The translations under genes and the position numbers were made by a program. A DNA stretch of 64,000 nt from Candidatus Latescibacterota bacterium. Its GTDB lineage: Bacteria > Latescibacterota > UBA2968 > UBA8231. The notes below the pieces were generated by a model. That model was not told the origin of the DNA. It saw only the letters and a list, made by a program, of their open reading frames with translations, and did no database searches. The stretch is taken from the NCBI GenBank assembly GCA_965221775.1, contig CBDCSU010000005.1, positions 192,001-256,000 on the forward strand. The letters are read 5' to 3'. This document shows positions 1-64,000 of this stretch, one piece after another; positions within the stretch are counted from its first letter, which is position 1; every line of letters starts with the position of its first letter.

Positions 1-181
1 TGCCGCAGCCGCTCTCTCCCACCAGCCCCAGGGTCTCGCCCCGGCCGAGGTGGAAGGAGAGTCCGTCGACGGCGCGTCCGACGCCGCTCCGGGTGTGGAA
101 CCAGGTGCGCAGACCGCGCACCTCGAGGACCGGCTCTTCGCCGGACGCCGGGCCCGGGGGCGAAGGGGTCACGGCCGTCAC
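1..181 (-). CDS. Oligopeptide/dipeptide ABC transporter ATP-binding subunit (DppD/OppD-like), N-terminal part only; runs off the window
   Basis: Manual translation [60 protein letters not shown]; Walker A begins at the window edge; GTG overlaps the upstream stop (GTGA). Confidence 0.85.
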
Positions 182-990
182 CGCGAGAGTGGGGCGGCGT
201 CTGCAAAACGCAGGGCGTGGCCCTCGGTTCCGTACGTCTCCCGGGCCAGGACCTCGGACCGCCGCCGCTCCGCGGGGGTCAGCGGCGCCTCGCGAACCGG
301 CAGGCCGAGGACCTGGCCGAAGCCTGCGGCCAGGCAGCCCACGAGACGGTCCCTGTCCAGGGGCTGCCCGGCGCACTCGGCCAGGTGCGTGCTCGCAGCC
401 TCCAGGGACGGGCCCCCCTGCCGCGGAGCCGGGATCAGCTCCGCCAGGCGCAGGTGCTCGGGCCCGGCCAGCAGGGAACCGTGCTGCAGCAGCGCCCCCC
501 GCGTGCGGCGCTGGGCGCTGCCCACCAGCTTGCGGCCGCCGCTGGTCAGCTCCCAGCGCGAGGCGCTGGCGAAGCAGGCCCCGTGCCGGGTGCCGGGACG
601 CCCCCCGGGAGCCAGCTCGACATCGACCCCGCCGCGCCGCAGGCCCTCGGCCAGACACTCGCCGAGGATGCGGCACGCCTCCGGCAGGGGATGGGCCGCG
701 GGGCCCTCGCCCTCGGCGCAGTGAAAGCTGTAGGTGATCTCGTTCCAGTGCAGGACGGCCCGGCCCCCCGTGGGGCGGCGTACGATGTCGATACCGAGGT
801 CCCGGCAACGGGAGATGTCGACAGCCTCCCGGGCGCGCTGGCCGAAACCGAGACTGACCGCCGGGGGGCTCCACCCGTAGGTGCGCAGGATCGGGCCGCC
901 GCCGTCGCGGGCGGCGGCGAGGAGGACGTCGTCGACGGCCATGTTGAGGGCCCCCGGCAGCGCCCCCGTGTCCAGGAAGCGCAGGGGCAT
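178..990 (-). CDS. Lipoate-protein ligase A / octanoyltransferase (LipM-like) family
   Basis: 3' part of ORF 178..1740: [44 protein letters not shown]; ATG at 990 overlaps the rnc stop. Confidence 0.88.
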
Positions 991-1745
991 CAGATCTCCC
1001 CGAGGCTCTGCAGCGCGTCCCGGGCGGCCATCTGCTGGGCCTCCTTCTTGGAGCGCCCCTGCCCCCGGCCGATGGTCTGGCCGGTGACGCTCACATCGAC
1101 GCTGAAGACCTTGTCGTGGTCCGGGCCACGCTCGCCCTGCACCTGGTACCGGGGGTGGCCTTCTCCCCGTCCCTGCACGTGCTCGAGGAGTTTGCTCTTG
1201 AAGTTGACGAAGTCCTCCGCGTCCGCCAGCCCTTCCATGTCGTGAAGGACGGCGGTCTCGACGAAGCGGCGCGCCGGCCGCAGCCCCCCGTCGAGGTAGA
1301 GGGCGCCGATGACGGCCTCGAAGGCGTCGCTGAGGATCGAGTCCTGATCGGCGCCGCCGGCGGCCCTCTCCTCGGGACTGAGCAGGATGTGGCCGCCCAG
1401 GTCCATCGCCCGCGCGCGGCGGGCCAGGAGGGCGCGGCTCACGGCCAGGGATTTCATCTGCGTCAGGTCTCCCTCGCGCCGGTCGCGGTAACGGTGGTAC
1501 AAGTGCTCCGCCACCACGAGGTCGAGGACGGCGTCTCCGAGGAACTCCAGGCGCTCGTTGGAGTCGATCCCCGCCCCCTGCCTGGCGTACACGAAGGATC
1601 TGTGCTTGAGGGCGTGGGCGAGGAGGCGAGGATCGCGGAAGCGGTACCCGAGCCCCCTCTCGAGGGCCCGGAGCCGTGGCCGCGGCAATTCGGCCGCCGA
1701 CGGCCTCGGGCCGAGCCGGGCGAGAGCGGCGCGAATCCAACCCAT
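990..1745 (-). CDS. rnc: Ribonuclease III
   Basis: [12 protein letters not shown] signature, [16 protein letters not shown]-terminal dsRBD ([12 protein letters not shown]); start ATG 1745 or TTG 1772. Confidence 0.95.
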
Positions 1746-1781
1746 CGGCGGGCGGGGAGGATCCGTCGGCAAGGCGGATCC

Positions 1782-3023
1782 TCAGGCGGGGCGGGTGAAG
1801 ACGAGGGCGGCGTTGTGGCCGCCGAAACCGAAGGAGTTGTTCATCACGCCGTCGACCTGCACCTCGCGGGCCTCGTTGGCCACGTAGTCGAGATCGCAGG
1901 CCGGGTCGGGGGTCTCGTAGTTGATGGTCGGGGGCAGCACGCCGTGCTTCAGGGCCAGCAGGCAGGCGATGCTCTCGACAGCGCCCGCCGCCCCGAGGAG
2001 GTGCCCGGTCATCGACTTGGTGGAGCTCACGGCCAGCTCGTCCGCCCGGGCGCCGAAGACGCCCTTCAGCGCCGCCGTCTCCTGCGGGTCGCCGACCACG
2101 GTCGAGGTGCCGTGGGCGTTGACGTAGCCGATCTCCCCCGGACCGAGGCGGGCGTCGTCGAGGGCCAGGCGCATCGCCCGGGCGCCGCCCTCTCCCTCGG
2201 GAGCCATGTCGGTGATGTGGTAGGCGTCGGCGGTGAAGCCGAGTCCGCGGAACTCGCCGTAGATCTCGGCCCCCCGGCGGCGGGCGTGCTCGTGCTCCTC
2301 CAGGACCAGGGCCCCCGCCCCTTCGCCGAGGACGAAGCCGGCTCGGTCGGCGTCGAAGGGCCGGCTCGCCCGCTGCGGCTCGTCGTTGCGCACCGACAAG
2401 GCCCGGGCCGCGGCGAAGCCGGCCACGGACAAGGGCGTGACGGCGGCCTCGGTGCCGCCGGTGACCATGACGTCGGCGTCGCCGTACTGGATCTTGCGCC
2501 CCGCCTCGCCGATGGCGTGAGCCGCCGAGGCGCAGGCGGAGACGGTGGTGTAGTTGGGGCCCCGGGCGCCGAGCTTGATGGAGATCATCCCCGCCGACAT
2601 GTCGCTGATGATCATGGGGACGAAGAAGGGGCTCAGGCGCCCCGGACCGCGGTCGCTGAGCACGGAGTGCTGGTCCTCGAGGGTGGCGATGCCGCCGATG
2701 CCGGAGCCGAAGATGACGCCCACGCGCTCGGACTGCAGGCGGTCCATGTCGAGGCCGGCGTCGGCGAAGGCCTGGGTGGCCGCATACACGCCGTACTGGA
2801 CGAAAGCGTCGTTGCGGCGAACCTCCTTGCGGTCGAGGCAGGACTCGGGGTCGAAGTCCTTGACCTCCCCGGCGATGGTGACCTTCTGGCCGGTGGTGTC
2901 GAAACGGGTGATCGGCCCGATGCCGGAACGGCCGTTGGTCAGGGCGTCCCAGTAGGCGACGGGATCGTTGCCGTTCGGGGCCAGCACCCCGAGACCTGTG
3001 ACCACTACTCTCCGCCGCGCCAC
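1782..3023 (-). CDS. fabF: 3-oxoacyl-ACP synthase II
   Basis: RRVVVTGLG, SACAS, NAHGTST, GHLLGAAG, NSFGFGG. Confidence 0.96.
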   Translation of the reverse strand: MARRRVVVTGLGVLAPNGNDPVAYWDALTNGRSGIGPITRFDTTGQKVTIAGEVKDFDPESCLDRKEVRRNDAFVQYGVYAATQAFADAGLDMDRLQSERVGVIFGSGIGGIATLEDQHSVLSDRGPGRLSPFFVPMIISDMSAGMISIKLGARGPNYTTVSACASAAHAIGEAGRKIQYGDADVMVTGGTEAAVTPLSVAGFAAARALSVRNDEPQRASRPFDADRAGFVLGEGAGALVLEEHEHARRRGAEIYGEFRGLGFTADAYHITDMAPEGEGGARAMRLALDDARLGPGEIGYVNAHGTSTVVGDPQETAALKGVFGARADELAVSSTKSMTGHLLGAAGAVESIACLLALKHGVLPPTINYETPDPACDLDYVANEAREVQVDGVMNNSFGFGGHNAALVFTRPA

Positions 3024-3036
3024 GTCGACCGCCGCC

Positions 3037-3276
3037 TCAGGCCTTGGCGTTCTCTTCGAGGTAGCGAATGGCGTCGGTGACGGAAGCGATCTTCTCGGCG
3101 TCCTCGTCGGGGATATCGAGGCCGAACTCCTCCTCGAAGGCCATGACCAGCTCGACCGTGTCCAGCGAGTCGGCGCCGAGGTCGTCGATGAAGGACGCCT
3201 CCCTGGTCACCTGCTCGGCATTGACGCCGAGCTGTTCGACGATCAGGTCGCGTACCCGCTCTTCGATGGTTGGCAT
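3037..3276 (-). CDS. acpP: Acyl carrier protein
   Basis: [20 protein letters not shown]; ATG at 3276 with SD AAGGAG. Confidence 0.96.
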
Positions 3277-3399
3277 GCAGGTCTCCTTTTTGTGCGCTTG
3301 CCGAATCGTGGGTTGGGCAACGTTACCCGGGGGGTTCACCTATATATGCAGGGTCCTGAGACGGCGCAACCGGGATCCTGGATCCGGCCCCGCCCCCGG

Positions 3400-4146
3400 C
3401 TACATCGTCATGCCGCCGTCGACGGCCAGCACCTGCCCGGTGATGTAGGCGGCCCTCCGAGAGGCGAGGAAAGCGACAGCGTCGGCCACCTCCTCCGGTG
3501 TGCCCGTCCGGGCCAGGGGCACGTGGGCCATCAGGTGCTCGACGGCCTCCTGCGGCAGATCGGCCGTCATTCCCGTGTCCGGCACGTACCCGGGCGCGAC
3601 GACGTTGACGGTGACCCCGCGGGAGGCCATTTCGCGGGCCAGGCTCTTGGTGAAGCCGATCAGCCCCGCCTTGGAAGCCGAGTAGTTGGCCTGCCCGGCG
3701 TTGCCCACGATCCCCGCCACGGAGGAGATGGAGATGATCCGCCCCTCCCGGGCGCGCATCATCGGCCGGGCTGCCGCCTTGGTGCAGTGGAAGGCGCCCT
3801 TGAGATTGGTCGCCAGCACCGCGTCCCAGTCCTCCTCCTTCATGCGCAGCAGGAGGTTGTCGCGCCGGATGCCGGCGTTGTTGACGAGGATGTGGATGCC
3901 CCCCAGCTCGGAGATCGTCCGCTGCACCGTGGCCGCCGCCTGGCCGGCGTCGGAGACGTCCGCCGCGCACGCCAGGGACGGCACGCCCAGGGCGGCGATC
4001 TCGGCGGCGGTGGACTCGGCCGCCGACTCGGTGCGCGCGCAGACGGCCACGGCCGCGCCCTCCGCCGCCAGGCGCAGGGCGATCGCCCGCCCGATGCCGC
4101 GGGATCCTCCGGTGACCAGGGCTGCTTTGCCGTCGAGATCCGCCAT
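3400..4146 (-). CDS. fabG: 3-oxoacyl-ACP reductase
   Basis: TGGSRGIG, NNAG, YSASK; fab operon context. Confidence 0.95.
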   Translation of the reverse strand: MADLDGKAALVTGGSRGIGRAIALRLAAEGAAVAVCARTESAAESTAAEIAALGVPSLACAADVSDAGQAAATVQRTISELGGIHILVNNAGIRRDNLLLRMKEEDWDAVLATNLKGAFHCTKAAARPMMRAREGRIISISSVAGIVGNAGQANYSASKAGLIGFTKSLAREMASRGVTVNVVAPGYVPDTGMTADLPQEAVEHLMAHVPLARTGTPEEVADAVAFLASRRAAYITGQVLAVDGGMTM

Positions 4147-4165
4147 CGCTCTTCCTCGTCAGAGT

Positions 4166-5092
4166 TCAGACACCGGTTTCGAGACCGCTCATCTCCTCGG
4201 CGGTGCCCGCGGTCTCCACCCTCAGGCCGCGGAGAATGCGTCGGCTCAGGCCCTTCAGCACGCTGCCGGGACCGACCTCGAAGGCCCGGTCCACCCCCAT
4301 GGCGGAGAGGGCCTGCACCGACTCGGTCCAGCGCACGGGCGCCGTCATCTGCTCGAAGAGGAGGCGGCGCAGGGCGCGGGGATCGGTCTCGGGGGCGGCG
4401 GTCACGTTGGTCACCACGGGCACCGACGGGGGGCTGAACCGGGTCGCCGCCAGGCGCTGGGACAGGCCTTCGGCAGCCGACGCCATGAGAGGGGAGTGAA
4501 AGGCACCGCTCACCGGCAGCTCGACGACCCGCCGGGCGCCGGCCTTCTCGGCGGCGGCCATGGCCCTCTCCACCGCTCCCGCCTCGCCGGACAGGACCAC
4601 CTGGCCCGGGGAGTTGTAGTTCGCGGGTACCACCTCGGGGCCGATCTCCTCGCACAGACCCGCCACGACGTGGTCGTCGAGGCCGATGACGGCCGCCATC
4701 TTGCCCGGCCGCTCGGCGCCGGCGGCCTGCATCAGGCGCCCCCGCTCGCGCACCAGGGACAGGCCCTCGGAAAAGTCCAGCACCCCGGCGGCGGTGAGGG
4801 CCGAGTACTCCCCGAGGCTGTGGCCGGCCACCGCGTCCGGGTGAAGGCCGGCCTCGGCCAGCAGGCGGGCGGCGGCGACGCTGTGCACGTACACCGCCGG
4901 CTGGGTGATCTCGGTCTGGCTGAGGCGCTCCATCGGCCCCTCGAAGCAGACCCGCGAGAGGTCGAATCCGAGAATCCCGTCGGCCTCCTCGAAGGTCTCC
5001 CGGACCATGGGATAGCGCTCCCGGAGATCGGCCCCCATGCCGACGAACTGGGAAGCCTGGCCCGGAAACAGAAAGGCGGTCCGGGCGCTCAC
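4166..5092 (-). CDS. fabD: Malonyl-CoA:ACP transacylase
   Basis: FPGQASQ, TQPA, GHSLGE, VSGAFHS. Confidence 0.95.
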   Translation of the reverse strand: MSARTAFLFPGQASQFVGMGADLRERYPMVRETFEEADGILGFDLSRVCFEGPMERLSQTEITQPAVYVHSVAAARLLAEAGLHPDAVAGHSLGEYSALTAAGVLDFSEGLSLVRERGRLMQAAGAERPGKMAAVIGLDDHVVAGLCEEIGPEVVPANYNSPGQVVLSGEAGAVERAMAAAEKAGARRVVELPVSGAFHSPLMASAAEGLSQRLAATRFSPPSVPVVTNVTAAPETDPRALRRLLFEQMTAPVRWTESVQALSAMGVDRAFEVGPGSVLKGLSRRILRGLRVETAGTAEEMSGLETGV

Positions 5093-6096
5093 GAGACCCG
5101 GCTCCAGCGCATGAGGACGCTGCCCCAGGTGAGACCGGCGCCGACGGCGGTCATCTGCACCAGGTCTCCGGGCTCAAGGCGGCCTTCTTCCGCCGCCTCG
5201 GAGAGGGCGATGGGCACGGTACCGGCCGTGGTGTTGGCATAGCGTTCGATGTTGCTCAGCACGCGCTCTTCCTCCAGGCCCATGCGCTCGGCGGTGGCGG
5301 TGATGATCCGCTGGTTCGCCTGGTGCGGGACGAACAGCTTCAGGTCCTTCGGGGTCAGTCCGTTGCGCTCCAGCAGGGAGAGCGAGACCTCCGCCATCCG
5401 CTGGATGGCGAAGCGGAAGACCGCCCGTCCCTCCTGGTGAAGGTAGTGGTCCCGGGCTTCCACCGTCTCCCGGGTCGCCGGGTGCAGGCTGCCGCCGGCG
5501 CGGATGAAGAGGTCCTTGCCTCCGCGGCCGTCGGCGTGCAGCTCGAAGTCGACGATCCCCTCGTCCTCAACCTGCGCCGGCTCGAGCAGAACCCCTCCGG
5601 CGCCGTCGCCGAAGAGGACGCAGGTGGCGCGGTCGGTAGGATCGACGACGGCGCTCATCTTGTCGGCGCCGATGACCATCACCTTGCGGTGCGCCCCGGT
5701 GGCGATGAACTGGGCCCCGGAGACCAGGGCGTAGACGAACCCGGAGCAGGCGGCCTGGAGATCGAAGGCCCAGGCGCCGGTGGCGCCGACGGCCGCCTGC
5801 ACCAGGCAGGCCGTGGACGGCAGGAGCATGTCGGGCGTCATCGTCGCCACGATGATCAGATCGACCTCCTCGGCGGCGGTCCCGGTGCGCCGGAGCAGCC
5901 CTTCGGCCACCTGGGTGGCCAGGGCGGAGGTGCCGGCGTCTTCGAGAATCCTGCGCTCGCGGATTCCGGTGCGCTCGCGGATCCAGACATCGGAACTGTC
6001 GACGACCCGTTCCAGATCGGAGTTGGTGACGACCTTTTCGGGGAGGGCGCGCTCCACCGCCGTGATCGCCGCGACGGCGGCATGCGCAGGGGACAC
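5089..6096 (-). CDS. fabH: 3-oxoacyl-ACP synthase III
   Basis: WIRERTGI, AACSGF, PHQAN, YANT catalytic triad motifs. Confidence 0.94.
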   Translation of the reverse strand: MSPAHAAVAAITAVERALPEKVVTNSDLERVVDSSDVWIRERTGIRERRILEDAGTSALATQVAEGLLRRTGTAAEEVDLIIVATMTPDMLLPSTACLVQAAVGATGAWAFDLQAACSGFVYALVSGAQFIATGAHRKVMVIGADKMSAVVDPTDRATCVLFGDGAGGVLLEPAQVEDEGIVDFELHADGRGGKDLFIRAGGSLHPATRETVEARDHYLHQEGRAVFRFAIQRMAEVSLSLLERNGLTPKDLKLFVPHQANQRIITATAERMGLEEERVLSNIERYANTTAGTVPIALSEAAEEGRLEPGDLVQMTAVGAGLTWGSVLMRWSRVS

Positions 6097-6241
6097 GGGG
6101 GAGACCTTCGGCGCCGTCCGGGTTCAGACTCGCGGTGCGACGGAAACGGCGGTCGATGGGCCGTGAGCCCGCACCGGCGGGCGGGCCTCGATCTGGCTCC
6201 CGGCGCGAGCCCGGGCGGACCTGGTCAAGGGACGCTGGTCC

Positions 6242-6424
6242 CTAGTCCGAGGGTTCGAGGTAGGCGCGGCCCCGGTAGTGGCCGCAACTCTTGCAGACGC
6301 GGTGGGGGCGGGCCGGCTGGCCGCAGTTGGGACAGGTGGTGACGGTCGCGGCCCTGAGCTTCCAGTGGGTACGGCGCTTGTCGCGGCGGGTGCGTGAGAT
6401 CCTTCGCTTCGGTACGGCGGCCAT
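6242..6424 (-). CDS. rpmF: 50S ribosomal protein L32 (Zn-ribbon type)
   Basis: [18 protein letters not shown]...CPNC...[10 protein letters not shown]. Confidence 0.95.
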
Positions 6425-6432
6425 CTTCTCTC

Positions 6433-6999
6433 TCAGCTCCTTTGACTCGTCTGTTGCTTCAGTTGGGCGAGGACCTCCCACCGGGGGTCGTCGACCTGGT
6501 CCGCGCAGGAGCAGGCGACGCGGTTTCGATCCTCACCGCACCGGGGGCACAGGCCCAGGCAGTCGGGCTTGCAGTAGATCCGCAGGGGCATCTCCAGCAC
6601 GAGAGCGTCGTGCAGGCGCTCGAGGAGGTCCACCTCCTTGACCCCCGGGTCGACGATGTCGACCTCGTCCTCCTCCTCCAACGCCTCGATCTCGTCCTCG
6701 GTGGCCTCCTTGCGCTGAAGGAGGAACTGCATCTGCGCCCGGAGCGGGGCGAAGGCCGGGGCCAGGCAGCGGCAGCACTCGCCGCGCAGCCTGGCTCGGA
6801 GCGACCCGCTCACCGTGAACATCTGCAGGCTGCGGCCCACCCTCAGGGTGACAGCGACGGGCCCGTCGAAGTCGAAGTCGGCGTCCGCCAGATCGAGTTG
6901 CTCCGGATCGATGTCGAAGGAGCCCTCGCTCCGGCCCTCCTCGACCTCGTCGAGAAGGATCGTCGTCGGCTGGCCGGGGAGGCTCGGCAGGAGGGACAC
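6433..6999 (-). CDS. yceD: DUF177/YceD family protein
   Basis: CCRCL and [13 protein letters not shown] motifs, DPRW C-terminus; lies upstream of rpmF. Confidence 0.9.
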
Positions 7000-7012
7000 G
7001 GGCTCCTGCTCC

Positions 7013-7414
7013 CTAGAAGAAGAACCCGATCTCGCGGACCGCGTTCTCCGGAGAATCGGAGGCGTGCACGGCGTTGCACTGCACGTCGGTGCCGAAGTCC
7101 GCCCGGATCGTTCCCGGCGCCGCCCGGGTGCTGTCGGTCTCGCCGATGAACCGCCGCAGATGGGCGACGGCGTCGGGGGCCTCCAGCACCACCGGCACCA
7201 CGGGGCCCGAGGTCATGAAGGCCACCAGCTCGTGGTAGAAGGGCCGCTCCCGGTGGACCTCGTAGAACGCCCGCGCCCGCTCCTGGGTGAGCCGCTCCAT
7301 TCGCAGCTCCCGCAGCAGGAATCCCTCGCCCTCCAGCCGCGCCAGGATCTGTCCCACGGCGTTCCTGGCTACGGCGTCGGGCTTGACGATGAGGAGCGTA
7401 CGCTCCGTTTCCAC
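7013..7414 (-). CDS. ndk: Nucleoside diphosphate kinase
   Basis: ERTLLIVKPDAV, FMTSGP, PGTIRADFG, NAVHASDS; GTG at 7414. Confidence 0.95.
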   Translation of the reverse strand: METERTLLIVKPDAVARNAVGQILARLEGEGFLLRELRMERLTQERARAFYEVHRERPFYHELVAFMTSGPVVPVVLEAPDAVAHLRRFIGETDSTRAAPGTIRADFGTDVQCNAVHASDSPENAVREIGFFF

Positions 7415-7443
7415 CCGCAACCGTCCCTCGCGCGAAACCGGCG

Positions 7444-7475
7444 AAAAAGCGGCCGGAGCGGACACCGCTCCGGCC
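7444..7475 (-). terminator. Terminator-like hairpin in the ndk leader
   Basis: Perfect 11-bp stem GGCCGGAGCGG/CCGCTCCGGCC with a 3-nt loop, followed by GCTTTTT on the minus strand. Confidence 0.55.
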
Positions 7476-7490
7476 TGACATAAGTGCATG

Positions 7491-7519
7491 AATTTAGGGG
7501 CTATTAGGACAACTGTCAA
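7491..7519 (-). promoter_or_regulatory. sigma70-type promoter of the ndk-fab operon
   Basis: TTGACA-17 nt-TAAATT on the minus strand. Confidence 0.7.
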
Positions 7520-7537
7520 CGTGTCGGAAAGCGCCGC

Positions 7538-7566
7538 TTGACAGGGTTTTTCGTGCCGGGTAGATT
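7538..7566 (+). promoter_or_regulatory. sigma70-type promoter of the HD-rlmI-uvrC-xerD operon
   Basis: TTGACA-17 nt-TAGATT, ending 8 nt before the ATG at 7575. Confidence 0.72.
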
Positions 7567-7574
7567 GCCGCGGG

Positions 7575-8930
7575 ATGCCCCTCCACCCCCTGCTCGAGGA
7601 GGATGGCAAGGCCATCCGGGATCCGGTGTGGGGCTATGTCCACATCCCCGGTCCGCTGCTGGCCCTCGTCGACACCGAGGACTTCCAGCGGCTTCGCACC
7701 ATCAGCCAGCTCGGCTTCGTCCACCTCGTCTATCCCGGCGCCCGCCACTCCCGCTTCGAGCACTCCCTCGGCGTCTATCACCTGGCCAAGCAGTTCCTCG
7801 TCCGGCTGCTGCGGTCGGACCACCCCCTGGTCCTCGACGACCAGGACGTGCGCGTCTTCCTCGCCGCCACCCTGCTCCACGACATCGGCCACTATCCCTT
7901 CTCCCACACCCTCGAGGAACTGACCTCCTTCTTCGTCAGCCACGAGCAGCGGGCCCGCCGCCTGATCGAAGACCCTGCCGGCGAGATCTCCCGCGTCCTG
8001 CGCGAGGAGCTCGACATCGACCCGGTGCGGGTGGCCAACGTCATCGACTACGCCGCCAAGGACCGCGAGATCCCGCAGCGCGACCTGATGCTGGCCCGCA
8101 TCCTGAGCGGGACCCTCGACCCCGACAAGATCGACTACCTGCTGCGCGACTCCCTGTTCTGCGGGGTCCCCTTCGGCGAGAGCGTCAACCGCGACCGCCT
8201 GATCGCCGCCATCACCTACGACGCGCGGCGGCGCCAGCTGGCCATCCGCAGCAAGGGCGTCTCGGCCGTGGAGTCCCTGGCCTTCACCAACTACCTCATG
8301 TACCGCAACGTGTACTGGCACCACGCGGTGCGCTCGGCCACGGCGATGTTCAAGCGCTCGGTGCAGGAGGTCCTGCAGCACCCCCGCAGCGGCATCCGGG
8401 TCACCGACTTCCACCGGGTCACCGAGGGCGAGCTGCTCATGGCCCTGCGCGCCGAGCAGGACCGGCTCGGCCTGGAGGGCGCCCGGGCCCTCCTCGACGG
8501 GGTCGTGCACCGGCGGCTGCACAAGCTGGCCGCCTACATCTACCCCGGAGAGCGCAAGGAGGGGTTGCTCCACTATCTCTACGAGCTCTACCAGCATCCC
8601 GACCGGCGCCGCCTCAAGGAGATCGACCTGAGCCGGCGCTTCGGCGAGCGGCTCGGACGCCCCATCACCGGCCACGAGATCCTCATCGACATCCCCAGCT
8701 TCCACAAGACGCCCCAGGTCGACCTCAAGGTCTTCTACGGCGCCGCCGTGCCCTCCGACAAGCCGCAGCCCCTGAGCTTCGACGACCCCGAGGTCTCCCG
8801 CCTGCGCGAGTCGCTGGTGGACAACTTCGAGGACCAGGCCCGGATCTTCCGCGTGTTCTGCGTCGCCGACGCCGAGCTCCTGTCCCTGGCCTCCGAGGAG
8901 GCGAAGGGCCACCTCGGCGCCCACCGCTGA
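7575..8930 (+). CDS. HD-domain phosphohydrolase, SAMHD1/YwfO-like putative dNTP triphosphohydrolase
   Basis: IRDPVWG, FQRLR..QLG, HSRFEHSLG, LLHDIGHYPFSH, DKIDYLLRD, MYRNVYWH. Confidence 0.85.
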   Translation: MPLHPLLEEDGKAIRDPVWGYVHIPGPLLALVDTEDFQRLRTISQLGFVHLVYPGARHSRFEHSLGVYHLAKQFLVRLLRSDHPLVLDDQDVRVFLAATLLHDIGHYPFSHTLEELTSFFVSHEQRARRLIEDPAGEISRVLREELDIDPVRVANVIDYAAKDREIPQRDLMLARILSGTLDPDKIDYLLRDSLFCGVPFGESVNRDRLIAAITYDARRRQLAIRSKGVSAVESLAFTNYLMYRNVYWHHAVRSATAMFKRSVQEVLQHPRSGIRVTDFHRVTEGELLMALRAEQDRLGLEGARALLDGVVHRRLHKLAAYIYPGERKEGLLHYLYELYQHPDRRRLKEIDLSRRFGERLGRPITGHEILIDIPSFHKTPQVDLKVFYGAAVPSDKPQPLSFDDPEVSRLRESLVDNFEDQARIFRVFCVADAELLSLASEEAKGHLGAHR

Positions 8931-8961
8931 GGCGGACCCGGCGGCCGAGGGGCAAGACCCG

Positions 8962-10161
8962 TTGAGCAGCTACCCTGAACTGCGCCTGCGCCCCAATGCC
9001 GAGCGGTTGTTGATCAAGGGGCATCCCTGGGTGTTCAGCGGCGCCGTCGCCGCCCGTCACGCCGACGCCCGCCGCGGGTCGATCGTCGACGTGGTCAACG
9101 ACCGCGGACGCTTCATCGGGCGGGGCACCGCCAACCCCGGCGCCGAGATCGCCGTCCGCATGCTCACCCGGCGGCCGGACCACCTGATCGATGCCGGCTT
9201 CATCCGCAGCCGGGTCGAGCGCGCCGTGGAGCTGCGCCGCCGCAACCCGCTGCTGCACGGCGTCGAGGCCCTGCGCCTCGTGCACGGCGAGAGCGACGGC
9301 CTGCCGGGCCTGGTGGTGGACGACTACGCGGGCTGGGCGGTCTTCCAGATCCACACCGCCGGCATGGAGGCCATGCGCGAGTGGGTGGTCGCCGCTGTTC
9401 TCGAAGTGATCTCCCCCCGCGGCCTGTACGAGCGCAGCGACGTGGGCACGCGCCGCGCCGAGGGTTTGCGCGACCGGCCCACGGGCCTGGCCGCCGGCGC
9501 AGAGCCGCCCGGGCTGATCGAGTTCCGCGAAGGGGAGGTGCCGCTGGCGGTGGACGTGCGCCGGGGCCAGAAGACCGGGTTCTTCCTCGATCAGCGGGAC
9601 AACCGGCGCCTGCTGGGCCGCGTCGCCCCCGGGCGCTCCCTGCTCAACGTCTTCGCCTACACGGGAGGGTTCACCGCCCACGCGCGTCACGCCGGCGCGG
9701 TGAGCAGCCTCGACGTCGATCTCTCTCCGCAGGCCCTGCGCCTGGGGCGGCGCATCGCCGGCGGGCTGGGCGGCGGTCCCCACCGGTCGTTGGCGGCCGA
9801 GGCCTTTTCCTGCCTCGACCACCTCGCCGAGGGCGGACACCGCTACGGGATCGTCGTCCTCGATCCGCCTTCCCTGGTGCGCAAGGGCCGCGATCTCAAG
9901 CACGCCATGGGCGTCTACACCAAGCTCAACCGCAACGGCTTCCGTCTGGTGGAAAACGGCGGCTACCTGCTCACCTCCTCCTGCTCCACCCGGGTCACGG
10001 ACGAGGACTTCTTCCAGGTGGTCAGGCGAGCCGCCTCCGGGGCGCGGGTCGACGCCCGCATCGTGGCCCGCACCCATCACCCGGCCGACCACGTCGTCGA
10101 CCCGGCCTTCCCCGAAGGGCGCTACCTCAGCTCGGCCCTGGTCCAGGTCGACCGCGGGTGA
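8962..10161 (+). CDS. rlmI: RlmI-family 23S rRNA C5-methyltransferase (PUA + SAM domain)
   Basis: GHPWVF, ESDGLPGLVVD, GQKTGFFLDQRDNR, LNVFAYTGGF, LDPP, TSSC. Confidence 0.85.
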   Translation: MSSYPELRLRPNAERLLIKGHPWVFSGAVAARHADARRGSIVDVVNDRGRFIGRGTANPGAEIAVRMLTRRPDHLIDAGFIRSRVERAVELRRRNPLLHGVEALRLVHGESDGLPGLVVDDYAGWAVFQIHTAGMEAMREWVVAAVLEVISPRGLYERSDVGTRRAEGLRDRPTGLAAGAEPPGLIEFREGEVPLAVDVRRGQKTGFFLDQRDNRRLLGRVAPGRSLLNVFAYTGGFTAHARHAGAVSSLDVDLSPQALRLGRRIAGGLGGGPHRSLAAEAFSCLDHLAEGGHRYGIVVLDPPSLVRKGRDLKHAMGVYTKLNRNGFRLVENGGYLLTSSCSTRVTDEDFFQVVRRAASGARVDARIVARTHHPADHVVDPAFPEGRYLSSALVQVDRG

Positions 10162-10169
10162 GGTCCACC

Positions 10170-12032
10170 GTGAGGAAACCGCTCAGCGACGACCTGCGGC
10201 TGAAGCTCGAGGCCCTGCCCACGGGGCCCGGCGTCTACCGCATGAAAGACGAGGCGGCGAAGGTCCTGTACGTGGGCAAGGCCAAGAGCCTGCGCAGCCG
10301 CGTGCGCTCCTACTTCCAGGAGTCCGGGGTGGCCGAGCGGGGTCCGCGGATCGAGGCCCTGGTGGCCCGGGTGGCCGACGTGGACTGCATCGTCACCCAG
10401 ACCGAGGGCGAGGCGCTGATCCTCGAGGCCGAGCAGATCAAGGCCTGGCACCCGCGCTACAACATCAACCTCAAGGACGACAAGAAGTACCCCTTCATCC
10501 GCATCACCGACGAGGACTACCCCCGCATCTACTGGACCCGGGACCTGGTCCGCGACGGATCGCGCTACCTCGGGCCGTACAGCAACGCCCGGCACATGCG
10601 CACCATGCTCGACGTGATGCACAAGGTCTTCCCCGTTCGCAGCTGCCGCTACGACCTCCCCGACCCCAAGGTCAAGCTGTGCATGGAGTACCAGATCCGG
10701 CGCTGCGAGGGGCCTTGCGAGGACCTGGTGAGCCGCGAGCAGTACCGCGGCACGGTGAGCCAGGCGACGCGCTTCCTCAAGGGCGACAAGACCAGCGTCA
10801 TCCGCGAGCTGAAGACGCGCATGGCGGAGGCCGCGGACCAGCAGCGCTTCGAGCAGGCCGCCCGCCACCGCGACCAGATCCGCGCCCTCGAGCTCTACCA
10901 GTCGCGGCAGAAGGTCGTCCTCGAGGAGAAGGTCGACCGCGACGTGGTCGGCCTCGCCCGCCACGACGACGAGGCCTGCTGCGCCGTGCTGGAGATCCGG
11001 GAGGGCCGCCTGGTGGGCGAGAAGCACCACTTCCTGAGCGGCGTCATGGAGGCCGCCGACGGCGAGGTGCTCTCCGCCTTCCTGCGGCAGTTCTACCTGC
11101 AGACCGACTTCATCCCGCGCCAGGTCCACGTCAGCCACGACCTGGAGGACGCGGACCACATCTCCGCCTGGCTCACCGGCAAGGGGGACGGGCCCCGGGT
11201 CGAGGTCGCCGCCTACCAGCGCGGTCTCAAGGCACGCGCCCAGGACATGGCCGACAGCAACGCCGCCCACCTGATGGAGGAACGGCGCCTCAAGAGGGAG
11301 GCCCGGCGCGACCGCGTCCCCCAGTCGGTGCAGGCCCTGCACCGGGACCTGACCCTGCCACGCCTGCCGCGGCGCATCGAGGGCGTCGACATCTCCACCT
11401 TCCAGGGCAGCGACACCGTCGGCTCCGTGGTCGTCATGGTCGACGGCAAGCCGCGGCGCAGCGAGTACCGCCACTTCCGCATCCGCGGCGGCGAGGGCCG
11501 GCCCGACGACTTCGCCGCCATCCGCGAGGTCGTGGAGCGGCGCTTCCGCGGACTCTCCGAGCGGGGGGAGCCCGGCCCCGACCTGCTGATGATCGACGGC
11601 GGCAAGGGACAGCTGTCGAGCGCCATCGAGGCCCTGGGGGCCCTGGGCGTGGACGGCCTCGCCGTGGTCGGGCTGGCCAAGAAGCTCGAGGAGCTCTTCC
11701 TGCCGGGCCAGGGCGATCCCGTGGTCCTGCCGCGGACCTCGGCGAGCCTGCGCATGCTGCAGGTCCTGCGCGACGAGGCCCACCGCTTCGCCGTGAGCTA
11801 CCACCGCAAGCTGCGCACCCGGCGCACCCTCGGGTCGGACCTGGACGGCGTGCCCGGCATCGGCCCCGGTCGCCGGCAGGCGCTGCTGCAGGCCTTCGGG
11901 TCCCTGCGCCGGCTGCGCGAGGCCGGGGTGGATGAGATCGCCGGCGTCAAGGGCTTCAGCCACAAGCTCGCCCGCCAACTGAAGAGCCACCTGGCCGCCG
12001 ACCGGGACGACCCGGGAGAAAGCCGGTCCTGA
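10170..12032 (+). CDS. uvrC: Excinuclease ABC subunit C
   Basis: GIY-YIG region (PGVY...YVGKAKSLRSRVRSYF), RIEGVDIS, IDGGKGQ, RDEAHRFA, HhH; start GTG 10158 or 10170. Confidence 0.95.
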   Translation: MRKPLSDDLRLKLEALPTGPGVYRMKDEAAKVLYVGKAKSLRSRVRSYFQESGVAERGPRIEALVARVADVDCIVTQTEGEALILEAEQIKAWHPRYNINLKDDKKYPFIRITDEDYPRIYWTRDLVRDGSRYLGPYSNARHMRTMLDVMHKVFPVRSCRYDLPDPKVKLCMEYQIRRCEGPCEDLVSREQYRGTVSQATRFLKGDKTSVIRELKTRMAEAADQQRFEQAARHRDQIRALELYQSRQKVVLEEKVDRDVVGLARHDDEACCAVLEIREGRLVGEKHHFLSGVMEAADGEVLSAFLRQFYLQTDFIPRQVHVSHDLEDADHISAWLTGKGDGPRVEVAAYQRGLKARAQDMADSNAAHLMEERRLKREARRDRVPQSVQALHRDLTLPRLPRRIEGVDISTFQGSDTVGSVVVMVDGKPRRSEYRHFRIRGGEGRPDDFAAIREVVERRFRGLSERGEPGPDLLMIDGGKGQLSSAIEALGALGVDGLAVVGLAKKLEELFLPGQGDPVVLPRTSASLRMLQVLRDEAHRFAVSYHRKLRTRRTLGSDLDGVPGIGPGRRQALLQAFGSLRRLREAGVDEIAGVKGFSHKLARQLKSHLAADRDDPGESRS

Positions 12033-12036
12033 GCCG

Positions 12037-13017
12037 ATGGCAGGCGGCGAGTCGAAGCCGCGCCCCGGGGGGCCGGCGCCGGCCGCCGGCATGAGCGCCG
12101 GCCGGGCACCGGTGGAGCTGCCCGCCGTCCTCGCCGAGGCCCTCGGCGAGTTCCTCGACAGCCTCGCCCGGGAGGCAGGCCTGACGGCGAGCACGAGATC
12201 CTCCTACGGACGCGACCTGCAGAGCTACCTGGCCCTGGCCGCCGGACTCGGGGCCCGGCGGCTCCCGGAGCTCACCGCGGAGGTGGCGGCCGGCCACGTG
12301 ACCGGCCTCGTCGAGGCGGGACGCTCGCCGGCCACGGTGGCGCGCGCGGTCTCCTCCATGCGGCGGTTCCACGAGTACCTGCAGACCACCGGGCGCTGTC
12401 CCGAAGACCCCACCGCGGGGCTGAGAGCCCCGAGGGTAGCCCGCCGGGAGCCGGACCCCCTCACCGTGGAGGAGGCGGAACGCCTCGTGAACGCCGTCCG
12501 CGGCGACGAGCCCCTGGAGCTGAGGGACCGTGCCGTGCTGGAGGTGCTCTACGCCACGGGGATGCGGGTCTCGGAGCTGACGGCGCTGCGGACGCCGGAC
12601 CTGCTGCTGCACAGCAGCCTGGTACGGGTCCACGGCCGCGGCGCCCGCGAGCGCATGGTGCCCCTAGGCCGGCCGGCGGCCGAGGCAGCCGAGGGCTATG
12701 CTCGCCGGGGGCGTCCCCGCCTGGCCGGGGACGGATCGGAGGACATCCTCTTCCTCGGCGCCAGGGGAGGTGCCATGTCCCGCATGAACGTGTGGAAGGT
12801 CATCCGCGCCGCCGCCCGCGACGCCGGCATCGAGCGGCCGGTGAATCCCCAGACCCTGCGCCACACCTTCGCCGCCCATCTCCTCGAGGGGGGGTTCGGC
12901 CTGAGCGACGTGCAGCACCTGCTGGGGCACTCGGACATCTCGACGACCTTGATCTACGCGCGTCCCGACGAGCAGCGTCTGCGGGAGCTGCACCGCACCT
13001 TCCACCCCCGGGGGTGA
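12037..13017 (+). CDS. xerD: XerD-like tyrosine recombinase with atypical catalytic residues
   Basis: LRDRAVLEVLYATGMRVSEL, LRHTFAAHLL, LLGHSDISTT.IY, FHPRG C-terminus. Confidence 0.75.
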   Translation: MAGGESKPRPGGPAPAAGMSAGRAPVELPAVLAEALGEFLDSLAREAGLTASTRSSYGRDLQSYLALAAGLGARRLPELTAEVAAGHVTGLVEAGRSPATVARAVSSMRRFHEYLQTTGRCPEDPTAGLRAPRVARREPDPLTVEEAERLVNAVRGDEPLELRDRAVLEVLYATGMRVSELTALRTPDLLLHSSLVRVHGRGARERMVPLGRPAAEAAEGYARRGRPRLAGDGSEDILFLGARGGAMSRMNVWKVIRAAARDAGIERPVNPQTLRHTFAAHLLEGGFGLSDVQHLLGHSDISTTLIYARPDEQRLRELHRTFHPRG

Positions 13018-13080
13018 GCGGCGCCGTCCCGGCGTGCGCTCGCTCCGCGTCCGCGGGGAGGGCGCCTGCCGGAGATTGCG

Positions 13081-14052
13081 TCAGTGCACCTTCCGGGCCC
13101 GGTAGTCGGCCATGACCTGCTCGGTGCGGCGCAGGAGGTGCTCGTCCTTCTCGCCGCGCACGGCGGTGGGATCCATGCCGGACCAGTCGTAGTAGCCCTT
13201 CCCCGACTTGAGCCCCGTCTCGCCGCGCTCGACCATGGACCGCAGATAGTCCAGGGGCTGCTCCCAGCCTCCGAGGTGCCGCCACAGATGGTCGGCGACG
13301 CGCACGTGCATCTCGAGGCCGTTGATGTCGCGCTGCTTGAGGGGGCCGGCGGTGGTGAACCGCGGCGCCAGTCCCAGCTCGACGGCGAGATCGATCGACT
13401 CGGCGTCGGCCACGCCGGTGACCAGCAGGTTCACGGCCTCGCAGATCACGGCGTGCTGCAGGCGGTTGCACAAGAAGCCGGGCACGTCCTTCTCCACCCG
13501 CAGGGGGATCTTGTCCAGCCGCCGCCAGATCTCGCAGGAGCGGTCCATGGCCGCGTCCGAGGTGTGCTGCCCGCGGATCACCTCCAGGACCGGGACGATG
13601 TGGGCCGGCTGGAAGAAGTGGGAGCCGCCGATGCGGTCCGGATGAGCCATGCGATCACCCACCTGGGTGATGGGCAGGCCGGAGGTGTTGCTCGCCAGCA
13701 CCGTGTGGCGGGGTGCCGCGGCGTCCATGCGCCGGAAGAGCTCCTGCTTGGCCTCGAGGTTCTCGGTGATCGACTCGACGACGAACTCGGCGGAGCCGAC
13801 GGCTTCCTCCAGCCCGGTGGTGGCGCGGACGCGGCCGGCCACGGCCTCGGCGGTCTCGCCCTTGAGCAGGTCGTGCCGCTGCAGGTCCTCGGCGCCCCGC
13901 CGGATGTTGTCCAGGCCCTGGTCCAGGGTCTCCCGCCGGCGGCTCATGAGCACCGTCTCGCGGCTGCCGAGGGCCAGGACCAGGGCGATCTGGCTGCCCA
14001 TGAGGCCGCCTCCGACGACGGCCGACTTCTCGAGAAAGAGATCGGGTGACAT
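13081..14052 (-). CDS. 3-hydroxyacyl-CoA dehydrogenase family protein
   Basis: GGGLMG, ESITENLEAKQ, SNTS, HFFQP, PGFLCNRLQ, KSGKGYY. Confidence 0.88.
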   Translation of the reverse strand: MSPDLFLEKSAVVGGGLMGSQIALVLALGSRETVLMSRRRETLDQGLDNIRRGAEDLQRHDLLKGETAEAVAGRVRATTGLEEAVGSAEFVVESITENLEAKQELFRRMDAAAPRHTVLASNTSGLPITQVGDRMAHPDRIGGSHFFQPAHIVPVLEVIRGQHTSDAAMDRSCEIWRRLDKIPLRVEKDVPGFLCNRLQHAVICEAVNLLVTGVADAESIDLAVELGLAPRFTTAGPLKQRDINGLEMHVRVADHLWRHLGGWEQPLDYLRSMVERGETGLKSGKGYYDWSGMDPTAVRGEKDEHLLRRTEQVMADYRARKVH

Positions 14053-14087
14053 GCCTTGAATTGTCTCCTGTGTGGGTAAGGCGGTTC

Positions 14088-15407
14088 TCAGCTTCCGGCG
14101 GCTGATGCCTGGAACGTGCCCTTCACGACCCGCAGCGAGTCCTCCGCCACCTGCAGCGTGTGGTCCACGTCGCCGGCGGTGTGGGCCAGGGACAGGTAGA
14201 GCTTGCCCCCGGGGGTGACCAGGACGCCCCGGCGGATCATCTCCACGCCGAAGCGTCGGGCGGCGTCAGCATCGGCCCGCAGCCCGTCGGCGTGGGTCCG
14301 GACCGGCGCCTCGGTGAAGACCGGCTGCAGCACGGGACCGTCGCCGAGGACCTGGAAGGGGAGCCCCAGGCTCCGGCCGGTCTCCTCCAGACCCTGCCGC
14401 AGTCGGTCGGAGGTCTCGTGGAGCCGGGGGTAGACCCCCTCCTTCTCCAGCTCGTCCAGAGTCGCCAGCCCCGCCGCGCAGCCCACGGGATTGCCGTTCA
14501 TGGTGCCGCTGGCGAAGACAAAGTCGCTCTCGGCCTTGCGGCGGGGGTCGGCCAGGGCCATGACCTCCTCGCGGCCGCAGACCGCGGCGAGGGGGTAGCC
14601 GCCGCTGATGGTCTTGCCGTACACGGCGAGATCCGGGATCACGCCGTAGCGCTCCTGGGCGCCTCCCCAGGCGAGGCGGAAGCCGGTGACGATCTCGTCG
14701 AAGACCAGCAGCACCCCGTGGGCCCGGGTCACCTCCCGCAGGCTCTCCAGGAAGCCCGGCTCCGGGCGCAGGGCCCGCTGCAGGGGCTCGACGATGATTG
14801 CGGCCAGATCCCGTGCGTGCTCGGCCACGAGCCGCTCCGCCGCGGCGGGATCGTTGAAGGGCGAGACGAGAACGGTGCGCGACGCGGCCCCCGGGATCCC
14901 CGAGGAGTCGGGGACGGGATCGGGGTACTGCGCCGGGCCGGAGGGGGCGGCGCTCTGCATGGCGTAGTCGTGGGCGCCGTGCCATCCCCCTTCGAACTTG
15001 AGGACCTTCTCGCGGCCGGTGAAGGCCCGGGCCAGGCGCAGGGCGGTGAAGGTTCCCTCGGTTCCGGAACTGCCGTAGCGCAGGAGCCCGCCGCAGGGAA
15101 CGGCCTCGGTGACGCGCCGGGCCAGGTGCAGGGCGGGCTCGTTGAGGCCGTAGAAGGTCGAGCCCAGCCCCGCCTGCTCGCGCACGGCGGCGACCACGGC
15201 GGGGTGGGCGTGCCCGAGGATCAGCGGCCCCGAGCCGAGGATGTAGTCGACGTACTCCTTGCCGGCCACGTCCCAGATGCGGCTGCCCTCGCCCCGGTGG
15301 AAGACGGCGGCCACCTCGTCGGGGAGCCGGAACATCCCGAAGCAGCCGCCCACGAGGACGCCCTCGGACAGCTCGATCAGTCTCTGCTGCAGTGCGGTTC
15401 GCTCCAT
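14088..15407 (-). CDS. Class III PLP aminotransferase (glutamate-1-semialdehyde aminomutase-like)
   Basis: GPLILGH, SSGTE, FDEIVTGFR, YGKTISGG (PLP Lys), GTMNGNP. Confidence 0.85.
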   Translation of the reverse strand: MERTALQQRLIELSEGVLVGGCFGMFRLPDEVAAVFHRGEGSRIWDVAGKEYVDYILGSGPLILGHAHPAVVAAVREQAGLGSTFYGLNEPALHLARRVTEAVPCGGLLRYGSSGTEGTFTALRLARAFTGREKVLKFEGGWHGAHDYAMQSAAPSGPAQYPDPVPDSSGIPGAASRTVLVSPFNDPAAAERLVAEHARDLAAIIVEPLQRALRPEPGFLESLREVTRAHGVLLVFDEIVTGFRLAWGGAQERYGVIPDLAVYGKTISGGYPLAAVCGREEVMALADPRRKAESDFVFASGTMNGNPVGCAAGLATLDELEKEGVYPRLHETSDRLRQGLEETGRSLGLPFQVLGDGPVLQPVFTEAPVRTHADGLRADADAARRFGVEMIRRGVLVTPGGKLYLSLAHTAGDVDHTLQVAEDSLRVVKGTFQASAAGS

Positions 15408-15556
15408 CCGTTCATCCTCCGCGCCGGCCGGGGTAGAGCCGTTCAGGCGAGCCGGCGGCATCGCCGGTCCGTCACACCCGGTCGTTCACGAGTCGCTAGA
15501 ATGAGGCCCCCCTCCGGACTCCCGGCAAGGCGCTGAGAGCCTGCGCCGGCCCCTGC

Positions 15557-17038
15557 TCAGGGATCGGTGAGGCCGAGCTGCTCGAGGCGATCCGGCTCGC
15601 CGAGGTAGAAGCCCTGTTGCAGGAGGTGGCGCTGGAGCCTCCTGACATCGAGGCGGCGGGGGGCGACGCCATCCTGCACGGCCAGGGCGGCAGCGGCGCC
15701 GGCGGCCTCGCCGAGCTGCATGAGCGCCGGGCGGGCGCGGGTGGCGCCGGGGTCGTGGCCGCGGCGGATGTAGGCGGAGGCGCGGCCGGTGGCGAGCAGA
15801 CCGTCCATGCCCTTGGGCAGCAGCGAACGGTACGGGGTGTCGAAGCCGGACGCTTCGCCGCCGTAGTGGGCCTGCCCGGCGTGCGTGTTGCGGTAGAGGA
15901 CGTCGTCGAACCGGGCGCCGTGGAAGGCGTCCTCCGGGGTGATGGTGTACTCGCCGTCGATGTGCGGGCCTCCCCGCGAGCCGAAGTACGGGGCGACGAT
16001 GAGCAGGTAGGCGCGGTCGAAGCCGGGGACGTACCTGTGGAAGAACTGCGCCGTCTCGAAGACGTGCATGCGGATGGCGGTCTCGAGGCGGGCGTGCTGC
16101 TTCATGTCGTCGCGGCGAATGGCGCCGCCCATGTTGATCCGGCTGCCGGCCAGCCCGCTCTCGAAGGGGCCTTTCCAGAGGTTCGGCGTGTTGATGTGGA
16201 CGTGAGGCTCGACGGTCTTGAGGTAGTAGTACTCGCCCTTCTCCCACGCATGCCGGAGCAGCGGGACCATGGGGTCCTCGAAGGCCTGCCGCGCAAACGG
16301 GAACCGCTGGCGCTCGGCCAGCCACGCCTCGTCCTCGGCGCTGAGGGTGACATCGCTGGCGAGGAACCGCTCGAAGCGGGGGAAGTCCACGTCGGCCATG
16401 ACGAAGTAGATGGCCGTGTCGTTCCAGGGGACGAACTCGGGGCGCATGAACTCCGCGCGCATGACCGGCGGCCAGGACGGGTCGGCAGGCATGTCGGTAA
16501 TGACGGGGACTCCGGCGCGCCGGCACACGTCCGCGTCGGCCGAGGCGTCGACGACGACCCTGGCCTTGACGGCGACACGGCCGGACTTGCCTTCCACGAA
16601 GAGCCCGGTGACGCAGTCGTCCGCGATGATCGGATCGCCGGCCCACACGGGCACGAGGATCTCGACGCCGGCGTCGAGGGCCATCCGGGCCGCCAGGTGC
16701 GAGATGATGTTCGTGGTGTCGGCGTAGCGGTGACCGGTCTCGACGCGGAGCGCCTCCATCCGGTCGTTCAGTTCCCTGGGGATGCCGGCCAGCCCGCCGG
16801 GCAGCGTCACGGGGGCTTCGCCGGCGACACTGCCGCCGACGATCATCGCCGGGCCGAGGTTGCCGCCCAGGGAGGCGAAACGGTCGAGGAGCAGGGTCTT
16901 CGCTCCCAGGCGTCCGGCGGCGATGGCCGAGAACATGCCGGAGAGACCGCCGCCGACCACGGCCACATCCACGTCGAAGGCGATGGGCACCTGCTTGTGT
17001 GGCTCGGCTACGTAACCCAGCGGCTCTTCCCTGGCCAT
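15557..17038 (-). CDS. FAD-dependent oxidoreductase (FAD_oxidored family)
   Basis: DVAVVGGGLSG, LGGN, VVDASADAD, PYRSLLP, GEAAG; ATG at 17038 with SD. Confidence 0.85.
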   Translation of the reverse strand: MAREEPLGYVAEPHKQVPIAFDVDVAVVGGGLSGMFSAIAAGRLGAKTLLLDRFASLGGNLGPAMIVGGSVAGEAPVTLPGGLAGIPRELNDRMEALRVETGHRYADTTNIISHLAARMALDAGVEILVPVWAGDPIIADDCVTGLFVEGKSGRVAVKARVVVDASADADVCRRAGVPVITDMPADPSWPPVMRAEFMRPEFVPWNDTAIYFVMADVDFPRFERFLASDVTLSAEDEAWLAERQRFPFARQAFEDPMVPLLRHAWEKGEYYYLKTVEPHVHINTPNLWKGPFESGLAGSRINMGGAIRRDDMKQHARLETAIRMHVFETAQFFHRYVPGFDRAYLLIVAPYFGSRGGPHIDGEYTITPEDAFHGARFDDVLYRNTHAGQAHYGGEASGFDTPYRSLLPKGMDGLLATGRASAYIRRGHDPGATRARPALMQLGEAAGAAAALAVQDGVAPRRLDVRRLQRHLLQQGFYLGEPDRLEQLGLTDP

Positions 17039-17042
17039 GGTT

Positions 17043-17849
17043 TCATCTCCTTGACGTTCCCGGTTGCCTGCGCCCCAATAGCCTGCGGATGAGCGGCCTG
17101 GTAAAGACCGACTGCAGCATCGGATCGATCCACCGGTAGATCCGGCCCGACACGTAGACGCACTTCCCCTTTTCCACCGCGGCCAATCCCTCCCGCACGA
17201 CGACATCGGCGTCGTACCAGATGAACCCGGGAGACGCGGCCTTCATCTCCATCATGTCAGCGGCTTCGTGGAACTCCGTGTGCGTGAAGCCCGGGCACAG
17301 GGCGCAGACGTTGACCCCTTGGTGCCTGCACCTCAGATGCAGCGCTTCCGACAGCGCGACGACGTACGCCTTGGTGGGCCCGTAGTTGGTGTCCCGCGCC
17401 TGGGCGATGCGCCCCGCCACGGAGGCGACGTTGATGATGCGGCCGTAGCCGCGTTCGCACATGCCCGGCGCGAACAGATGGCAGAGATGCGCCATCGAGG
17501 TCATCATCAACCGAAAGAACGACGCATGCGCGTCCCAATCGCGATCCTCGATCAGGTCCGGCCCGGCGGAGCCGGCGTTGTTGACCAGGTAGTCGACGTC
17601 GAGCCCGAGTCCGGCGACATGGTCGGCGATCACTCGCGGCGCGTCGATGTCGGCGAGGTCGGCGGCAACGACCTCGACCCGGACACCGTGGCCATCGCCC
17701 AACTCCCGGGCCAGTTGTTCCAGGCGGTCCCGCCGCCGGGCGACGGCGACGATGTCGTGTCCCCGGGCCGCCAGTTGGCGTGCGAATTCGGCGCCGAGCC
17801 CGGCGGATGCCCCGGTAACGAGGGCGACGGGACGTCCGGGCCCGTTCAT
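17043..17849 (-). CDS. Short-chain dehydrogenase/reductase (DltE-like)
   Basis: TGASAGLG, VARR, NNAG, YGPTK, CPGFT. Confidence 0.9.
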   Translation of the reverse strand: MNGPGRPVALVTGASAGLGAEFARQLAARGHDIVAVARRRDRLEQLARELGDGHGVRVEVVAADLADIDAPRVIADHVAGLGLDVDYLVNNAGSAGPDLIEDRDWDAHASFFRLMMTSMAHLCHLFAPGMCERGYGRIINVASVAGRIAQARDTNYGPTKAYVVALSEALHLRCRHQGVNVCALCPGFTHTEFHEAADMMEMKAASPGFIWYDADVVVREGLAAVEKGKCVYVSGRIYRWIDPMLQSVFTRPLIRRLLGRRQPGTSRR

Positions 17850-17963
17850 GGGATGGTCCGGGCGTCGGAGCGACCCGTGACGCCGGAGGTCATGTTGCGC
17901 CTCTTGGTGGACGGCTTGTCCCGTCCGCCTCGTCCCCGGAGTCGGATGGAACGACTGGCGTCC

Positions 17964-18755
17964 TCAGTTGTCCCCGTCAAGGAACCCGCCCACGCGCCCC
18001 AGGACCGAGCCCTCCCCCGTCCGCTGGCCGCCGGCGGACGGCGCGTTCTCGAGGATGCGGTCGGCCAGCCGCGAAAAGGGCAGGCTCTGCAGGTAGACGG
18101 TGCCGGTGCCGCGCAGGGTCGCCAGGAACAGCCCCTCGCCGCCGAAGAACATCGACTTGAGGCCCTTCGTCATCTCGATGTCGTAGTCGATGCCCGGGGT
18201 GAAGGCCACGAGGCACCCCGTGTCGACGCGGATGGTCTCGCTCTCCAGGCGCCGCTCGATCACCGACCCGCCGGCGTGGACGAAGGCCATGCCGTCTCCG
18301 CGCAGGCGCTGCAGGATGAAGCCCTCGCCCCCGAAGAAGCCGGTGCCCAGCCGGCGGTTGAAGGCGATGCTCAGCTCCGTGCCCAGGGCGGCGCAGAGGA
18401 AGGCGTCCTTCTGGCAGATCAGCTCGCCCCCGGCCTGCGCCATGTCGATGGGGATGATGTGGCCCGGGTACGGAGCGGCGAAGGCGACGCGGGCGCGGTT
18501 TCGCCCGGCGTTGCGGAAGTGGGTCATGAACAGGGACTCGCCGGTGAGCGCCCTCTGGCCGGCGCTCCACAGCTTGCCCATGATGCCCTCGTCGGCCCGC
18601 GACCCGTCCCCCATCTTGGCCTCGAACTCGATGCGGTCCTCCATCCAGTTCATCGCCCCGGCCTCGGCGATCACGGTCTCGCCGGGGTCCAGCTCCACCT
18701 CGACGACCTGCAGGTCGTTGCCGTGGATCTCGTAGTCGATCTCTTCGCAGCGCAT
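17964..18755 (-). CDS. AIM24 / TIGR00266 family protein
   Basis: [43 protein letters not shown]. Confidence 0.88.
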
Positions 18756-18775
18756 TCCTTCTCTTCCGGTACGTG

Positions 18776-19477
18776 TCAAATCCCCACGCGAACGACCCAT
18801 CCCGAGGTGGCGTCGCAGTAGGCGAGGTCGTCCCCTTCCCAGGCGGTCAGGCCGTGGGGCTGGGGCTCGTCGTCGGGCACCGCCACGCGGCCGAGTTCCT
18901 CCCCGCTCTTCACGTCGAGATGCACGATCTGCCGGACGCTGGTGTGCACCACCCACACGCCCCGGTCGGTGCGCACCACGCCGTGGGCCCTCTCGTACGG
19001 CAGCGGGATGGCGTGGACCACCTGCCAGTCGGCGATGCGCACCTTGCTCAGGGTCTGCTCGCGCAGGGTGGTGATCCACAGGTGGCCGGGCTCGACGTGG
19101 TCGTACTCGATGCCGTGGACGCCGCCGCCGCCGGGCACTGGGCGGCGCAGCTGCGTGCGGCCACTGGCGGGGTCGACCTTGAGGATGTCGCCGGCGCCGG
19201 GGGCCGCGTCGGTGGGAAGTACCCGCCGCCACAGGGAGCCGTCGCCGTTGGAGGCGATCCAGAGTCCCCCCTCCCCCGCCGCCATGCCGCTGGTGTTGGA
19301 GCCGTCCGTGGCGATCTCCCGCGGACGGAAGGTGACGCCGTAGTCGCCGGGAGGGCCGACCTCCACGAGGGCCAGGCGGTCGGAGATCTGGTCGGCGATC
19401 CACAGCCCGTCGCCGGTGCGCTGCAGGGCGTTGGGTACGCCGTAGGGAGCGCGGAAGAGCCGCTCGAAGGTCGCCAA
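18776..19477 (-). CDS. Small beta-propeller-like hypothetical protein (Vgb/glutaminyl-cyclase-like repeats)
   Basis: Repeated G..W motifs ([33 protein letters not shown]); GC3-rich codons. Confidence 0.6.
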
Positions 19478-19542
19478 GAGTCAGCCTGCTGCCGCAGCGG
19501 GCGGGCAGGTCCGGGGGCCGCGGGGCCCCGGCAGAGCCGCCA

Positions 19543-20121
19543 TCAGGTCCTCACGCGCAGGTTGCGGAACCAGCAGACGCCGCCGTGGTCCTGCAGGCCG
19601 ATGTGGCCGCGGCGGGGCATCTCTTTCCAGGCGTAGCGGTACTTGTTCGCCGTGCCGTCGGGGCATCGTCCGGGGGTGTCGTAGTCGTCGATGTCGACGT
19701 CCCAGGCGTGCAGGCCGTTCTGCTCCAGCTGCATGCGCGGACCCCGGCAGGTGAGCCGCATCCGGTTCCACTCCCCGGCCGGCCGGGCCACGTCCTGCGC
19801 CGGGGCGACCAGATCGTAGAGGGCCCCGGAGGAGTGCCGGTCCTGCTCCTGGCCCCGGGTGTCCAGGATCTGGATCTCCAGCCCCGTGTTCACGGGGTCC
19901 CCCAGGTCCGACCAGCGGAAGAACACGCCGCTGTTGCAGCGAGGCTCGGTGCGGTACTCCAGGTCCAGCTCGAAGTCCTCGAATCGGTCCAGCGTGTACA
20001 GGTAGCCCCCGCTCTGCGCGCGGCAGCGGATGCAGCCGTCGTCCACGTCCCAGCCGGCGGCGTCGCCGGTGGCCGCCCAGCCGCCCAGGTCGCGGCCGTT
20101 GAACAGCTCTCTCCAACTCAC
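19543..20121 (-). CDS. DUF1080 / 3-keto-disaccharide hydrolase family
   Basis: [44 protein letters not shown]. Confidence 0.9.
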
Positions 20122-20132
20122 GCCATCCTCCC

Positions 20133-21131
20133 TCAGCCGGTGTCGGCGACCTTCACCGGCGCGCCGGTGCGCGCCGACTCCCAGGCCGCCTCGGTCAGCT
20201 CGATCACCCGCAGGCCGCACTCGGGCGGCACCTGCACCTCGTCGCGGCCGAGGATGGCGTCGAAGAAGTTGCGGTCCGGCGACCCCGCACCCGGCAGACC
20301 CGTGGGCTCCCAGGCGTCGCCGTGGCCGGCCCTCTTGTAAGTGAGCCTGCCGTTGCGGATGTAGACGGCGGCCTTGGAGCCCCAGATGGTGATGTCCTCC
20401 CAGATGCCGCCGGTGGGGGCGTTGCCGACCACCGACAGGTTGCCCAGGGCCCCGCCGCGGAACCGCAGGGACATGGCCGAGTTGATGTCGACCTCGGTGT
20501 CGAAGTTGTCCATCCACGCCTGCACCTCCTCGACGGCCAGGCCGGTCATCCAGAGGACGACGTCGAGGAGGTGGCTGCCCGAGTCGTTGAGCTGGCCGCC
20601 GCCCGACAGGGACGGGTCCTGGCGCCACTGGCCCTGCTGGGCGCGGTACCAGCCCTGGTCCTGCAGGGCGGAGATGAACTGGATCTCGCCGAGGTCGCCG
20701 GCGCGGACCTGGTTGCGCACGAAGCGGTACACCGGCTCCAGGTGCCGCTGGTAGGAGACCATGAGGACGCGCTCGGTCTCCCGGGCCCGGCGGATCACCC
20801 GGTGGGCGTGGTCGACGGTGCAGACCATCGGCTTCTCGGTGAGCACGTGGCAGCCCTTGTCGAGGCTGTCCATGATCTGCTGGAAGTGCAGGGTGTGGGG
20901 CGTGGAGATCTCGACGGCGTCGAGCGCGACGGTGTCGAGCATCTCGCGGTGGTCGGCGAAGGCCCTGGCATGCCGTGCCCCTTCGTTGCGCTCGAGGGCC
21001 CGGTCGAGGCTGCCCTGGCTGGGGTCGCAGAGGGCCGCCACCTCGGCCTCGGGGATCTGCAGCACCTGTCCAATGTGGCCGGAGGCATTGCCGCCGCACC
21101 CGATGAATCCGACCCGGATCGGTCCCGCCAT
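20133..21131 (-). CDS. Gfo/Idh/MocA family NAD-dependent oxidoreductase
   Basis: GFIGCG, STPHTLH, HVLTEKPM, GGGQLNDSGSH. Confidence 0.9.
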   Translation of the reverse strand: MAGPIRVGFIGCGGNASGHIGQVLQIPEAEVAALCDPSQGSLDRALERNEGARHARAFADHREMLDTVALDAVEISTPHTLHFQQIMDSLDKGCHVLTEKPMVCTVDHAHRVIRRARETERVLMVSYQRHLEPVYRFVRNQVRAGDLGEIQFISALQDQGWYRAQQGQWRQDPSLSGGGQLNDSGSHLLDVVLWMTGLAVEEVQAWMDNFDTEVDINSAMSLRFRGGALGNLSVVGNAPTGGIWEDITIWGSKAAVYIRNGRLTYKRAGHGDAWEPTGLPGAGSPDRNFFDAILGRDEVQVPPECGLRVIELTEAAWESARTGAPVKVADTG

Positions 21132-21230
21132 CGTCCGCTCCTTTCGTCCCCGGCCGCCGTCATGACGGCCTTCTGGGGGGCGCGGCAATATACCGGGGGC
21201 CCCGCGCCTTCTCAACCGGACGAGGCCGGC

Positions 21231-23171
<1,941 letters not shown>

Positions 23172-25958
23172 TCAAACCCCCGGGAACCCGGGAAAGGCCC
23201 GCTGCAGGACCCGCCCGGTGTGCGAGTGCGGACAGGCGGCGACCTCCCGCGGGGGGCCCGTCACCACCACCCGGCCGCCGTCGCCCCCGGCCCCCGGGCC
23301 GAGATCGACGACGTGGTCGGCGGCGGCGATCACGTACGGGTCGTGCTCGACGACGAGGACCGTGTCGCCGCGGTCGACCAGGCGCTGGAGCAGCTCCACG
23401 AGCAGGGCCGTGTCGCAGCGGTGCAGCCCGGAGGTGGGCTCGTCCAGCAGGTAGAGGGTGCGCTCCACCGCCGGCCGGCCGAGCTCGGCGGAGAGCTTCA
23501 CCCGCTGCGCTTCGCCGCCGCTGAGCCGGCCCGCCGGCTGACCGAGGCGGAGGTACCCCAGGCCGAGGTCGGCCAGCAGATCCAGGCGCCGGGCGGCCTC
23601 GGGCACGTTGGCGAACCGGAGCCGCGCCTCGGCCACGCTCAGCTCCAGCACCTCGGCGATCGACAGCCCGCCGAAGCGGACCTCCAGGACCTCCCGCCGG
23701 TAGCGGGTGCCCGCGCAGCGGCCGCAGGGAAGGGGCAGGTCCTCCAGGTCCAGCGCCGCCTCCGGCTCGCGGCCGGTACCGCCGCAGCGGCTGCAGGCGC
23801 CGCCGCTGTTGAAGCTGAAGTCTCCCGGACGGTAGCCGCGCAACCGGGCCTCGGGCGACTGCGCGAACAGCTCCCGCAGGACGGCCATGAGGCCGGTGCA
23901 GGTGGCCGCGTTGGAGCGCCCCGTGCGGCCGATGGGGGACTGGTCGACGGCGACCACCCGTTGCAGGGCCTCGGCCCCCCGCAGACCGTCGAAGGGCAGG
24001 GGGCGGCGTCCGGCCCCCTGCAGGCGGGCGGCCAGGGCCGGGTGCAGGGTGTGATGGACGAGACTGCTCTTGCCCGAGCCCGAGACGCCGGTGACGCTCA
24101 CCAGGCAGCCGAGGGGAAGGCGGAGATCGGCACCCTGCAGGTTGTGGCCGCGGGCGCCGAGGAGCTCGAGCCAGCCGCCGGCGCCGGCGGAGCGCCCGCG
24201 GCGGCCGGGCGGGTCTCCGGCAAGGGCCCGTCCGGTGGGGGTGCCGGCAGCCCGTGCCTCCCGGGGCGGACCCTGGTAGAGGAGGCGTCCGCCTTCGTCG
24301 CCGGCGCCGGGTCCGAGCTCCACGAGCAGGTCCGCGTCTCCGATCAGGTCGAGGTCGTGCTCGACGACGAGGACGGAGTTGCCCCCGTCCCGGAGCCGCT
24401 CAAGGGCGGCCGACAGGCGCCGGGTGTCGCGTCCGTGGAGGCCGGCGCCGGGCTCGTCGAGGACGTAGAGGACCCGGGAGAGTCCCGACCCGAGGGCGGC
24501 CACGAGCTGCAGGCGCTGCAGTTCCCCCGCCGACAGGGTCGGCGCTCTGCGGTCGAGGGTGAGGTACCCGAGTCCGAGGTCGATCATCACCTCCACGCCG
24601 CGGCGGACGACGTCCAGGATGTGGTCGGCCAGGGCCTGCTTCCCGGGGGGTACGGCGACCCCGGCGAGCCACTCGGCGGCCTCGGAGAGGGTGCGCCCCT
24701 GCAGACCGCCGAGGCTCTCGCCGTCGATGCGGACGGCGCGGGACGGAGCCGACAGCCGGCTGCCCCCGCACCCGGGGCACGGAGAGCCGGCCCCGTCCCC
24801 CTGAAGCTCCTCCAGCCAGGCCCGCTCGGCGGCGTCGTCGACGACCGCGGCTCTCGCGTCGAGCCAGCGGCGCAGGCCGGTGAACGGTTGGCCGCGGGCC
24901 CGGGGTCCCTCGCCCTCCCACAGACCCTGCACCGCCGCCTCCGGCCACTCCGAGAGAGGCTCCGACGGGTCGACCCCGGCGCGCCGGCAGAACGCCTCCA
25001 CCGTGCGCCGCAGCCGGCGATGCCCGAAGCGCTCCCACAGCACCGCCAGCGACGCCGCCGGGGGCTCGCCGGCCGACAGCAGGCGCTCGAAGGAGCTGCC
25101 CGCCGACAGCCCGGAGCCGCGGCAGTCCGGGCAGGCGCCGTCGGGGCTGTTGAAGCTGAAGAGGGCGGCGGAGATCTCGGGAAAGGCGGCGCCGCAGGCG
25201 GCGCAGGCCGGACGCACGCTGTAGCGCTCCTCGGCGCCGGTGGCCGGATCGAGGAGACCGAGGCGACCCTGGCCGAGCTGCACCGCCGCCTGCAGGGAGC
25301 CGCGCAACCGGCGCCGCATCCCGTCCCTGACGGCGACGCGGTCGACGACCACCTCCGGGGACCGGCCCACGAGGCGGGAGGCCTCCACCTCCTCCAGGAC
25401 CAGGGTCTCGGTTCCGCAGCGGATCCGCCGGTAGCCGCCGCGCTCGACCTCGGCGATCAGCTCCCGGGCGCGGGCCTCCGTGGCCGGCGGCTCCAGGGGA
25501 GCGGTCACCACCAGCCGGCTGCCCTCGGGCCGACCCGAGGCGCGCTCGAGGATCTCGTCGAAGGGTTGGGCCGCCACCGGCTGCCCGCAGTCCAGGCAGT
25601 GGGCCCGGCCCACCCGGGCCCACAGCAGACGCAGGTAGTCGGACAGTCCCGTGATCGTCGCCGCCGTCGAGCGCGACGACGGGCGGCTGCGCGCCTGGGC
25701 GATGGCCAGGGCCGGCCGCAGCCCGTCGATGCGCTGCACCCGCGGCGGCTGCAGGCGCCGGGCGAAGGCGGCGGCGGGCCCCTCCGCGGTCAGCAGGAAC
25801 CGCCGCCGGGCCTCGGCGTAGAGGGTGTCGAAGGCGAGGCTCGACTTGCCCGATCCGGAGACGCCGGTGAGGGCGATGAGCCGGCCGTGGGGAAGGTCCA
25901 GGTCCAGGGACCGCAGGTTGTGCTCGCGGGCGCCGCGGATCTCCAGCTGGTCCTTCAC
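23172..25958 (-). CDS. uvrA: UvrA-family excinuclease ATPase (divergent UvrA or UvrA paralog)
   Basis: GAREHNL, two GVSGSGKSS Walker A motifs, FSFNS, LSAGE/LSGGE signatures, LDEP, Zn-finger CxxC pairs; GTG overlaps the upstream stop. Confidence 0.8.
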   Translation of the reverse strand: MKDQLEIRGAREHNLRSLDLDLPHGRLIALTGVSGSGKSSLAFDTLYAEARRRFLLTAEGPAAAFARRLQPPRVQRIDGLRPALAIAQARSRPSSRSTAATITGLSDYLRLLWARVGRAHCLDCGQPVAAQPFDEILERASGRPEGSRLVVTAPLEPPATEARARELIAEVERGGYRRIRCGTETLVLEEVEASRLVGRSPEVVVDRVAVRDGMRRRLRGSLQAAVQLGQGRLGLLDPATGAEERYSVRPACAACGAAFPEISAALFSFNSPDGACPDCRGSGLSAGSSFERLLSAGEPPAASLAVLWERFGHRRLRRTVEAFCRRAGVDPSEPLSEWPEAAVQGLWEGEGPRARGQPFTGLRRWLDARAAVVDDAAERAWLEELQGDGAGSPCPGCGGSRLSAPSRAVRIDGESLGGLQGRTLSEAAEWLAGVAVPPGKQALADHILDVVRRGVEVMIDLGLGYLTLDRRAPTLSAGELQRLQLVAALGSGLSRVLYVLDEPGAGLHGRDTRRLSAALERLRDGGNSVLVVEHDLDLIGDADLLVELGPGAGDEGGRLLYQGPPREARAAGTPTGRALAGDPPGRRGRSAGAGGWLELLGARGHNLQGADLRLPLGCLVSVTGVSGSGKSSLVHHTLHPALAARLQGAGRRPLPFDGLRGAEALQRVVAVDQSPIGRTGRSNAATCTGLMAVLRELFAQSPEARLRGYRPGDFSFNSGGACSRCGGTGREPEAALDLEDLPLPCGRCAGTRYRREVLEVRFGGLSIAEVLELSVAEARLRFANVPEAARRLDLLADLGLGYLRLGQPAGRLSGGEAQRVKLSAELGRPAVERTLYLLDEPTSGLHRCDTALLVELLQRLVDRGDTVLVVEHDPYVIAAADHVVDLGPGAGGDGGRVVVTGPPREVAACPHSHTGRVLQRAFPGFPGV

Positions 25959-26677
25959 CGAGGCCCGTCCCCCGGCCGCCCCCGGTCCAGCTCCCGCGAA
26001 GCGCGTTCGTAGTCCTCCAGCGAGTCGATCTCGAACCACGGGAGATCGCCGGTCTCCACGGCGCGCAGGTTTCCCGACCGGATCAGGGGCCCGTACGCGG
26101 CGGTGGGATAGACCGCTTCCCCGCCTCCCTCCACCAGCCGTCCGACCTCGCGCCGAACCATCGCCGATCCGGCCTCGTCGAACCGGACCAGCTGCACGCT
26201 CACCGCCTGGGAGGCGGCCGGTGCCAGGTGCTTGCCGATCTCCGTCACCCGGCCCGAGCCGTCGATCCGCAGGTTCATCTCCCCTGCCTCCCTGGCTGCA
26301 CGGGAGTCGACGGCGATGGCGCTGCCCGGTCCCTCCCCCAGGCGCTCGAGGACGGCCGGGTCGAAGAGGATGTCGCAGTTGAACAGGAAGGCGCCGCCCT
26401 CCAGGCAGCCGAGGGCGCGGTGGAGGGACTCGATGCTGTTCGTCGTCCGCCAGTCCTCGTTGATCACGCATCGGGCCCGGCCCCCGAGATGGCGGCGCAC
26501 CTGCCCGGCCTCGTAGCCGGTGACGACGACGACGTCGCCCACGCCGATCCCCGCCAGCGCCTCGAGCTGACGGTCGATGAGGGCCCGGCCGGCCACCGGC
26601 ACCAGGCACTTCGGCCGGCCCTCGGTGAGGTGGCGGAGCCGGGTGCCGGCCCCGGCGGCGAGGATGATGGCGCGCAG
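25955..26677 (-). CDS. Phosphocholine/sugar-phosphate cytidylyltransferase family (LicC-like); probable CTG start
   Basis: In-frame LRAIILAAGAGTRLRHLTEGRPKCLV upstream of the ORF-track start; FNCDILF; EIDSLED; GGAG SD just before the CTG. Confidence 0.82.
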   Translation of the reverse strand: MRAIILAAGAGTRLRHLTEGRPKCLVPVAGRALIDRQLEALAGIGVGDVVVVTGYEAGQVRRHLGGRARCVINEDWRTTNSIESLHRALGCLEGGAFLFNCDILFDPAVLERLGEGPGSAIAVDSRAAREAGEMNLRIDGSGRVTEIGKHLAPAASQAVSVQLVRFDEAGSAMVRREVGRLVEGGGEAVYPTAAYGPLIRSGNLRAVETGDLPWFEIDSLEDYERASRELDRGRPGDGPR

Positions 26678-26790
26678 GGGAATCTCCGTGCCGGAGGATG
26701 GGGGGCCGGGATACGGCCCGCGGGCTGAAACGTCAATATACGGTGGTCTCGACGAGGGCCGGGACGGAGCCCGCCCGAGACCTCATGTCG

Positions 26791-26820
26791 TTGCCCCGGA
26801 CCGAGGTCTATGGCTACATT
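26791..26820 (+). promoter_or_regulatory. Candidate promoter of the lipid synthesis/export operon
   Basis: TTGCCC-18 nt-TACATT in the divergent intergenic region. Confidence 0.4.
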
Positions 26821-26922
26821 CGATCGTGGTCCCTGCCTGCGGTCCCGCTGCCTCCGGAGGCGCCTCCGTTTGTCCACGCCCGGACGCCCCGTCGTCTCCG
26901 CTCGCCCGGCACGCCGAAATCC

Positions 26923-27684
26923 TTGAACGCACTGATCCTGGCCGCCGGCCGCGGACGCCGCCTCCTGCCGTACACCTCCGAGCGCCCCAAGTGCCTCTTG
27001 CAGGTGGGGCCGTGCACGATCCTCGAGCACCAGCTCCGGCGCCTCTCGGCGGCGGGGGTGGAACGGGTGACCATCGTCGCCGGCTTCGGGGCCGAGGCGG
27101 TGCGCCGCCGGGCGCAAGCCTGCGGCCCCGACGTGCGGGTGGTCTTCAATCCCTTCTTCGCCATCTCCGACAACCTGGTCAGCCTGTGGTCGGCGCGCTC
27201 CGAGATCGGCGAGGACACGCTGCTGCTCAACGGCGACAACGTCTTCCACCCCGCCGTCCTGGAGCCCCTGCTCGACGCCGACCCCGGGCCCTGCACCCTC
27301 CTCGTGCACCGGAAGTCCGCCTACGACGAGGACGACATGAAGGTGGCGCTCCGCGGCGGCCGCCTGGCCGCCATCGGCAAGGACCTCCTTCCCGCGCAGG
27401 CACAGGCCGAGTCGATCGGCATCATGCGCATCGCCGGCGACGGCAGCCGCCTGCTGCGCCTCGTTCTCGAGGAGGCGGTGGAGGACGCCGACGCCATGCA
27501 CGGCTTCTACATCGACGGCGTGCGGCGCATGGTCGAGGCCGGATGCCCCGTCCGCTGCGCCGACATCGGCAGCCTGCCGTGGTCGGACATCGACACCGAC
27601 GAGGACCTGCTCGAGGTGCGCCTCCACGTGCAGGCGTACGAGGCCGGCCACCCGGCGGCCTCGGCGGTGCGGGAGCCGGCATGA
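26923..27684 (+). CDS. Phosphocholine/sugar-phosphate cytidylyltransferase family (LicC/IPCT-like)
   Basis: TTG start; ALILAAGRGRRL...PKCLL, LNGDNVF, DEDDMKV, ESIG, DIDTDEDL. Confidence 0.87.
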   Translation: MNALILAAGRGRRLLPYTSERPKCLLQVGPCTILEHQLRRLSAAGVERVTIVAGFGAEAVRRRAQACGPDVRVVFNPFFAISDNLVSLWSARSEIGEDTLLLNGDNVFHPAVLEPLLDADPGPCTLLVHRKSAYDEDDMKVALRGGRLAAIGKDLLPAQAQAESIGIMRIAGDGSRLLRLVLEEAVEDADAMHGFYIDGVRRMVEAGCPVRCADIGSLPWSDIDTDEDLLEVRLHVQAYEAGHPAASAVREPA

Positions 27685-29048
27685 CCGGCGGACTGCTGCT
27701 GTTCGAGGACAGCCCCCGCGGCGCCTGGACCGCGGGCTGCCGCTTCGGCGGTCTCACCACCCTCGAGCGCGGCATCCTGACCATGGCCCGGGCCGGGGTG
27801 GACCGCCTCCTCGTGGCCCTGCCCCCGGGGCTCTCCCCCGCTGCCGGGCGGCGGGTCCGCCGGCTGGATATCGACCTGGAGATCGCTGCCTGGGGGGATT
27901 CGCCGCGCACCACCTTCGGCCCCTCCGACGAGGTGCTGGTCCTGCTGGGCGACCACGTCCACCACCACTCCTCCCTCACGGCCCTGGTCGAGTCCGGCGC
28001 TTCGGGCGACGGGCTGGTGGTGCAGGTCTCGCCCGCGCCCGGCCAGGAGGGGCTCGCCTTCCTCGGCCCGGACGGGGCGACGGGCGGCGGTCCCCGGGGG
28101 GTCAGCACGGGGGCTCTGCTCTGCGACGGCTCCCTGCGACCGCACGAGGTCGTCGGCCGCGGCGGGTCCGCCCTCGAGTTCCTCCGCCGCCGGGCCGCCG
28201 GCCGCGGGGTGCGCACCACCGAGGGCGATCCGTCCCTGTGGCGCCGCGTCGAGGACCGCCGCGGCGCCCGGCAGGCCAGGGCGATGCTCTTCGGGCAGGT
28301 GACCAAGAAGACGAGCGGCCCCGTCTCGCGCCACATCAACGCCCGGCTGTCGATCCCCATCAGCAAGGTGCTGGTCGAGACCGGCCTGTCGCCGCACCTG
28401 GTGACGGTCCTCTTCGTGCTGACCACCGGCCTCGCCGCCGCCTGGCTGATCTCGGATCCGCAACCGTACTGGCGGCTGGCCCTGGCGGGGTGCCTGTGGC
28501 AGATGGCGGCCGTCCTCGACCGCTGCGACGGGGAGATCGCCCGGGTCAAGCTTTGCGAGTCCAGGTTCGGCGCCTGGTTCGACACGGTGACCGACAACCT
28601 GGCCTACGTCGCCGCCTACGCCGCCTTCCTCAAGGCCGCCCACGGGCTCCACCCCGGGCAGCCCCTCTACCTCTACGCCGGCCTGTCGGCGGTGGCCGCC
28701 ATGTTCCTCAGCCTCGGGGTGATGTACCACTACGCTTTGCGCACCGGGTCCGGGTCGCTGCAGAACTACATCGTCGGCTTCGCGCGCCACGTGCCGCAGG
28801 AGGAGAAGGGCGCCCTCTACCGCGCCCTCGAGCGCTACGCCTTCCTGTCGAAGCGCGACTCCTTCGCCTTCGTGCACTTCGTCCTCGCCCTCCTCGGCGC
28901 CTTCGACCTGATCTACCTGTTCACGGTGGGAGGCCTGCACGTGGTCGCCCTCGGAGTGCTGCTGTCGCAGGGCAAGATGCTCGCCGCCCACCAGCGCCGC
29001 TCCGGGGCGGCGGCGGAAGGCCTTCCGCCCGAGGTCGGCGGACGGTGA
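27681..29048 (+). CDS. CDP-alcohol phosphatidyltransferase with degenerate N-terminal nucleotidyltransferase-like domain
   Basis: DRCDGEIAR....SRFGAWFDTVTD matches the CDP-AP signature; GPVSRHINARLS; TM helices; ATGA coupling. Confidence 0.88.
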   Translation: MTGGLLLFEDSPRGAWTAGCRFGGLTTLERGILTMARAGVDRLLVALPPGLSPAAGRRVRRLDIDLEIAAWGDSPRTTFGPSDEVLVLLGDHVHHHSSLTALVESGASGDGLVVQVSPAPGQEGLAFLGPDGATGGGPRGVSTGALLCDGSLRPHEVVGRGGSALEFLRRRAAGRGVRTTEGDPSLWRRVEDRRGARQARAMLFGQVTKKTSGPVSRHINARLSIPISKVLVETGLSPHLVTVLFVLTTGLAAAWLISDPQPYWRLALAGCLWQMAAVLDRCDGEIARVKLCESRFGAWFDTVTDNLAYVAAYAAFLKAAHGLHPGQPLYLYAGLSAVAAMFLSLGVMYHYALRTGSGSLQNYIVGFARHVPQEEKGALYRALERYAFLSKRDSFAFVHFVLALLGAFDLIYLFTVGGLHVVALGVLLSQGKMLAAHQRRSGAAAEGLPPEVGGR

Positions 29049-30106
29049 GGGTCATCCGCTTCCTCCTGCCGGGCCTGGGACTGCTGCTGCTCGGCGGTCT
29101 GGTCGGCGCCCTCGGGGTGGACGAGATCCTCCACAACCTGGCGGTCATGCGCTGGGCCTTCCTCCACGTCGTCCTCCTGGCCCTCGCGTGGCACGTGACC
29201 AACTCGCTGGCCTGGAGCTGCGCCTTCCCGGCCGACGGCTTTCGCCCGCGCCTGTCCCTCCTGTTCAGGTGCAAGCTCGCCGGCGAGGCCGTCAACCAGC
29301 TGACGCCCCTGGCCAACCTCGGGGGCGAGCCCCTCAAGGCCTTCCTGCTCCGCCGCCAGTCGCCGGTCTCGCGCGGACTGGCCTCGGTGGTGGTCAACAA
29401 GGCGGCCCAGGTCTTCACCGGGCTGCTGTTCACGGCCGCGGGGCTGGGCCTGGTGACCTACCACTGGGAGGTGCCCCTGGCGGTGCCCATGCCGGTGCGC
29501 GCCGGTCTGACCCTCCTCCTCCTGGCCGCCGGCCTCCTGACCTGGTCGGCGTACCGCAGCCACGGGCGCATGTTCTCGGCGCTCCTCGTCCTCGCCCGCC
29601 GCTGCGGCCTCGGCCTGGAGAGGATCGAACGCCTGCGCGCCCGGGCCGCGGACATCGACCACCACATCTCCCGCTTCTTCCGGCAGCACAAGGGGCGCTT
29701 CGGCCTGGTCCTGCTGTTCCACGCCTGCGGCTGGCTCCTGGGCGCCTGCGAGACTTTCGTGATCCTCCGGGCCCTCGGCGCCGGCATCGACTTCGAGATC
29801 GCCTTCCTCATCGCCTCGCTGACGGTGGTGATCAACGGCCTGTTCTTCTTCATGCCGTCCAACATCGGCGTCCTCGAAGGGGGGCAGGTCTTCCTGTTCC
29901 TCACTCTCGGACTGGACCCGGCCGCGGGCCTGTCCCTCGGCATCGTCAAGCGCATGCGCAAGCTCCTGTGGATCTCCGTGGGCTGGTTGTTCCTCACCCA
30001 CCTGAGCCGGTCCATGGGCCGCGCCGCGGCTCCGGTGGCCGGTCCGGTGCCCGCCGCGGCCGCTCCGGGCGCGGAGCGGGCCCTGCGTCAGGGCGCGATC
30101 CCATGA
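29045..30106 (+). CDS. Lysylphosphatidylglycerol-synthase TM / UPF0104 flippase-like membrane protein (HpnL-like)
   Basis: AGEAVNQLTP...GGEPLK, PSNIGVLEG, KRMRKL; multiple TM helices. Confidence 0.82.
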   Translation: MRVIRFLLPGLGLLLLGGLVGALGVDEILHNLAVMRWAFLHVVLLALAWHVTNSLAWSCAFPADGFRPRLSLLFRCKLAGEAVNQLTPLANLGGEPLKAFLLRRQSPVSRGLASVVVNKAAQVFTGLLFTAAGLGLVTYHWEVPLAVPMPVRAGLTLLLLAAGLLTWSAYRSHGRMFSALLVLARRCGLGLERIERLRARAADIDHHISRFFRQHKGRFGLVLLFHACGWLLGACETFVILRALGAGIDFEIAFLIASLTVVINGLFFFMPSNIGVLEGGQVFLFLTLGLDPAAGLSLGIVKRMRKLLWISVGWLFLTHLSRSMGRAAAPVAGPVPAAAAPGAERALRQGAIP

Positions 30107-31470
30107 GCATCCGGCCGCTCCTCTGTCTTGCCGCCCTGGGCGCCCTCCTCCACGCACGGCCGGACCCCGTGCGGGCCGCGGCCCCGGAAGGGGGCCCCGT
30201 GTATGGTCTCGACCAGTTGGTGGCCATGGCCCGCGAGGGCAGCCCGGATGTGGCCGCGGCGCGCTGGAACCTGCACGACGCCCGCGCGCAACTGCGCCAG
30301 GCCCGCGCCGCCCGTTTCCTGCCGCGGCTCCGCCTCGAGGGCTTCGGCGGCCTCGTCCCCGACGCCCGGGGCGATGTCTTCCATCCGCCGCGGGACACCT
30401 CCGGCGTGCGCCCCCTCGGTCCCTTCGTGCGCACCGAGCTCGAGTTCACCCAGCCCCTGTACACCTTCGGGCAGCTCTCCAGCCTGCGGACCGCCGCCGA
30501 GCACGGCCTGGAGGTCGAACGGGCCGCCTTCGAGGAGACCCGCCAGGGCCTCGTCCTCGAGGTCAAGGAGCTCTACTGGGGGATGCTCCTGGCCCGCGAC
30601 CTGGCGGCCCTCGCCCGGCGCCTGCGCCAGGAACTGGAGGACCGCGAGTCGGAGGTCGACCCCGACGACCCCGACCTCCCCCTGGGCGTGCCCTACCGCC
30701 TGCAGCTGGCCCTGCTGGAGCTCCGCGACCGCGAGGCCGAGCTGGAGGACCAGCTGCGCCTGGCGCGTTCGGCCCTGGCGTGGAAGGCGGGCCTTCCGGA
30801 GGACGAGCCCTTCGAGCTGGCCGAGACCCGGCTCGAGCCGGTGGGCGCCGAGGTGCCTCTCCTCGACGAGTTGCTGGGGCGGGCGCGCAGAGAGCGCCCG
30901 GACTGGCGCCGCCTGCGCGCCGGAGTGGCCGCCCGCCGGGCCCAGGAGCAGGCCGCGCGCAGCGCCGGGTACCCCCAGCTGTTCCTCGCCGGGGGCCTGC
31001 GCTACGCCGCGGCCCCGGGGCGGACGGATCAGCGGAACCCTTTCGTCAAGGACGAGTTCAACCTCTTCAGCGGGGCCGTCGTGCTGGGCCTGCGCCAGTC
31101 CTTCGAGATCGGCCTCATCGGCGCCGAGGTCGACCGGGCCCGGGCCCGGCGCATGCAGCTGGAGGCCCGGGAGCGCAGCGCCGCCCAGGGCATCCGCCTC
31201 GAGATCGACCAGGCCCTGAAGGAGTTCGAGGGGGCCCGGAGGGAGTTGGACTCGGCCCGGCGGGGCCGTGACCTGACGCGGGAGTGGCTGCGGATCGCGC
31301 GCGACGAGTACGACCTGGACCCGGCCCGGATCAAGGACCTGGTGAGCGCCTTCGAGGGCTTCGCCGACGCCGAGCAGACCTACCACGAAGCCGTGTACGA
31401 GCACAACGTGAGGCTCGCCGGCCTCGAGCGCGTCGTCGGCGCCGCCCTCGGCCCGGGGAGCCCGGAATGA
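30103..31470 (+). CDS. TolC-family outer membrane protein
   Basis: Signal peptide, LPRL, QPLYTFG, VKELYW, RPD, YPQL, helical coiled-coil repeats, LERVVG end. Confidence 0.85.
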   Translation: MSIRPLLCLAALGALLHARPDPVRAAAPEGGPVYGLDQLVAMAREGSPDVAAARWNLHDARAQLRQARAARFLPRLRLEGFGGLVPDARGDVFHPPRDTSGVRPLGPFVRTELEFTQPLYTFGQLSSLRTAAEHGLEVERAAFEETRQGLVLEVKELYWGMLLARDLAALARRLRQELEDRESEVDPDDPDLPLGVPYRLQLALLELRDREAELEDQLRLARSALAWKAGLPEDEPFELAETRLEPVGAEVPLLDELLGRARRERPDWRRLRAGVAARRAQEQAARSAGYPQLFLAGGLRYAAAPGRTDQRNPFVKDEFNLFSGAVVLGLRQSFEIGLIGAEVDRARARRMQLEARERSAAQGIRLEIDQALKEFEGARRELDSARRGRDLTREWLRIARDEYDLDPARIKDLVSAFEGFADAEQTYHEAVYEHNVRLAGLERVVGAALGPGSPE

Positions 31471-32738
31471 GGCTCCGGGGCCTCGCCTCGGGCCTGGTCT
31501 GGCTGGCCGCCACCGGCGCCGCCGGCGCCGCGGGGGAGGCCTGGCTGGCGGCCGAGGTGGAACGGCTGAACCTGGAGGGCCGCAGGGCTCCCGAGGCGGC
31601 GGCGGCGGCCTTCGTCGACCGCGCCGTGGACCTTCCCGGCTTCGCCGAGCTCTGCTTCGGCGACTACCTGGAGGACAGCCTCGCCGAGCTCGAGGGTCAC
31701 ATGACCCGCTCCGACTTCCGGGCCTACGTCGAAGCCCACCGCGGGCGGCTGCTGGAGTCGCTGCGGCAGCGGCTCGTCGACGACTTGGGACCCCGCCTCG
31801 CCGCCGGGCTGCCGGCCCTGGAGGCGGTCTCCTCCGAGTTCGACGGAGACACCGGCCGCGCCGAGATCACCGTCCCCGGAGGGGGGCCGCTCCGCTGCCA
31901 CCTGCGGCGCACGGAGGACGGCTGGCGCCTGCGCGACCTGCGCCTCCAGGACCGCCGCCTGAGCCGCATCTACCGGCGGCGGTTCGAGGACGTCCTCGAC
32001 CGCCGCGACTCCCCCGCCGTCCTCGAGGCCCGGCTCGCCGGCCGCGAGTACGTCGTCCTCGAGGACTTCTCCTTCTCCGAGCCGGGCGGCCTGCCCATGG
32101 GCTGGGGCTGGCGGGACCGGGACGACGACGCGGAGAAGCCCTACCGGGTGCGCCGGCACGGCCGCGACGCCTTCGTCGAGGCCCGGGTGTCGGACTCGTC
32201 GATCCTGATCCTGAGCCTGGCCCAGTGGAACCCGCGCCGGTATCCGATCCTGACCTGGTGCTGGCGGGCGGACCAGTTGCCGGAGGGCGGGGACGAGCGC
32301 TTCGGGGCCACCAACGACAGCGCCGCGGGTTTGTACGTGTTCTACTCGCTGACCTGGCTGGGCGCGCCCCGGCACGTCAAGTACGTGTGGAGCACGACCC
32401 TGCCCCTCGACACGGTGGGGCGCCGGAACCGCATCTTCCGTCCCTGGTACATCGTCGCCGAGAGCGGCGCCGAGAACCTGGGGCGGTGGACCTTCGAGAC
32501 CGCCGACCTCGAGCGCGACTACGGCCGCACCTACGGGGGCGACCCGAAGGACCGGACCGTGGGGCTCGGCCTGCTGACCGACGCCAACAACACCGGGACT
32601 CGGGCCGAGGCCTGTTACGGGGAGCTGCGCGCCTGGACCCGCCAGGCCTGGGAGCAGGGCCGCGTCGTCGACCACTGCGGCGGCCTCCGGGGCCCCCCCG
32701 CCCTCACCGGCTCCACCTCACGGGAGGTCACGCCATGA
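31467..32738 (+). CDS. Periplasmic fusion: MlaC-like N-domain plus DUF3047 C-domain
   Basis: Signal peptide; VDLPGFAELCFG and GWRLRDL (MlaC-like); YPILTWCWR, KYVWS, DLERDY, LLTDANNT (DUF3047-like). Confidence 0.7.
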   Translation: MRLRGLASGLVWLAATGAAGAAGEAWLAAEVERLNLEGRRAPEAAAAAFVDRAVDLPGFAELCFGDYLEDSLAELEGHMTRSDFRAYVEAHRGRLLESLRQRLVDDLGPRLAAGLPALEAVSSEFDGDTGRAEITVPGGGPLRCHLRRTEDGWRLRDLRLQDRRLSRIYRRRFEDVLDRRDSPAVLEARLAGREYVVLEDFSFSEPGGLPMGWGWRDRDDDAEKPYRVRRHGRDAFVEARVSDSSILILSLAQWNPRRYPILTWCWRADQLPEGGDERFGATNDSAAGLYVFYSLTWLGAPRHVKYVWSTTLPLDTVGRRNRIFRPWYIVAESGAENLGRWTFETADLERDYGRTYGGDPKDRTVGLGLLTDANNTGTRAEACYGELRAWTRQAWEQGRVVDHCGGLRGPPALTGSTSREVTP

Positions 32739-33349
32739 AGACCGTCATCTGCCTGCTCATGGCGCAGGCGCCCCTCGCCCTGCTCGCCGAGACGCCGCCC
32801 GCCGGCACGGCCACCGACTTCCTGCGGAGCCACGACGCCCGCGTGCGGGAGGTCGTCCTCGCCGGCCCGGACACCTTGTCCGGCGAAGACCGGACCCGGG
32901 TGCAGGACCTGATCGCCGAGGCCTTCGACTTCCGCGAGCTGGCGCGGCTCTCCCTCGGGGACCACTGGCGGGAACGCACCGCCGAGGAGCGCGGCGAGTT
33001 CGTGGACATCTTCCGCCGCATCATCGAGAGGCAGAACTTCGACCTCTTCGTGCGCTATCACCGGGAGGGACGGATCACCTACACCTCCGAGGAGGTCGAC
33101 GAGGAGGGGCGGGCGGTGGTCCTCGGCGAGGTGCCGCTGAAGCAGGAGACCCGGCGGATCGCCTACTACCTGCACCGGCCATCGACGGGGGCCGGGGGAG
33201 GCTGGCGCATCTACGACCTCGCCGTGGACGGGGCCGGCACGGCCGAGGCCAACCGCCGCACCTACACCCGCTACATCGGCCGCCACTCGTACCCGGCCCT
33301 CCTCGACGCCCTGCGCCGCAAGCTGGACCGGCTCGAAGGGCGGGGCTGA
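32735..33349 (+). CDS. MlaC/Ttg2D/HpnM-family periplasmic lipid-binding protein
   Basis: FDFRELARLSLGDHW, EFVDIF, WRIYDLAVDG, NRRTY. Confidence 0.85.
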   Translation: MKTVICLLMAQAPLALLAETPPAGTATDFLRSHDARVREVVLAGPDTLSGEDRTRVQDLIAEAFDFRELARLSLGDHWRERTAEERGEFVDIFRRIIERQNFDLFVRYHREGRITYTSEEVDEEGRAVVLGEVPLKQETRRIAYYLHRPSTGAGGGWRIYDLAVDGAGTAEANRRTYTRYIGRHSYPALLDALRRKLDRLEGRG

Positions 33350-33355
33350 GAGCCG

Positions 33356-35797
33356 GTGGTCAGCGGCGGGCGCATGCGGATCAGCTACGAGCGCATCGTC
33401 CACTACGTCTTCCATCACCACCTGGGGATCATCCTCGTCTCCCTTGTGGTCTCCCTCCTCGCCGGATCGCTGGCGGCGCGCCTGAAGATCAAGGCCGACT
33501 CGGCCGACCTGCTGCCGGACGACTACGTGAGCGTCCGCGAGCTGAACCGCATCAAGGAGCGCGTCGGCGGCGCCGCGCCGCTGATGGTGATCGTCACCGG
33601 CCACGACCTGGCGGCCTGCGTGGAGTTCATGCACGTCCTGGCCGACTCCCTCGAGGGCAGTCCGATGCTGAGCTCCATCGTGCGCGGGCGCATGGCCCAG
33701 GCCGACTTCCTGAGCCGCAACCGCCTGCTCTACATGGACTTGGCCGACCTGCGGGAGCTGGAGGCGCGGGTGGAGGAGCAGGTCGAGCTGGAGAAGCTGC
33801 GGCGGTCCCCCCTGTACATCGGCCTGGACGACGAGGAGGATCCCCTCGAGCTCGACGACCTGGAGGCCCGCTACGCCGGCGCCAGCGAGGGCTTTCACCG
33901 CGACTACTACCTGACCAAGGAGGGCAACGGCGTCATCCTGCGGGTCTACCCGGCGGGGGTGATCACCGACATGACCTTCAGCCGGCGCCTCCTGTCGGGC
34001 ATCCGCTCGACGATCGACGCCATCGATCCCCAGCGCTTCCACGCCAGCACCGAGGTCTCCTTCTCGGGCAGCTTCAACAACGCCTTCACCCAGTACGACG
34101 TGATCGTGCAGGACCTGCGGTCGACGGCGCTCTACGCCTTCCTCGGCGTCCTCCTGCTCATCTCCCTCTACTTCCGCCAGGTCCTGTCGCCGCTCTTCGT
34201 CGTCGTCCCCCTGCTCATGAGCCTGTCGTGGACCTTCGCCCTCACCTGGCTCGTCATCGGCAACCTCAACCAGATCACCGTCTGTCTCTTCGCCATCCTC
34301 TTCGGACTCGGCATCGACTTCGGCATCCACATCTTCGCCCGTTACCGCGAGGCCCGCCGCAGGGGGCTGGAGACCGAAGCCGCCCTCGTGGAGACGGTCT
34401 GCCAGACAGGCAGCGCCCTGACCACCACGGCGGTGACCACGGCGGTGGCCTTCTTCTCGCTGCTGTTCTCCGACTTCAAGGGGTTCAGCGAGTTCGGCTT
34501 CATCGTCGGCGTGGGGATCCTGTTCTCGCTGGTGGCCATGGTCGTCATCTGCCCGGCCTTCCTCGTCCTGGCCGAGAGACTGCGGCTGATCCGCCTGGGG
34601 CAGCCGGAGGTCCCCGGCCACCTGCTGCGGCGCGGCCGCTACCCCGTGCCCCACCTCACCATGATCCTGGCCGTGGCGGCCACGGGCTACTCGTTGCTGC
34701 ACCTGGCCGACCTGCGCTTCGAGTACGACTTCAAGAAGCTCCGTCCGGACACCTCCGCCGGGGGGCCGAAGGCGAGCCTGCCCGACGAGCTGAAGGAGAC
34801 TCGCGCGCCGGCCATCGTCCTCACCGAGAACGAGGAGCAGGCGATGGCGGTGGTGGCCGAGGTCGAGAGGCGGCGCGCCGCCCACGGCGACAGCTCCACC
34901 ATCCGCTCGGTGCGCAGCGTCTACTCCCTGCTGCCCGCCGATCAGGAGGAGAAGCTGGCCATCCTCGCCGGCCTGCGGCACACCCTGGAGGAGAACGAGG
35001 ACCTCCTCGACAGCGGCACCCGCGCCCGCGTCGACTCCCTGCGGCGTTACCTGGAGGTCTCCCGGCTGCGGCTGGAGGACCTGCCCGGGGAGATGACCAA
35101 GAGCTTCTCCGGCAAGAACGGCGAGATCCTCAGCTTCGTGCAGATCAACGCCGCCGTGCCCCTGCGCGACGGGCGCAACGCCATCGCCTTCGCCCGGCAG
35201 ATCAAGGAGATCGAGACGCCCGGCGGCGGCACCTTCTTCGCCTCGAGCGCCCACATCATCTTCGCCGAGATGCTGGAGCTGATGCTCGACGACGCCGTCA
35301 AGGCGGTGGCCGTCTCGCTCATCGCCGTCACCCTGGTGCTGCTCATCGACCTGGGCAGTCTCGGGCGGAGCCTGCTCGTCCTCACGCCCCTGCTCACGGC
35401 GCTGGCCTGGGTCACGGGGTTGATGTACGTCTTCGATTTCAAGGTCAACATCTACAACATGGTCGCCTTCCCCACGATCATCGGCATGGGGATCGACAAC
35501 GCCGTGCACATGTTCCACCGCTACCGCGAGGCCGGCCCGGGATCGATGCGCCTCGTGCTGCGCACGACGGGCACGGTGCTGATGGCCACGACGCTGACGA
35601 CCATGGTCGGCTTCGCCGGCCTCGTGCCCGCCCATCACCCGGCCCTCTACTGGGTCGGCGCGGTCACGCTTCTGGGACTGGGATCCTGCTTCGTCTCAGC
35701 CGTCACCTTGTTGCCGGCGCTGCTGCAGATGCTCGAGGGGCCAAGAGAAACGGCCCGCCCCGGGAAGGCGGGGCTGCCTTCGGGGACGGGCCGCTGA
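33356..35797 (+). CDS. MMPL/RND lipid exporter (HpnN-like)
   Basis: Two RND TM repeats with GLGIDFGIH and GMGIDNAVH; FKGFSEFG; large periplasmic loops; start GTG 33356 or ATG 33374. Confidence 0.9.
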   Translation: MVSGGRMRISYERIVHYVFHHHLGIILVSLVVSLLAGSLAARLKIKADSADLLPDDYVSVRELNRIKERVGGAAPLMVIVTGHDLAACVEFMHVLADSLEGSPMLSSIVRGRMAQADFLSRNRLLYMDLADLRELEARVEEQVELEKLRRSPLYIGLDDEEDPLELDDLEARYAGASEGFHRDYYLTKEGNGVILRVYPAGVITDMTFSRRLLSGIRSTIDAIDPQRFHASTEVSFSGSFNNAFTQYDVIVQDLRSTALYAFLGVLLLISLYFRQVLSPLFVVVPLLMSLSWTFALTWLVIGNLNQITVCLFAILFGLGIDFGIHIFARYREARRRGLETEAALVETVCQTGSALTTTAVTTAVAFFSLLFSDFKGFSEFGFIVGVGILFSLVAMVVICPAFLVLAERLRLIRLGQPEVPGHLLRRGRYPVPHLTMILAVAATGYSLLHLADLRFEYDFKKLRPDTSAGGPKASLPDELKETRAPAIVLTENEEQAMAVVAEVERRRAAHGDSSTIRSVRSVYSLLPADQEEKLAILAGLRHTLEENEDLLDSGTRARVDSLRRYLEVSRLRLEDLPGEMTKSFSGKNGEILSFVQINAAVPLRDGRNAIAFARQIKEIETPGGGTFFASSAHIIFAEMLELMLDDAVKAVAVSLIAVTLVLLIDLGSLGRSLLVLTPLLTALAWVTGLMYVFDFKVNIYNMVAFPTIIGMGIDNAVHMFHRYREAGPGSMRLVLRTTGTVLMATTLTTMVGFAGLVPAHHPALYWVGAVTLLGLGSCFVSAVTLLPALLQMLEGPRETARPGKAGLPSGTGR
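35743..35793 (-). terminator. Probable intrinsic terminator of tRNA-Gly, embedded in the MMPL 3' end
   Basis: CGGCCCG/CGGGCCG, CCCC/GGGG and GAAGGC/GCCTTC stems, followed by TTTCTCTT on the minus strand. Confidence 0.55.
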
Positions 35798-35802
35798 TTC
35801 GG

Positions 35803-35878
35803 TGGAGCGGGAGACGAGACTCGAACTCGCGACAACCACGTTGGCAACGTGGGGCTCTACCAACTGAGCTACTCCCGC
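35803..35878 (-). tRNA. tRNA-Gly (GCC)
   Basis: GCGGGAGTAGCTCAGTTGGTAGAGC...CCACG-TTGCCAA-CGTGG...GAGTTCGAGTCTC...TCCCGCTCCA; 76 nt with encoded CCA. Confidence 0.97.
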
Positions 35879-35891
35879 GATCGGGAGGAGG

Positions 35892-35921
35892 AATATAGAG
35901 AGTGGAAAAAAAGAGCGTCAA
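35892..35921 (-). promoter_or_regulatory. sigma70 promoter for tRNA-Gly
   Basis: TTGACG-18 nt-TATATT; overlaps the start of the divergent CDS. Confidence 0.65.
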
Positions 35922-38900
35922 GGCCGTGGGCGCCGCCTGCATCGCCCTGGCGGCAGGGCTCGGCTGCGGCGGCGACGGCGGCCGCGTCCTGCCGCCGCAG
36001 GCGCGCTGGCACAACAACCAGGGCGTCGTCTACATGGACCAGCACAACTACGTCCGGGGCCGCGAGCACTTCGAGGAGGCCGCCCGGCTCGCCCCGGGTT
36101 ACGCCACGGCCCGCGCCAATCTCGGCATCGCCCTCTACAGCCTGGGGAAGTACGACAGCGCCCGCGTCGCCCTGGGCCAGGCCCTGGAGCGCGACGGCGG
36201 TCACCTGCACGCCCTCTACACCCTGGGCCTCATCGACCACGCCCAGGGTCGTGACTACGCCGCCGCCCTCGACCGCTTCCGGAAGGTGGCCGCCCGCGAC
36301 GGCGAGGACCCCCTCGTGTGGTACTTCCTCGGCCGGACCCATGCCAAGGTCGGCCGGGCGGACTCCGCGGTGGCCGCCTACGAGCGCGCCATCGCCCTGG
36401 ACCCCACCCACCTGTCGGCCCACTACGCCCTCGCCCAGGAGCTGCGCCAGCAGGGCGACCTGGAGGCCTGGCGGCGGACCCTGGACCGCTTCGACCAGCT
36501 GAGCCGGGCCGGCGTCGAGGGCGTCTCCTCCGCCTACCAGGGTCAGGGCAAGTACGCCGAGGCCCTGGCCGAGGGCCGCTTCGGAGGCGGCGGCGCCGGA
36601 AGCGGCGGCGGCCTGCGCTTCCGGGCGGCGGCGGACCTGGCCGCCGGTGAAGGTCCCCTGCTCTTCCTCACCCCCGTCGACGCCGACGGCGACGGGGACG
36701 CCGACGTGGTGGCCGGCACCGGCCGCGGGCCGCTGCTGCTGAACAACGGCGACGACGGCCTCCTGGCGGGCGCGGCCTGGGACCTCGAAGGGGTTCCGGC
36801 GGCCCGGGGCCTGGTCTTCGCCGACGTCGATGACGACGGCGACGCCGACGCCGCCTGGTCCGGCGACGGTCTGCGCCTCCTCCGGCAGGACGAGGGCGGG
36901 CGCTTCCGGCTCTCGGACGAGTCCCTGGCGCCGGCCCCGGGGACGGCGCTCTTCGGGGATGTCGATCACGACGGCGACGCCGACCTGATCGCCGCCGGTC
37001 CCGGCCTGGTCCTGTGGGCCAACGACGGCACGGGAGCCTTCGCCGACGCCACCGCCGCCGCCCGCCTGGCCGTCCCCGGCGTCGAGGCGGCTGTCCTGTC
37101 CGACTTCGACGACGACCGCGACGTCGACATCCTCGCCGGGGGCCGGTCCCTCGGCCTCTACGGCAACAACCGCGACGGCACCTTCACCGACGCGGCCGGC
37201 CGCCGGGGCCTGGAAGCGGGCGGGGTCACCGGCCTCGCCGTGGCCGACCTCGACCCGGACGGGCGCATGGACGTGCTGGTGGTGACCGCCGACGGCGCCC
37301 GCCTGCACGCCAACCGCGGCACCGCCTTCGAGGCGGTCCCGGTGCCGGCTCCGGACGGCGCCCGCCAGGTCCTGCCCGCCGACTTCGACAACGACGGCGA
37401 CCTCGACCTGCTGTGGGTCGGTCCCGAGGGCGCCCGGACCGCCGTTGGCCAGGGCTCCGACTTCCAGCCCGCGGGCGCGGATCTCGGACCGGGGCCGTGG
37501 GCCATCCTCGACGCCGACAGCGACGGCCGCCTCGACGTGCTCGCCGGCCGCAAGAGGTGGCTCAACGACAGCGACGCCGGGAACTGGCTCGCCGTCGACC
37601 TGTCGGGCCGCAACAGCAACCCCGACGGCTTCGGCGCCAAGGTGGTGGTCTCCACCGCCCTCGGTCAGCAGAAGCGGGAGCTGCGCGGCGGCGCCGGGGA
37701 CCCGCCGCTGCTGCACTTCGGCCTGGCCGGGTCCGACTCGGTGGAGTTCGTCAGCGTCCTCTGGCCCAGCGGCGTGCGTCAGACCGAGCTGGCCTCCGCC
37801 GCCGGCCGGCGCCTGGAGCTGATGGAGCTCGACCGCAAGGGCACCTCCTGCCCCGTCCTCTACGCCTGGGACGGCAGCGGCTTCGGCTTCGTCTCCGACT
37901 TCCTCGGAGGCGCCATCATCGGCTACCTGACCGCCCCCGGGCAGTACTACACGCCGGACACGGACGAGTACCTCCCCCTGCGCCGCCTGGAGGCCAAGGA
38001 CGGGAGCTACGTGCTGCAGGTGGCCAACCAGCTCGAGGAGATCGTCTACCTCGACGCCGCGGAACTGGTCGCCGTCGACCACCCCGCCGGCCTGCGCCTG
38101 GAGCCGAACGAGCGCCTGTTGTCCGCACCCCCCTACCCCCCCTTCCGGACCTATGCCGTGTCGCGGACCCGCCCGCTGGCGAGCGCGCGCGACGGCGAGG
38201 GCCGCGACGCGGGGGCGGAGCTGGCCCGCATCGACGACATCTGGTACGAGGGGTTCGCGCGCAGCGACATCCACGGCTACGCCGGCGAGTCCACCCTGAT
38301 CCTGGATCTGGGCGACTTGAGGGACTGGCCGCACCCGGTCCTGCTGGCCCACGGCTGGGTCGACTACGCCCATTCCAGCAGCAACTGGGCAGCTTCCCAG
38401 CGCGGCCTGGGGCGGGCGCCGCCGCGGCTGGAGGTCGACCACGGCGAGGGCTGGCGCCTGGCGACCGCCGACATGGGCACCCCCGCCGGACTGCCGAAGA
38501 CGATGCTCGTCGATCTGGACGGGCTCTTCCCGGCCGGCACGGAGACGGCGCGTCTGCGCATCACCACCCGGGCCTGCGTCTACTGGGACCAGTTCCTCCT
38601 CGGGCAGGCGGAGCCGGAGGCGCCGCGCCGCGTCCACCGGCGCCGGTTCGAGGCCGACCTGCACTGGCGCGGTTACCCCGCCCACGAGTCGGTCCGCGGC
38701 ACCTTCGCCTTCCGCTACCACTACGAGCGGCTGCGCACCGAGGCCCTCTGGGGGACCCACGCCGGCGCCTTCACGCGCCACGGCGACGTGACCGAGCTGG
38801 TGGCCGCCGTGGACGACCGCTTCGCCATCCTGCGCCACGGCGACGAGCTGACCCTCGAGGTCGAAGCCGGCGCCTTCCCGCCGGTGCCGGCGGGCTGGGA

Positions 38901-39102
38901 GCGGACCTTCCTGCTCTACGCCGACGGCTTCGGCAAGGACATGGACTTCCACTCCGCCCACTCCCTCACCGTCGAGCCCCTGCCTTTCCACGGCATGTCC
39001 CGCTACCCCTACGGCCCGGACGAGAGCTACCCCGCCACGCCGGAGCACGTGCGCTACGTGCTCGACTACAACACGAGATGGGTGAAGGGCTACTACCGCT
39101 AG
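35902..39102 (+). CDS. Lipoprotein with TPR, FG-GAP/VCBS repeats, ASPIC/UnbV domain and an uncharacterised C-terminal domain (CRTAC1-like)
   Basis: Lipobox GLGC, TPR helices, many DxDxDGxxD motifs, SNPDGFGAKV...LHFGL...WPSG, SCPVLYAWDG. Confidence 0.85.
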   Translation: MEKKSVKAVGAACIALAAGLGCGGDGGRVLPPQARWHNNQGVVYMDQHNYVRGREHFEEAARLAPGYATARANLGIALYSLGKYDSARVALGQALERDGGHLHALYTLGLIDHAQGRDYAAALDRFRKVAARDGEDPLVWYFLGRTHAKVGRADSAVAAYERAIALDPTHLSAHYALAQELRQQGDLEAWRRTLDRFDQLSRAGVEGVSSAYQGQGKYAEALAEGRFGGGGAGSGGGLRFRAAADLAAGEGPLLFLTPVDADGDGDADVVAGTGRGPLLLNNGDDGLLAGAAWDLEGVPAARGLVFADVDDDGDADAAWSGDGLRLLRQDEGGRFRLSDESLAPAPGTALFGDVDHDGDADLIAAGPGLVLWANDGTGAFADATAAARLAVPGVEAAVLSDFDDDRDVDILAGGRSLGLYGNNRDGTFTDAAGRRGLEAGGVTGLAVADLDPDGRMDVLVVTADGARLHANRGTAFEAVPVPAPDGARQVLPADFDNDGDLDLLWVGPEGARTAVGQGSDFQPAGADLGPGPWAILDADSDGRLDVLAGRKRWLNDSDAGNWLAVDLSGRNSNPDGFGAKVVVSTALGQQKRELRGGAGDPPLLHFGLAGSDSVEFVSVLWPSGVRQTELASAAGRRLELMELDRKGTSCPVLYAWDGSGFGFVSDFLGGAIIGYLTAPGQYYTPDTDEYLPLRRLEAKDGSYVLQVANQLEEIVYLDAAELVAVDHPAGLRLEPNERLLSAPPYPPFRTYAVSRTRPLASARDGEGRDAGAELARIDDIWYEGFARSDIHGYAGESTLILDLGDLRDWPHPVLLAHGWVDYAHSSSNWAASQRGLGRAPPRLEVDHGEGWRLATADMGTPAGLPKTMLVDLDGLFPAGTETARLRITTRACVYWDQFLLGQAEPEAPRRVHRRRFEADLHWRGYPAHESVRGTFAFRYHYERLRTEALWGTHAGAFTRHGDVTELVAAVDDRFAILRHGDELTLEVEAGAFPPVPAGWERTFLLYADGFGKDMDFHSAHSLTVEPLPFHGMSRYPYGPDESYPATPEHVRYVLDYNTRWVKGYYR

Positions 39103-39115
39103 GGGAGCTGCGCGG

Positions 39116-41299
39116 ATGAGCCCCCGCCTGCCGCCGGTCCCGAGGCCGTCCCTGCGGGGCGTCTGCAGGATCGCCGCCGTGTGCCTCGCCTGCCTGTTTC
39201 TCTACGCGGCGGGCTTCGGCGCGGTCTACCTCCTGTTCAGCGACAACCTGCCCGACATCGACGAGCTGGAGACCTTCCAGCCCAAGCGGGTCACCCGCGT
39301 CTACTCGGCCGACGGCCGCCACCTGTACGACTTCAAGCTGGAGAACCGCGAGCTGATCCGCAGCTTCGACGAGATCCCCGCGGCGATGAAGGATGCCCTG
39401 ATCTCGGTGGAGGACCGCCGCTTCTTCAGCCACTGGGGCATCGACCTGCACCGCATCCTCGGGGCCGTCCTGGAGAACGTGAAGCGCAGGGATCCCACCG
39501 CCCAGGGGGCCAGCACCCTCACCCAGCAGCTGGCCCGCAACCTCTACCGGAAGGTCGGCACGCAGCGCTCATCGGAATCCGTCGGGGACCTCCTCGCCAC
39601 CTACGCCCGCAAGATCCGCGAGCAGATCACCGCGGTCCACGTGGAGCGGCTCTACACCAAGCGCGAGATCCTGGTGATGTACCTCAACACCGTGTTCTTC
39701 GGGTACGACGCCTACGGCCTGAAGTCGGCGGCGCGCCTGTACTTCGACAAGGAGGCCGGCGAGCTGGAGGTGGAGGAGTGCGCCATGCTCGCGGGCCTGC
39801 TGAAGGCGCCGAACAGCTACAGCCCCTTCAACCACCCGGAGAAGGCCCTCGGCCGCCGCAATCTCGTGCTGGAGGAGATGGTCAAGGCGGGGAAGCTCGA
39901 CGCCGAAGAGGCCGAACGCCTGTCGCGGGAGCCGGCCCGCATCCGCCGCGGGCGCCGCTCCGAGACCTACGGGCTGGCCCCCTACTTCGTGGAGTTCGTC
40001 CGCCAGCAACTGGACGCCGAGCACGGCGGCAAGCTCTACCGCGAGGGCTACTCGGTGCACACCACCCTCGACGCCACCCTGCAACGCATCGCCGAGGAGC
40101 ACTTCAACACCCAGATCGCCGCGGTCCAGGCCAAGGTCGACGCCTGGGTGGCGCGGCAGGCCCCGGCCCACCGTCCCGACAGCGACCGGGCCGTCGTGCA
40201 AGGCGCCTTCATCGCCATCGATCCGGCCACCGGCGACATCCTGGCGATGATCGGAGGCCGGGACTTCTCGGAGAGCAAGTTCAACCGGGCCCACCAGGCC
40301 CTGCGCCAGGCGGGCTCCGCCTTCAAGCCCTTCGTCTACACCGCGGCGATCGACAACAACCGCTTCCCCATCGACGTCTACGACGACAACTCCATCGTCG
40401 TCGAGGAATGGGACGGCACCATCTGGACCCCCGAGAACTACGATCACAAGTTCAAGGGCCCCGTCACCCTCCGCCAGGGTCTCAAGGAGTCGCGCAACAT
40501 CATCGCCCTGAAGCTGGCCCAGGACCTCGGCCCCGACCGGGTGGCCCAATACGCCGAGACCATGGGCATCAGCACGCCGATCGACCCGTACTACGCCATC
40601 GGCATCGGCTCGAGCGACGTCAGGCTCCTGGACATGGTGGCCGCCTACTCGGTCTTTCCCAACCGCGGGATCTACGTCAGGCCGGTCCCCGTCTCCCGGA
40701 TCGAGGACTCCGAGGGCAGCGTCATCTTCGAGTCGAGCCCGGAGCGGCACGCGGTGCTGCGTCCGGCCGTGGCCGTGGTCATGACCGACCTGATGCGCTC
40801 GGTGATGGACGAGTTCGGCGGCACCGGCCGCTCGGCTCGCTTCCGCCACGGCTTCCGCTGGGCGGCGGCCGGCAAGACGGGTACCACCAACGACTACCGC
40901 GACGCCTGGTTCCTCGGCTTCACGCCCCACCTGGTGGCCGGCGTCTGGGTCGGTGTCGACGATCCCAGCATCGGACTGGCCTCCCAGGCCGGCGCCGCCG
41001 CCGCCCTGCCGGTCTGGGCCCGCTTCATGAAGCAGGTCTACGACGAGGTCGAGCCCTACCGCGGGCGGCGCCGCGACCGGTTCGAGTTCCCGGAGGCGCT
41101 GGTGGAGTTCCGCTCCGTGTGCATGGACACGTACAAGCTGGCGACGCGCTACTGTCCGAACCGGTCGAAGGAGCGCGACCCCGACGTGATCAGACGCCAG
41201 CAGGAGGATCCCGAGATCTTCATCCGCGGAGGCGCCATGCCGGAGCCCTGCCCCCGCCACGGCGTCGACTCCGGCGGACGGCGGCGGCGGCGGTTCTGA
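39116..41299 (+). CDS. Penicillin-binding protein 1A (transglycosylase/transpeptidase)
   Basis: EDRRFFSHWG, GASTLTQQ, RKIRE, YLN, SAFK, SRN, KTGT. Confidence 0.93.
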   Translation: MSPRLPPVPRPSLRGVCRIAAVCLACLFLYAAGFGAVYLLFSDNLPDIDELETFQPKRVTRVYSADGRHLYDFKLENRELIRSFDEIPAAMKDALISVEDRRFFSHWGIDLHRILGAVLENVKRRDPTAQGASTLTQQLARNLYRKVGTQRSSESVGDLLATYARKIREQITAVHVERLYTKREILVMYLNTVFFGYDAYGLKSAARLYFDKEAGELEVEECAMLAGLLKAPNSYSPFNHPEKALGRRNLVLEEMVKAGKLDAEEAERLSREPARIRRGRRSETYGLAPYFVEFVRQQLDAEHGGKLYREGYSVHTTLDATLQRIAEEHFNTQIAAVQAKVDAWVARQAPAHRPDSDRAVVQGAFIAIDPATGDILAMIGGRDFSESKFNRAHQALRQAGSAFKPFVYTAAIDNNRFPIDVYDDNSIVVEEWDGTIWTPENYDHKFKGPVTLRQGLKESRNIIALKLAQDLGPDRVAQYAETMGISTPIDPYYAIGIGSSDVRLLDMVAAYSVFPNRGIYVRPVPVSRIEDSEGSVIFESSPERHAVLRPAVAVVMTDLMRSVMDEFGGTGRSARFRHGFRWAAAGKTGTTNDYRDAWFLGFTPHLVAGVWVGVDDPSIGLASQAGAAAALPVWARFMKQVYDEVEPYRGRRRDRFEFPEALVEFRSVCMDTYKLATRYCPNRSKERDPDVIRRQQEDPEIFIRGGAMPEPCPRHGVDSGGRRRRRF

Positions 41300-41309
41300 A
41301 CCGAAGGAG

Positions 41310-43016
41310 TCAGGGAGCGAAGAAGATGAACAGCAGGCCGCCCACGATCGCCCCGGACAGGCCGAGCTCCAGGTAGCGGTGGTCCGCCTCGACCCGTGAC
41401 TGGGGGAATCCGTCGCCGGAGCTCAGCCAGCCGGCCGGCTGGGAGACGGCCGGGTCCCTGATACGGCCCTCCAGCCGATGGACCCACAGCACCCGCTCGC
41501 CGGCGTCCTCGAGGCGCAGGTAGACGACGGCGCGGGCCTCGCGACCCAGGGCGCCTCCGAAGGGTCCGAAGGACAATCCCCCCGAGCTGTAGACGACGCG
41601 GGCGTCGGCGACGCGGTAGCGCAGCACGTGGACGGCGCCGCCGGTCAGCACGCGCACCCCTCGACTCAGCAGGCCCCGTGTCAGCAGGCCTTCCACCACC
41701 CAGTCGGCATCGTCCTCCTCGGCGCTGACCAGGCTCACCGTGGAGCCTCTGGGCAAGGGGATGTCGTCGAGGACGCTCTCCAACTCGGCGGCCAGTCCCT
41801 GGTCCACGAGCTCGAGGTCGGTGACCTCCGCCAGCAGCCCTCCCCTCGGCCCCTCCGGGGCTGCAACCCTAACCACCGAGAGGCCGAGATCCACGGCGCC
41901 CTCGCGCGCCGGAGGCCGGAACCCCCCGGTCCAGGCGAAGGGCCCGGTGCCGGTGGGCCGCAGATCCAGCTCCACCGACCGATCCTCGCCCGCGGCCAGC
42001 TCTCCGGGGCCGGGGACCCGGACCTCCACGGCTCGCTCCTCGATGTCGACCTGCACCCCGGAAACGCCGGGAGCCCCCTCCAGGGCCTCGAAGCCGGCGG
42101 AGGCCCGGGCGGCGAGCTCCTCGTAGGGAATCGCGGTGGGGCCCGGATTCGACCAGACCAGCCTCAGCCGGAGGGGTTCGCCCCGCACCGCCTCGCCCTC
42201 GGCCACGTGGGCCGCGAAGTCGGGCACCGGCCGCACCCCCAGGGGCGCCACCGCCACCGGAGAGGCCCGGAGTCCGCCGCCCTCGGCGCGGATCACCAGG
42301 GGGAGGGCGCCGTCCGCGCCCGGCTCCAGGCGGACCTGCCAGCGGTGTTCAGAGGTCTCTCCCGCCCCGACCGGCGGCCCCGGGTCCGCCTCGGCTGCGG
42401 TGAGGCCCGCCGGCCAGTCCACCGTCAGGGCTTCGACAGTGCGGTCGTCTTCGTTGGTCACGGACAGGACCAGCTCCACATCCTCGCCGGGGAAGGCCTC
42501 CCGCGGGCTCAGGGCAGCGCGCAGACGCAGGGGCGGCACGACGGACAGCACCGCCCGGGCGCGATGGGCCTCCTGCCCGGGGGTGTCTACATTGGACGAC
42601 AGGGTCGCCTCCACCGGGACCGGCCCGATGGAGGCGGCGCGCAGGACCACCGTGAGGGTGTCGCTGGATCTCTCGCCGACGGGATGCCCGGTGTAGTCGA
42701 GGTCGACGCGGCCGTCCGCGACCTCGGCGCGCCCCAGGGCGCAGACGGCGGACTCGACCTGCACGCTCCCCCGGGGGAAGGAGACCGCCGCTCCGATGAC
42801 CGCCTCCCCGTCCCCGGGGAACAGGTCGAGGACCAACTCCGCCCGCTGCTCGAGACCGGGACCGGCCACCGGGGCCCCGAACCTGGCCGTCAGGCTCGAC
42901 CGGGCCTCGGCGGCGGAGGCCGTCACGGCAAGGGCCAGGAGGATCGAGAGGCCCGTCCCGCGGGCTCGCGGGAGGGCCGCGAGGGGGCCTGGAAGGTATC
43001 TGTGCAATTCGCCCAA
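41310..43016 (-). CDS. Secreted multi-Ig-like-domain hypothetical protein with C-terminal membrane anchor
   Basis: Signal-like segment LSILLALAVTASAAEA; PGEDVELVLSVTN Ig-like motif; terminal hydrophobic LGLSGAIVGGLLFIFFAP. Confidence 0.6.
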   Translation of the reverse strand: MGELHRYLPGPLAALPRARGTGLSILLALAVTASAAEARSSLTARFGAPVAGPGLEQRAELVLDLFPGDGEAVIGAAVSFPRGSVQVESAVCALGRAEVADGRVDLDYTGHPVGERSSDTLTVVLRAASIGPVPVEATLSSNVDTPGQEAHRARAVLSVVPPLRLRAALSPREAFPGEDVELVLSVTNEDDRTVEALTVDWPAGLTAAEADPGPPVGAGETSEHRWQVRLEPGADGALPLVIRAEGGGLRASPVAVAPLGVRPVPDFAAHVAEGEAVRGEPLRLRLVWSNPGPTAIPYEELAARASAGFEALEGAPGVSGVQVDIEERAVEVRVPGPGELAAGEDRSVELDLRPTGTGPFAWTGGFRPPAREGAVDLGLSVVRVAAPEGPRGGLLAEVTDLELVDQGLAAELESVLDDIPLPRGSTVSLVSAEEDDADWVVEGLLTRGLLSRGVRVLTGGAVHVLRYRVADARVVYSSGGLSFGPFGGALGREARAVVYLRLEDAGERVLWVHRLEGRIRDPAVSQPAGWLSSGDGFPQSRVEADHRYLELGLSGAIVGGLLFIFFAP

Positions 43017-43104
43017 CCTGCTTTTCCTGCTTGTACTTGCGAAGATCGGTAGAGTTACGGGCGCGGTTCCCGGCTGTCAAGAGACGGGGGCCGCGGGGAT
43101 CACC

Positions 43105-43132
43105 TTGACGCCTCCCCGGATGGGGGTAGCTT
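43105..43132 (+). promoter_or_regulatory. Candidate promoter for the ytfI/ytfJ-like pair
   Basis: TTGACG-16 nt-TAGCTT; a divergent TTGACA lies at 43075-43080 on the minus strand. Confidence 0.45.
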
Positions 43133-43215
43133 CTCGCATGAGGACTGAGGAACTCTCGCGAAGGTTCCGCGTTGCCCGCTCCCGGGGGTGAGCCGTCATC
43201 TGGCCGGATCTCCTG

Positions 43216-43926
43216 ATGCTGCTGGCGGCCGGGCTCGCACTGGCCGCCATCGCCTTCCTGCTGCTCCCGGTCGTGGTCGCCGTCACCGGCGCGCGCCGGC
43301 ACGAGGACGGCGGTTTCGACATGAGCGCCCAGGCGGCGGCCTGGGCCGGGTTGCTCGGCGTCCGGCTGCGGCGGCGCGATCCCTCGTGGGAGCTGGTGCC
43401 AACCCTCGCCGGGCGTGCCGTCGGCCCGGGGATGCGGCTGGGGCAACCGGAGGTCCAGGCCGGGGCGGCAGGCATCCCCGCCGCCGAAGCCCCGGCGGCG
43501 GCGGACGTCGCCGGAGGGCGAGGGCCGCGGATCGCCGCCGCCGGCCTCCGCGAGCGCCTCCGTTCCCAGTCCCCCCTCGCCAGGCCCGCGCTGCGCCTGG
43601 CGCGCTCCCTGCCCGGCGCCTTCCGCCTTCGCCGGATGCGCCTCGACGGCGTCGTCGGCCTTGCCGACCCCGAGGCCACGGGCCGGCTCTTCGGCCTCGT
43701 CCACGCCCTCGCGCCGGCGGCGCCGGAGAGAGTGGCCCTGACCCTCACGCCCGACTTCACCCACCCCTGTCTCCACGGCCGCGCCGAGGTCCGTCTGCAC
43801 CTCCGGCTGGCGCGCCTGCTCTACATGGCCGCTCGCTTCGGCCTCGCCGCCGGACGGGTCCGGGCCGCGGCCCGGCTGCGCTCCTGGCTGGCGGCCCGGG
43901 GCGCCGGACGGAAAGGAAACCGATGA
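43216..43926 (+). CDS. DUF2953 (YtfI-like) membrane-anchored protein
   Basis: N-terminal TM; GLADPEATGRLFG and TPDF motifs; lies before ytfJ. Confidence 0.7.
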   Translation: MLLAAGLALAAIAFLLLPVVVAVTGARRHEDGGFDMSAQAAAWAGLLGVRLRRRDPSWELVPTLAGRAVGPGMRLGQPEVQAGAAGIPAAEAPAAADVAGGRGPRIAAAGLRERLRSQSPLARPALRLARSLPGAFRLRRMRLDGVVGLADPEATGRLFGLVHALAPAAPERVALTLTPDFTHPCLHGRAEVRLHLRLARLLYMAARFGLAAGRVRAAARLRSWLAARGAGRKGNR

Positions 43927-44324
43927 CATCCTCCGTGGAGGCCCTGATCGAGCGGGTCCTGGGAGAGCTGCACACCATCGTCCAGACCCGCACCGTCGTC
44001 GGCGAGCCGGTCACGGCCGGTGAGGTGACCCTGATCCCGGTCTCCAGGATCTCCCTGGGATTCGGCGCCGGCGGCGGCCAGGAGGGCAGCGGCAGGAGCG
44101 GCACCGGCGGCGGCGCCTCGGTCGAGCCCATCGGTTTCGTCGTCATCGACGCCAGGGGCAAGGTGCAGGTCCTGACGCTGAAGGAGAAGGAAGTCAGCTG
44201 GGGCCAGCTCGTGGAGCTGGTGCCCGAAGCCGTCTCCAAGGTCCGGGAGTTCGTCGAGCGCCGACGCGGCGACGACGAGGAAGGGGGGGAGGAGGAGGAC
44301 GTGGACGAGGGGAAGGACCGCTGA
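43923..44324 (+). CDS. GerW/YtfJ-family protein
   Basis: TVVGEPV...TLIPVSRISLGFGAGGG...GGGASVEPIGFVVI; ATGA coupling. Confidence 0.88.
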   Translation: MTSSVEALIERVLGELHTIVQTRTVVGEPVTAGEVTLIPVSRISLGFGAGGGQEGSGRSGTGGGASVEPIGFVVIDARGKVQVLTLKEKEVSWGQLVELVPEAVSKVREFVERRRGDDEEGGEEEDVDEGKDR

Positions 44325-44359
44325 GAGGCCGCTGAAGGGCCGGGCCTGCGCCCGGGAGC

Positions 44360-44866
44360 CTACCGGGCGTCGCCCGGAAAGAGGCGGAAGCGACCGTCGA
44401 GGAGCAGGTGGGTGTACCAGCCGGCCAGGGCCGCCCCGAGCAGCACGAGGTCGGCGGACGGGACCGAGGCGCCGGCGCTCGCCCACGCCGACGCCAGGTC
44501 TCCCCGCCACCACAGGCATCCCGCCCCCAGCGCGCCGGTGGCGAGGACGGGCGTCAGGCGCCCGTGAGTCCAGCCGCGGTGGTGATCGACGAGGGGCAGG
44601 GTCGAGAGCACGGCCAGGAGCGTCGCCATCTGCCAGAGGCCGTTCCACGCCAGCCACAGCAGCGCCGCCAGCACACCCCGGTAGAACCAGCGCCGCGGCA
44701 GCGAATCGGTGTCGACATCCGGAAAGAGGGCGAAGAACAGGGTGGTTGCGAAGACCGCCCACCACACCGGATCGGCCGCCCCGGGGATGGCGCCGGCGGC
44801 CCCCGCCGTCCCGGCCACGGCGGCGCCGGCGAGGCAGCCTCCGGCCAGGTGGCCGGCCGCCTTCAC
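44360..44866 (-). CDS. Membrane metal-dependent hydrolase (YdjM/DUF2227-like)
   Basis: N-terminal His, FPDVD, HRGWTH, THLLLD; GTGA coupling to rlmN. Confidence 0.78.
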   Translation of the reverse strand: MKAAGHLAGGCLAGAAVAGTAGAAGAIPGAADPVWWAVFATTLFFALFPDVDTDSLPRRWFYRGVLAALLWLAWNGLWQMATLLAVLSTLPLVDHHRGWTHGRLTPVLATGALGAGCLWWRGDLASAWASAGASVPSADLVLLGAALAGWYTHLLLDGRFRLFPGDAR

Positions 44867-45999
44867 GTGGGGCGGCGGTAGAGCTGCCCGCAGGCCGCGT
44901 CGATGTCGCGGCCCCGGCTCTCCCGCAGGCGGACGGTCCGCTTCGTCCGCGATTCCAGGCGGCGCCGGAAGGCCTCGATCCGCTTCCTCCCAGGTCGGCG
45001 AAAGACCGGCGCCTCCGGGTCCCCGGGGGCCAGCTCGTTGTAGGGGATCAGGTTGATCTTGCAGGGCACCTCGGCCGTCAGCTCCGCCAGGCGCACGGCG
45101 TCTTCCTCGGTGTCGGTGACGCCGCGCAACAGCACGTACTCGAAGGTGACCCTGCGGCCCTGCCGGTGGAAGTAGTAGCGCGCCGCCTCCAGCAGGTCGG
45201 CGATGGTCCACTTGCGGTTGATCGGCATCAGCCCCTCCCGGACCTCGTCGGTGGTGGCGTTGAGGGAGATCGCCAGGCCGACGTTGAGATCGTCCTCTGC
45301 CAGCCGGCGGATCCCCGGCAGGTACCCCGCCGTGGAGACGGTGATGCGCCGGCCGCCGACGGAGGCGCCCCCGGGCCGCTGGATCAGCCTCAGGGCGGTG
45401 GTGACGGCGTCGTAGTTCAGCAGGGGTTCCCCCATGCCCATCATGACGACGTTGGTGATCCGTCCGAGGCCTTCGGCGGCAGCGGCGGCGTGCACCTGCA
45501 GCAGCTGGTCGACGATCTGCGCCGCCGTCAGGTTGCGGACGAAACCCATGCGCCCCGTGGCGCAGAAACTGCAGTCGAGGGGGCAGCCCACCTGAGAGGA
45601 CAGGCAGAGGGTGCGCCGCCGGCCGTCGAGGATGAGGACCGACTCGAACTGCGCCCCCTCCCCGTCGCCGAAGATGAACTTCACCGCCATCCCCGTGTCC
45701 GAATCGCGGCGCTCCAGCAGCTGCAGGCGGGTCACGCGGACCCCGGCCTCGGCCAGGGACCGGCGCAGGCGCAGGGGCAGGTTGGACATCGACTCCAGGC
45801 GGGTCTCCCCGCGTCCGTGGACCCAGGCGAAAAGCTGGTCGCCGCGGTACGCCGGCTCCCCCATCTCCACGGCCAAGTGCCGGAGTTGCTCCGGAAGCAG
45901 ACCCTTGAGATCGAGGGCTCCGGCGGGCCCGGGTGGAGTCACCGAGACCTCGGGAGGTTGGCCGGGGGACCGGTGGCTCTGGTGGCTTGACTCTCCCAT
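44863..45999 (-). CDS. rlmN: 23S rRNA m2A2503 / tRNA radical-SAM methyltransferase
   Basis: CLSSQVGCPLDCSFC, MGMGEP, FEYVLL, INLIPYN, DIDAACGQL. Confidence 0.95.
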   Translation of the reverse strand: MGESSHQSHRSPGQPPEVSVTPPGPAGALDLKGLLPEQLRHLAVEMGEPAYRGDQLFAWVHGRGETRLESMSNLPLRLRRSLAEAGVRVTRLQLLERRDSDTGMAVKFIFGDGEGAQFESVLILDGRRRTLCLSSQVGCPLDCSFCATGRMGFVRNLTAAQIVDQLLQVHAAAAAEGLGRITNVVMMGMGEPLLNYDAVTTALRLIQRPGGASVGGRRITVSTAGYLPGIRRLAEDDLNVGLAISLNATTDEVREGLMPINRKWTIADLLEAARYYFHRQGRRVTFEYVLLRGVTDTEEDAVRLAELTAEVPCKINLIPYNELAPGDPEAPVFRRPGRKRIEAFRRRLESRTKRTVRLRESRGRDIDAACGQLYRRPT

Positions 46000-46010
46000 G
46001 ACGCCTGTTT

Positions 46011-46038
46011 AGCATAGGAGACACCCCCATCTGGTCAA
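46011..46038 (-). promoter_or_regulatory. Candidate promoter for rlmN
   Basis: TTGACC-16 nt-TATGCT. Confidence 0.5.
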
Positions 46039-46082
46039 GCGCGGCCCCCTCCGCGTCTTCCCGCCCGAACTACTGGAGTCGC

Positions 46083-47375
46083 ATGAGCCTGCCGCCGCGC
46101 TCTTCTTTGGGGTTCTGGGGTTTCCTCACCGCTCTCACAGCCCTGACTCTCGTGCGCATCGACCTCCATGCGCGCCCCTCCGCCGTCTCCGAGCCCGGCC
46201 AAGGCCTGGCCGCCGCCGTCCCCGTCGCGGCCAGCCTCGCGGCGCCCGACCCGCACCGCCACGTCATCGCCGACACCCTGGGGCCGGACGAGTCGATCTA
46301 CCTGGCTCTCAAGCGGCACCGGGTTTCCGACCTCCAGATCACCCTCCTGAGCACCGCCCTGTCCCCGGTCTTCGAGGTGCGGAGAGACCCGAAGCCGGGC
46401 GACTACTTCCAACTGGAGCTGGACAGCCTGCGCGCCGTGGCCCGCTTCGAGTACACCCCGGTGAAGGCGCCGGACAGGCCCGTGCTGGTAGAGCGCCGGG
46501 CGGATGAGCTGATCGCCCGGCGGTGGCAGCGCCCGGTGACGGAGACCACCGAGACCCTTCGGGTCTTCATCGAGGACAACCTGTTCAACGCCATCGCCGC
46601 CACCGGGGAGAGCGATGCCCTCACCGACCTGGTGGTGGACGATGTCTTCGGCTCGGTCATCGACTTCCACACGGTTCCGCGCCACGGCGACCGTCTCGGC
46701 CTGGTATTCACGCGGCAGTCGGTGGACGGCCGGTTCCTGCGCTACGGGAAGATCCTCCTGGCCCACTACGAGGGCGAGTCTCTCTCCCGCGTCGGTCTCT
46801 ACTACGAGGACCCCACCGGCGCCGGCGACTACTACGACGAGTCCGGCGAGTCCCTCGAGCGCATGTTCCTCCTCAAGCCGATGTCCTTCCGCCGCATCAG
46901 CTCGCCCTTCTCCCGCCGCCGCTTCCATCCCATCCTCAAACGCTCCCTGCCCCACCTCGGCACCGACTACGCCGCCGCCCCCGGCACGCCCGTATGGTCG
47001 ACGGCCCACGGCGTGGTGACCCAGGCCGGCTGGAACGGCGGCTACGGCAAGATGGTCGAGATCAAGCACGCCAACGGCTACAGGACGCGCTACGCCCACC
47101 TGAGCCGCATCCTCGTGCGCAAGGGGCAGCGGGTGAGCAAGTCGGACCACGTGGGCCACGTGGGGGCCACCGGCCGCGCCACCGGCCCCCACCTCCACTA
47201 CGAGCTCATCCAGAACGGGCGGCACATCAACCCGTCCAGCGTCAACCGCGGCGGCGGGCGCCCCCTGGCCGCCGAGTACGGCCCCGCCTTCCAGGAGCAC
47301 TACCGAACCCTTCGGGAGCGTCTCGACAAGGCCGACGGTGCCATGGGGCCCCTGCTGGCCGCCAACGGTCCTTGA
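46083..47375 (+). CDS. M23 peptidoglycan DD-endopeptidase (MepM-like)
   Basis: RFHPIL, HLGTDYAA, YAHLS, ATGPHLHY. Confidence 0.9.
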   Translation: MSLPPRSSLGFWGFLTALTALTLVRIDLHARPSAVSEPGQGLAAAVPVAASLAAPDPHRHVIADTLGPDESIYLALKRHRVSDLQITLLSTALSPVFEVRRDPKPGDYFQLELDSLRAVARFEYTPVKAPDRPVLVERRADELIARRWQRPVTETTETLRVFIEDNLFNAIAATGESDALTDLVVDDVFGSVIDFHTVPRHGDRLGLVFTRQSVDGRFLRYGKILLAHYEGESLSRVGLYYEDPTGAGDYYDESGESLERMFLLKPMSFRRISSPFSRRRFHPILKRSLPHLGTDYAAAPGTPVWSTAHGVVTQAGWNGGYGKMVEIKHANGYRTRYAHLSRILVRKGQRVSKSDHVGHVGATGRATGPHLHYELIQNGRHINPSSVNRGGGRPLAAEYGPAFQEHYRTLRERLDKADGAMGPLLAANGP

Positions 47376-47447
47376 CAGCCGGGGGAGGGCCGTTGACTTT
47401 GGCCCTCCGAGCTGCCCCCGCACTGCCAACTCCGGACCCGACTCCAA

Positions 47448-47858
47448 GTGGACCAGGACTTCGACAAGCTGGAAGAGCTGGTCGACCGGGACCGCCGCTA
47501 CAAGCAGGCCGCCTACCTCTTCGTGCACGACGCTCTGCAGCACACCGTGGAAAAGCTCGGCAAGGCCGATCTGCCCCGGGACCAGCGCAACGTCTCGGGA
47601 CGCGACCTGGCCTTCGGCATCAGCGAGCACGCCCTCGACCGTTTCGGTCCCCTCGCCCGCTCGGTCTTCGAGCACTGGGGCATCCGCAAGACCCGCGACT
47701 TCGGAGAGATCGTCTTCAATCTGGTGGAGATCCAGAGCCTGAGAACCACCGAGGACGACCGCATCGAGGACTTCGACGACGTTTTCGATCTCGACGAGGA
47801 GCTGGACTGGAAGCGCCGGCGGGCCGAGTTCCGCCGCCCCCGGACCTCCGGCACGTGA
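47448..47858 (+). CDS. Minf_1886 / Planctomycetes-Verrucomicrobia conserved hypothetical protein family
   Basis: RYKQAAYLFV..AL, VSGRDL, FGPLA..V..HWGI..T.DFGEIVFNLV. Confidence 0.75.
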   Translation: MDQDFDKLEELVDRDRRYKQAAYLFVHDALQHTVEKLGKADLPRDQRNVSGRDLAFGISEHALDRFGPLARSVFEHWGIRKTRDFGEIVFNLVEIQSLRTTEDDRIEDFDDVFDLDEELDWKRRRAEFRRPRTSGT

Positions 47859-49060
47859 CCACCGCCTACTTCGACTGTCTCTCCGGCGTCAGCGGCGACA
47901 TGGTCCTCGGCGCCGTGGTCGACGCGGGCCTCGAGCCGGACCGCTTGCAGCGGGAGGTCGACCGCCTCGCCGTGGGCGCGCGTCTTCGTTGCGAGAGCGT
48001 CAGCCGCTGCGGCCTGCAGGCCACCCGCGTGCGGGTGGAGATCGACGGCCAGGCCCCGGAGTCGGAGCACCACCTCGACCCCGGTCATCCACCTCACACC
48101 CACCTGAAGGATCTGCTCGCCCGGATCGACGGCAGTGCTCTCGACGAGGCCGACAAGGCCTGCGCGCGCCGGGTCTTCCGCCGCCTGGCCGAGGCCGAGG
48201 CCGAGGTCCACGGCGTCGACGTGGAGGCTGTCGGCCTCCACGAGGCCGGCAGCCTCGACGCCGTCGTCGACATCGCCGGAGCCGTCGCCGGTCTGCGGCT
48301 CCTCGGCGTCACGCGGGTGTACTCCTCCGCCCTGCACTGCGGGACCGGCACCGTGGAGTGCGCCCACGGACGCTACCCGCTTCCGGCGCCGGGGGTCCTG
48401 GCCCTGTGCCGGGGCGTTCCCCTGGTGCAGACCGATGTGAAGGCCGAGCTCGTGACCCCCACGGGGGCCGCCCTGATCACGACCCTGGCCGAGGGCTTCG
48501 GTCCGGCGCCGGCCATGCGTCTCGACGCCGTCGGCTACGGCGCCGGCGCCCGCGACCTGGCGCAGGCCCCCAACGTCCTGCGTCTGAGGCTGTCGCACCC
48601 GGCGGCGACCGACTCCGACGGGCAGCGCTGCGTCGTGCTCGAGGCCAACGTGGACGACATGAACCCCGAGGTCTACGGCTACCTCTTCGAGCGCCTCCTC
48701 GAGGCCGGGGCCCGCGATCTCTACGTCACCCCGGTGCTGATGAAGAAGAACCGCCCCGGCCACCTGCTCAGCGTCCTCGTCGATCCGGCCCACCTCGAGG
48801 CCGTCTCCGACGTCGTCCTCGGGGAGACCACCAGCCTCGGCGTGCGCCACTACGAGGTGGAGCGCCGCGTGCTGGAGCGTTCCACCCTCTCGGTGGAGAC
48901 CGAGTTCGGTCCGGTGCGCGTGAAGGTGGCCCGCCTGAACGGCCGGCGGCGCGTGGCCCCCGAGTACGAGGACTGCGCCGGACTGGCGCGGAGCCGCCGC
49001 GTCCCCATCCTCAGCGTGTACGGGGCCGCGGTCTCCGCCGCCACGGAGGAACCCGCATGA
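47855..49060 (+). CDS. larC: Nickel pincer cofactor biosynthesis protein LarC
   Basis: YFDCLSGVSGDM, His-rich loop, AEAEVHG, CAHG, ELVTPTG, EANVDD, MKKNRPG, PEYED. Confidence 0.92.
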   Translation: MTTAYFDCLSGVSGDMVLGAVVDAGLEPDRLQREVDRLAVGARLRCESVSRCGLQATRVRVEIDGQAPESEHHLDPGHPPHTHLKDLLARIDGSALDEADKACARRVFRRLAEAEAEVHGVDVEAVGLHEAGSLDAVVDIAGAVAGLRLLGVTRVYSSALHCGTGTVECAHGRYPLPAPGVLALCRGVPLVQTDVKAELVTPTGAALITTLAEGFGPAPAMRLDAVGYGAGARDLAQAPNVLRLRLSHPAATDSDGQRCVVLEANVDDMNPEVYGYLFERLLEAGARDLYVTPVLMKKNRPGHLLSVLVDPAHLEAVSDVVLGETTSLGVRHYEVERRVLERSTLSVETEFGPVRVKVARLNGRRRVAPEYEDCAGLARSRRVPILSVYGAAVSAATEEPA

Positions 49061-49830
49061 GACCCCTCGCCCTCGCCATCGCCATCGGAATGGCCTGCTC
49101 CCGGGCGGCGTCCGCGCCGGCTCCCGAACTCTCGGAGATCCCCGGCCGGGGCGCCTTCGACGAGTTCGACAGCGTCCTGCCCCTGCCCCCCGGCAAGGAC
49201 GGCGTGGAGCGCTTCGCCCTCGGCGACATCCATGGCTTCGTGCACGTCTACGAAGGCCGGGACGGCGCCTACGCCGAGGTCTGGATCAGCGAGTACCTGG
49301 AGAGCTCCGTCTCCGGACTGGTGCTGGCCGACGCCGACCTCGACGGCCTTCGGGAGATCCTCGTGTATACCGAAGGCGGGCGCATTCACCTCCTCGACCT
49401 CGGCGACTACCACTTCCTGTGGAGCAATCCCGCCACCGACTACGAGCAGATCTCGGCCCTGGCGGTGCACGACGTCGACGACGACGAGCAGCCGGAGCTG
49501 CTCTTCGTGGCCGACGGACGGCTGGTCATCTACGACGGCCGCGACCGCTTCGAGGAGTGGCGCAGCGACCAGGACAACCTGACCTCCACCGACCTCCTCG
49601 TGGGCGACGTGGACGGCGACGGCGCCGACGAGATCGTCCTCAACGACGGTTTCGTCTTCGACGCCCGCTACCGCGACCTGGAGTGGCAGTCGCCGGAGAG
49701 CTTCGGCGAGCGCATCGGCCTCCTCGACGTCGACGACGACGAGATCCCGGAGGTGGTGGGCGAGTTCGGCGGCAGGTTCCTGCGCATCTTCGACATCGAC
49801 CTGCGAAGGATGAAGTCCGCGCGCCAATAG
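49057..49830 (+). CDS. Exported acidic FG-GAP/VCBS-repeat protein
   Basis: Signal peptide/lipobox-like GMAC; [38 protein letters not shown]. Confidence 0.7.
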
Positions 49831-49870
49831 GCCGAAGCGCGGGCCCACCGACACAAGAAGAGAGGGAGAA

Positions 49871-50863
49871 ATGGCCAGACCCGTTACCTTGTTCACCGGC
49901 CAGTGGGCCGACCTCGACACCCCGACCATGTGCGAGAAGGCGCGCAGCTTCGGTTACGACGGCCTCGAGCTGGCCTGCTGGGGAGACCACTTCGAGGTGC
50001 CGAAGGCCGACGACGCCTACTGCGCCGGCCGGCGGGCCCTCCTCGAGGAGCACGACCTGCAGCTGTTCTCGATCTCCGCCCACCTCGTGGGGCAGGCCGT
50101 GTGCGACAACATCGACGGCCGCCACCAGGCGATCCTCCCGGAGTACGTGTGGGGCGACGGCGACCCCGAGGGCGTGCGCCAGCGCGCCGCCGCCGAACTG
50201 GTGGCCACGGCGCAGGCCGCCGCCCGCCTCGGCGTGGAGGTGGTCAACGGCTTCACGGGCAGCTCCATCTGGCACCTGCTCTACTCCTTCCCCCCAACCT
50301 CCGACGAGATGATCGACGCCGGCTTCACCGACTTCGCCGACCGCTTCCGGCCGATCCTCGACGAGTTCCAGGAGGCGGGCGTCAAGTTCGCCCTCGAGGT
50401 GCATCCCACGGAGATCGCCTTCGACATCGCCTCGGCGGAGCGCGCCGTCGACGCCCTCGACGGCCATCCCGCCTTCGGCTTCAACTACGATCCCAGCCAC
50501 CTCGGCTACCAGGGCGTCGACTACGTGGAGTTCATCCACCGCTTCGCCGACCGCATCTTCCACGTGCACATGAAGGACGTGGGCTGGTCGGCGATCCCCA
50601 CCGAGGCCGGCGTCTTCGGCGGCCACACCGCCTTCGGAGACCGGCGCCGCTACTGGGACTTCCGCTCCCTCGGCCGCGGCAACATCGACTTCGAGGAGAT
50701 CATCCGCGCCCTCAACCAGATCCGCTACGGCGGCCCCCTCTCGGTGGAGTGGGAGGACGGCGGCATGGACCGCGAGCACGGCGCCGCCGAGGCCTGCGCT
50801 TTCGTCAAGGAGGTCGACTTCGAGCCCTCCGAAGCGGCCTTCGACGCGGCCTTCTCGGAGTAG
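49871..50863 (+). CDS. Sugar phosphate isomerase/epimerase (xylose isomerase-like TIM barrel)
   Basis: [43 protein letters not shown]. Confidence 0.9.
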
Positions 50864-50867
50864 TCCC

Positions 50868-52448
50868 GTGGCCCCTGCCCGCCTGGCCGCGGCCCTCGGC
50901 GCCCTGCTGCTGCTGGGCGCCTGCGGCGGCGGCCCCGCCCCCGAGGCGCAGAAGGTGCTGGTCTTCGGACGCGGCGCCGACTCCGTCGGCCTCGACCCGG
51001 CCCTGGAGAACGACGGCGAGTCCTTCAAGGTCTGCGACAACATCTACGAGACCCTGGTCACCTACGAGGCGGAGTCGACCCAGGTACTCCCTCAGCTGGC
51101 CCGCCGTTGGGAGGTCAGCGACGACGGCCTGCGCTGGACCTTCCACCTGCGCACCGACGTGCGCTTCCACGACGGCACGCCCTTCACCGCCCAGGCGGTT
51201 CTGTTCTCCCTCGGCCGCCAGTTCTTCCCCGACCATCCCCGGTACCGGCCCGCCGCCGGCAACTACAAGTACTGGAAGGACATGGGCATGGACGACATCG
51301 TCGCCCACATGTCCGCCCCCGACGACTCGACCTTCGTCATGGAGCTGGCCGCCCCCAGCGCCCCCTTCCTGTCGACCCTGGGCATGAACTTCTGCGGCAT
51401 CGTCTCGCCGGCGGCGGTGGAGCGCCACGGCGCCGACTACTTCAAGAACCCGGTGGGCACCGGTCCCTTCCGTTTCGTCGAGTGGCGCAAGGACGAGCGC
51501 ATCGTCCTCGAGCGCTTCGACGGCTACTGGGGCGAGGCTCCGCGGATCGACCGCCTCGTCTTCAAGTACATCCAGGACGCCTCGGTGCGCTTCCTCGAGC
51601 TGCGCGCCGGCGACGTCCACGGCGTCGACAACCTCAACCCGGAGTTCATCGAGAGCATCCGCTCCGACCCCGAGATCCAGCTCCTCACCCAGCCCGGGAT
51701 GAACGTGGGCTACCTGGCGATGAATCTCGACAAGGAGCCCTTCGGCGACCTGCGGGTCCGCCGCGCCGTCAACCACGCGGTGAACAAGCAGTCCCTGGTG
51801 GACAACTTCTACGCCGGCCTGGCGGTGCCGGCCAAGAACCCGATCCCGCCCGTCATGTGGAGCTACAACGACGACGTGGCCGCCTACGAGTACGACCCGG
51901 AGCGCGCCCGGGAGCTGCTCGCCGAGGCGGGGCTGGCCGGCGGGTTCTCCACCGAGCTGTGGGTGCCCCTGGCGACGCGGCCGTACATGCCGCAGCCGGA
52001 GAAGATCGCCCAGGCCCTGCAGGCCGACCTGGGCCGCGTCGGCATCGAGGTGGAGCTGGTGACCACCGAGTGGGCCACCTACCTCGACAAGGTCTTCGAC
52101 GGGCAGCACGACATGTGCCTGCTGGGATGGACGGGCGACAACGGCGATCCCGACAACTTCCTCTACGTCCTGCTGGACAAGACGGCGGCGGTGAAGCCGG
52201 CCCAGAACGTGGCCTTCTACCGCTCCGACGAGCTCCACGAGGTGCTCGTCGAGGCCCGCCACAGCGTCGACCCCGCCGAGCGCACCCGGCTCTACCGCCA
52301 GGCCCAGGAGATCGTCCACCGGGACGCGCCGTGGGTGCCGCTGGTGCACGCCACGCAGACAGCCGCCTTCCGCAGCGACGTGGGCGGCTTCGCCCTGCAC
52401 CCCACCGGCAGCAAGTGGTTCCAGCCCGTCTACTTCGCGCCGCGGTGA
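50868..52448 (+). CDS. dppA: Dipeptide/oligopeptide ABC substrate-binding lipoprotein (DppA-like)
   Basis: Lipobox LGAC, LDPA, FHDGTPF, PVGTGPF, RPYMP, GWTGDNGDPDNF. Confidence 0.88.
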   Translation: MAPARLAAALGALLLLGACGGGPAPEAQKVLVFGRGADSVGLDPALENDGESFKVCDNIYETLVTYEAESTQVLPQLARRWEVSDDGLRWTFHLRTDVRFHDGTPFTAQAVLFSLGRQFFPDHPRYRPAAGNYKYWKDMGMDDIVAHMSAPDDSTFVMELAAPSAPFLSTLGMNFCGIVSPAAVERHGADYFKNPVGTGPFRFVEWRKDERIVLERFDGYWGEAPRIDRLVFKYIQDASVRFLELRAGDVHGVDNLNPEFIESIRSDPEIQLLTQPGMNVGYLAMNLDKEPFGDLRVRRAVNHAVNKQSLVDNFYAGLAVPAKNPIPPVMWSYNDDVAAYEYDPERARELLAEAGLAGGFSTELWVPLATRPYMPQPEKIAQALQADLGRVGIEVELVTTEWATYLDKVFDGQHDMCLLGWTGDNGDPDNFLYVLLDKTAAVKPAQNVAFYRSDELHEVLVEARHSVDPAERTRLYRQAQEIVHRDAPWVPLVHATQTAAFRSDVGGFALHPTGSKWFQPVYFAPR

Positions 52449-52504
52449 GCCGCCCGCCGGCGGCCGCCGGCGCCGGCCCCCTCCGGTGAAAGCCCCGCCG
52501 GGCC

Positions 52505-53509
52505 GTGACCGCCTTCATCCTCCGGCGCCTGACGCTCCTGGTCCCGACGGTGCTCGGGATCTCGGTCCTCGTCTTCCTGATGATCTACTTGGTGCCGGGG
52601 GACCCGGCCCAGGTGATGCTCGGCGAGCGCGCCAACGCCGAGACCCTGGCGGCCCTGCGCCAGGAGCTGGGCCTCGACCAGCCCTTCCACGTGCAGCTCG
52701 GCCGGTTCTTCGCCGATCTGATGCGCGGCGACCTGGGCCGCTCTTTCCGCACCCACGAGCTGGTCACGGTGGAGATCTTCGACCGCTTTCCGGCCACCTG
52801 CGAGCTGACCCTGGCGGCGATGTGCTTCGCCATCGCCGGCGGTCTCGCCCTCGGCATGGTCGCCGCCGTGCGCCGCGGCGGCTTTCTCGACCACCTGAGC
52901 ATGACCGCGGCCACCGCCGGCATCTCCATGCCCGTGTTCTGGCTGGCCCTCGTCCTCATCCTGCTGCTGGCCGTGCAGCTGCCCCTGTTCCCCATCTCCG
53001 GCCGCATCTCCGCCCACACCTACATCGAGGCGCGCACCGGCTTCTACATCCTCGACGCGCTCCTGGCCGGCGACCTGGCGGCCCTCGGCGACGCCCTGCG
53101 CCACCTCGTGCTGCCGGCCCTGGCCCTGGGGACGATCCCCCTGGCCGTCATCGCCCGCATGACCCGCTCCAGCCTGCTGGAGGTGCTGGGCGAGGACTAC
53201 ATCCGCACGGCCCGCGCCAAGGGCCTGGCGCCGATGCCGGTGCTGGTGCGCCACGCCCTGCGCAACGCCTTCATCCCCACCCTGACGGTGATCGCCCTGG
53301 AGTTCGGCTACCTTCTCGGCGGCGCCATCATCACCGAGACGATCTTCGCCTGGCCCGGCATCGGCCGCTGGCTCTACCTGGCGGTCCTGGCCCGGGACTT
53401 CCGCGCCGTCCAGGGCGGGGTGCTGCTGCTGGCGACGCTCTTCATCCTCATCAACCTCGCCGCCGACGTGCTCTACGCCTGGCTCGACCCGCGCATCCGC
53501 TATGACTGA
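52505..53509 (+). CDS. dppB: Dipeptide ABC permease (DppB-like)
   Basis: PGDPA, LGLDQP, ISMPVFW, DYIRTARAKG, DPRIRY. Confidence 0.9.
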   Translation: MTAFILRRLTLLVPTVLGISVLVFLMIYLVPGDPAQVMLGERANAETLAALRQELGLDQPFHVQLGRFFADLMRGDLGRSFRTHELVTVEIFDRFPATCELTLAAMCFAIAGGLALGMVAAVRRGGFLDHLSMTAATAGISMPVFWLALVLILLLAVQLPLFPISGRISAHTYIEARTGFYILDALLAGDLAALGDALRHLVLPALALGTIPLAVIARMTRSSLLEVLGEDYIRTARAKGLAPMPVLVRHALRNAFIPTLTVIALEFGYLLGGAIITETIFAWPGIGRWLYLAVLARDFRAVQGGVLLLATLFILINLAADVLYAWLDPRIRYD

Positions 53510-54755
53510 GACGAGGAGGGAACCCGTGGCACAGGACCAGGAGATCAAGGTGGGTGTCGTCGGGGTGCGGCGCGGCGAGAGCTTCATCAAGGGAGCCACC
53601 GGCGCCGTGGGCATGAGGCTGACGGCGATCTGCGACGTATGGGAGGAGCGCCTGGCGGCGGCGGGGCGCAACTACGGGGTGGCCACCTTCACCGACTACG
53701 GCGCCTTCCTCGACAGCGGCCTGGACGCGGTGATCCTGGCCAACTACTTCCACGAGCACGCCCCTTTCGCGGTGCGCGCCCTGGAGGCCGGCAAGCACGT
53801 CCTCTCCGAGACGGCGGCCAACGGCACCCTCGCCGACGGCGTCGCCCTCTGCCGCGCCGTGGAACGGTCGGGATGCATCTACATGCTCGCCGAGAACTAC
53901 TGCTACACCCTCTTCAGCCAGGAGATGCGCCGCCTCTACCAGACCGGGGAGATCGGCCGGGTGACCTACGCCGAGGGCGAGTACAACCACCCCATGGCCC
54001 CCGAGGCGCGCCTGCGCCTGGCCCCCGGCGAGGACCACTGGCGCAACCGGATCCCCTCGACCTACTACTGCACCCACGCCCTGGCGCCGCTGGTCTACAT
54101 CACCGGCTCCCTGCCCCGCATGGTGAACGGCCTGTCCATCTCCGCCCCCGAGGTCGAGGAGGAGACCGTGCGCCGGGGGGACGCCGGCTCGGTGATCCTG
54201 TGCCGCACCGACGACGGCGCCGTGTTCCGCATCTTCGGGCTGAGCCTGCCCGGCCACAGCAACTGGTACCGCGTCCACGGCACGGGCGGAGCGATGGAGA
54301 TCGCCCGCGGACCGGGTTACTTCGGACCGGGCCACGTGCGGGTGTGGCACGAGCCGTGGAACCAGTGGCCCGGGCAGCCCCTGGAGCGGTCCTACCTGCC
54401 GGAGTGGCCGGAGCACGCCGAGCTGGCCGAGCAGGCCGGCCACGGCGGCGGCGACTTCTGGACCAACTTCCATTTTGCCCGGGCGATCCGCTCGGGCGAG
54501 GCGCCATTCCTCGACGTGTACCGGGCCGTGGCCATGAGCTCCGTCGGCATCCTCGCCTGGCGCAGCGCCCTGCAGGAGGGGCAACCGGTGGAAGTCCCGG
54601 ACTTCCGCGACGAGGCGCAGAGGGCGCCCCTCGAGGACGACACCTGGTCGCCCTGGCCGGGAGGGGATCCGCGGGCGCCGTCGAGCATCCACCCGGCCCG
54701 GGAGCCGAGCGCCGAGGCCCTGGAGCGCGCCCGGCGGATCTGGGAGGAGCTGTGA
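53502..54755 (+). CDS. Gfo/Idh/MocA family oxidoreductase
   Basis: KVGVVG, GKHVLSE, MLAENY, AEGEY.H, YCTH, GHGGGD. Confidence 0.85.
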   Translation: MTETRREPVAQDQEIKVGVVGVRRGESFIKGATGAVGMRLTAICDVWEERLAAAGRNYGVATFTDYGAFLDSGLDAVILANYFHEHAPFAVRALEAGKHVLSETAANGTLADGVALCRAVERSGCIYMLAENYCYTLFSQEMRRLYQTGEIGRVTYAEGEYNHPMAPEARLRLAPGEDHWRNRIPSTYYCTHALAPLVYITGSLPRMVNGLSISAPEVEEETVRRGDAGSVILCRTDDGAVFRIFGLSLPGHSNWYRVHGTGGAMEIARGPGYFGPGHVRVWHEPWNQWPGQPLERSYLPEWPEHAELAEQAGHGGGDFWTNFHFARAIRSGEAPFLDVYRAVAMSSVGILAWRSALQEGQPVEVPDFRDEAQRAPLEDDTWSPWPGGDPRAPSSIHPAREPSAEALERARRIWEEL

Positions 54756-54833
54756 CCCTGCCGACGGCCGCTTGACCATCTGTCGGCGGCTCCCGTACTT
54801 GCACCCTTCCCTCGACCCCGCGCACAGACGACG

Positions 54834-55529
54834 ATGGAACCCGAACTGACCCCGGAAGAGCTGCGGATCCTCGGTGCCCTGATCGAGAAGGGGATCACGA
54901 CACCGGACTACTACCCCATGACCCTGAACGCCCTGACGGCGGCCTGCAACCAGAAGTCCAACCGCGACCCGGTGCTCGAGTACGGCGAGAAGACCGTCGT
55001 GCGCGCCCTGGACTCGCTGCGCGACAAGGGGCTGGCGCGCGTCGTCAGCGGCCCCGACATGAGGGTGCCCAAGTACTATCACCGCTTCACCGAGGTCCGG
55101 GAGTTCTCCGCTCCCGAGGTGGCGGTGCTCTGCGAGCTGATGCTGCGGGGGCCGCAGACGCCCGGCGAGTTGCGCAGCCGCGGCAGCCGGATGCACCCCT
55201 TCGAGAGCCTCGCCGAGGTCGAGGCCGTGCTCGAGTCCCTGATGGAGCGGCCGGCGGGGGCTGCCGTCGTCCGCCTGCCGCGGCAGCCCGGGTTCAAGGA
55301 GTCCCGCTTCGCCCACCTCCTCGGCGCTGCCCCCGTGATCGAGGAGCCCGCCGCGGACGGCCCGGACGGGGCCGGTGACTCCGGGGGGGGCCGGCCGGAG
55401 GCCGCCCGCCTGGCGGCAGCGGCCGAGGACGAGAGACTCGAGCGCCTCGAGGCCGCCGTCGCCGGCCTCGTCGAGGAGATCGCTTCTCTGCGCTCGGAGT
55501 TGAAGGAGTTCAGGGGGCAGTTCGAGTAG
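54834..55529 (+). CDS. YceH / DUF480 family protein
   Basis: LIEK..TTPDYYPMTLNAL..ACNQKSNRDPV, LMLRGPQTPGELR. Confidence 0.9.
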   Translation: MEPELTPEELRILGALIEKGITTPDYYPMTLNALTAACNQKSNRDPVLEYGEKTVVRALDSLRDKGLARVVSGPDMRVPKYYHRFTEVREFSAPEVAVLCELMLRGPQTPGELRSRGSRMHPFESLAEVEAVLESLMERPAGAAVVRLPRQPGFKESRFAHLLGAAPVIEEPAADGPDGAGDSGGGRPEAARLAAAAEDERLERLEAAVAGLVEEIASLRSELKEFRGQFE

Positions 55530-55540
55530 GGTTGCAGCGG

Positions 55541-56398
55541 ATGACCAGTACCTCCAGGAGCCCCATCACCGACGCCATGCCGGAGGTCGACCGGGAGCTG
55601 CGGTTCCACCCCGTCCACCACGACCGGCCCCGATGCCTGACCCCCGCGCAGCTGCGGCAGTTCGACGAGCTGGGGTACATCTTCCCACTGCACGTCTTCA
55701 CCCCCGCCGAGGCCGCGGCCAACCGCGCCTACTTCGACGACTTGATGGACCGCGCCGCCGCCGCCGGCTGGGACGCGTACTCCATCAACGGCTGGCAGCG
55801 CCACTGCGCCGGCATGTGGGACCTGTGCGCGGAGCCGCGCATCCTCGACTACGTGCAGGACCTGCTCGGCCAGGACCTGGTCTGCTGGGGGGCGCACTTC
55901 TTCTGCAAGCAGCCCGGGGACGAGCGCCGGGTGAGCTGGCACCAGGACGCCTCGTACTGGCCCCTGACCCCGAGCCGCACCGTCACCGTGTGGCTGGCCA
56001 TCGACGACGCCGACGAGGAGAACGGCGCCATGGCCGTGGTGCCGGGCTCCCACCTGCACGGCCAGATCCCCTTCGCGCGCAGCGAGGCCGGCGAGCGCAA
56101 CGTGCTCAACCAGACCGTCGTCGATCCCCGCCGCTACGGCGGCGATCCGGTGTCCTTCGTCATGAGAGCGGGGCAGATCTCCCTGCACACCGACCTGCTG
56201 CTCCACGGCTCCAACCCCAACCTCTCCGACCGGCGGCGCTGCGGCCTGACCATGCGCTTCGTGCCTCCCGAGGTTCGCGCCCACAAGGGCTGGAACCGGG
56301 GCGCCATCATCTGCCGCGGAGCGGACCCGGACGGCCACTGGCACCACCACCCGCGGCCCGAGGGTGAGGTGATCCCGAGGAGGGGGGATGGCGGGTGA
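55541..56398 (+). CDS. PhyH-family Fe(II)/2-oxoglutarate dioxygenase
   Basis: WHQD, WLAIDDA..ENG, PGSH, LHGS..N...RR; start uncertain (55532 onward). Confidence 0.88.
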   Translation: MTSTSRSPITDAMPEVDRELRFHPVHHDRPRCLTPAQLRQFDELGYIFPLHVFTPAEAAANRAYFDDLMDRAAAAGWDAYSINGWQRHCAGMWDLCAEPRILDYVQDLLGQDLVCWGAHFFCKQPGDERRVSWHQDASYWPLTPSRTVTVWLAIDDADEENGAMAVVPGSHLHGQIPFARSEAGERNVLNQTVVDPRRYGGDPVSFVMRAGQISLHTDLLLHGSNPNLSDRRRCGLTMRFVPPEVRAHKGWNRGAIICRGADPDGHWHHHPRPEGEVIPRRGDGG

Positions 56399-56416
56399 GC
56401 CCGAGGGGATCGACCG

Positions 56417-56719
56417 ATGAGGAAACACCTGCTGCACTGGACCACCGGGCTCGGCCCGACCCTGCTGTCGTCCCAGGCGGCGGCGCAGGACGACCTGACC
56501 GAGGTGCCGCTGGTTCCCAGCCCGTCAATGACCCCGGTCGCCTCGCCGGCCACCTCGGGCCGCGCCGGGTCACGTCCATGCCCGAGGGCATGACCTGGAG
56601 ATCGACGGCGCGACGACGCGGTACCGCCTGCGCGGGCAGGAGCGCGATCCCGGCCTGCTGCCGGGGGCGCTGATCCTGGCGGGCGGGCTCAACGGCATCC
56701 AGGTGATGGAGGTTCCGAG
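56417..56719 (+). pseudogene. Probable frameshifted remnant of a secreted-protein gene
   Basis: SD, then MRKHLLHWTTGLGPTLLSSQAAAQDD (signal-like); GC3-rich codon phase switches frame twice. Confidence 0.4.
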
Positions 56720-57463
56720 ATGGAGATCGCCGCCCGCGGCCTGGCCAAGCGCTTCGCCTCCGGCGTCGAGGCACTGAGCGGCGTCGATCTGGCCGTCGGG
56801 CGCGGGCGGTTCGCCTCCGTCGTCGGGCCTTCCGGCTGCGGCAAGTCCACCCTGCTGCGGCTGGTGGCCGGCCTCGAGGAACCATCGGGCGGGGCCCTCT
56901 CCGTCAACGGGCGAGCCCCGCGGGCACGCGGCGCCGACGACTTGGGATTCGTCTTTCAGGACCCCACCCTTCTGCCCTGGCGCTCGGTGGCCGGCAACGT
57001 CGGGCTGCCCCTGCAACTGCGCCGCACTCCCGACCCGGGGCGGGTCCGTGAACTCCTCGAGCTGGTGGGCCTCGCCGACTTCGCCGACGCCTTTCCGGCG
57101 CAGCTCTCCGGCGGCATGCGCATGCGCGCCGCCATCGCCCGGGCCCTCGCCATCGGCCCCCGGCTGCTGCTCCTCGACGAGCCCTTCGGCGCCCTCGACG
57201 AGATCACCCGGCAGCGCCTCAACGAGGAACTGCTGCGTCTGTGGCAGGCGGACGGCTGGACCGGCCTCTTCGTCACCCACAACGTGGCGGAGGCGGTCTT
57301 CCTCGGCCAGCAGGTCCTGGTCATGAGCGCCCGGCCGGGGCGGATCCTGGCCGACATCGACGTTCCCTTCGAGTACCCGAGAGATCCGCTCCTGCGCACG
57401 GCGCCGGAGTTCATCGGCCTGGCGGGAGAGATCTCACGCCGGCTGGCCGAGGCGGACGCCTGA
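56720..57463 (+). CDS. NitT/TauT-family ABC ATP-binding protein
   Basis: GPSGCGKST, VFQDPTLLPW, LSGGM, LLDEPFGALD. Confidence 0.92.
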   Translation: MEIAARGLAKRFASGVEALSGVDLAVGRGRFASVVGPSGCGKSTLLRLVAGLEEPSGGALSVNGRAPRARGADDLGFVFQDPTLLPWRSVAGNVGLPLQLRRTPDPGRVRELLELVGLADFADAFPAQLSGGMRMRAAIARALAIGPRLLLLDEPFGALDEITRQRLNEELLRLWQADGWTGLFVTHNVAEAVFLGQQVLVMSARPGRILADIDVPFEYPRDPLLRTAPEFIGLAGEISRRLAEADA

Positions 57464-58245
57464 TGCAACGCCTGCGCGCCCTCGCCTCCGGCGGCCTGCC
57501 TCCCCTGCTGTTCTTCCTCCTCGTACTCTGCGCCTGGCAGGGCGCCGTGACCCTCTTCGACATCAAGCCCTTCCTGCTCCCCGGCCCGCTGCTCGTGGCC
57601 CGCGCCGCGGCCGAGAACCTGCCCCGCCTGCTCTCCGCGGCCCTGCTGACCGCCGTCGGGGCTCTCCTCGGCCTCTGCCTCAGCCTCGCCTTCGGCTTCC
57701 TGGTCTCCCTGCTGTTCTCGCAGTCGCGGCTCATCGAGCGCAGCCTCTACCCCTACGCCATCTTCCTGCAGACGGTGCCCATCGTCGCCGTGGCGCCCCT
57801 CATCGTCCTCTGGATCGGCTACGGGCTGCCGGGTGTGGTGGCCGTCGCCTTCATCCTCTCCCTGTTCCCGGTCATCGCCAACACCACCGCCGGCCTGACG
57901 CGCGTCGACCCCCGTCTCCTCGACCTCTTCGCCCTCAACAACGCCAGCCGCTGGCAGGTCCTCTTCCGGCTGCGCGTCCCCGGGGCGGTGCCGCAGATGC
58001 TCACCGGCGCCCGGATCTCCAGCGGCCTCTCCGTCATCGGCGCCATCGTCGGCGAGTTCTTCGCCGGCTACGGCACCCGGGACTTCGGCCTCGGCTACCT
58101 GATCATCCTCACCAACGGGCAGGCGCGGACCGACTACCTCTTCGCCTGCATCCTGTTCTGCACGCTCCTGGGCCTGTCGATCTTCACCGCCGTGGGCGCC
58201 CTGAGCGGCTTCCTGCTCAGGCGCTGGACCGGCACCACGAACTGA
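57463..58245 (+). CDS. NitT/TauT-family ABC permease
   Basis: QTVPIVAVAPL, FPVIANT..GL, GAIVGEF, GLGYLI. Confidence 0.9.
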   Translation: MQRLRALASGGLPPLLFFLLVLCAWQGAVTLFDIKPFLLPGPLLVARAAAENLPRLLSAALLTAVGALLGLCLSLAFGFLVSLLFSQSRLIERSLYPYAIFLQTVPIVAVAPLIVLWIGYGLPGVVAVAFILSLFPVIANTTAGLTRVDPRLLDLFALNNASRWQVLFRLRVPGAVPQMLTGARISSGLSVIGAIVGEFFAGYGTRDFGLGYLIILTNGQARTDYLFACILFCTLLGLSIFTAVGALSGFLLRRWTGTTN

Positions 58246-58255
58246 GAGCGACCCC

Positions 58256-59221
58256 ATGTCCCTTCCGATGCTCGCGCTTCTCGCCGGCCTCCTCGCCGCC
58301 TGCTCGCCCCGGGAAGAGGAGCCCGCCGCCGGCGCCCTCCCCCGGGTCCAGCTCGCCCTCAACTGGTTCCCCGAAGCCGAGCACGGCGGGTTCTACGCCG
58401 CCCGGGTCCACGGCCTCTACGAGGCCCGCGGCGTCGACGTCGACATCCTCGGCGGCGGGCCCGACGCCCCGGTGATCCAGCGCGTCGCCACCGGCGAGGT
58501 CGCCTTCGGCGTGACCAATGCCGACGACGTCCTCTACGCCCGGGCCCGCCAGGCCCCCGTGGTGGCCCTCATGGCCTCCTACCAGGTCAACCCGCGCTGC
58601 ATCATGGTCCACCGCGCCTCGGGCATAGAAGAGATCGGACGGATCGAGGGGATCACCCTCGCCATGTCGCAGCGCCCGGCCTACTCCCACTACCTGCGCT
58701 GGAAGTACCCCTTCAAGGACGTCCGCATCGTCCCCTACCCCGGCAACGTGACCCGGTTCCTCATGGACGAGGACTTCGCCCAGCAGGGCTACGTCACCAG
58801 CGAGCCCTTCGTGGCCCGGGCCCGCGGCGCCGACCCCAGGGCCCTGCTGGTGGCCGACATCGGCTTCAACCCCTACGCCACGGTCCTCGTCGCCAGCGAG
58901 GAGACGATCGCCGGGAATCCGGGGCTCGTCGCCGCCGTGGTCGGCGGCAGCGTCGAGGGCTGGGAGAAGTATCTGGATGATCCGGGGCCCACGAACCGCC
59001 GCATCCACGCCCTCAACCCCGAGATGAGCCTCGAGGTCCTCGCCTACGGCGCCGAGGCCTCGACGCCCCTGGTCCTCGACGAAGTGGCCCGCGAGAAGGG
59101 CATCGGTGTCATGACCCTGGAGCGCTGGCGGGAGTTGTGCTCGCAGATGAGCGACGCCGGGCTGATCGAGGCGGAGGAGGTCGCGGTCGAGGCTGCCTTC
59201 ACGCTGCGCTTCCTGCAGTGA
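58256..59221 (+). CDS. NMT1/THI5-like ABC substrate-binding lipoprotein
   Basis: Lipobox LAAC, LNWFPEAEHGGFY, GGGP, QQGYVTSEP. Confidence 0.87.
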   Translation: MSLPMLALLAGLLAACSPREEEPAAGALPRVQLALNWFPEAEHGGFYAARVHGLYEARGVDVDILGGGPDAPVIQRVATGEVAFGVTNADDVLYARARQAPVVALMASYQVNPRCIMVHRASGIEEIGRIEGITLAMSQRPAYSHYLRWKYPFKDVRIVPYPGNVTRFLMDEDFAQQGYVTSEPFVARARGADPRALLVADIGFNPYATVLVASEETIAGNPGLVAAVVGGSVEGWEKYLDDPGPTNRRIHALNPEMSLEVLAYGAEASTPLVLDEVAREKGIGVMTLERWRELCSQMSDAGLIEAEEVAVEAAFTLRFLQ

Positions 59222-59260
59222 CGCGAGGGCGCGCCGGGGCGGAGACGCCAGCCGAGCCGG

Positions 59261-60019
59261 CTAACGCAGACCCGTGAAGAACGCGGCCCTCTCCAGGCCG
59301 CGGCCGGTGCGCACCTTGCCGTACTCCAGCTCCAGGGTGCGGCCGCCGCTCTCGATGATCACCAGGCGGGGCAGGTAGAGGTCGGTTCCGGGCAGCCGGC
59401 GGAAGCGCTGCAGGCGGCGCGACCACAGCACCCCGCCCCCCGGGGTGAGGACCTCCTCGCCGACCACGAAGCCGCGGTTCAGGTCCAGGGTCAGGCGGCG
59501 CGGCGGCAGGTCGGCGGTCTTTATGGGGACGACGGCGAGGCCGCCCAGCGGATGGGTGACCCTCGAGGTGTCCGGGTCTCCGGGCACGACCACCCCGAGC
59601 AGGAGCCACCGGGGATCGTAGCCTCCGGTGTCGATCCCCAGGAAGTAGTCGAGACCGTCCTCGGCCTGAAGGACCATGGAGCGCCCCTCCACCACGGCCA
59701 GCAGGCTGTCGGCCTCGACCACGGCGGAGAGGACGTGAACGAACAGCGGGCCCTGCACGTCGAGGCGCATCAGGTCCGGGGGCCGGAAGAGGATGGAGGC
59801 GTCGAGGCCGTTGCGGCCCTGCTCGTGGGTGAGGGTGAGCCGGGCCTCGGCGGTCAGGTCGTCCAGAGCCTGCACCGCGGCGAAGTCCGCCCCCAGGAGG
59901 GCGGAGACCTCGCCGGCGCCGCCCGGCCAGCCGTCGCGGGTCACGGGCGGCGGGGGCCCGCAGGCGTTGGTGACCGCCGCCGCGATCAAGGCGGCGACCG
60001 CGGCTCGACCGGCCCTCAA
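59261..60019 (-). CDS. LolB-like / DUF4292-like outer membrane lipoprotein
   Basis: TTG overlapping the TPR gene stop; lipobox-like TNAC; beta-rich with RPPDLMRLDVQGP and LPRLVII. Confidence 0.6.
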   Translation of the reverse strand: MRAGRAAVAALIAAAVTNACGPPPPVTRDGWPGGAGEVSALLGADFAAVQALDDLTAEARLTLTHEQGRNGLDASILFRPPDLMRLDVQGPLFVHVLSAVVEADSLLAVVEGRSMVLQAEDGLDYFLGIDTGGYDPRWLLLGVVVPGDPDTSRVTHPLGGLAVVPIKTADLPPRRLTLDLNRGFVVGEEVLTPGGGVLWSRRLQRFRRLPGTDLYLPRLVIIESGGRTLELEYGKVRTGRGLERAAFFTGLR

Positions 60020-61923
60020 GGCGACGGACGGGCCTCCAGCTTTTCCCGGACCTCCTCGTTCTCCGGCGTCAGGTCCAGGACCCGGCGCCAGTGGACCTCG
60101 GCCTCGTCGCGCTTGCCGAGGGCGTCGGCGATGTCCCCGGCGTGGTCGAGGATCACCGCCTGCTCCTCGGTGTCGTGGTCGTCCATCGCCTCCAGGGCCC
60201 GGGAGAGATAGCGCTCCGCCTCCTCCAGCTCCCCGAGGCGGTAGTAGGCCCAGCCCAGGCTGTCGAAGAAGGCGCCGTTGTCGGGCTCGATCGCCACCGC
60301 CCGGGTGAGGAGCTGCACCGCCTCCTCGAGGTGGACGCCGCGGTCGGCGAAGCTGTAGCCCAGGTAGTTGAGGGCGTAGGCGTCGTCGGGCTGCAGGGCC
60401 AGGACCTGCCGGAAGCAGTCGACGGCGCGCTCGAAGTAGCCGGCCCCCGGCGATTCCCGCGAGGCCTCCTCCAGGAGGCTGCCGAGGTAGAACAGGGCAC
60501 GGGTCCCGCCGGCGTCCAGGTCGACGGCCCGGGTCATGCGCGCGATCGCCTCGTCCCAGCGGCCGAGATTCTGCAGCGCCACGCCCCAGCGCAGGTGGAC
60601 CCTCATCAGCGTGGAGTCGGCCTCGACGGCCTGGCGGTAGCGCTCGATCGCCTCCGTCCAGAGTTGCTGCCGCCCGAGGACGAGGCCCCAGCGGCCGTAC
60701 AGCGGAGCCTCGGGGCCACCGGCGGCGAGGCCCCGCCGGTAGACGCCGATCGCCTCGTCCCAGAGACGGCGGCTCTCGAGGTTGCCGCCCCAGGCGAGGT
60801 ACACGTCGAGCGATTCGGGCAGCCGCCCGGCGGCCTGCTCGTACACGGCGAGGGCCTCCTCCGGGCGGTCCTCCTCCTCGAGGGCGGCGCCCCAGAAGAG
60901 GTAGAGCTCGAGACTGTCGGGCATCGCCTCCACGGCTTCCCGCAGGATCCCCTCCGCCCGTTCGGGGCGGCCCACGTGCAGGTAGTAGCGGGCCGGGTCG
61001 AGCCAGCCGTCGACCCGGGCGGGCCGGCCGCCGACGATGCGCTCGAAGACGGCGGCGGCGAGGGGGTACTTCTCCATCTCGGACAAGGCGATGCCCAGGC
61101 GGTAGAGGTAGGCGGCGTCCTCGGCTTCGAGGATCGGCGTCAGCTGCTCCACCGTCTCCAGCAGGCGCCCGAGCTCGTACATGAGCGACGAGCTGTCGGG
61201 GACGTGCCGCGCCCCCGCCTGGAGCGAGGTCAGCGCCGCCGGCCCGTCGCCTCGCGCCACCTGCAGCTCGCCCAGTCCCAGCCAGGCGTCCTCCACCCCG
61301 GGGTCGGCGGCCAGGATCTGGCGGAAGACCGCCTCCGCGCGCTCGCGCCGGCCGCTGCGGGAGAGCACGTAGCCCACGTTGACGCGCACGTCGACGGGCG
61401 TCTCCTCCTGGTCGAGGAGGCGGTCGAAGAGAGGGTCGATGCGGGCCTCGCGGCCGGTCTCCATGTAGATGCGCGCCAGGTACGAGTAGAGCTGCCAGTT
61501 GTGCGGGTCCCGGTCGATCAGCTCTTCGAGCTGCTCCCCCACCTCGGGCGGAGTGCCCACCGAGTCCAGCCAGCGCAGGAGCTGGTAGCGCAGGGCCGTG
61601 AGCTCCGGGTCGAGGGCCAGGGCCCTGCGCGCGAAGTGAGCGGCCATGCGGTAGTCGCGGATGCGGTCGTAGTTGCGCGCCAGCTGGGCGTGGATCGTCG
61701 GCGACGAGGGATCGAGGTCGGCGGCCGAGCGCAGGGCCACGATGGCGCCCAGGGGGTTGCCCTGGGACTCGAAGACCTTGGCGCTCACGAAGTACTGCAT
61801 CGCCTCCCGGCGGGCCTCCTCGGAGGGCTCGGTCCCGGAGGGCCGGCCCTGCATCACCCCGGCGCACGACCCGGTCAGGGCGACGACGGCCACGAGGCCG
61901 GCGCAACGCGGGAGGAGGGCCAT
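60016..61923 (-). CDS. TPR-repeat lipoprotein (LbcA/PA4667-like)
   Basis: Lipobox TGSC; many TPRs; ALNYLGYSFAD, DSLGWAYY, DHAGD. Confidence 0.85.
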   Translation of the reverse strand: MALLPRCAGLVAVVALTGSCAGVMQGRPSGTEPSEEARREAMQYFVSAKVFESQGNPLGAIVALRSAADLDPSSPTIHAQLARNYDRIRDYRMAAHFARRALALDPELTALRYQLLRWLDSVGTPPEVGEQLEELIDRDPHNWQLYSYLARIYMETGREARIDPLFDRLLDQEETPVDVRVNVGYVLSRSGRRERAEAVFRQILAADPGVEDAWLGLGELQVARGDGPAALTSLQAGARHVPDSSSLMYELGRLLETVEQLTPILEAEDAAYLYRLGIALSEMEKYPLAAAVFERIVGGRPARVDGWLDPARYYLHVGRPERAEGILREAVEAMPDSLELYLFWGAALEEEDRPEEALAVYEQAAGRLPESLDVYLAWGGNLESRRLWDEAIGVYRRGLAAGGPEAPLYGRWGLVLGRQQLWTEAIERYRQAVEADSTLMRVHLRWGVALQNLGRWDEAIARMTRAVDLDAGGTRALFYLGSLLEEASRESPGAGYFERAVDCFRQVLALQPDDAYALNYLGYSFADRGVHLEEAVQLLTRAVAIEPDNGAFFDSLGWAYYRLGELEEAERYLSRALEAMDDHDTEEQAVILDHAGDIADALGKRDEAEVHWRRVLDLTPENEEVREKLEARPSP

Positions 61924-62780
61924 CAGGCGGCCGCCGGGGGCGCCGTCCGGCGCGGATCGAGGGCGTCGCGCAGGCCGTCGCCGACGAGGTTGAGGGCGAG
62001 GGCCACGGCGAAGATCGCCAGGCCGGGGAAGGTCATCACCCACGGCGCCTTGAGGAGCAGCTCGCGGCCGCTGTTGAGCATCGCCCCCCACTCCGGCGTC
62101 GGCGGCTGGGCGCCGAGGCCGAGAAAGCTCAGGCCCGCCGCGTCGAGGATCGCCGTGGCCAGGCTCAGGGAGGTCTGCACGATCAGCGGGGCCACGCAGT
62201 TGGGCAGCAGGCTGAAGGCGACGATGCGCAGGTGGCCGGCGCCGAGGGCGCGCGCCGCCTCGACGTAGGCCAGCTCGCGGAGGGAGAGGACCTGGGCCCG
62301 CACCAGGCGGGCGAACTGGGGGATGAGGACGATGCTCACGGCGATCATGACGTTGTCGATGCCGGGGCCGATGACGGCGACGATGGCGATGGCCAGCAGG
62401 ATCGAGGGAAAGGCGAGCATCATGTCCACGAGGCGCATGATGAGGGTGTCGGTGAGGCCGCCGCGGTACCCGGCCGCCAGGCCGAGGGCGGTGCCCAGGG
62501 TCAGGGAGATGCCGATGCAGATGCCGCCGATACGCAAAGAGATGCGGGAGCCGTGGATCACCCGGCTGAGGATGTCCCGCCCGAACTCGTCGGTGCCCAT
62601 GGGATGTTGCCACGACGGCGGCTGCAGGCGCTGGTAGAGGTCCTGTTCCAGCGGGTCGAAGGGCGCCAGCAGGGGCGCCAGGATCGCCACGATCACCAGG
62701 CCGGCGAGGACGGCGGTGCCGGCCAGCGGCAGGGGCCGCGACCGCAGATGGCGCGCGGCCCCGGTGAGGACGTCGATGAT
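61923..62780 (-). CDS. dppC: Dipeptide ABC permease (DppC-like); probable non-canonical (ATC) start
   Basis: HPMGTDEFGRD, AFPSILLA, YVEAARALG, LSFLGLG..PP.PEWG, GDGLRDALDP; N-terminal segment extends upstream of GTG 62696. Confidence 0.85.
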   Translation of the reverse strand: MIDVLTGAARHLRSRPLPLAGTAVLAGLVIVAILAPLLAPFDPLEQDLYQRLQPPSWQHPMGTDEFGRDILSRVIHGSRISLRIGGICIGISLTLGTALGLAAGYRGGLTDTLIMRLVDMMLAFPSILLAIAIVAVIGPGIDNVMIAVSIVLIPQFARLVRAQVLSLRELAYVEAARALGAGHLRIVAFSLLPNCVAPLIVQTSLSLATAILDAAGLSFLGLGAQPPTPEWGAMLNSGRELLLKAPWVMTFPGLAIFAVALALNLVGDGLRDALDPRRTAPPAAA

Positions 62781-62826
62781 GGCTCTATCCGCCTTTCTCG
62801 TTGCGGGGAATATAAGCAGGCCCCGC

Positions 62827-64000
62827 TCAGGCCGGCGGCACCAGGACCAGGGCGGCCAGGGGGGGCAGGGTGAGGACCGCCGACCAGCGGCGCCCGTGGC
62901 AGGGCTCCTCGCGGGACTCCACGATGCCGAGGTTGCCCGCCCCCGAGCCGCCGTAGTCGACGGCGTCGGTGTTGAGCCGTTCCCGCCAGCGCCCGGGGCG
63001 GGGCAGGCCCAGGCGGAAGCCGCGGCGCGGCTCCGGCGTGAAGTTGCAGACCGCCGCCAGGACGCCGCCCTCCGGCGAGCGGCGCTCGAAGGCGAGGACG
63101 GCGCTCTCGCTGCCGCCGCCCTCGATCCACTCGAACCCGTCCTCGTCGCAGTCGCTGGCGTGCAGCCCCGGATGGCTCCGGTAGAGGCCGTTGAGGTCGC
63201 GCACCAGGTCCTGCACCCCCCGGTGCCAGCCGTGCTCCAGGCTCGACCACTCCAGACCCTGGAGATGGTCCCACTCCGGCCGCTGGCCGAACTCCCCCCC
63301 CATGAAGAGCAGCTTCTTGCCGGGGAAGGCGAACATCCAGGCGAGGAGCAGCCGCAGGTTGGCGAACCGCTGCCAGTCGTCGCCCGGCATCTTCTCCAGC
63401 AGCGACCGCTTCCCGTGGACGACCTCGTCGTGGCTCAGGGGCAGGAGGAAGCTCTCGGCGTGGGCGTAGTGGGCGGCGAAGGTGAGGTCCGCCATGTGAC
63501 ACCGCCGGTCCCCGGGACCGCGGCCCATGTAGCGCAGCGCGTCGTTCATCCAGCCCATGTTCCACTTGAAGCCGAAACCGAGCCCCCCCGCCTCTGCCGG
63601 GCGGGTCACCCCGGGCCAGGCCGTCGACTCCTCGGCGAGCATCAGGGCCCCGGGATGGTGCTCGTGGACCAGCCGGTTGGTCTCCCGCAGGAACTCGATG
63701 GCCTCCAGGTTCTCCCGTCCCCCGCGGCGGTTCGGCGTCCATTCCCCTTCCTTGCGCGAGTAGTCCAGGTAGAGCATGGAGGAGACCGCGTCGACCCGCA
63801 GCCCGTCCACGTGGAAGCGCTCCAGCCAGAACAGGGCGTTGGACTGCAGGAAGGCCCTCACCTCCGGGCGCCCGAAGTCGAAGGTCAGGGTGCCCCAGTC
63901 GGGATGGAGCCCGAGATCGGCGGACTCGTAGAGGGGGGTTCCGTCGAACCGCGCCAGGCCGTGGGCGTCCTCCGGGAAATGGCCGGGCACCCAGTCGAGG
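62827..64000 (-). CDS. glgB: 1,4-alpha-glucan branching enzyme, partial (start lies beyond the window)
   Basis: [49 protein letters not shown]. Confidence 0.95.

Follow-up and report, generated by a model that had tools for sequence, protein, structure and literature searches.

Described systems with related components

Several described systems share components with the operon analysed here, which lies in a window of 64,000 nucleotides (the whole stretch of DNA studied) from a Candidatus Latescibacterota bacterium, and whose genes are referred to as g1 to g7, with g0 as a divergent neighbour. The best sequence relatives of its CDP-alcohol phosphotransferase (CDP-AP), g2, are AF2299 and the bifunctional IPCT/DIPP synthase (IPCT/DIPPS) of A. 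fulgidus (4o6m, 4mnd). The available portion of PMC4634129 states that neither of these processes lipids and that AF2299 binds CDP-glycerol, and it associates the six-TM architecture of CDP-APs with soluble acceptors, lipid-acceptor enzymes having 3–4 additional C-terminal helices. The products of the A. fulgidus proteins are soluble, or presumed to be so, whereas the partners of g2 are membrane, periplasmic and outer-membrane proteins.

A pairing of nucleotidyltransferase (NTase) and CDP-AP genes also occurs in the putative alternative inositol-lipid cluster of Bacteroides vulgatus and Prevotella (NTP-transferase plus CDP-alcohol phosphatidyltransferase), and both inositol-lipid clusters of Bacteroides have a lysylphosphatidylglycerol synthase-annotated (LPG-synthase-like) gene in their vicinity (Heaver et al. 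2022, PMC9246714, in the portion available). The likeness is one of description, the pathway itself being unconfirmed in that text. As described there, the Bacteroides/Prevotella cluster adjoins an inositol-phosphate synthase and includes a HAD hydrolase, neither of which is present in the window, and it lacks DUF3047, MlaC, MMPL and TolC genes, all four of which the operon has.

A further parallel is the hopanoid module HpnL/HpnM/HpnN (with HpnS), whose three named members are the best NCBIfam matches of g3, g6 and g7; the resemblance to hpnL/M/N proposed in the initial annotation is thus real, with each score below cut-off. That annotation was also right that the window holds no hopanoid or sphingolipid synthase: squalene-hopene cyclase and a serine palmitoyltransferase-like gene are absent from it, as are other hpn genes. 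The outer-membrane partner of the hopanoid module is the MlaA-like HpnS, while that of the operon is a TolC-family protein. For hopanoids, handover from an RND pump to an MlaC-like shuttle has been put forward as a hypothesis, and HpnL has no assigned function in that account (PMC12324291, available portion).

With the Mla pathway the operon shares a periplasmic component, having two MlaC-fold proteins (g6 and the N-domain of g5), but MlaA, MlaD (MCE), MlaE, MlaF and MlaB are absent from the window and the inner-membrane partner is an RND protein rather than an ABC transporter. As in tripartite RND efflux pumps, RND-superfamily and OEP/TolC-family proteins are encoded in one operon; unlike in those pumps, the RND protein belongs to the HAE3/HpnN/MMPL type, and MlaC-like soluble carriers stand at the position expected for the membrane-fusion (HlyD-type) adaptor, of which the window contains no gene.

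Layout of the operon

Third-position GC periodicity (0.94–0.99) defines seven consecutive plus-strand coding frames over 26923–35797, g1 to g6 being joined by five 4-nt overlaps and g7 following after a 6-nt gap. The features are as follows.

25955..26677, minus strand: g0, second LicC/IPCT-type nucleotidyltransferase, 240 aa (Pfam NTP_transf_3)
26923..27684, plus strand: g1, LicC/IPCT-type nucleotidyltransferase, 253 aa (Pfam NTP_transf_3, 2.8e-15)
27681-27684, plus strand: g1/g2 junction, ATGA overlap
27681..29048, plus strand: g2, AF2299/DIPPS-type CDP-alcohol phosphotransferase, 455 aa (Pfam CDP-OH_P_transf, 7.8e-08)
29045-29048, plus strand: g2/g3 junction, GTGA overlap
29045..30106, plus strand: g3, HpnL-like / MprF-flippase-like polytopic membrane protein, 353 aa (Pfam LPG_synthase_TM, 6.4e-28)
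30103-30106, plus strand: g3/g4 junction, ATGA overlap
30103..31470, plus strand: g4, TolC-family outer-membrane factor, 455 aa (Pfam OEP, 3e-39, two repeats)
31467-31470, plus strand: g4/g5 junction, ATGA overlap
31467..32738, plus strand: g5, periplasmic fusion protein, 423 aa (Pfam DUF3047, 2.4e-26)
32735-32738, plus strand: g5/g6 junction, ATGA overlap
32735..33349, plus strand: g6, MlaC/HpnM-like periplasmic lipid-binding protein with signal peptide, 204 aa (Pfam MlaC, 5.8e-25)
g6 stop at 33349 to g7 GTG start at 33356, plus strand: g6/g7 junction, 6-nt gap
33356..35797, plus strand: g7, HpnN-like RND (HAE3/MMPL) inner-membrane transporter, 813 aa (Pfam MMPL, 2.4e-38)
35803..35878, minus strand: tRNA-Gly(GCC) (Rfam tRNA, 67 bits; ARAGORN)

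The seven same-strand genes with tight junctions reported in the initial annotation are confirmed by this arrangement, and its domain assignments all hold (Pfam, structure model, hhalign), including the MlaC-DUF3047 fusion; g0 had not been listed. The genome is 72% GC and 4-base overlaps are common in it (the gene calls include at least eight more), so the run of five marks an ordinary tight operon and is not improbable as such. The tRNA-Gly(GCC) gene is convergent to the operon and forms its 3' boundary, separating it from a TPR/FG-GAP gene at 35902; a sigma-70-like promoter lies close to it on the minus strand (35921-35892).

In what follows, class A denotes loci of the window's own lineage with the export genes included, and class B those in which the core stands in another gene context.

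Nucleotidyltransferases and CDP-alcohol phosphotransferase

The TTG start of g1 at 26923 agrees with 36 orthologues of 250–261 aa, the NTase domain beginning at residue 3, and the AAGxGxR...PK nucleotide-binding motif is intact. Among PDB sequences LicC (1jyk, 4e-11) matches the N-terminal half only, and 4jd0 (1.3e-09) and the PntC fusion (6pd1, 3.5e-08) match over the full length, with A. fulgidus IPCT (2xme) at 1.4e-05; the IPCT/DIPPS model (NCBIfam) joins 4jd0 (PDB) among the full-length relatives. The product is presumably a CDP-alcohol. The second NTase, g0, is transcribed divergently from the operon and reaches the cut-off of no NCBIfam model. Upstream of its nucleotide-binding motif ATG, GTG and TTG are all absent; the homologous start codon is ATG in 27/34 orthologues and CTG following GGAG in the window and in L001, L002, L003 and L009, and on this alignment CTG is probably the start of g0. 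An orthologue lies upstream on the opposite strand in 34 class A loci.

In g2 a degenerate cytidylyltransferase-like N-domain (~residues 1–190), for which a Pfam search gives no match, precedes a six-TM catalytic core. The N-domain aligns with NTases but lacks the AAGxGxR...PK segment, and in this g2 differs from AF2299 and IPCT/DIPPS, its NTases being encoded separately alongside. The catalytic motif is intact, the signature D280xxD283G284xxA287R288...G297xxxD301xxxD305 being invariant in 25 sequences. Six hydrophobic segments fall within 241–429, with none beyond residue 429. The family profile finds 4mnd (1.1e-23) and AF2299 (4o6m, 1e-21) in the PDB. Against the NCBIfam IPCT/DIPPS model g2 scores 83 bits (cut-off 580). 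For g2 and the second CDP-AP paralogue alike, every NCBIfam match is an enzyme that works on inositol phosphate (DIPPS, PIP synthase, archaetidylinositol-phosphate synthase), and these matches, with the full-length relatives of g1, are the grounds for guessing at an inositol head group; since every equivalog score is far below cut-off, the substrate is not transferable by homology.

Because AF2299 and IPCT/DIPPS are the nearest relatives of g2, and because its core has six TM helices only, a soluble product must be considered. On such a reading g1 and g2 would make a phosphodiester of the di-myo-inositol-phosphate, glycerophosphoinositol or diglycerol-phosphate type, with the downstream membrane, periplasmic and transport genes either unrelated neighbours or exporters of the solute. 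This reading is favoured by the top PDB and NCBIfam matches of g2, by the six-TM core and the rare N-terminal domain of cytidylyltransferase type that g2 has in common with AF2299 and IPCT/DIPPS, and by the absence of lipid substrates for those two (PMC4634129, as above), as well as by a complete myo-inositol pathway reported for sponge Latescibacterota MAGs (PMC12993501, available portion). Against it, HpnL-like and DUF3047 genes follow g2 in 58/58 evaluable loci of the lineage (L022 being the exception), and DUF3047 is fused with a lipid-carrier fold. An inositol-phosphate synthase usually accompanies DIPP genes, and the window contains none; solutes of this kind have been described in hyperthermophiles, while the titles of the related MAGs name groundwater, lake and marine settings. 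Taken together, a soluble solute appears improbable.

Membrane, periplasmic and outer-membrane proteins

The polytopic protein g3 passes the NCBIfam 'flippase-like domain' model TIGR00374 (67 bits, cut-off 43) and falls short of HpnL TIGR03476 (142 bits, cut-off 196). It follows g2 wherever g2 identity is at least 38% and the locus is long enough, again with the exception of L022. For g4 the start at 30103 agrees with 31 orthologues of 445–456 aa; the N-terminus is a signal peptide without a lipobox, the NCBIfam TolC and NodT subfamily models are matched below cut-off, and the gene is found in 31/31 evaluable class A loci.

The fusion protein g5 consists of a signal or anchor helix, an MlaC-like lipid-carrier domain (~25–190) and a DUF3047 jelly-roll domain (~195–405). 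The MlaC-like domain is undetected by Pfam, but hhalign aligns it with the g6 family (probability 97.2%, E 4e-11), and in the AlphaFold2 model (pLDDT 91) it matches MlaC/Ttg2D structures by Foldseek (2qgu, TM 0.68; 7vr6, 0.58), 2qgu also giving a weak sequence match. The DUF3047 part is strongly conserved, C265 and C404 being invariant or near-invariant; among the 150 top-ranking library representatives, about 18 have at least 400 aa and carry DUF3047 C-terminally, and in L013-L017 DUF3047 occurs without the MlaC domain.

The g6 family profile finds the phospholipid-binding proteins 11hy (1.9e-12) and 2qgu (6e-12) and E. coli MlaC (5.6e-05), g6 itself scoring 58 bits against HpnM TIGR03481 (cut-off 160). 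Both carriers, g6 and the g5 N-domain, thus have the MlaC fold as judged from profiles and the predicted model. The pump g7 scores 294 bits against HpnN TIGR03480 (cut-off 752) and 207 against HAE3 (cut-off 352), its nearest solved structures being HpnN (6wu0, 5.2e-33; 5khn, 1.8e-31), followed by MmpL4/5/3. MmpL3/4/5 are lipid or siderophore exporters, and these nearest relatives, together with the phospholipid-binding MlaC family nearest to g6, place the transport proteins in a lipid context.

Conservation across related loci

The order g3–g7, which persists at g2 identities as low as 38%, is kept in 29/31 evaluable class A loci, all in Latescibacterota-type MAGs, so the gene order is not peculiar to this genome. 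Since these belong to one phylum-level lineage and the operon is embedded in a longer stretch of conserved synteny (metG, a uvrA-like gene, tRNA-Gly, a TPR protein, PBP1A), with the tRNA-Gly just past the cluster in 29/29 class A loci scanned, gene order alone is weak evidence on function and the linkage of synthesis with transport could be inherited synteny. L027 and L028 keep all cluster genes save g7, and L022 has the CDP-AP alone.

Stronger evidence is the persistence of the triad of CDP-AP, HpnL-like and DUF3047 genes where the transport genes are missing. In class B this core stands without NTase, TolC, MlaC and MMPL genes in 27/27 evaluable loci, and in 27/28 there is no NTase within 10 kb, which is equally compatible with CDP-diacylglycerol and with a CDP-alcohol as donor. 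Class B is one clade (SH-aLRT 100, quick tree), so the transporter-free core represents one evolutionary event rather than many. In L075 and L076, MAGs outside the lineage, three CDP-AP paralogues lie ~5 kb from a DUF3047 gene. The triad is thus conserved in three contexts.

These observations bear on whether two modules have simply been co-inherited, g0–g3 with DUF3047 making one product while g4, g6 and g7 serve general HpnN/MlaC-type homeostasis of bulk phospholipids or of another lipid, and not specifically the g0–g3 product. The metG-to-PBP1A synteny, the transporter-free class B core, the loss of g7 from L027 and L028 and the DUF3047 proteins of L013-L017 would all suit such a division; but the translational-coupling overlaps g3/g4 and g4/g5 span the supposed boundary, DUF3047 is interleaved with the transport genes (g4-g5-g6-g7), and it is fused to an MlaC-like domain, so that we regard the division as a poor prospect.

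Other neighbours are of glycan type. In 16 loci g0 and g1 have a MOP (Polysacc_synt) flippase gene between them, L019 has GT4, sulfotransferase and GINT1_N genes there, a GT4 glycosyltransferase gene comes next after DUF3047 in 26/26 evaluable class B loci, and in Calditrichota L069 GT4, Wzz and Poly_export genes come after a g2-like gene. DUF3047 genes also occur away from CDP-AP, for example on a Cupriavidus chromid and an Ilyobacter plasmid, in the latter beside exopolysaccharide genes. The CDP-AP might add a polyol phosphate to the glycan of a lipid-linked intermediate (LPS-, capsule- or teichoic-acid-like), g3 or the MOP flippase exporting it, DUF3047, with its carbohydrate-binding-module-like fold, handling the periplasmic glycan, and the MlaC/MMPL/TolC genes carrying the lipid-anchored product or doing other envelope work. 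Six TM helices in the CDP-AP are in keeping with a polar acceptor group, and the second NTase/CDP-AP pair in 21 class A loci also speaks for this decoration. DUF3047 models do match CBM4/28/30, GH11/12 and the glucuronyl C5-epimerase beta domain by Foldseek, but these are generic jelly rolls, matched at TM <=0.6 and identity <=15%. No gene for a MOP flippase, GT4 or sulfotransferase lies within the operon of the window or next to it. The cargo known for MlaC-like carriers and HpnN-like pumps is small lipids and, to our knowledge, does not extend to lipoglycans. Decoration of a glycoconjugate is on balance rather unlikely, if less so than either reading above.

Lipid-related neighbours occur as well. 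A Ger/PlsA-type gene adjoins the cluster in L030, L075 and L076; its two BcrAD_BadFG domains plus DUF2229 are the architecture of glycerol ester reductase (PMC13159169, available portion). In Bacteroidota L072 and L073 a gene fusing NTase and CDP-AP precedes an LPG_synthase_TM gene.

A possible exported polyol-phosphate lipid

The explanation towards which we lean, tentatively, is that the operon produces an exported polyol-phosphate lipid. Here g1, and possibly also g0, would convert a phospho-alcohol to a CDP-alcohol, with inositol phosphate or glycerol phosphate as leading guesses; g2, acting at the inner membrane's cytoplasmic face, would create a phosphodiester on the polar portion of a membrane lipid; g3 would transfer the product into the periplasmic leaflet, where g5, through its DUF3047 jelly roll, would bind the head group or process it; and the lipid would reach the outer membrane via the g7 RND pump, the carriers g6 and g5 N-domain, and the g4 TolC-family protein. 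The substrates, the lipid nature of the product, its flipping, the direction of transport and the roles of DUF3047 and the TolC-like protein are what we infer. The initial annotation had one operon covering everything from activation to delivery, and is partly supported: the junctions bear out the operon, while flipping, extraction and delivery come from family names only.

Counting against an exported lipid are the non-lipid substrates of AF2299 and AfDIPPS and the lack of extra helices in g2, the missing pump in L027/L028 and solitary CDP-AP in L022, the absence of a membrane-fusion protein to couple the RND pump with the TolC-like channel, the lack of an inositol-phosphate synthase in the window, the DUF3047 genes not beside a CDP-AP elsewhere, and the MOP flippase, GT4 and sulfotransferase genes that in some loci point to a glycoconjugate. 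In its favour are the tight operon, the triad in three contexts, the lipid context of g6 and g7, the inositol-phosphate-type NCBIfam matches, the Ger/PlsA-type ether-lipid gene in L030, L075 and L076, the L072/L073 pairing with its Bacteroides inositol-lipid parallel, and the MlaC-DUF3047 fusion, which in class A makes a physical connection between the synthesis core and the lipid-carrier half. The combination of NTase and CDP-AP with lipid carriers, pump and outer-membrane channel is matched by no described system, and the operon may constitute a lineage-specific envelope-lipid system.

Organisation of the operon

Genes in this DNA, which has a GC content of 72%, were called using third-position GC periodicity, and positions 26923–35797 are occupied by seven plus-strand genes, here g1 to g7. 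The first six are joined by successive ATGA, GTGA, ATGA, ATGA and ATGA overlaps, and g7 follows after a gap of 6 nt with a GTG start; the TTG start of g1 at 26923 and the start of g4 at 30103 are both backed by orthologue lengths. According to Pfam and NCBIfam the genes encode, in order, a LicC/IPCT-type nucleotidyltransferase or NTase (g1), a CDP-alcohol phosphotransferase or CDP-AP (g2), an LPG_synthase_TM/HpnL-like protein (g3), an OEP/TolC-family protein (g4), a DUF3047 protein (g5), an MlaC/HpnM-like protein (g6) and an MMPL/HpnN-like RND pump (g7). All of these domains had been named in the initial annotation, which had also proposed an overlapping seven-gene operon on one strand, and the family searches and junction sequences bear it out on both counts. 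The overlaps cross the supposed boundary between synthesis and transport, and g5 itself sits among the transport genes; this speaks against the improbable case of two independent modules and in favour of a membrane-bound, exported product.

The operon is flanked by a second NTase gene, g0, and by the features listed here; g0, the tRNA-Gly and the cytidylyltransferase-like N-domain of g2 (see below) were absent from the initial annotation.

Features flanking the operon
23172–25958: uvrA-like ABC ATPase gene, 928 aa, its start overlapped by 4 nt by the stop of g0
25955–26677, minus strand: g0, second NTase, divergent from g1
35803–35878, minus strand: tRNA-Gly(GCC), convergent, closing the operon directly after g7
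35902–39102, plus strand: TPR/FG-GAP/UnbV_ASPIC protein, 1066 aa, after the tRNA, kept downstream in nearly all loci of the window type (class A, see below)
39116–41299: PBP1A, next after the 1066-aa TPR protein

The tRNA has a sigma-70-like promoter at 35921–35892. At the gathering threshold Rfam returned the tRNA alone, with no riboswitch before g1, and a terminator scan gave 3 sites against 2.3 in shuffled sequence, i.e. no excess. Elsewhere in the window, five well-supported coding frames match no Pfam family at E ≤ 1e-4, namely 41310–43016 (minus), 43216–43926 (plus), 44360–44866 (minus), 47448–47858 (plus) and 59261–60019 (minus).

The nucleotidyltransferases and the CDP-alcohol phosphotransferase

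In g0 there is no ATG, GTG or TTG ahead of the nucleotide-binding motif. The position of its start codon is occupied by ATG in 27 of 34 orthologues and, in the window and its four closest relatives, by CTG preceded by GGAG, and on these grounds g0 likely starts at CTG. The nucleotide-binding segment AAGxGxR...PK is kept in g0, in g1 and in a Bacteroidota fusion protein. In a PDB sequence search the full-length relatives of g1 were 4jd0 (labelled “nucleotidyl transferase” by the search tool, and which we take to be the Thermotoga inositol-phosphate cytidylyltransferase) and the PntC fusion 6pd1, LicC aligning with the N-terminal half only; similarity to PntC is no better than that to IPCT, and the score against NF041135 (IPCT/DIPP synthase) is 52.5 bits, with a cut-off of 580.

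For g2, the match to the CDP-alcohol phosphotransferase family PF01066 (33.3 bits, cut-off 22) is accompanied by a complete class I signature, DxxDGxxAR...GxxxDxxxD, across TM2–TM3, with D280, D283, G284, A287, R288, G297, D301 and D305 invariant among 25 aligned family members. Its best relatives of solved structure are A. fulgidus IPCT/DIPPS (1.1e-23) and AF2299 (1e-21), PIP synthases following at 2.2e-10 and weaker; the score against NF041135, the curated equivalog model for the bifunctional IPCT/DIPP synthase, is 83.4 bits, short of the cut-off of 580. Residues 1–190 form a cytidylyltransferase-like domain that gives no Pfam NTase match at E ≤ 0.01 and that aligns to NTases with the AAGxGxR...PK segment deleted or replaced, and we infer that it is no longer an active cytidylyltransferase.

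There are six hydrophobic segments in g2, the last of which is followed by the end of the chain. In the available text of PMC4634129, AF2299 and A. fulgidus IPCT/DIPPS are described as atypical because of a cytidylyltransferase-like domain at the N-terminus, AF2299 binds CDP-glycerol, neither enzyme processes lipids, and the six-TM architecture is associated with soluble acceptors, lipid acceptors going with three or four extra C-terminal helices. Judged from the enzyme alone, therefore, its six segments and its kinship to AF2299 and DIPPS keep a soluble solute in consideration as the product, though one that we regard as quite unlikely overall. The six-TM rule may itself be less restrictive than it appears, in that a membrane-lipid head group or a lipid-linked glycan would likewise be a “polar” acceptor; cardiolipin synthases of the CDP-AP type combine a small core with a lipid substrate. 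As to the head group, inositol phosphate is the leading guess, since the NCBIfam matches of g2 and of a second CDP-AP found at related loci are all to inositol-phosphate-using enzymes (all of them far below cut-off), and glycerol phosphate would come second; a Pfam scan of the 64-kb window found no inositol-phosphate synthase.

DUF3047 and the MlaC-fold carriers

The DUF3047 domain of g5 (PF11249; 92.9 bits, cut-off 27) is predicted in two models to be a beta jelly roll. The MlaC-like character initially proposed for the N-terminal half of g5 escapes Pfam but was confirmed in two other ways: in the AlphaFold2 model of g5 (pLDDT 91) this domain matches 2qgu (MlaC/Ttg2D) with a Foldseek TM of 0.68, and profile comparison with the g6 family using hhalign gave a probability of 97.2%. 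With g6 itself matching Pfam MlaC (88 bits, cut-off 26) as well as PDB entries, the predicted fold of both carriers is the mixed alpha/beta one of MlaC/Ttg2D, lipid binding being putative in each. Used as the only query, the g5 N-domain returned 11 proteins, all of them close relatives of similar length and all with DUF3047.

At E ≤ 0.001 the DUF3047 family has 1537 representatives in a 50%-identity library, of which 44 remain at E ≤ 1e-30. Most members are stand-alone proteins of 205–290 aa; in about 18 of the best 150 representatives the domain lies at the C-terminal end of a protein of at least 400 aa. Invariance at numerous Trp, Arg, Asp, Glu, Lys, Tyr and Ser positions points to a specific pocket or else an active site, and the presence of a signal or anchor sequence together with two conserved cysteines fits a periplasmic location. 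A functional analogue was sought using Foldseek with a model of DUF3047 only, and this gave generic jelly rolls (CFAP20 in microtubule doublets, the beta domain of glucuronyl C5-epimerase, NDUFAF1, CBMs and GH11/12) at no more than 15% identity and TM 0.6, levels from which no function follows; look-alikes of the DUF3047 part in the ESM Atlas were DUF3047 clusters and nothing else. Prediction of a complex between g3 and the DUF3047 domain of g5 (residues 192–410) scored 0.21 against a mark of 0.32, a score that weighs on neither side of the question of binding. The literature searched yielded no DUF3047 function, the family being named in one paper, a marine-metagenome survey. In a plasmid collection DUF3047 matched 8 records, and in the two of their neighbourhoods examined (a Cupriavidus chromid and an Ilyobacter plasmid) no CDP-AP lies beside the gene, implying that the link between DUF3047 and CDP-AP is specific to a subfamily.

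Conservation in other genomes

An alignment of g2 homologues was used for one profile scan of 185,579 species genomes, giving 77 loci against all of which the window proteins were compared using tblastn. Of these loci, 68 are, by record title, in Latescibacterota-type MAGs with a g2 identity of at least 38%, and they comprise 39 with the window-type arrangement (class A), 28 in another setting with no transport genes near g2 (class B), and L022 (PBRM01000055.1), the sole locus of the 68 where a g2 homologue (50% identity) stands alone, with no other cluster gene within 3.8 kb upstream or 10 kb downstream. The labels of some MAGs look inconsistent: records named Gemmatimonadaceae, Gemmatimonadetes or “Gemmatimonas phototrophica” (L001, L003, L006, L007, L011, L016 and others) carry the cluster and, like those labelled Gemmatimonadota or Handelsmanbacteria, group with Latescibacterota ones in the g2 tree, a quick IQ-TREE maximum-likelihood tree from which L018, L049, L065 and L077 (short, or with X or a stop) were left out.

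Conservation of the gene order beyond this genome, on which the initial annotation had staked its reading, is evident in class A: g3 to g7 are in the same order in 29 of the 31 loci extending far enough, and the other two (L027 and L028) lack the pump gene g7 and nothing else. Where upstream sequence is available (37 class A loci) g1 is always present; g0 lies on the opposite strand in 34 of the class, and a tRNA-Gly follows the cluster in each of the 29 scanned, even where the pump gene is absent. The same surroundings recur, with metG and the uvrA-like gene upstream in many loci and the TPR/FG-GAP protein and PBP1A downstream. Because the order belongs to this longer conserved block, it is largely inherited and is weak functional evidence.

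More informative is class B, where g2, g3 and a stand-alone DUF3047 gene occur in succession in 27 of 27 evaluable loci in another gene context. There a GT4 glycosyltransferase gene directly follows DUF3047 (26 of 26), no TolC, MlaC or MMPL genes lie near the core, and 27 of the 28 loci have no NTase within 10 kb. The quick tree puts all of class B into one clade (SH-aLRT 100) that branches from within the class A lineages, so it reflects one event, probably a loss or relocation. All 58 evaluable loci of the lineage have the core triad of CDP-AP, HpnL-like protein and DUF3047, in two unrelated neighbourhoods, which favours a membrane-bound, exported product.

Many class A loci, and some outside the lineage, have a fuller gene set than the window.

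Additional genes at related loci
L013:5508–6749, L025:5736–7019, L019:1353–2603, L075:541–1770: second CDP-AP, about 415 aa, no Pfam match
L019:3339–8842, minus strand, and also L020: MOP flippase, GINT1_N protein, sulfotransferase and GT4, between g0 and g1
L030:2669–8105 (minus strand), L075:5282–9534 and L076: Ger/PlsA-type gene (two BcrAD_BadFG plus DUF2229) and a conserved partner without a Pfam match

The second CDP-AP, very divergent in sequence, comes after g0 in 21 loci of class A and is found also in L075 and L076; it matches PIP-synthase and archaetidylinositol-phosphate-synthase models at 27–35 bits, and has been lost from the window. In 16 class A loci a MOP-family flippase gene lies between g0 and g1, and the L019 protein with a glucosamine inositolphosphorylceramide transferase N-terminal domain (GINT1_N) matches at 7e-40. 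Such MOP flippase, GT4 and sulfotransferase genes suit decoration of a glycoconjugate as well as they suit a lipid, and to that extent count against an exported lipid, glycoconjugate decoration being in our view a somewhat unlikely outcome.

Outside the lineage, L075 and L076 (MAGs of about 43% GC) hold three CDP-AP paralogues, a Ger/PlsA-type gene and DUF3047 within 10 kb, while L072 and L073 (Bacteroidota) have a true NTase–CDP-AP fusion followed by an LPG_synthase_TM gene. Two BcrAD_BadFG domains with DUF2229 constitute the Ger/PlsA-type architecture in the available text of PMC13159169. The occurrence of such genes by the cluster both in L030, a Latescibacterota locus, and in two unrelated MAGs hints at ether lipids, and their position beside it in two separate lineages again favours a membrane-bound, exported product.

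Comparison with known systems

The operon falls outside the hopanoid hpn module, the Mla pathway, tripartite efflux pumps and IPCT/DIPPS, each of which has a defining feature that was looked for and not found. A likeness to hpnL/M/N, with neither hopanoid nor sphingolipid synthase in the window, was part of the initial annotation and holds good: the best NCBIfam matches are HpnL for g3 (142.3, cut-off 195.65), HpnM for g6 (57.6, cut-off 160.1) and HpnN for g7 (294, cut-off 751.85, and 206 with a cut-off of 1100 for NF052374), all of them below cut-off, and a Pfam scan of 46 further proteins of the window showed neither squalene-hopene cyclase nor any other hopanoid gene. Hopanoid, sphingolipid and phosphonate cargoes were provisionally set aside, the window containing no cyclase, serine palmitoyltransferase-like gene or PEP mutase, and g1 being no closer to PntC than to IPCT. 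The Mla pathway shares the MlaC fold, but its MCE, MlaE and MlaA families are absent from the window; a tripartite RND efflux pump needs a membrane-fusion protein, and no HlyD/membrane-fusion family is present in operon or window; and IPCT/DIPP synthase has a competent fused cytidylyltransferase domain, whereas that of g2 has lost its nucleotide-binding segment. With the unconfirmed alternative inositol-lipid cluster of Bacteroides type (available text of PMC9246714) the window has an NTase and a CDP-AP in common, but it has neither the HAD hydrolase nor the adjacent inositol-phosphate synthase of that cluster; among the loci compared, HAD genes are confined to the distant L075 and L077.

Both halves appear, from their sequences, to be of known kinds, the synthesis half resembling a Kennedy-type or DIPPS-type CDP-alcohol pathway and the transport half the HpnN–HpnM hopanoid shuttle, itself only a proposal in the available text of PMC12324291, a TolC-family protein standing where the shuttle has the MlaA-like HpnS. 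Their combination in one operon appears to be new, and nothing relevant to it was found in the literature searched, a search that left most subscription journals and supplements outside its scope.

Nature of the product and wider implications

That the product is an exported polyol-phosphate lipid is the reading we favour, at a little short of an even chance. Beyond the points already made, it is favoured by the class A arrangement, in which DUF3047 is fused to an MlaC-fold domain and followed by a second MlaC-fold gene and the HpnN-like pump, a fusion that links lipid carriers with the synthesis core more closely than gene proximity does. Against it are the lack of a membrane-fusion protein to join the RND pump to the TolC-like channel, the dispensability of the pump in two genomes, and the existence of other DUF3047 genes that have no linked CDP-APs. 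The genes and their annotation stand, while the original proposal of one operon running from activation to outer-membrane delivery is plausible and supported only in part.

Under an exported-lipid reading, a polyol-phosphate glycerolipid (carrying inositol or glycerol phosphate, and possibly ether-linked) would be made by the AF2299-type CDP-AP and flipped by the HpnL-like protein; the DUF3047 jelly roll would recognise it via its head group, and the HpnN-like pump would pass it through the MlaC-like carriers to the TolC-family protein, which would act as outer-membrane acceptor with no membrane-fusion adaptor. It is unlikely that all these steps hold jointly, as a previously undescribed trans-envelope route for such a lipid in Latescibacterota.

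To our knowledge, the transport of specific lipids to the diderm outer membrane is a largely unsolved problem. Here the genes for candidate chemistry, for a flippase and two carriers (likewise candidates), and for a pump and an outer-membrane protein share one transcription unit, so that the complete route lends itself to reconstruction and testing in a laboratory host. Within 9 kb there is a testable lipid route together with an initial way into the function of DUF3047 and the HpnL-type LPG_synthase_TM proteins, both of them uncharacterised families. A further suggestion is that AF2299-type enzymes, which have no established physiological role, may act on membrane-bound substrates in bacteria. 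Were the route true, it would provide the first functions for DUF3047 and HpnL-type proteins and a lipid-delivery role for a TolC homologue. In this uncultured lineage a distinctive head group could also double as a biomarker.
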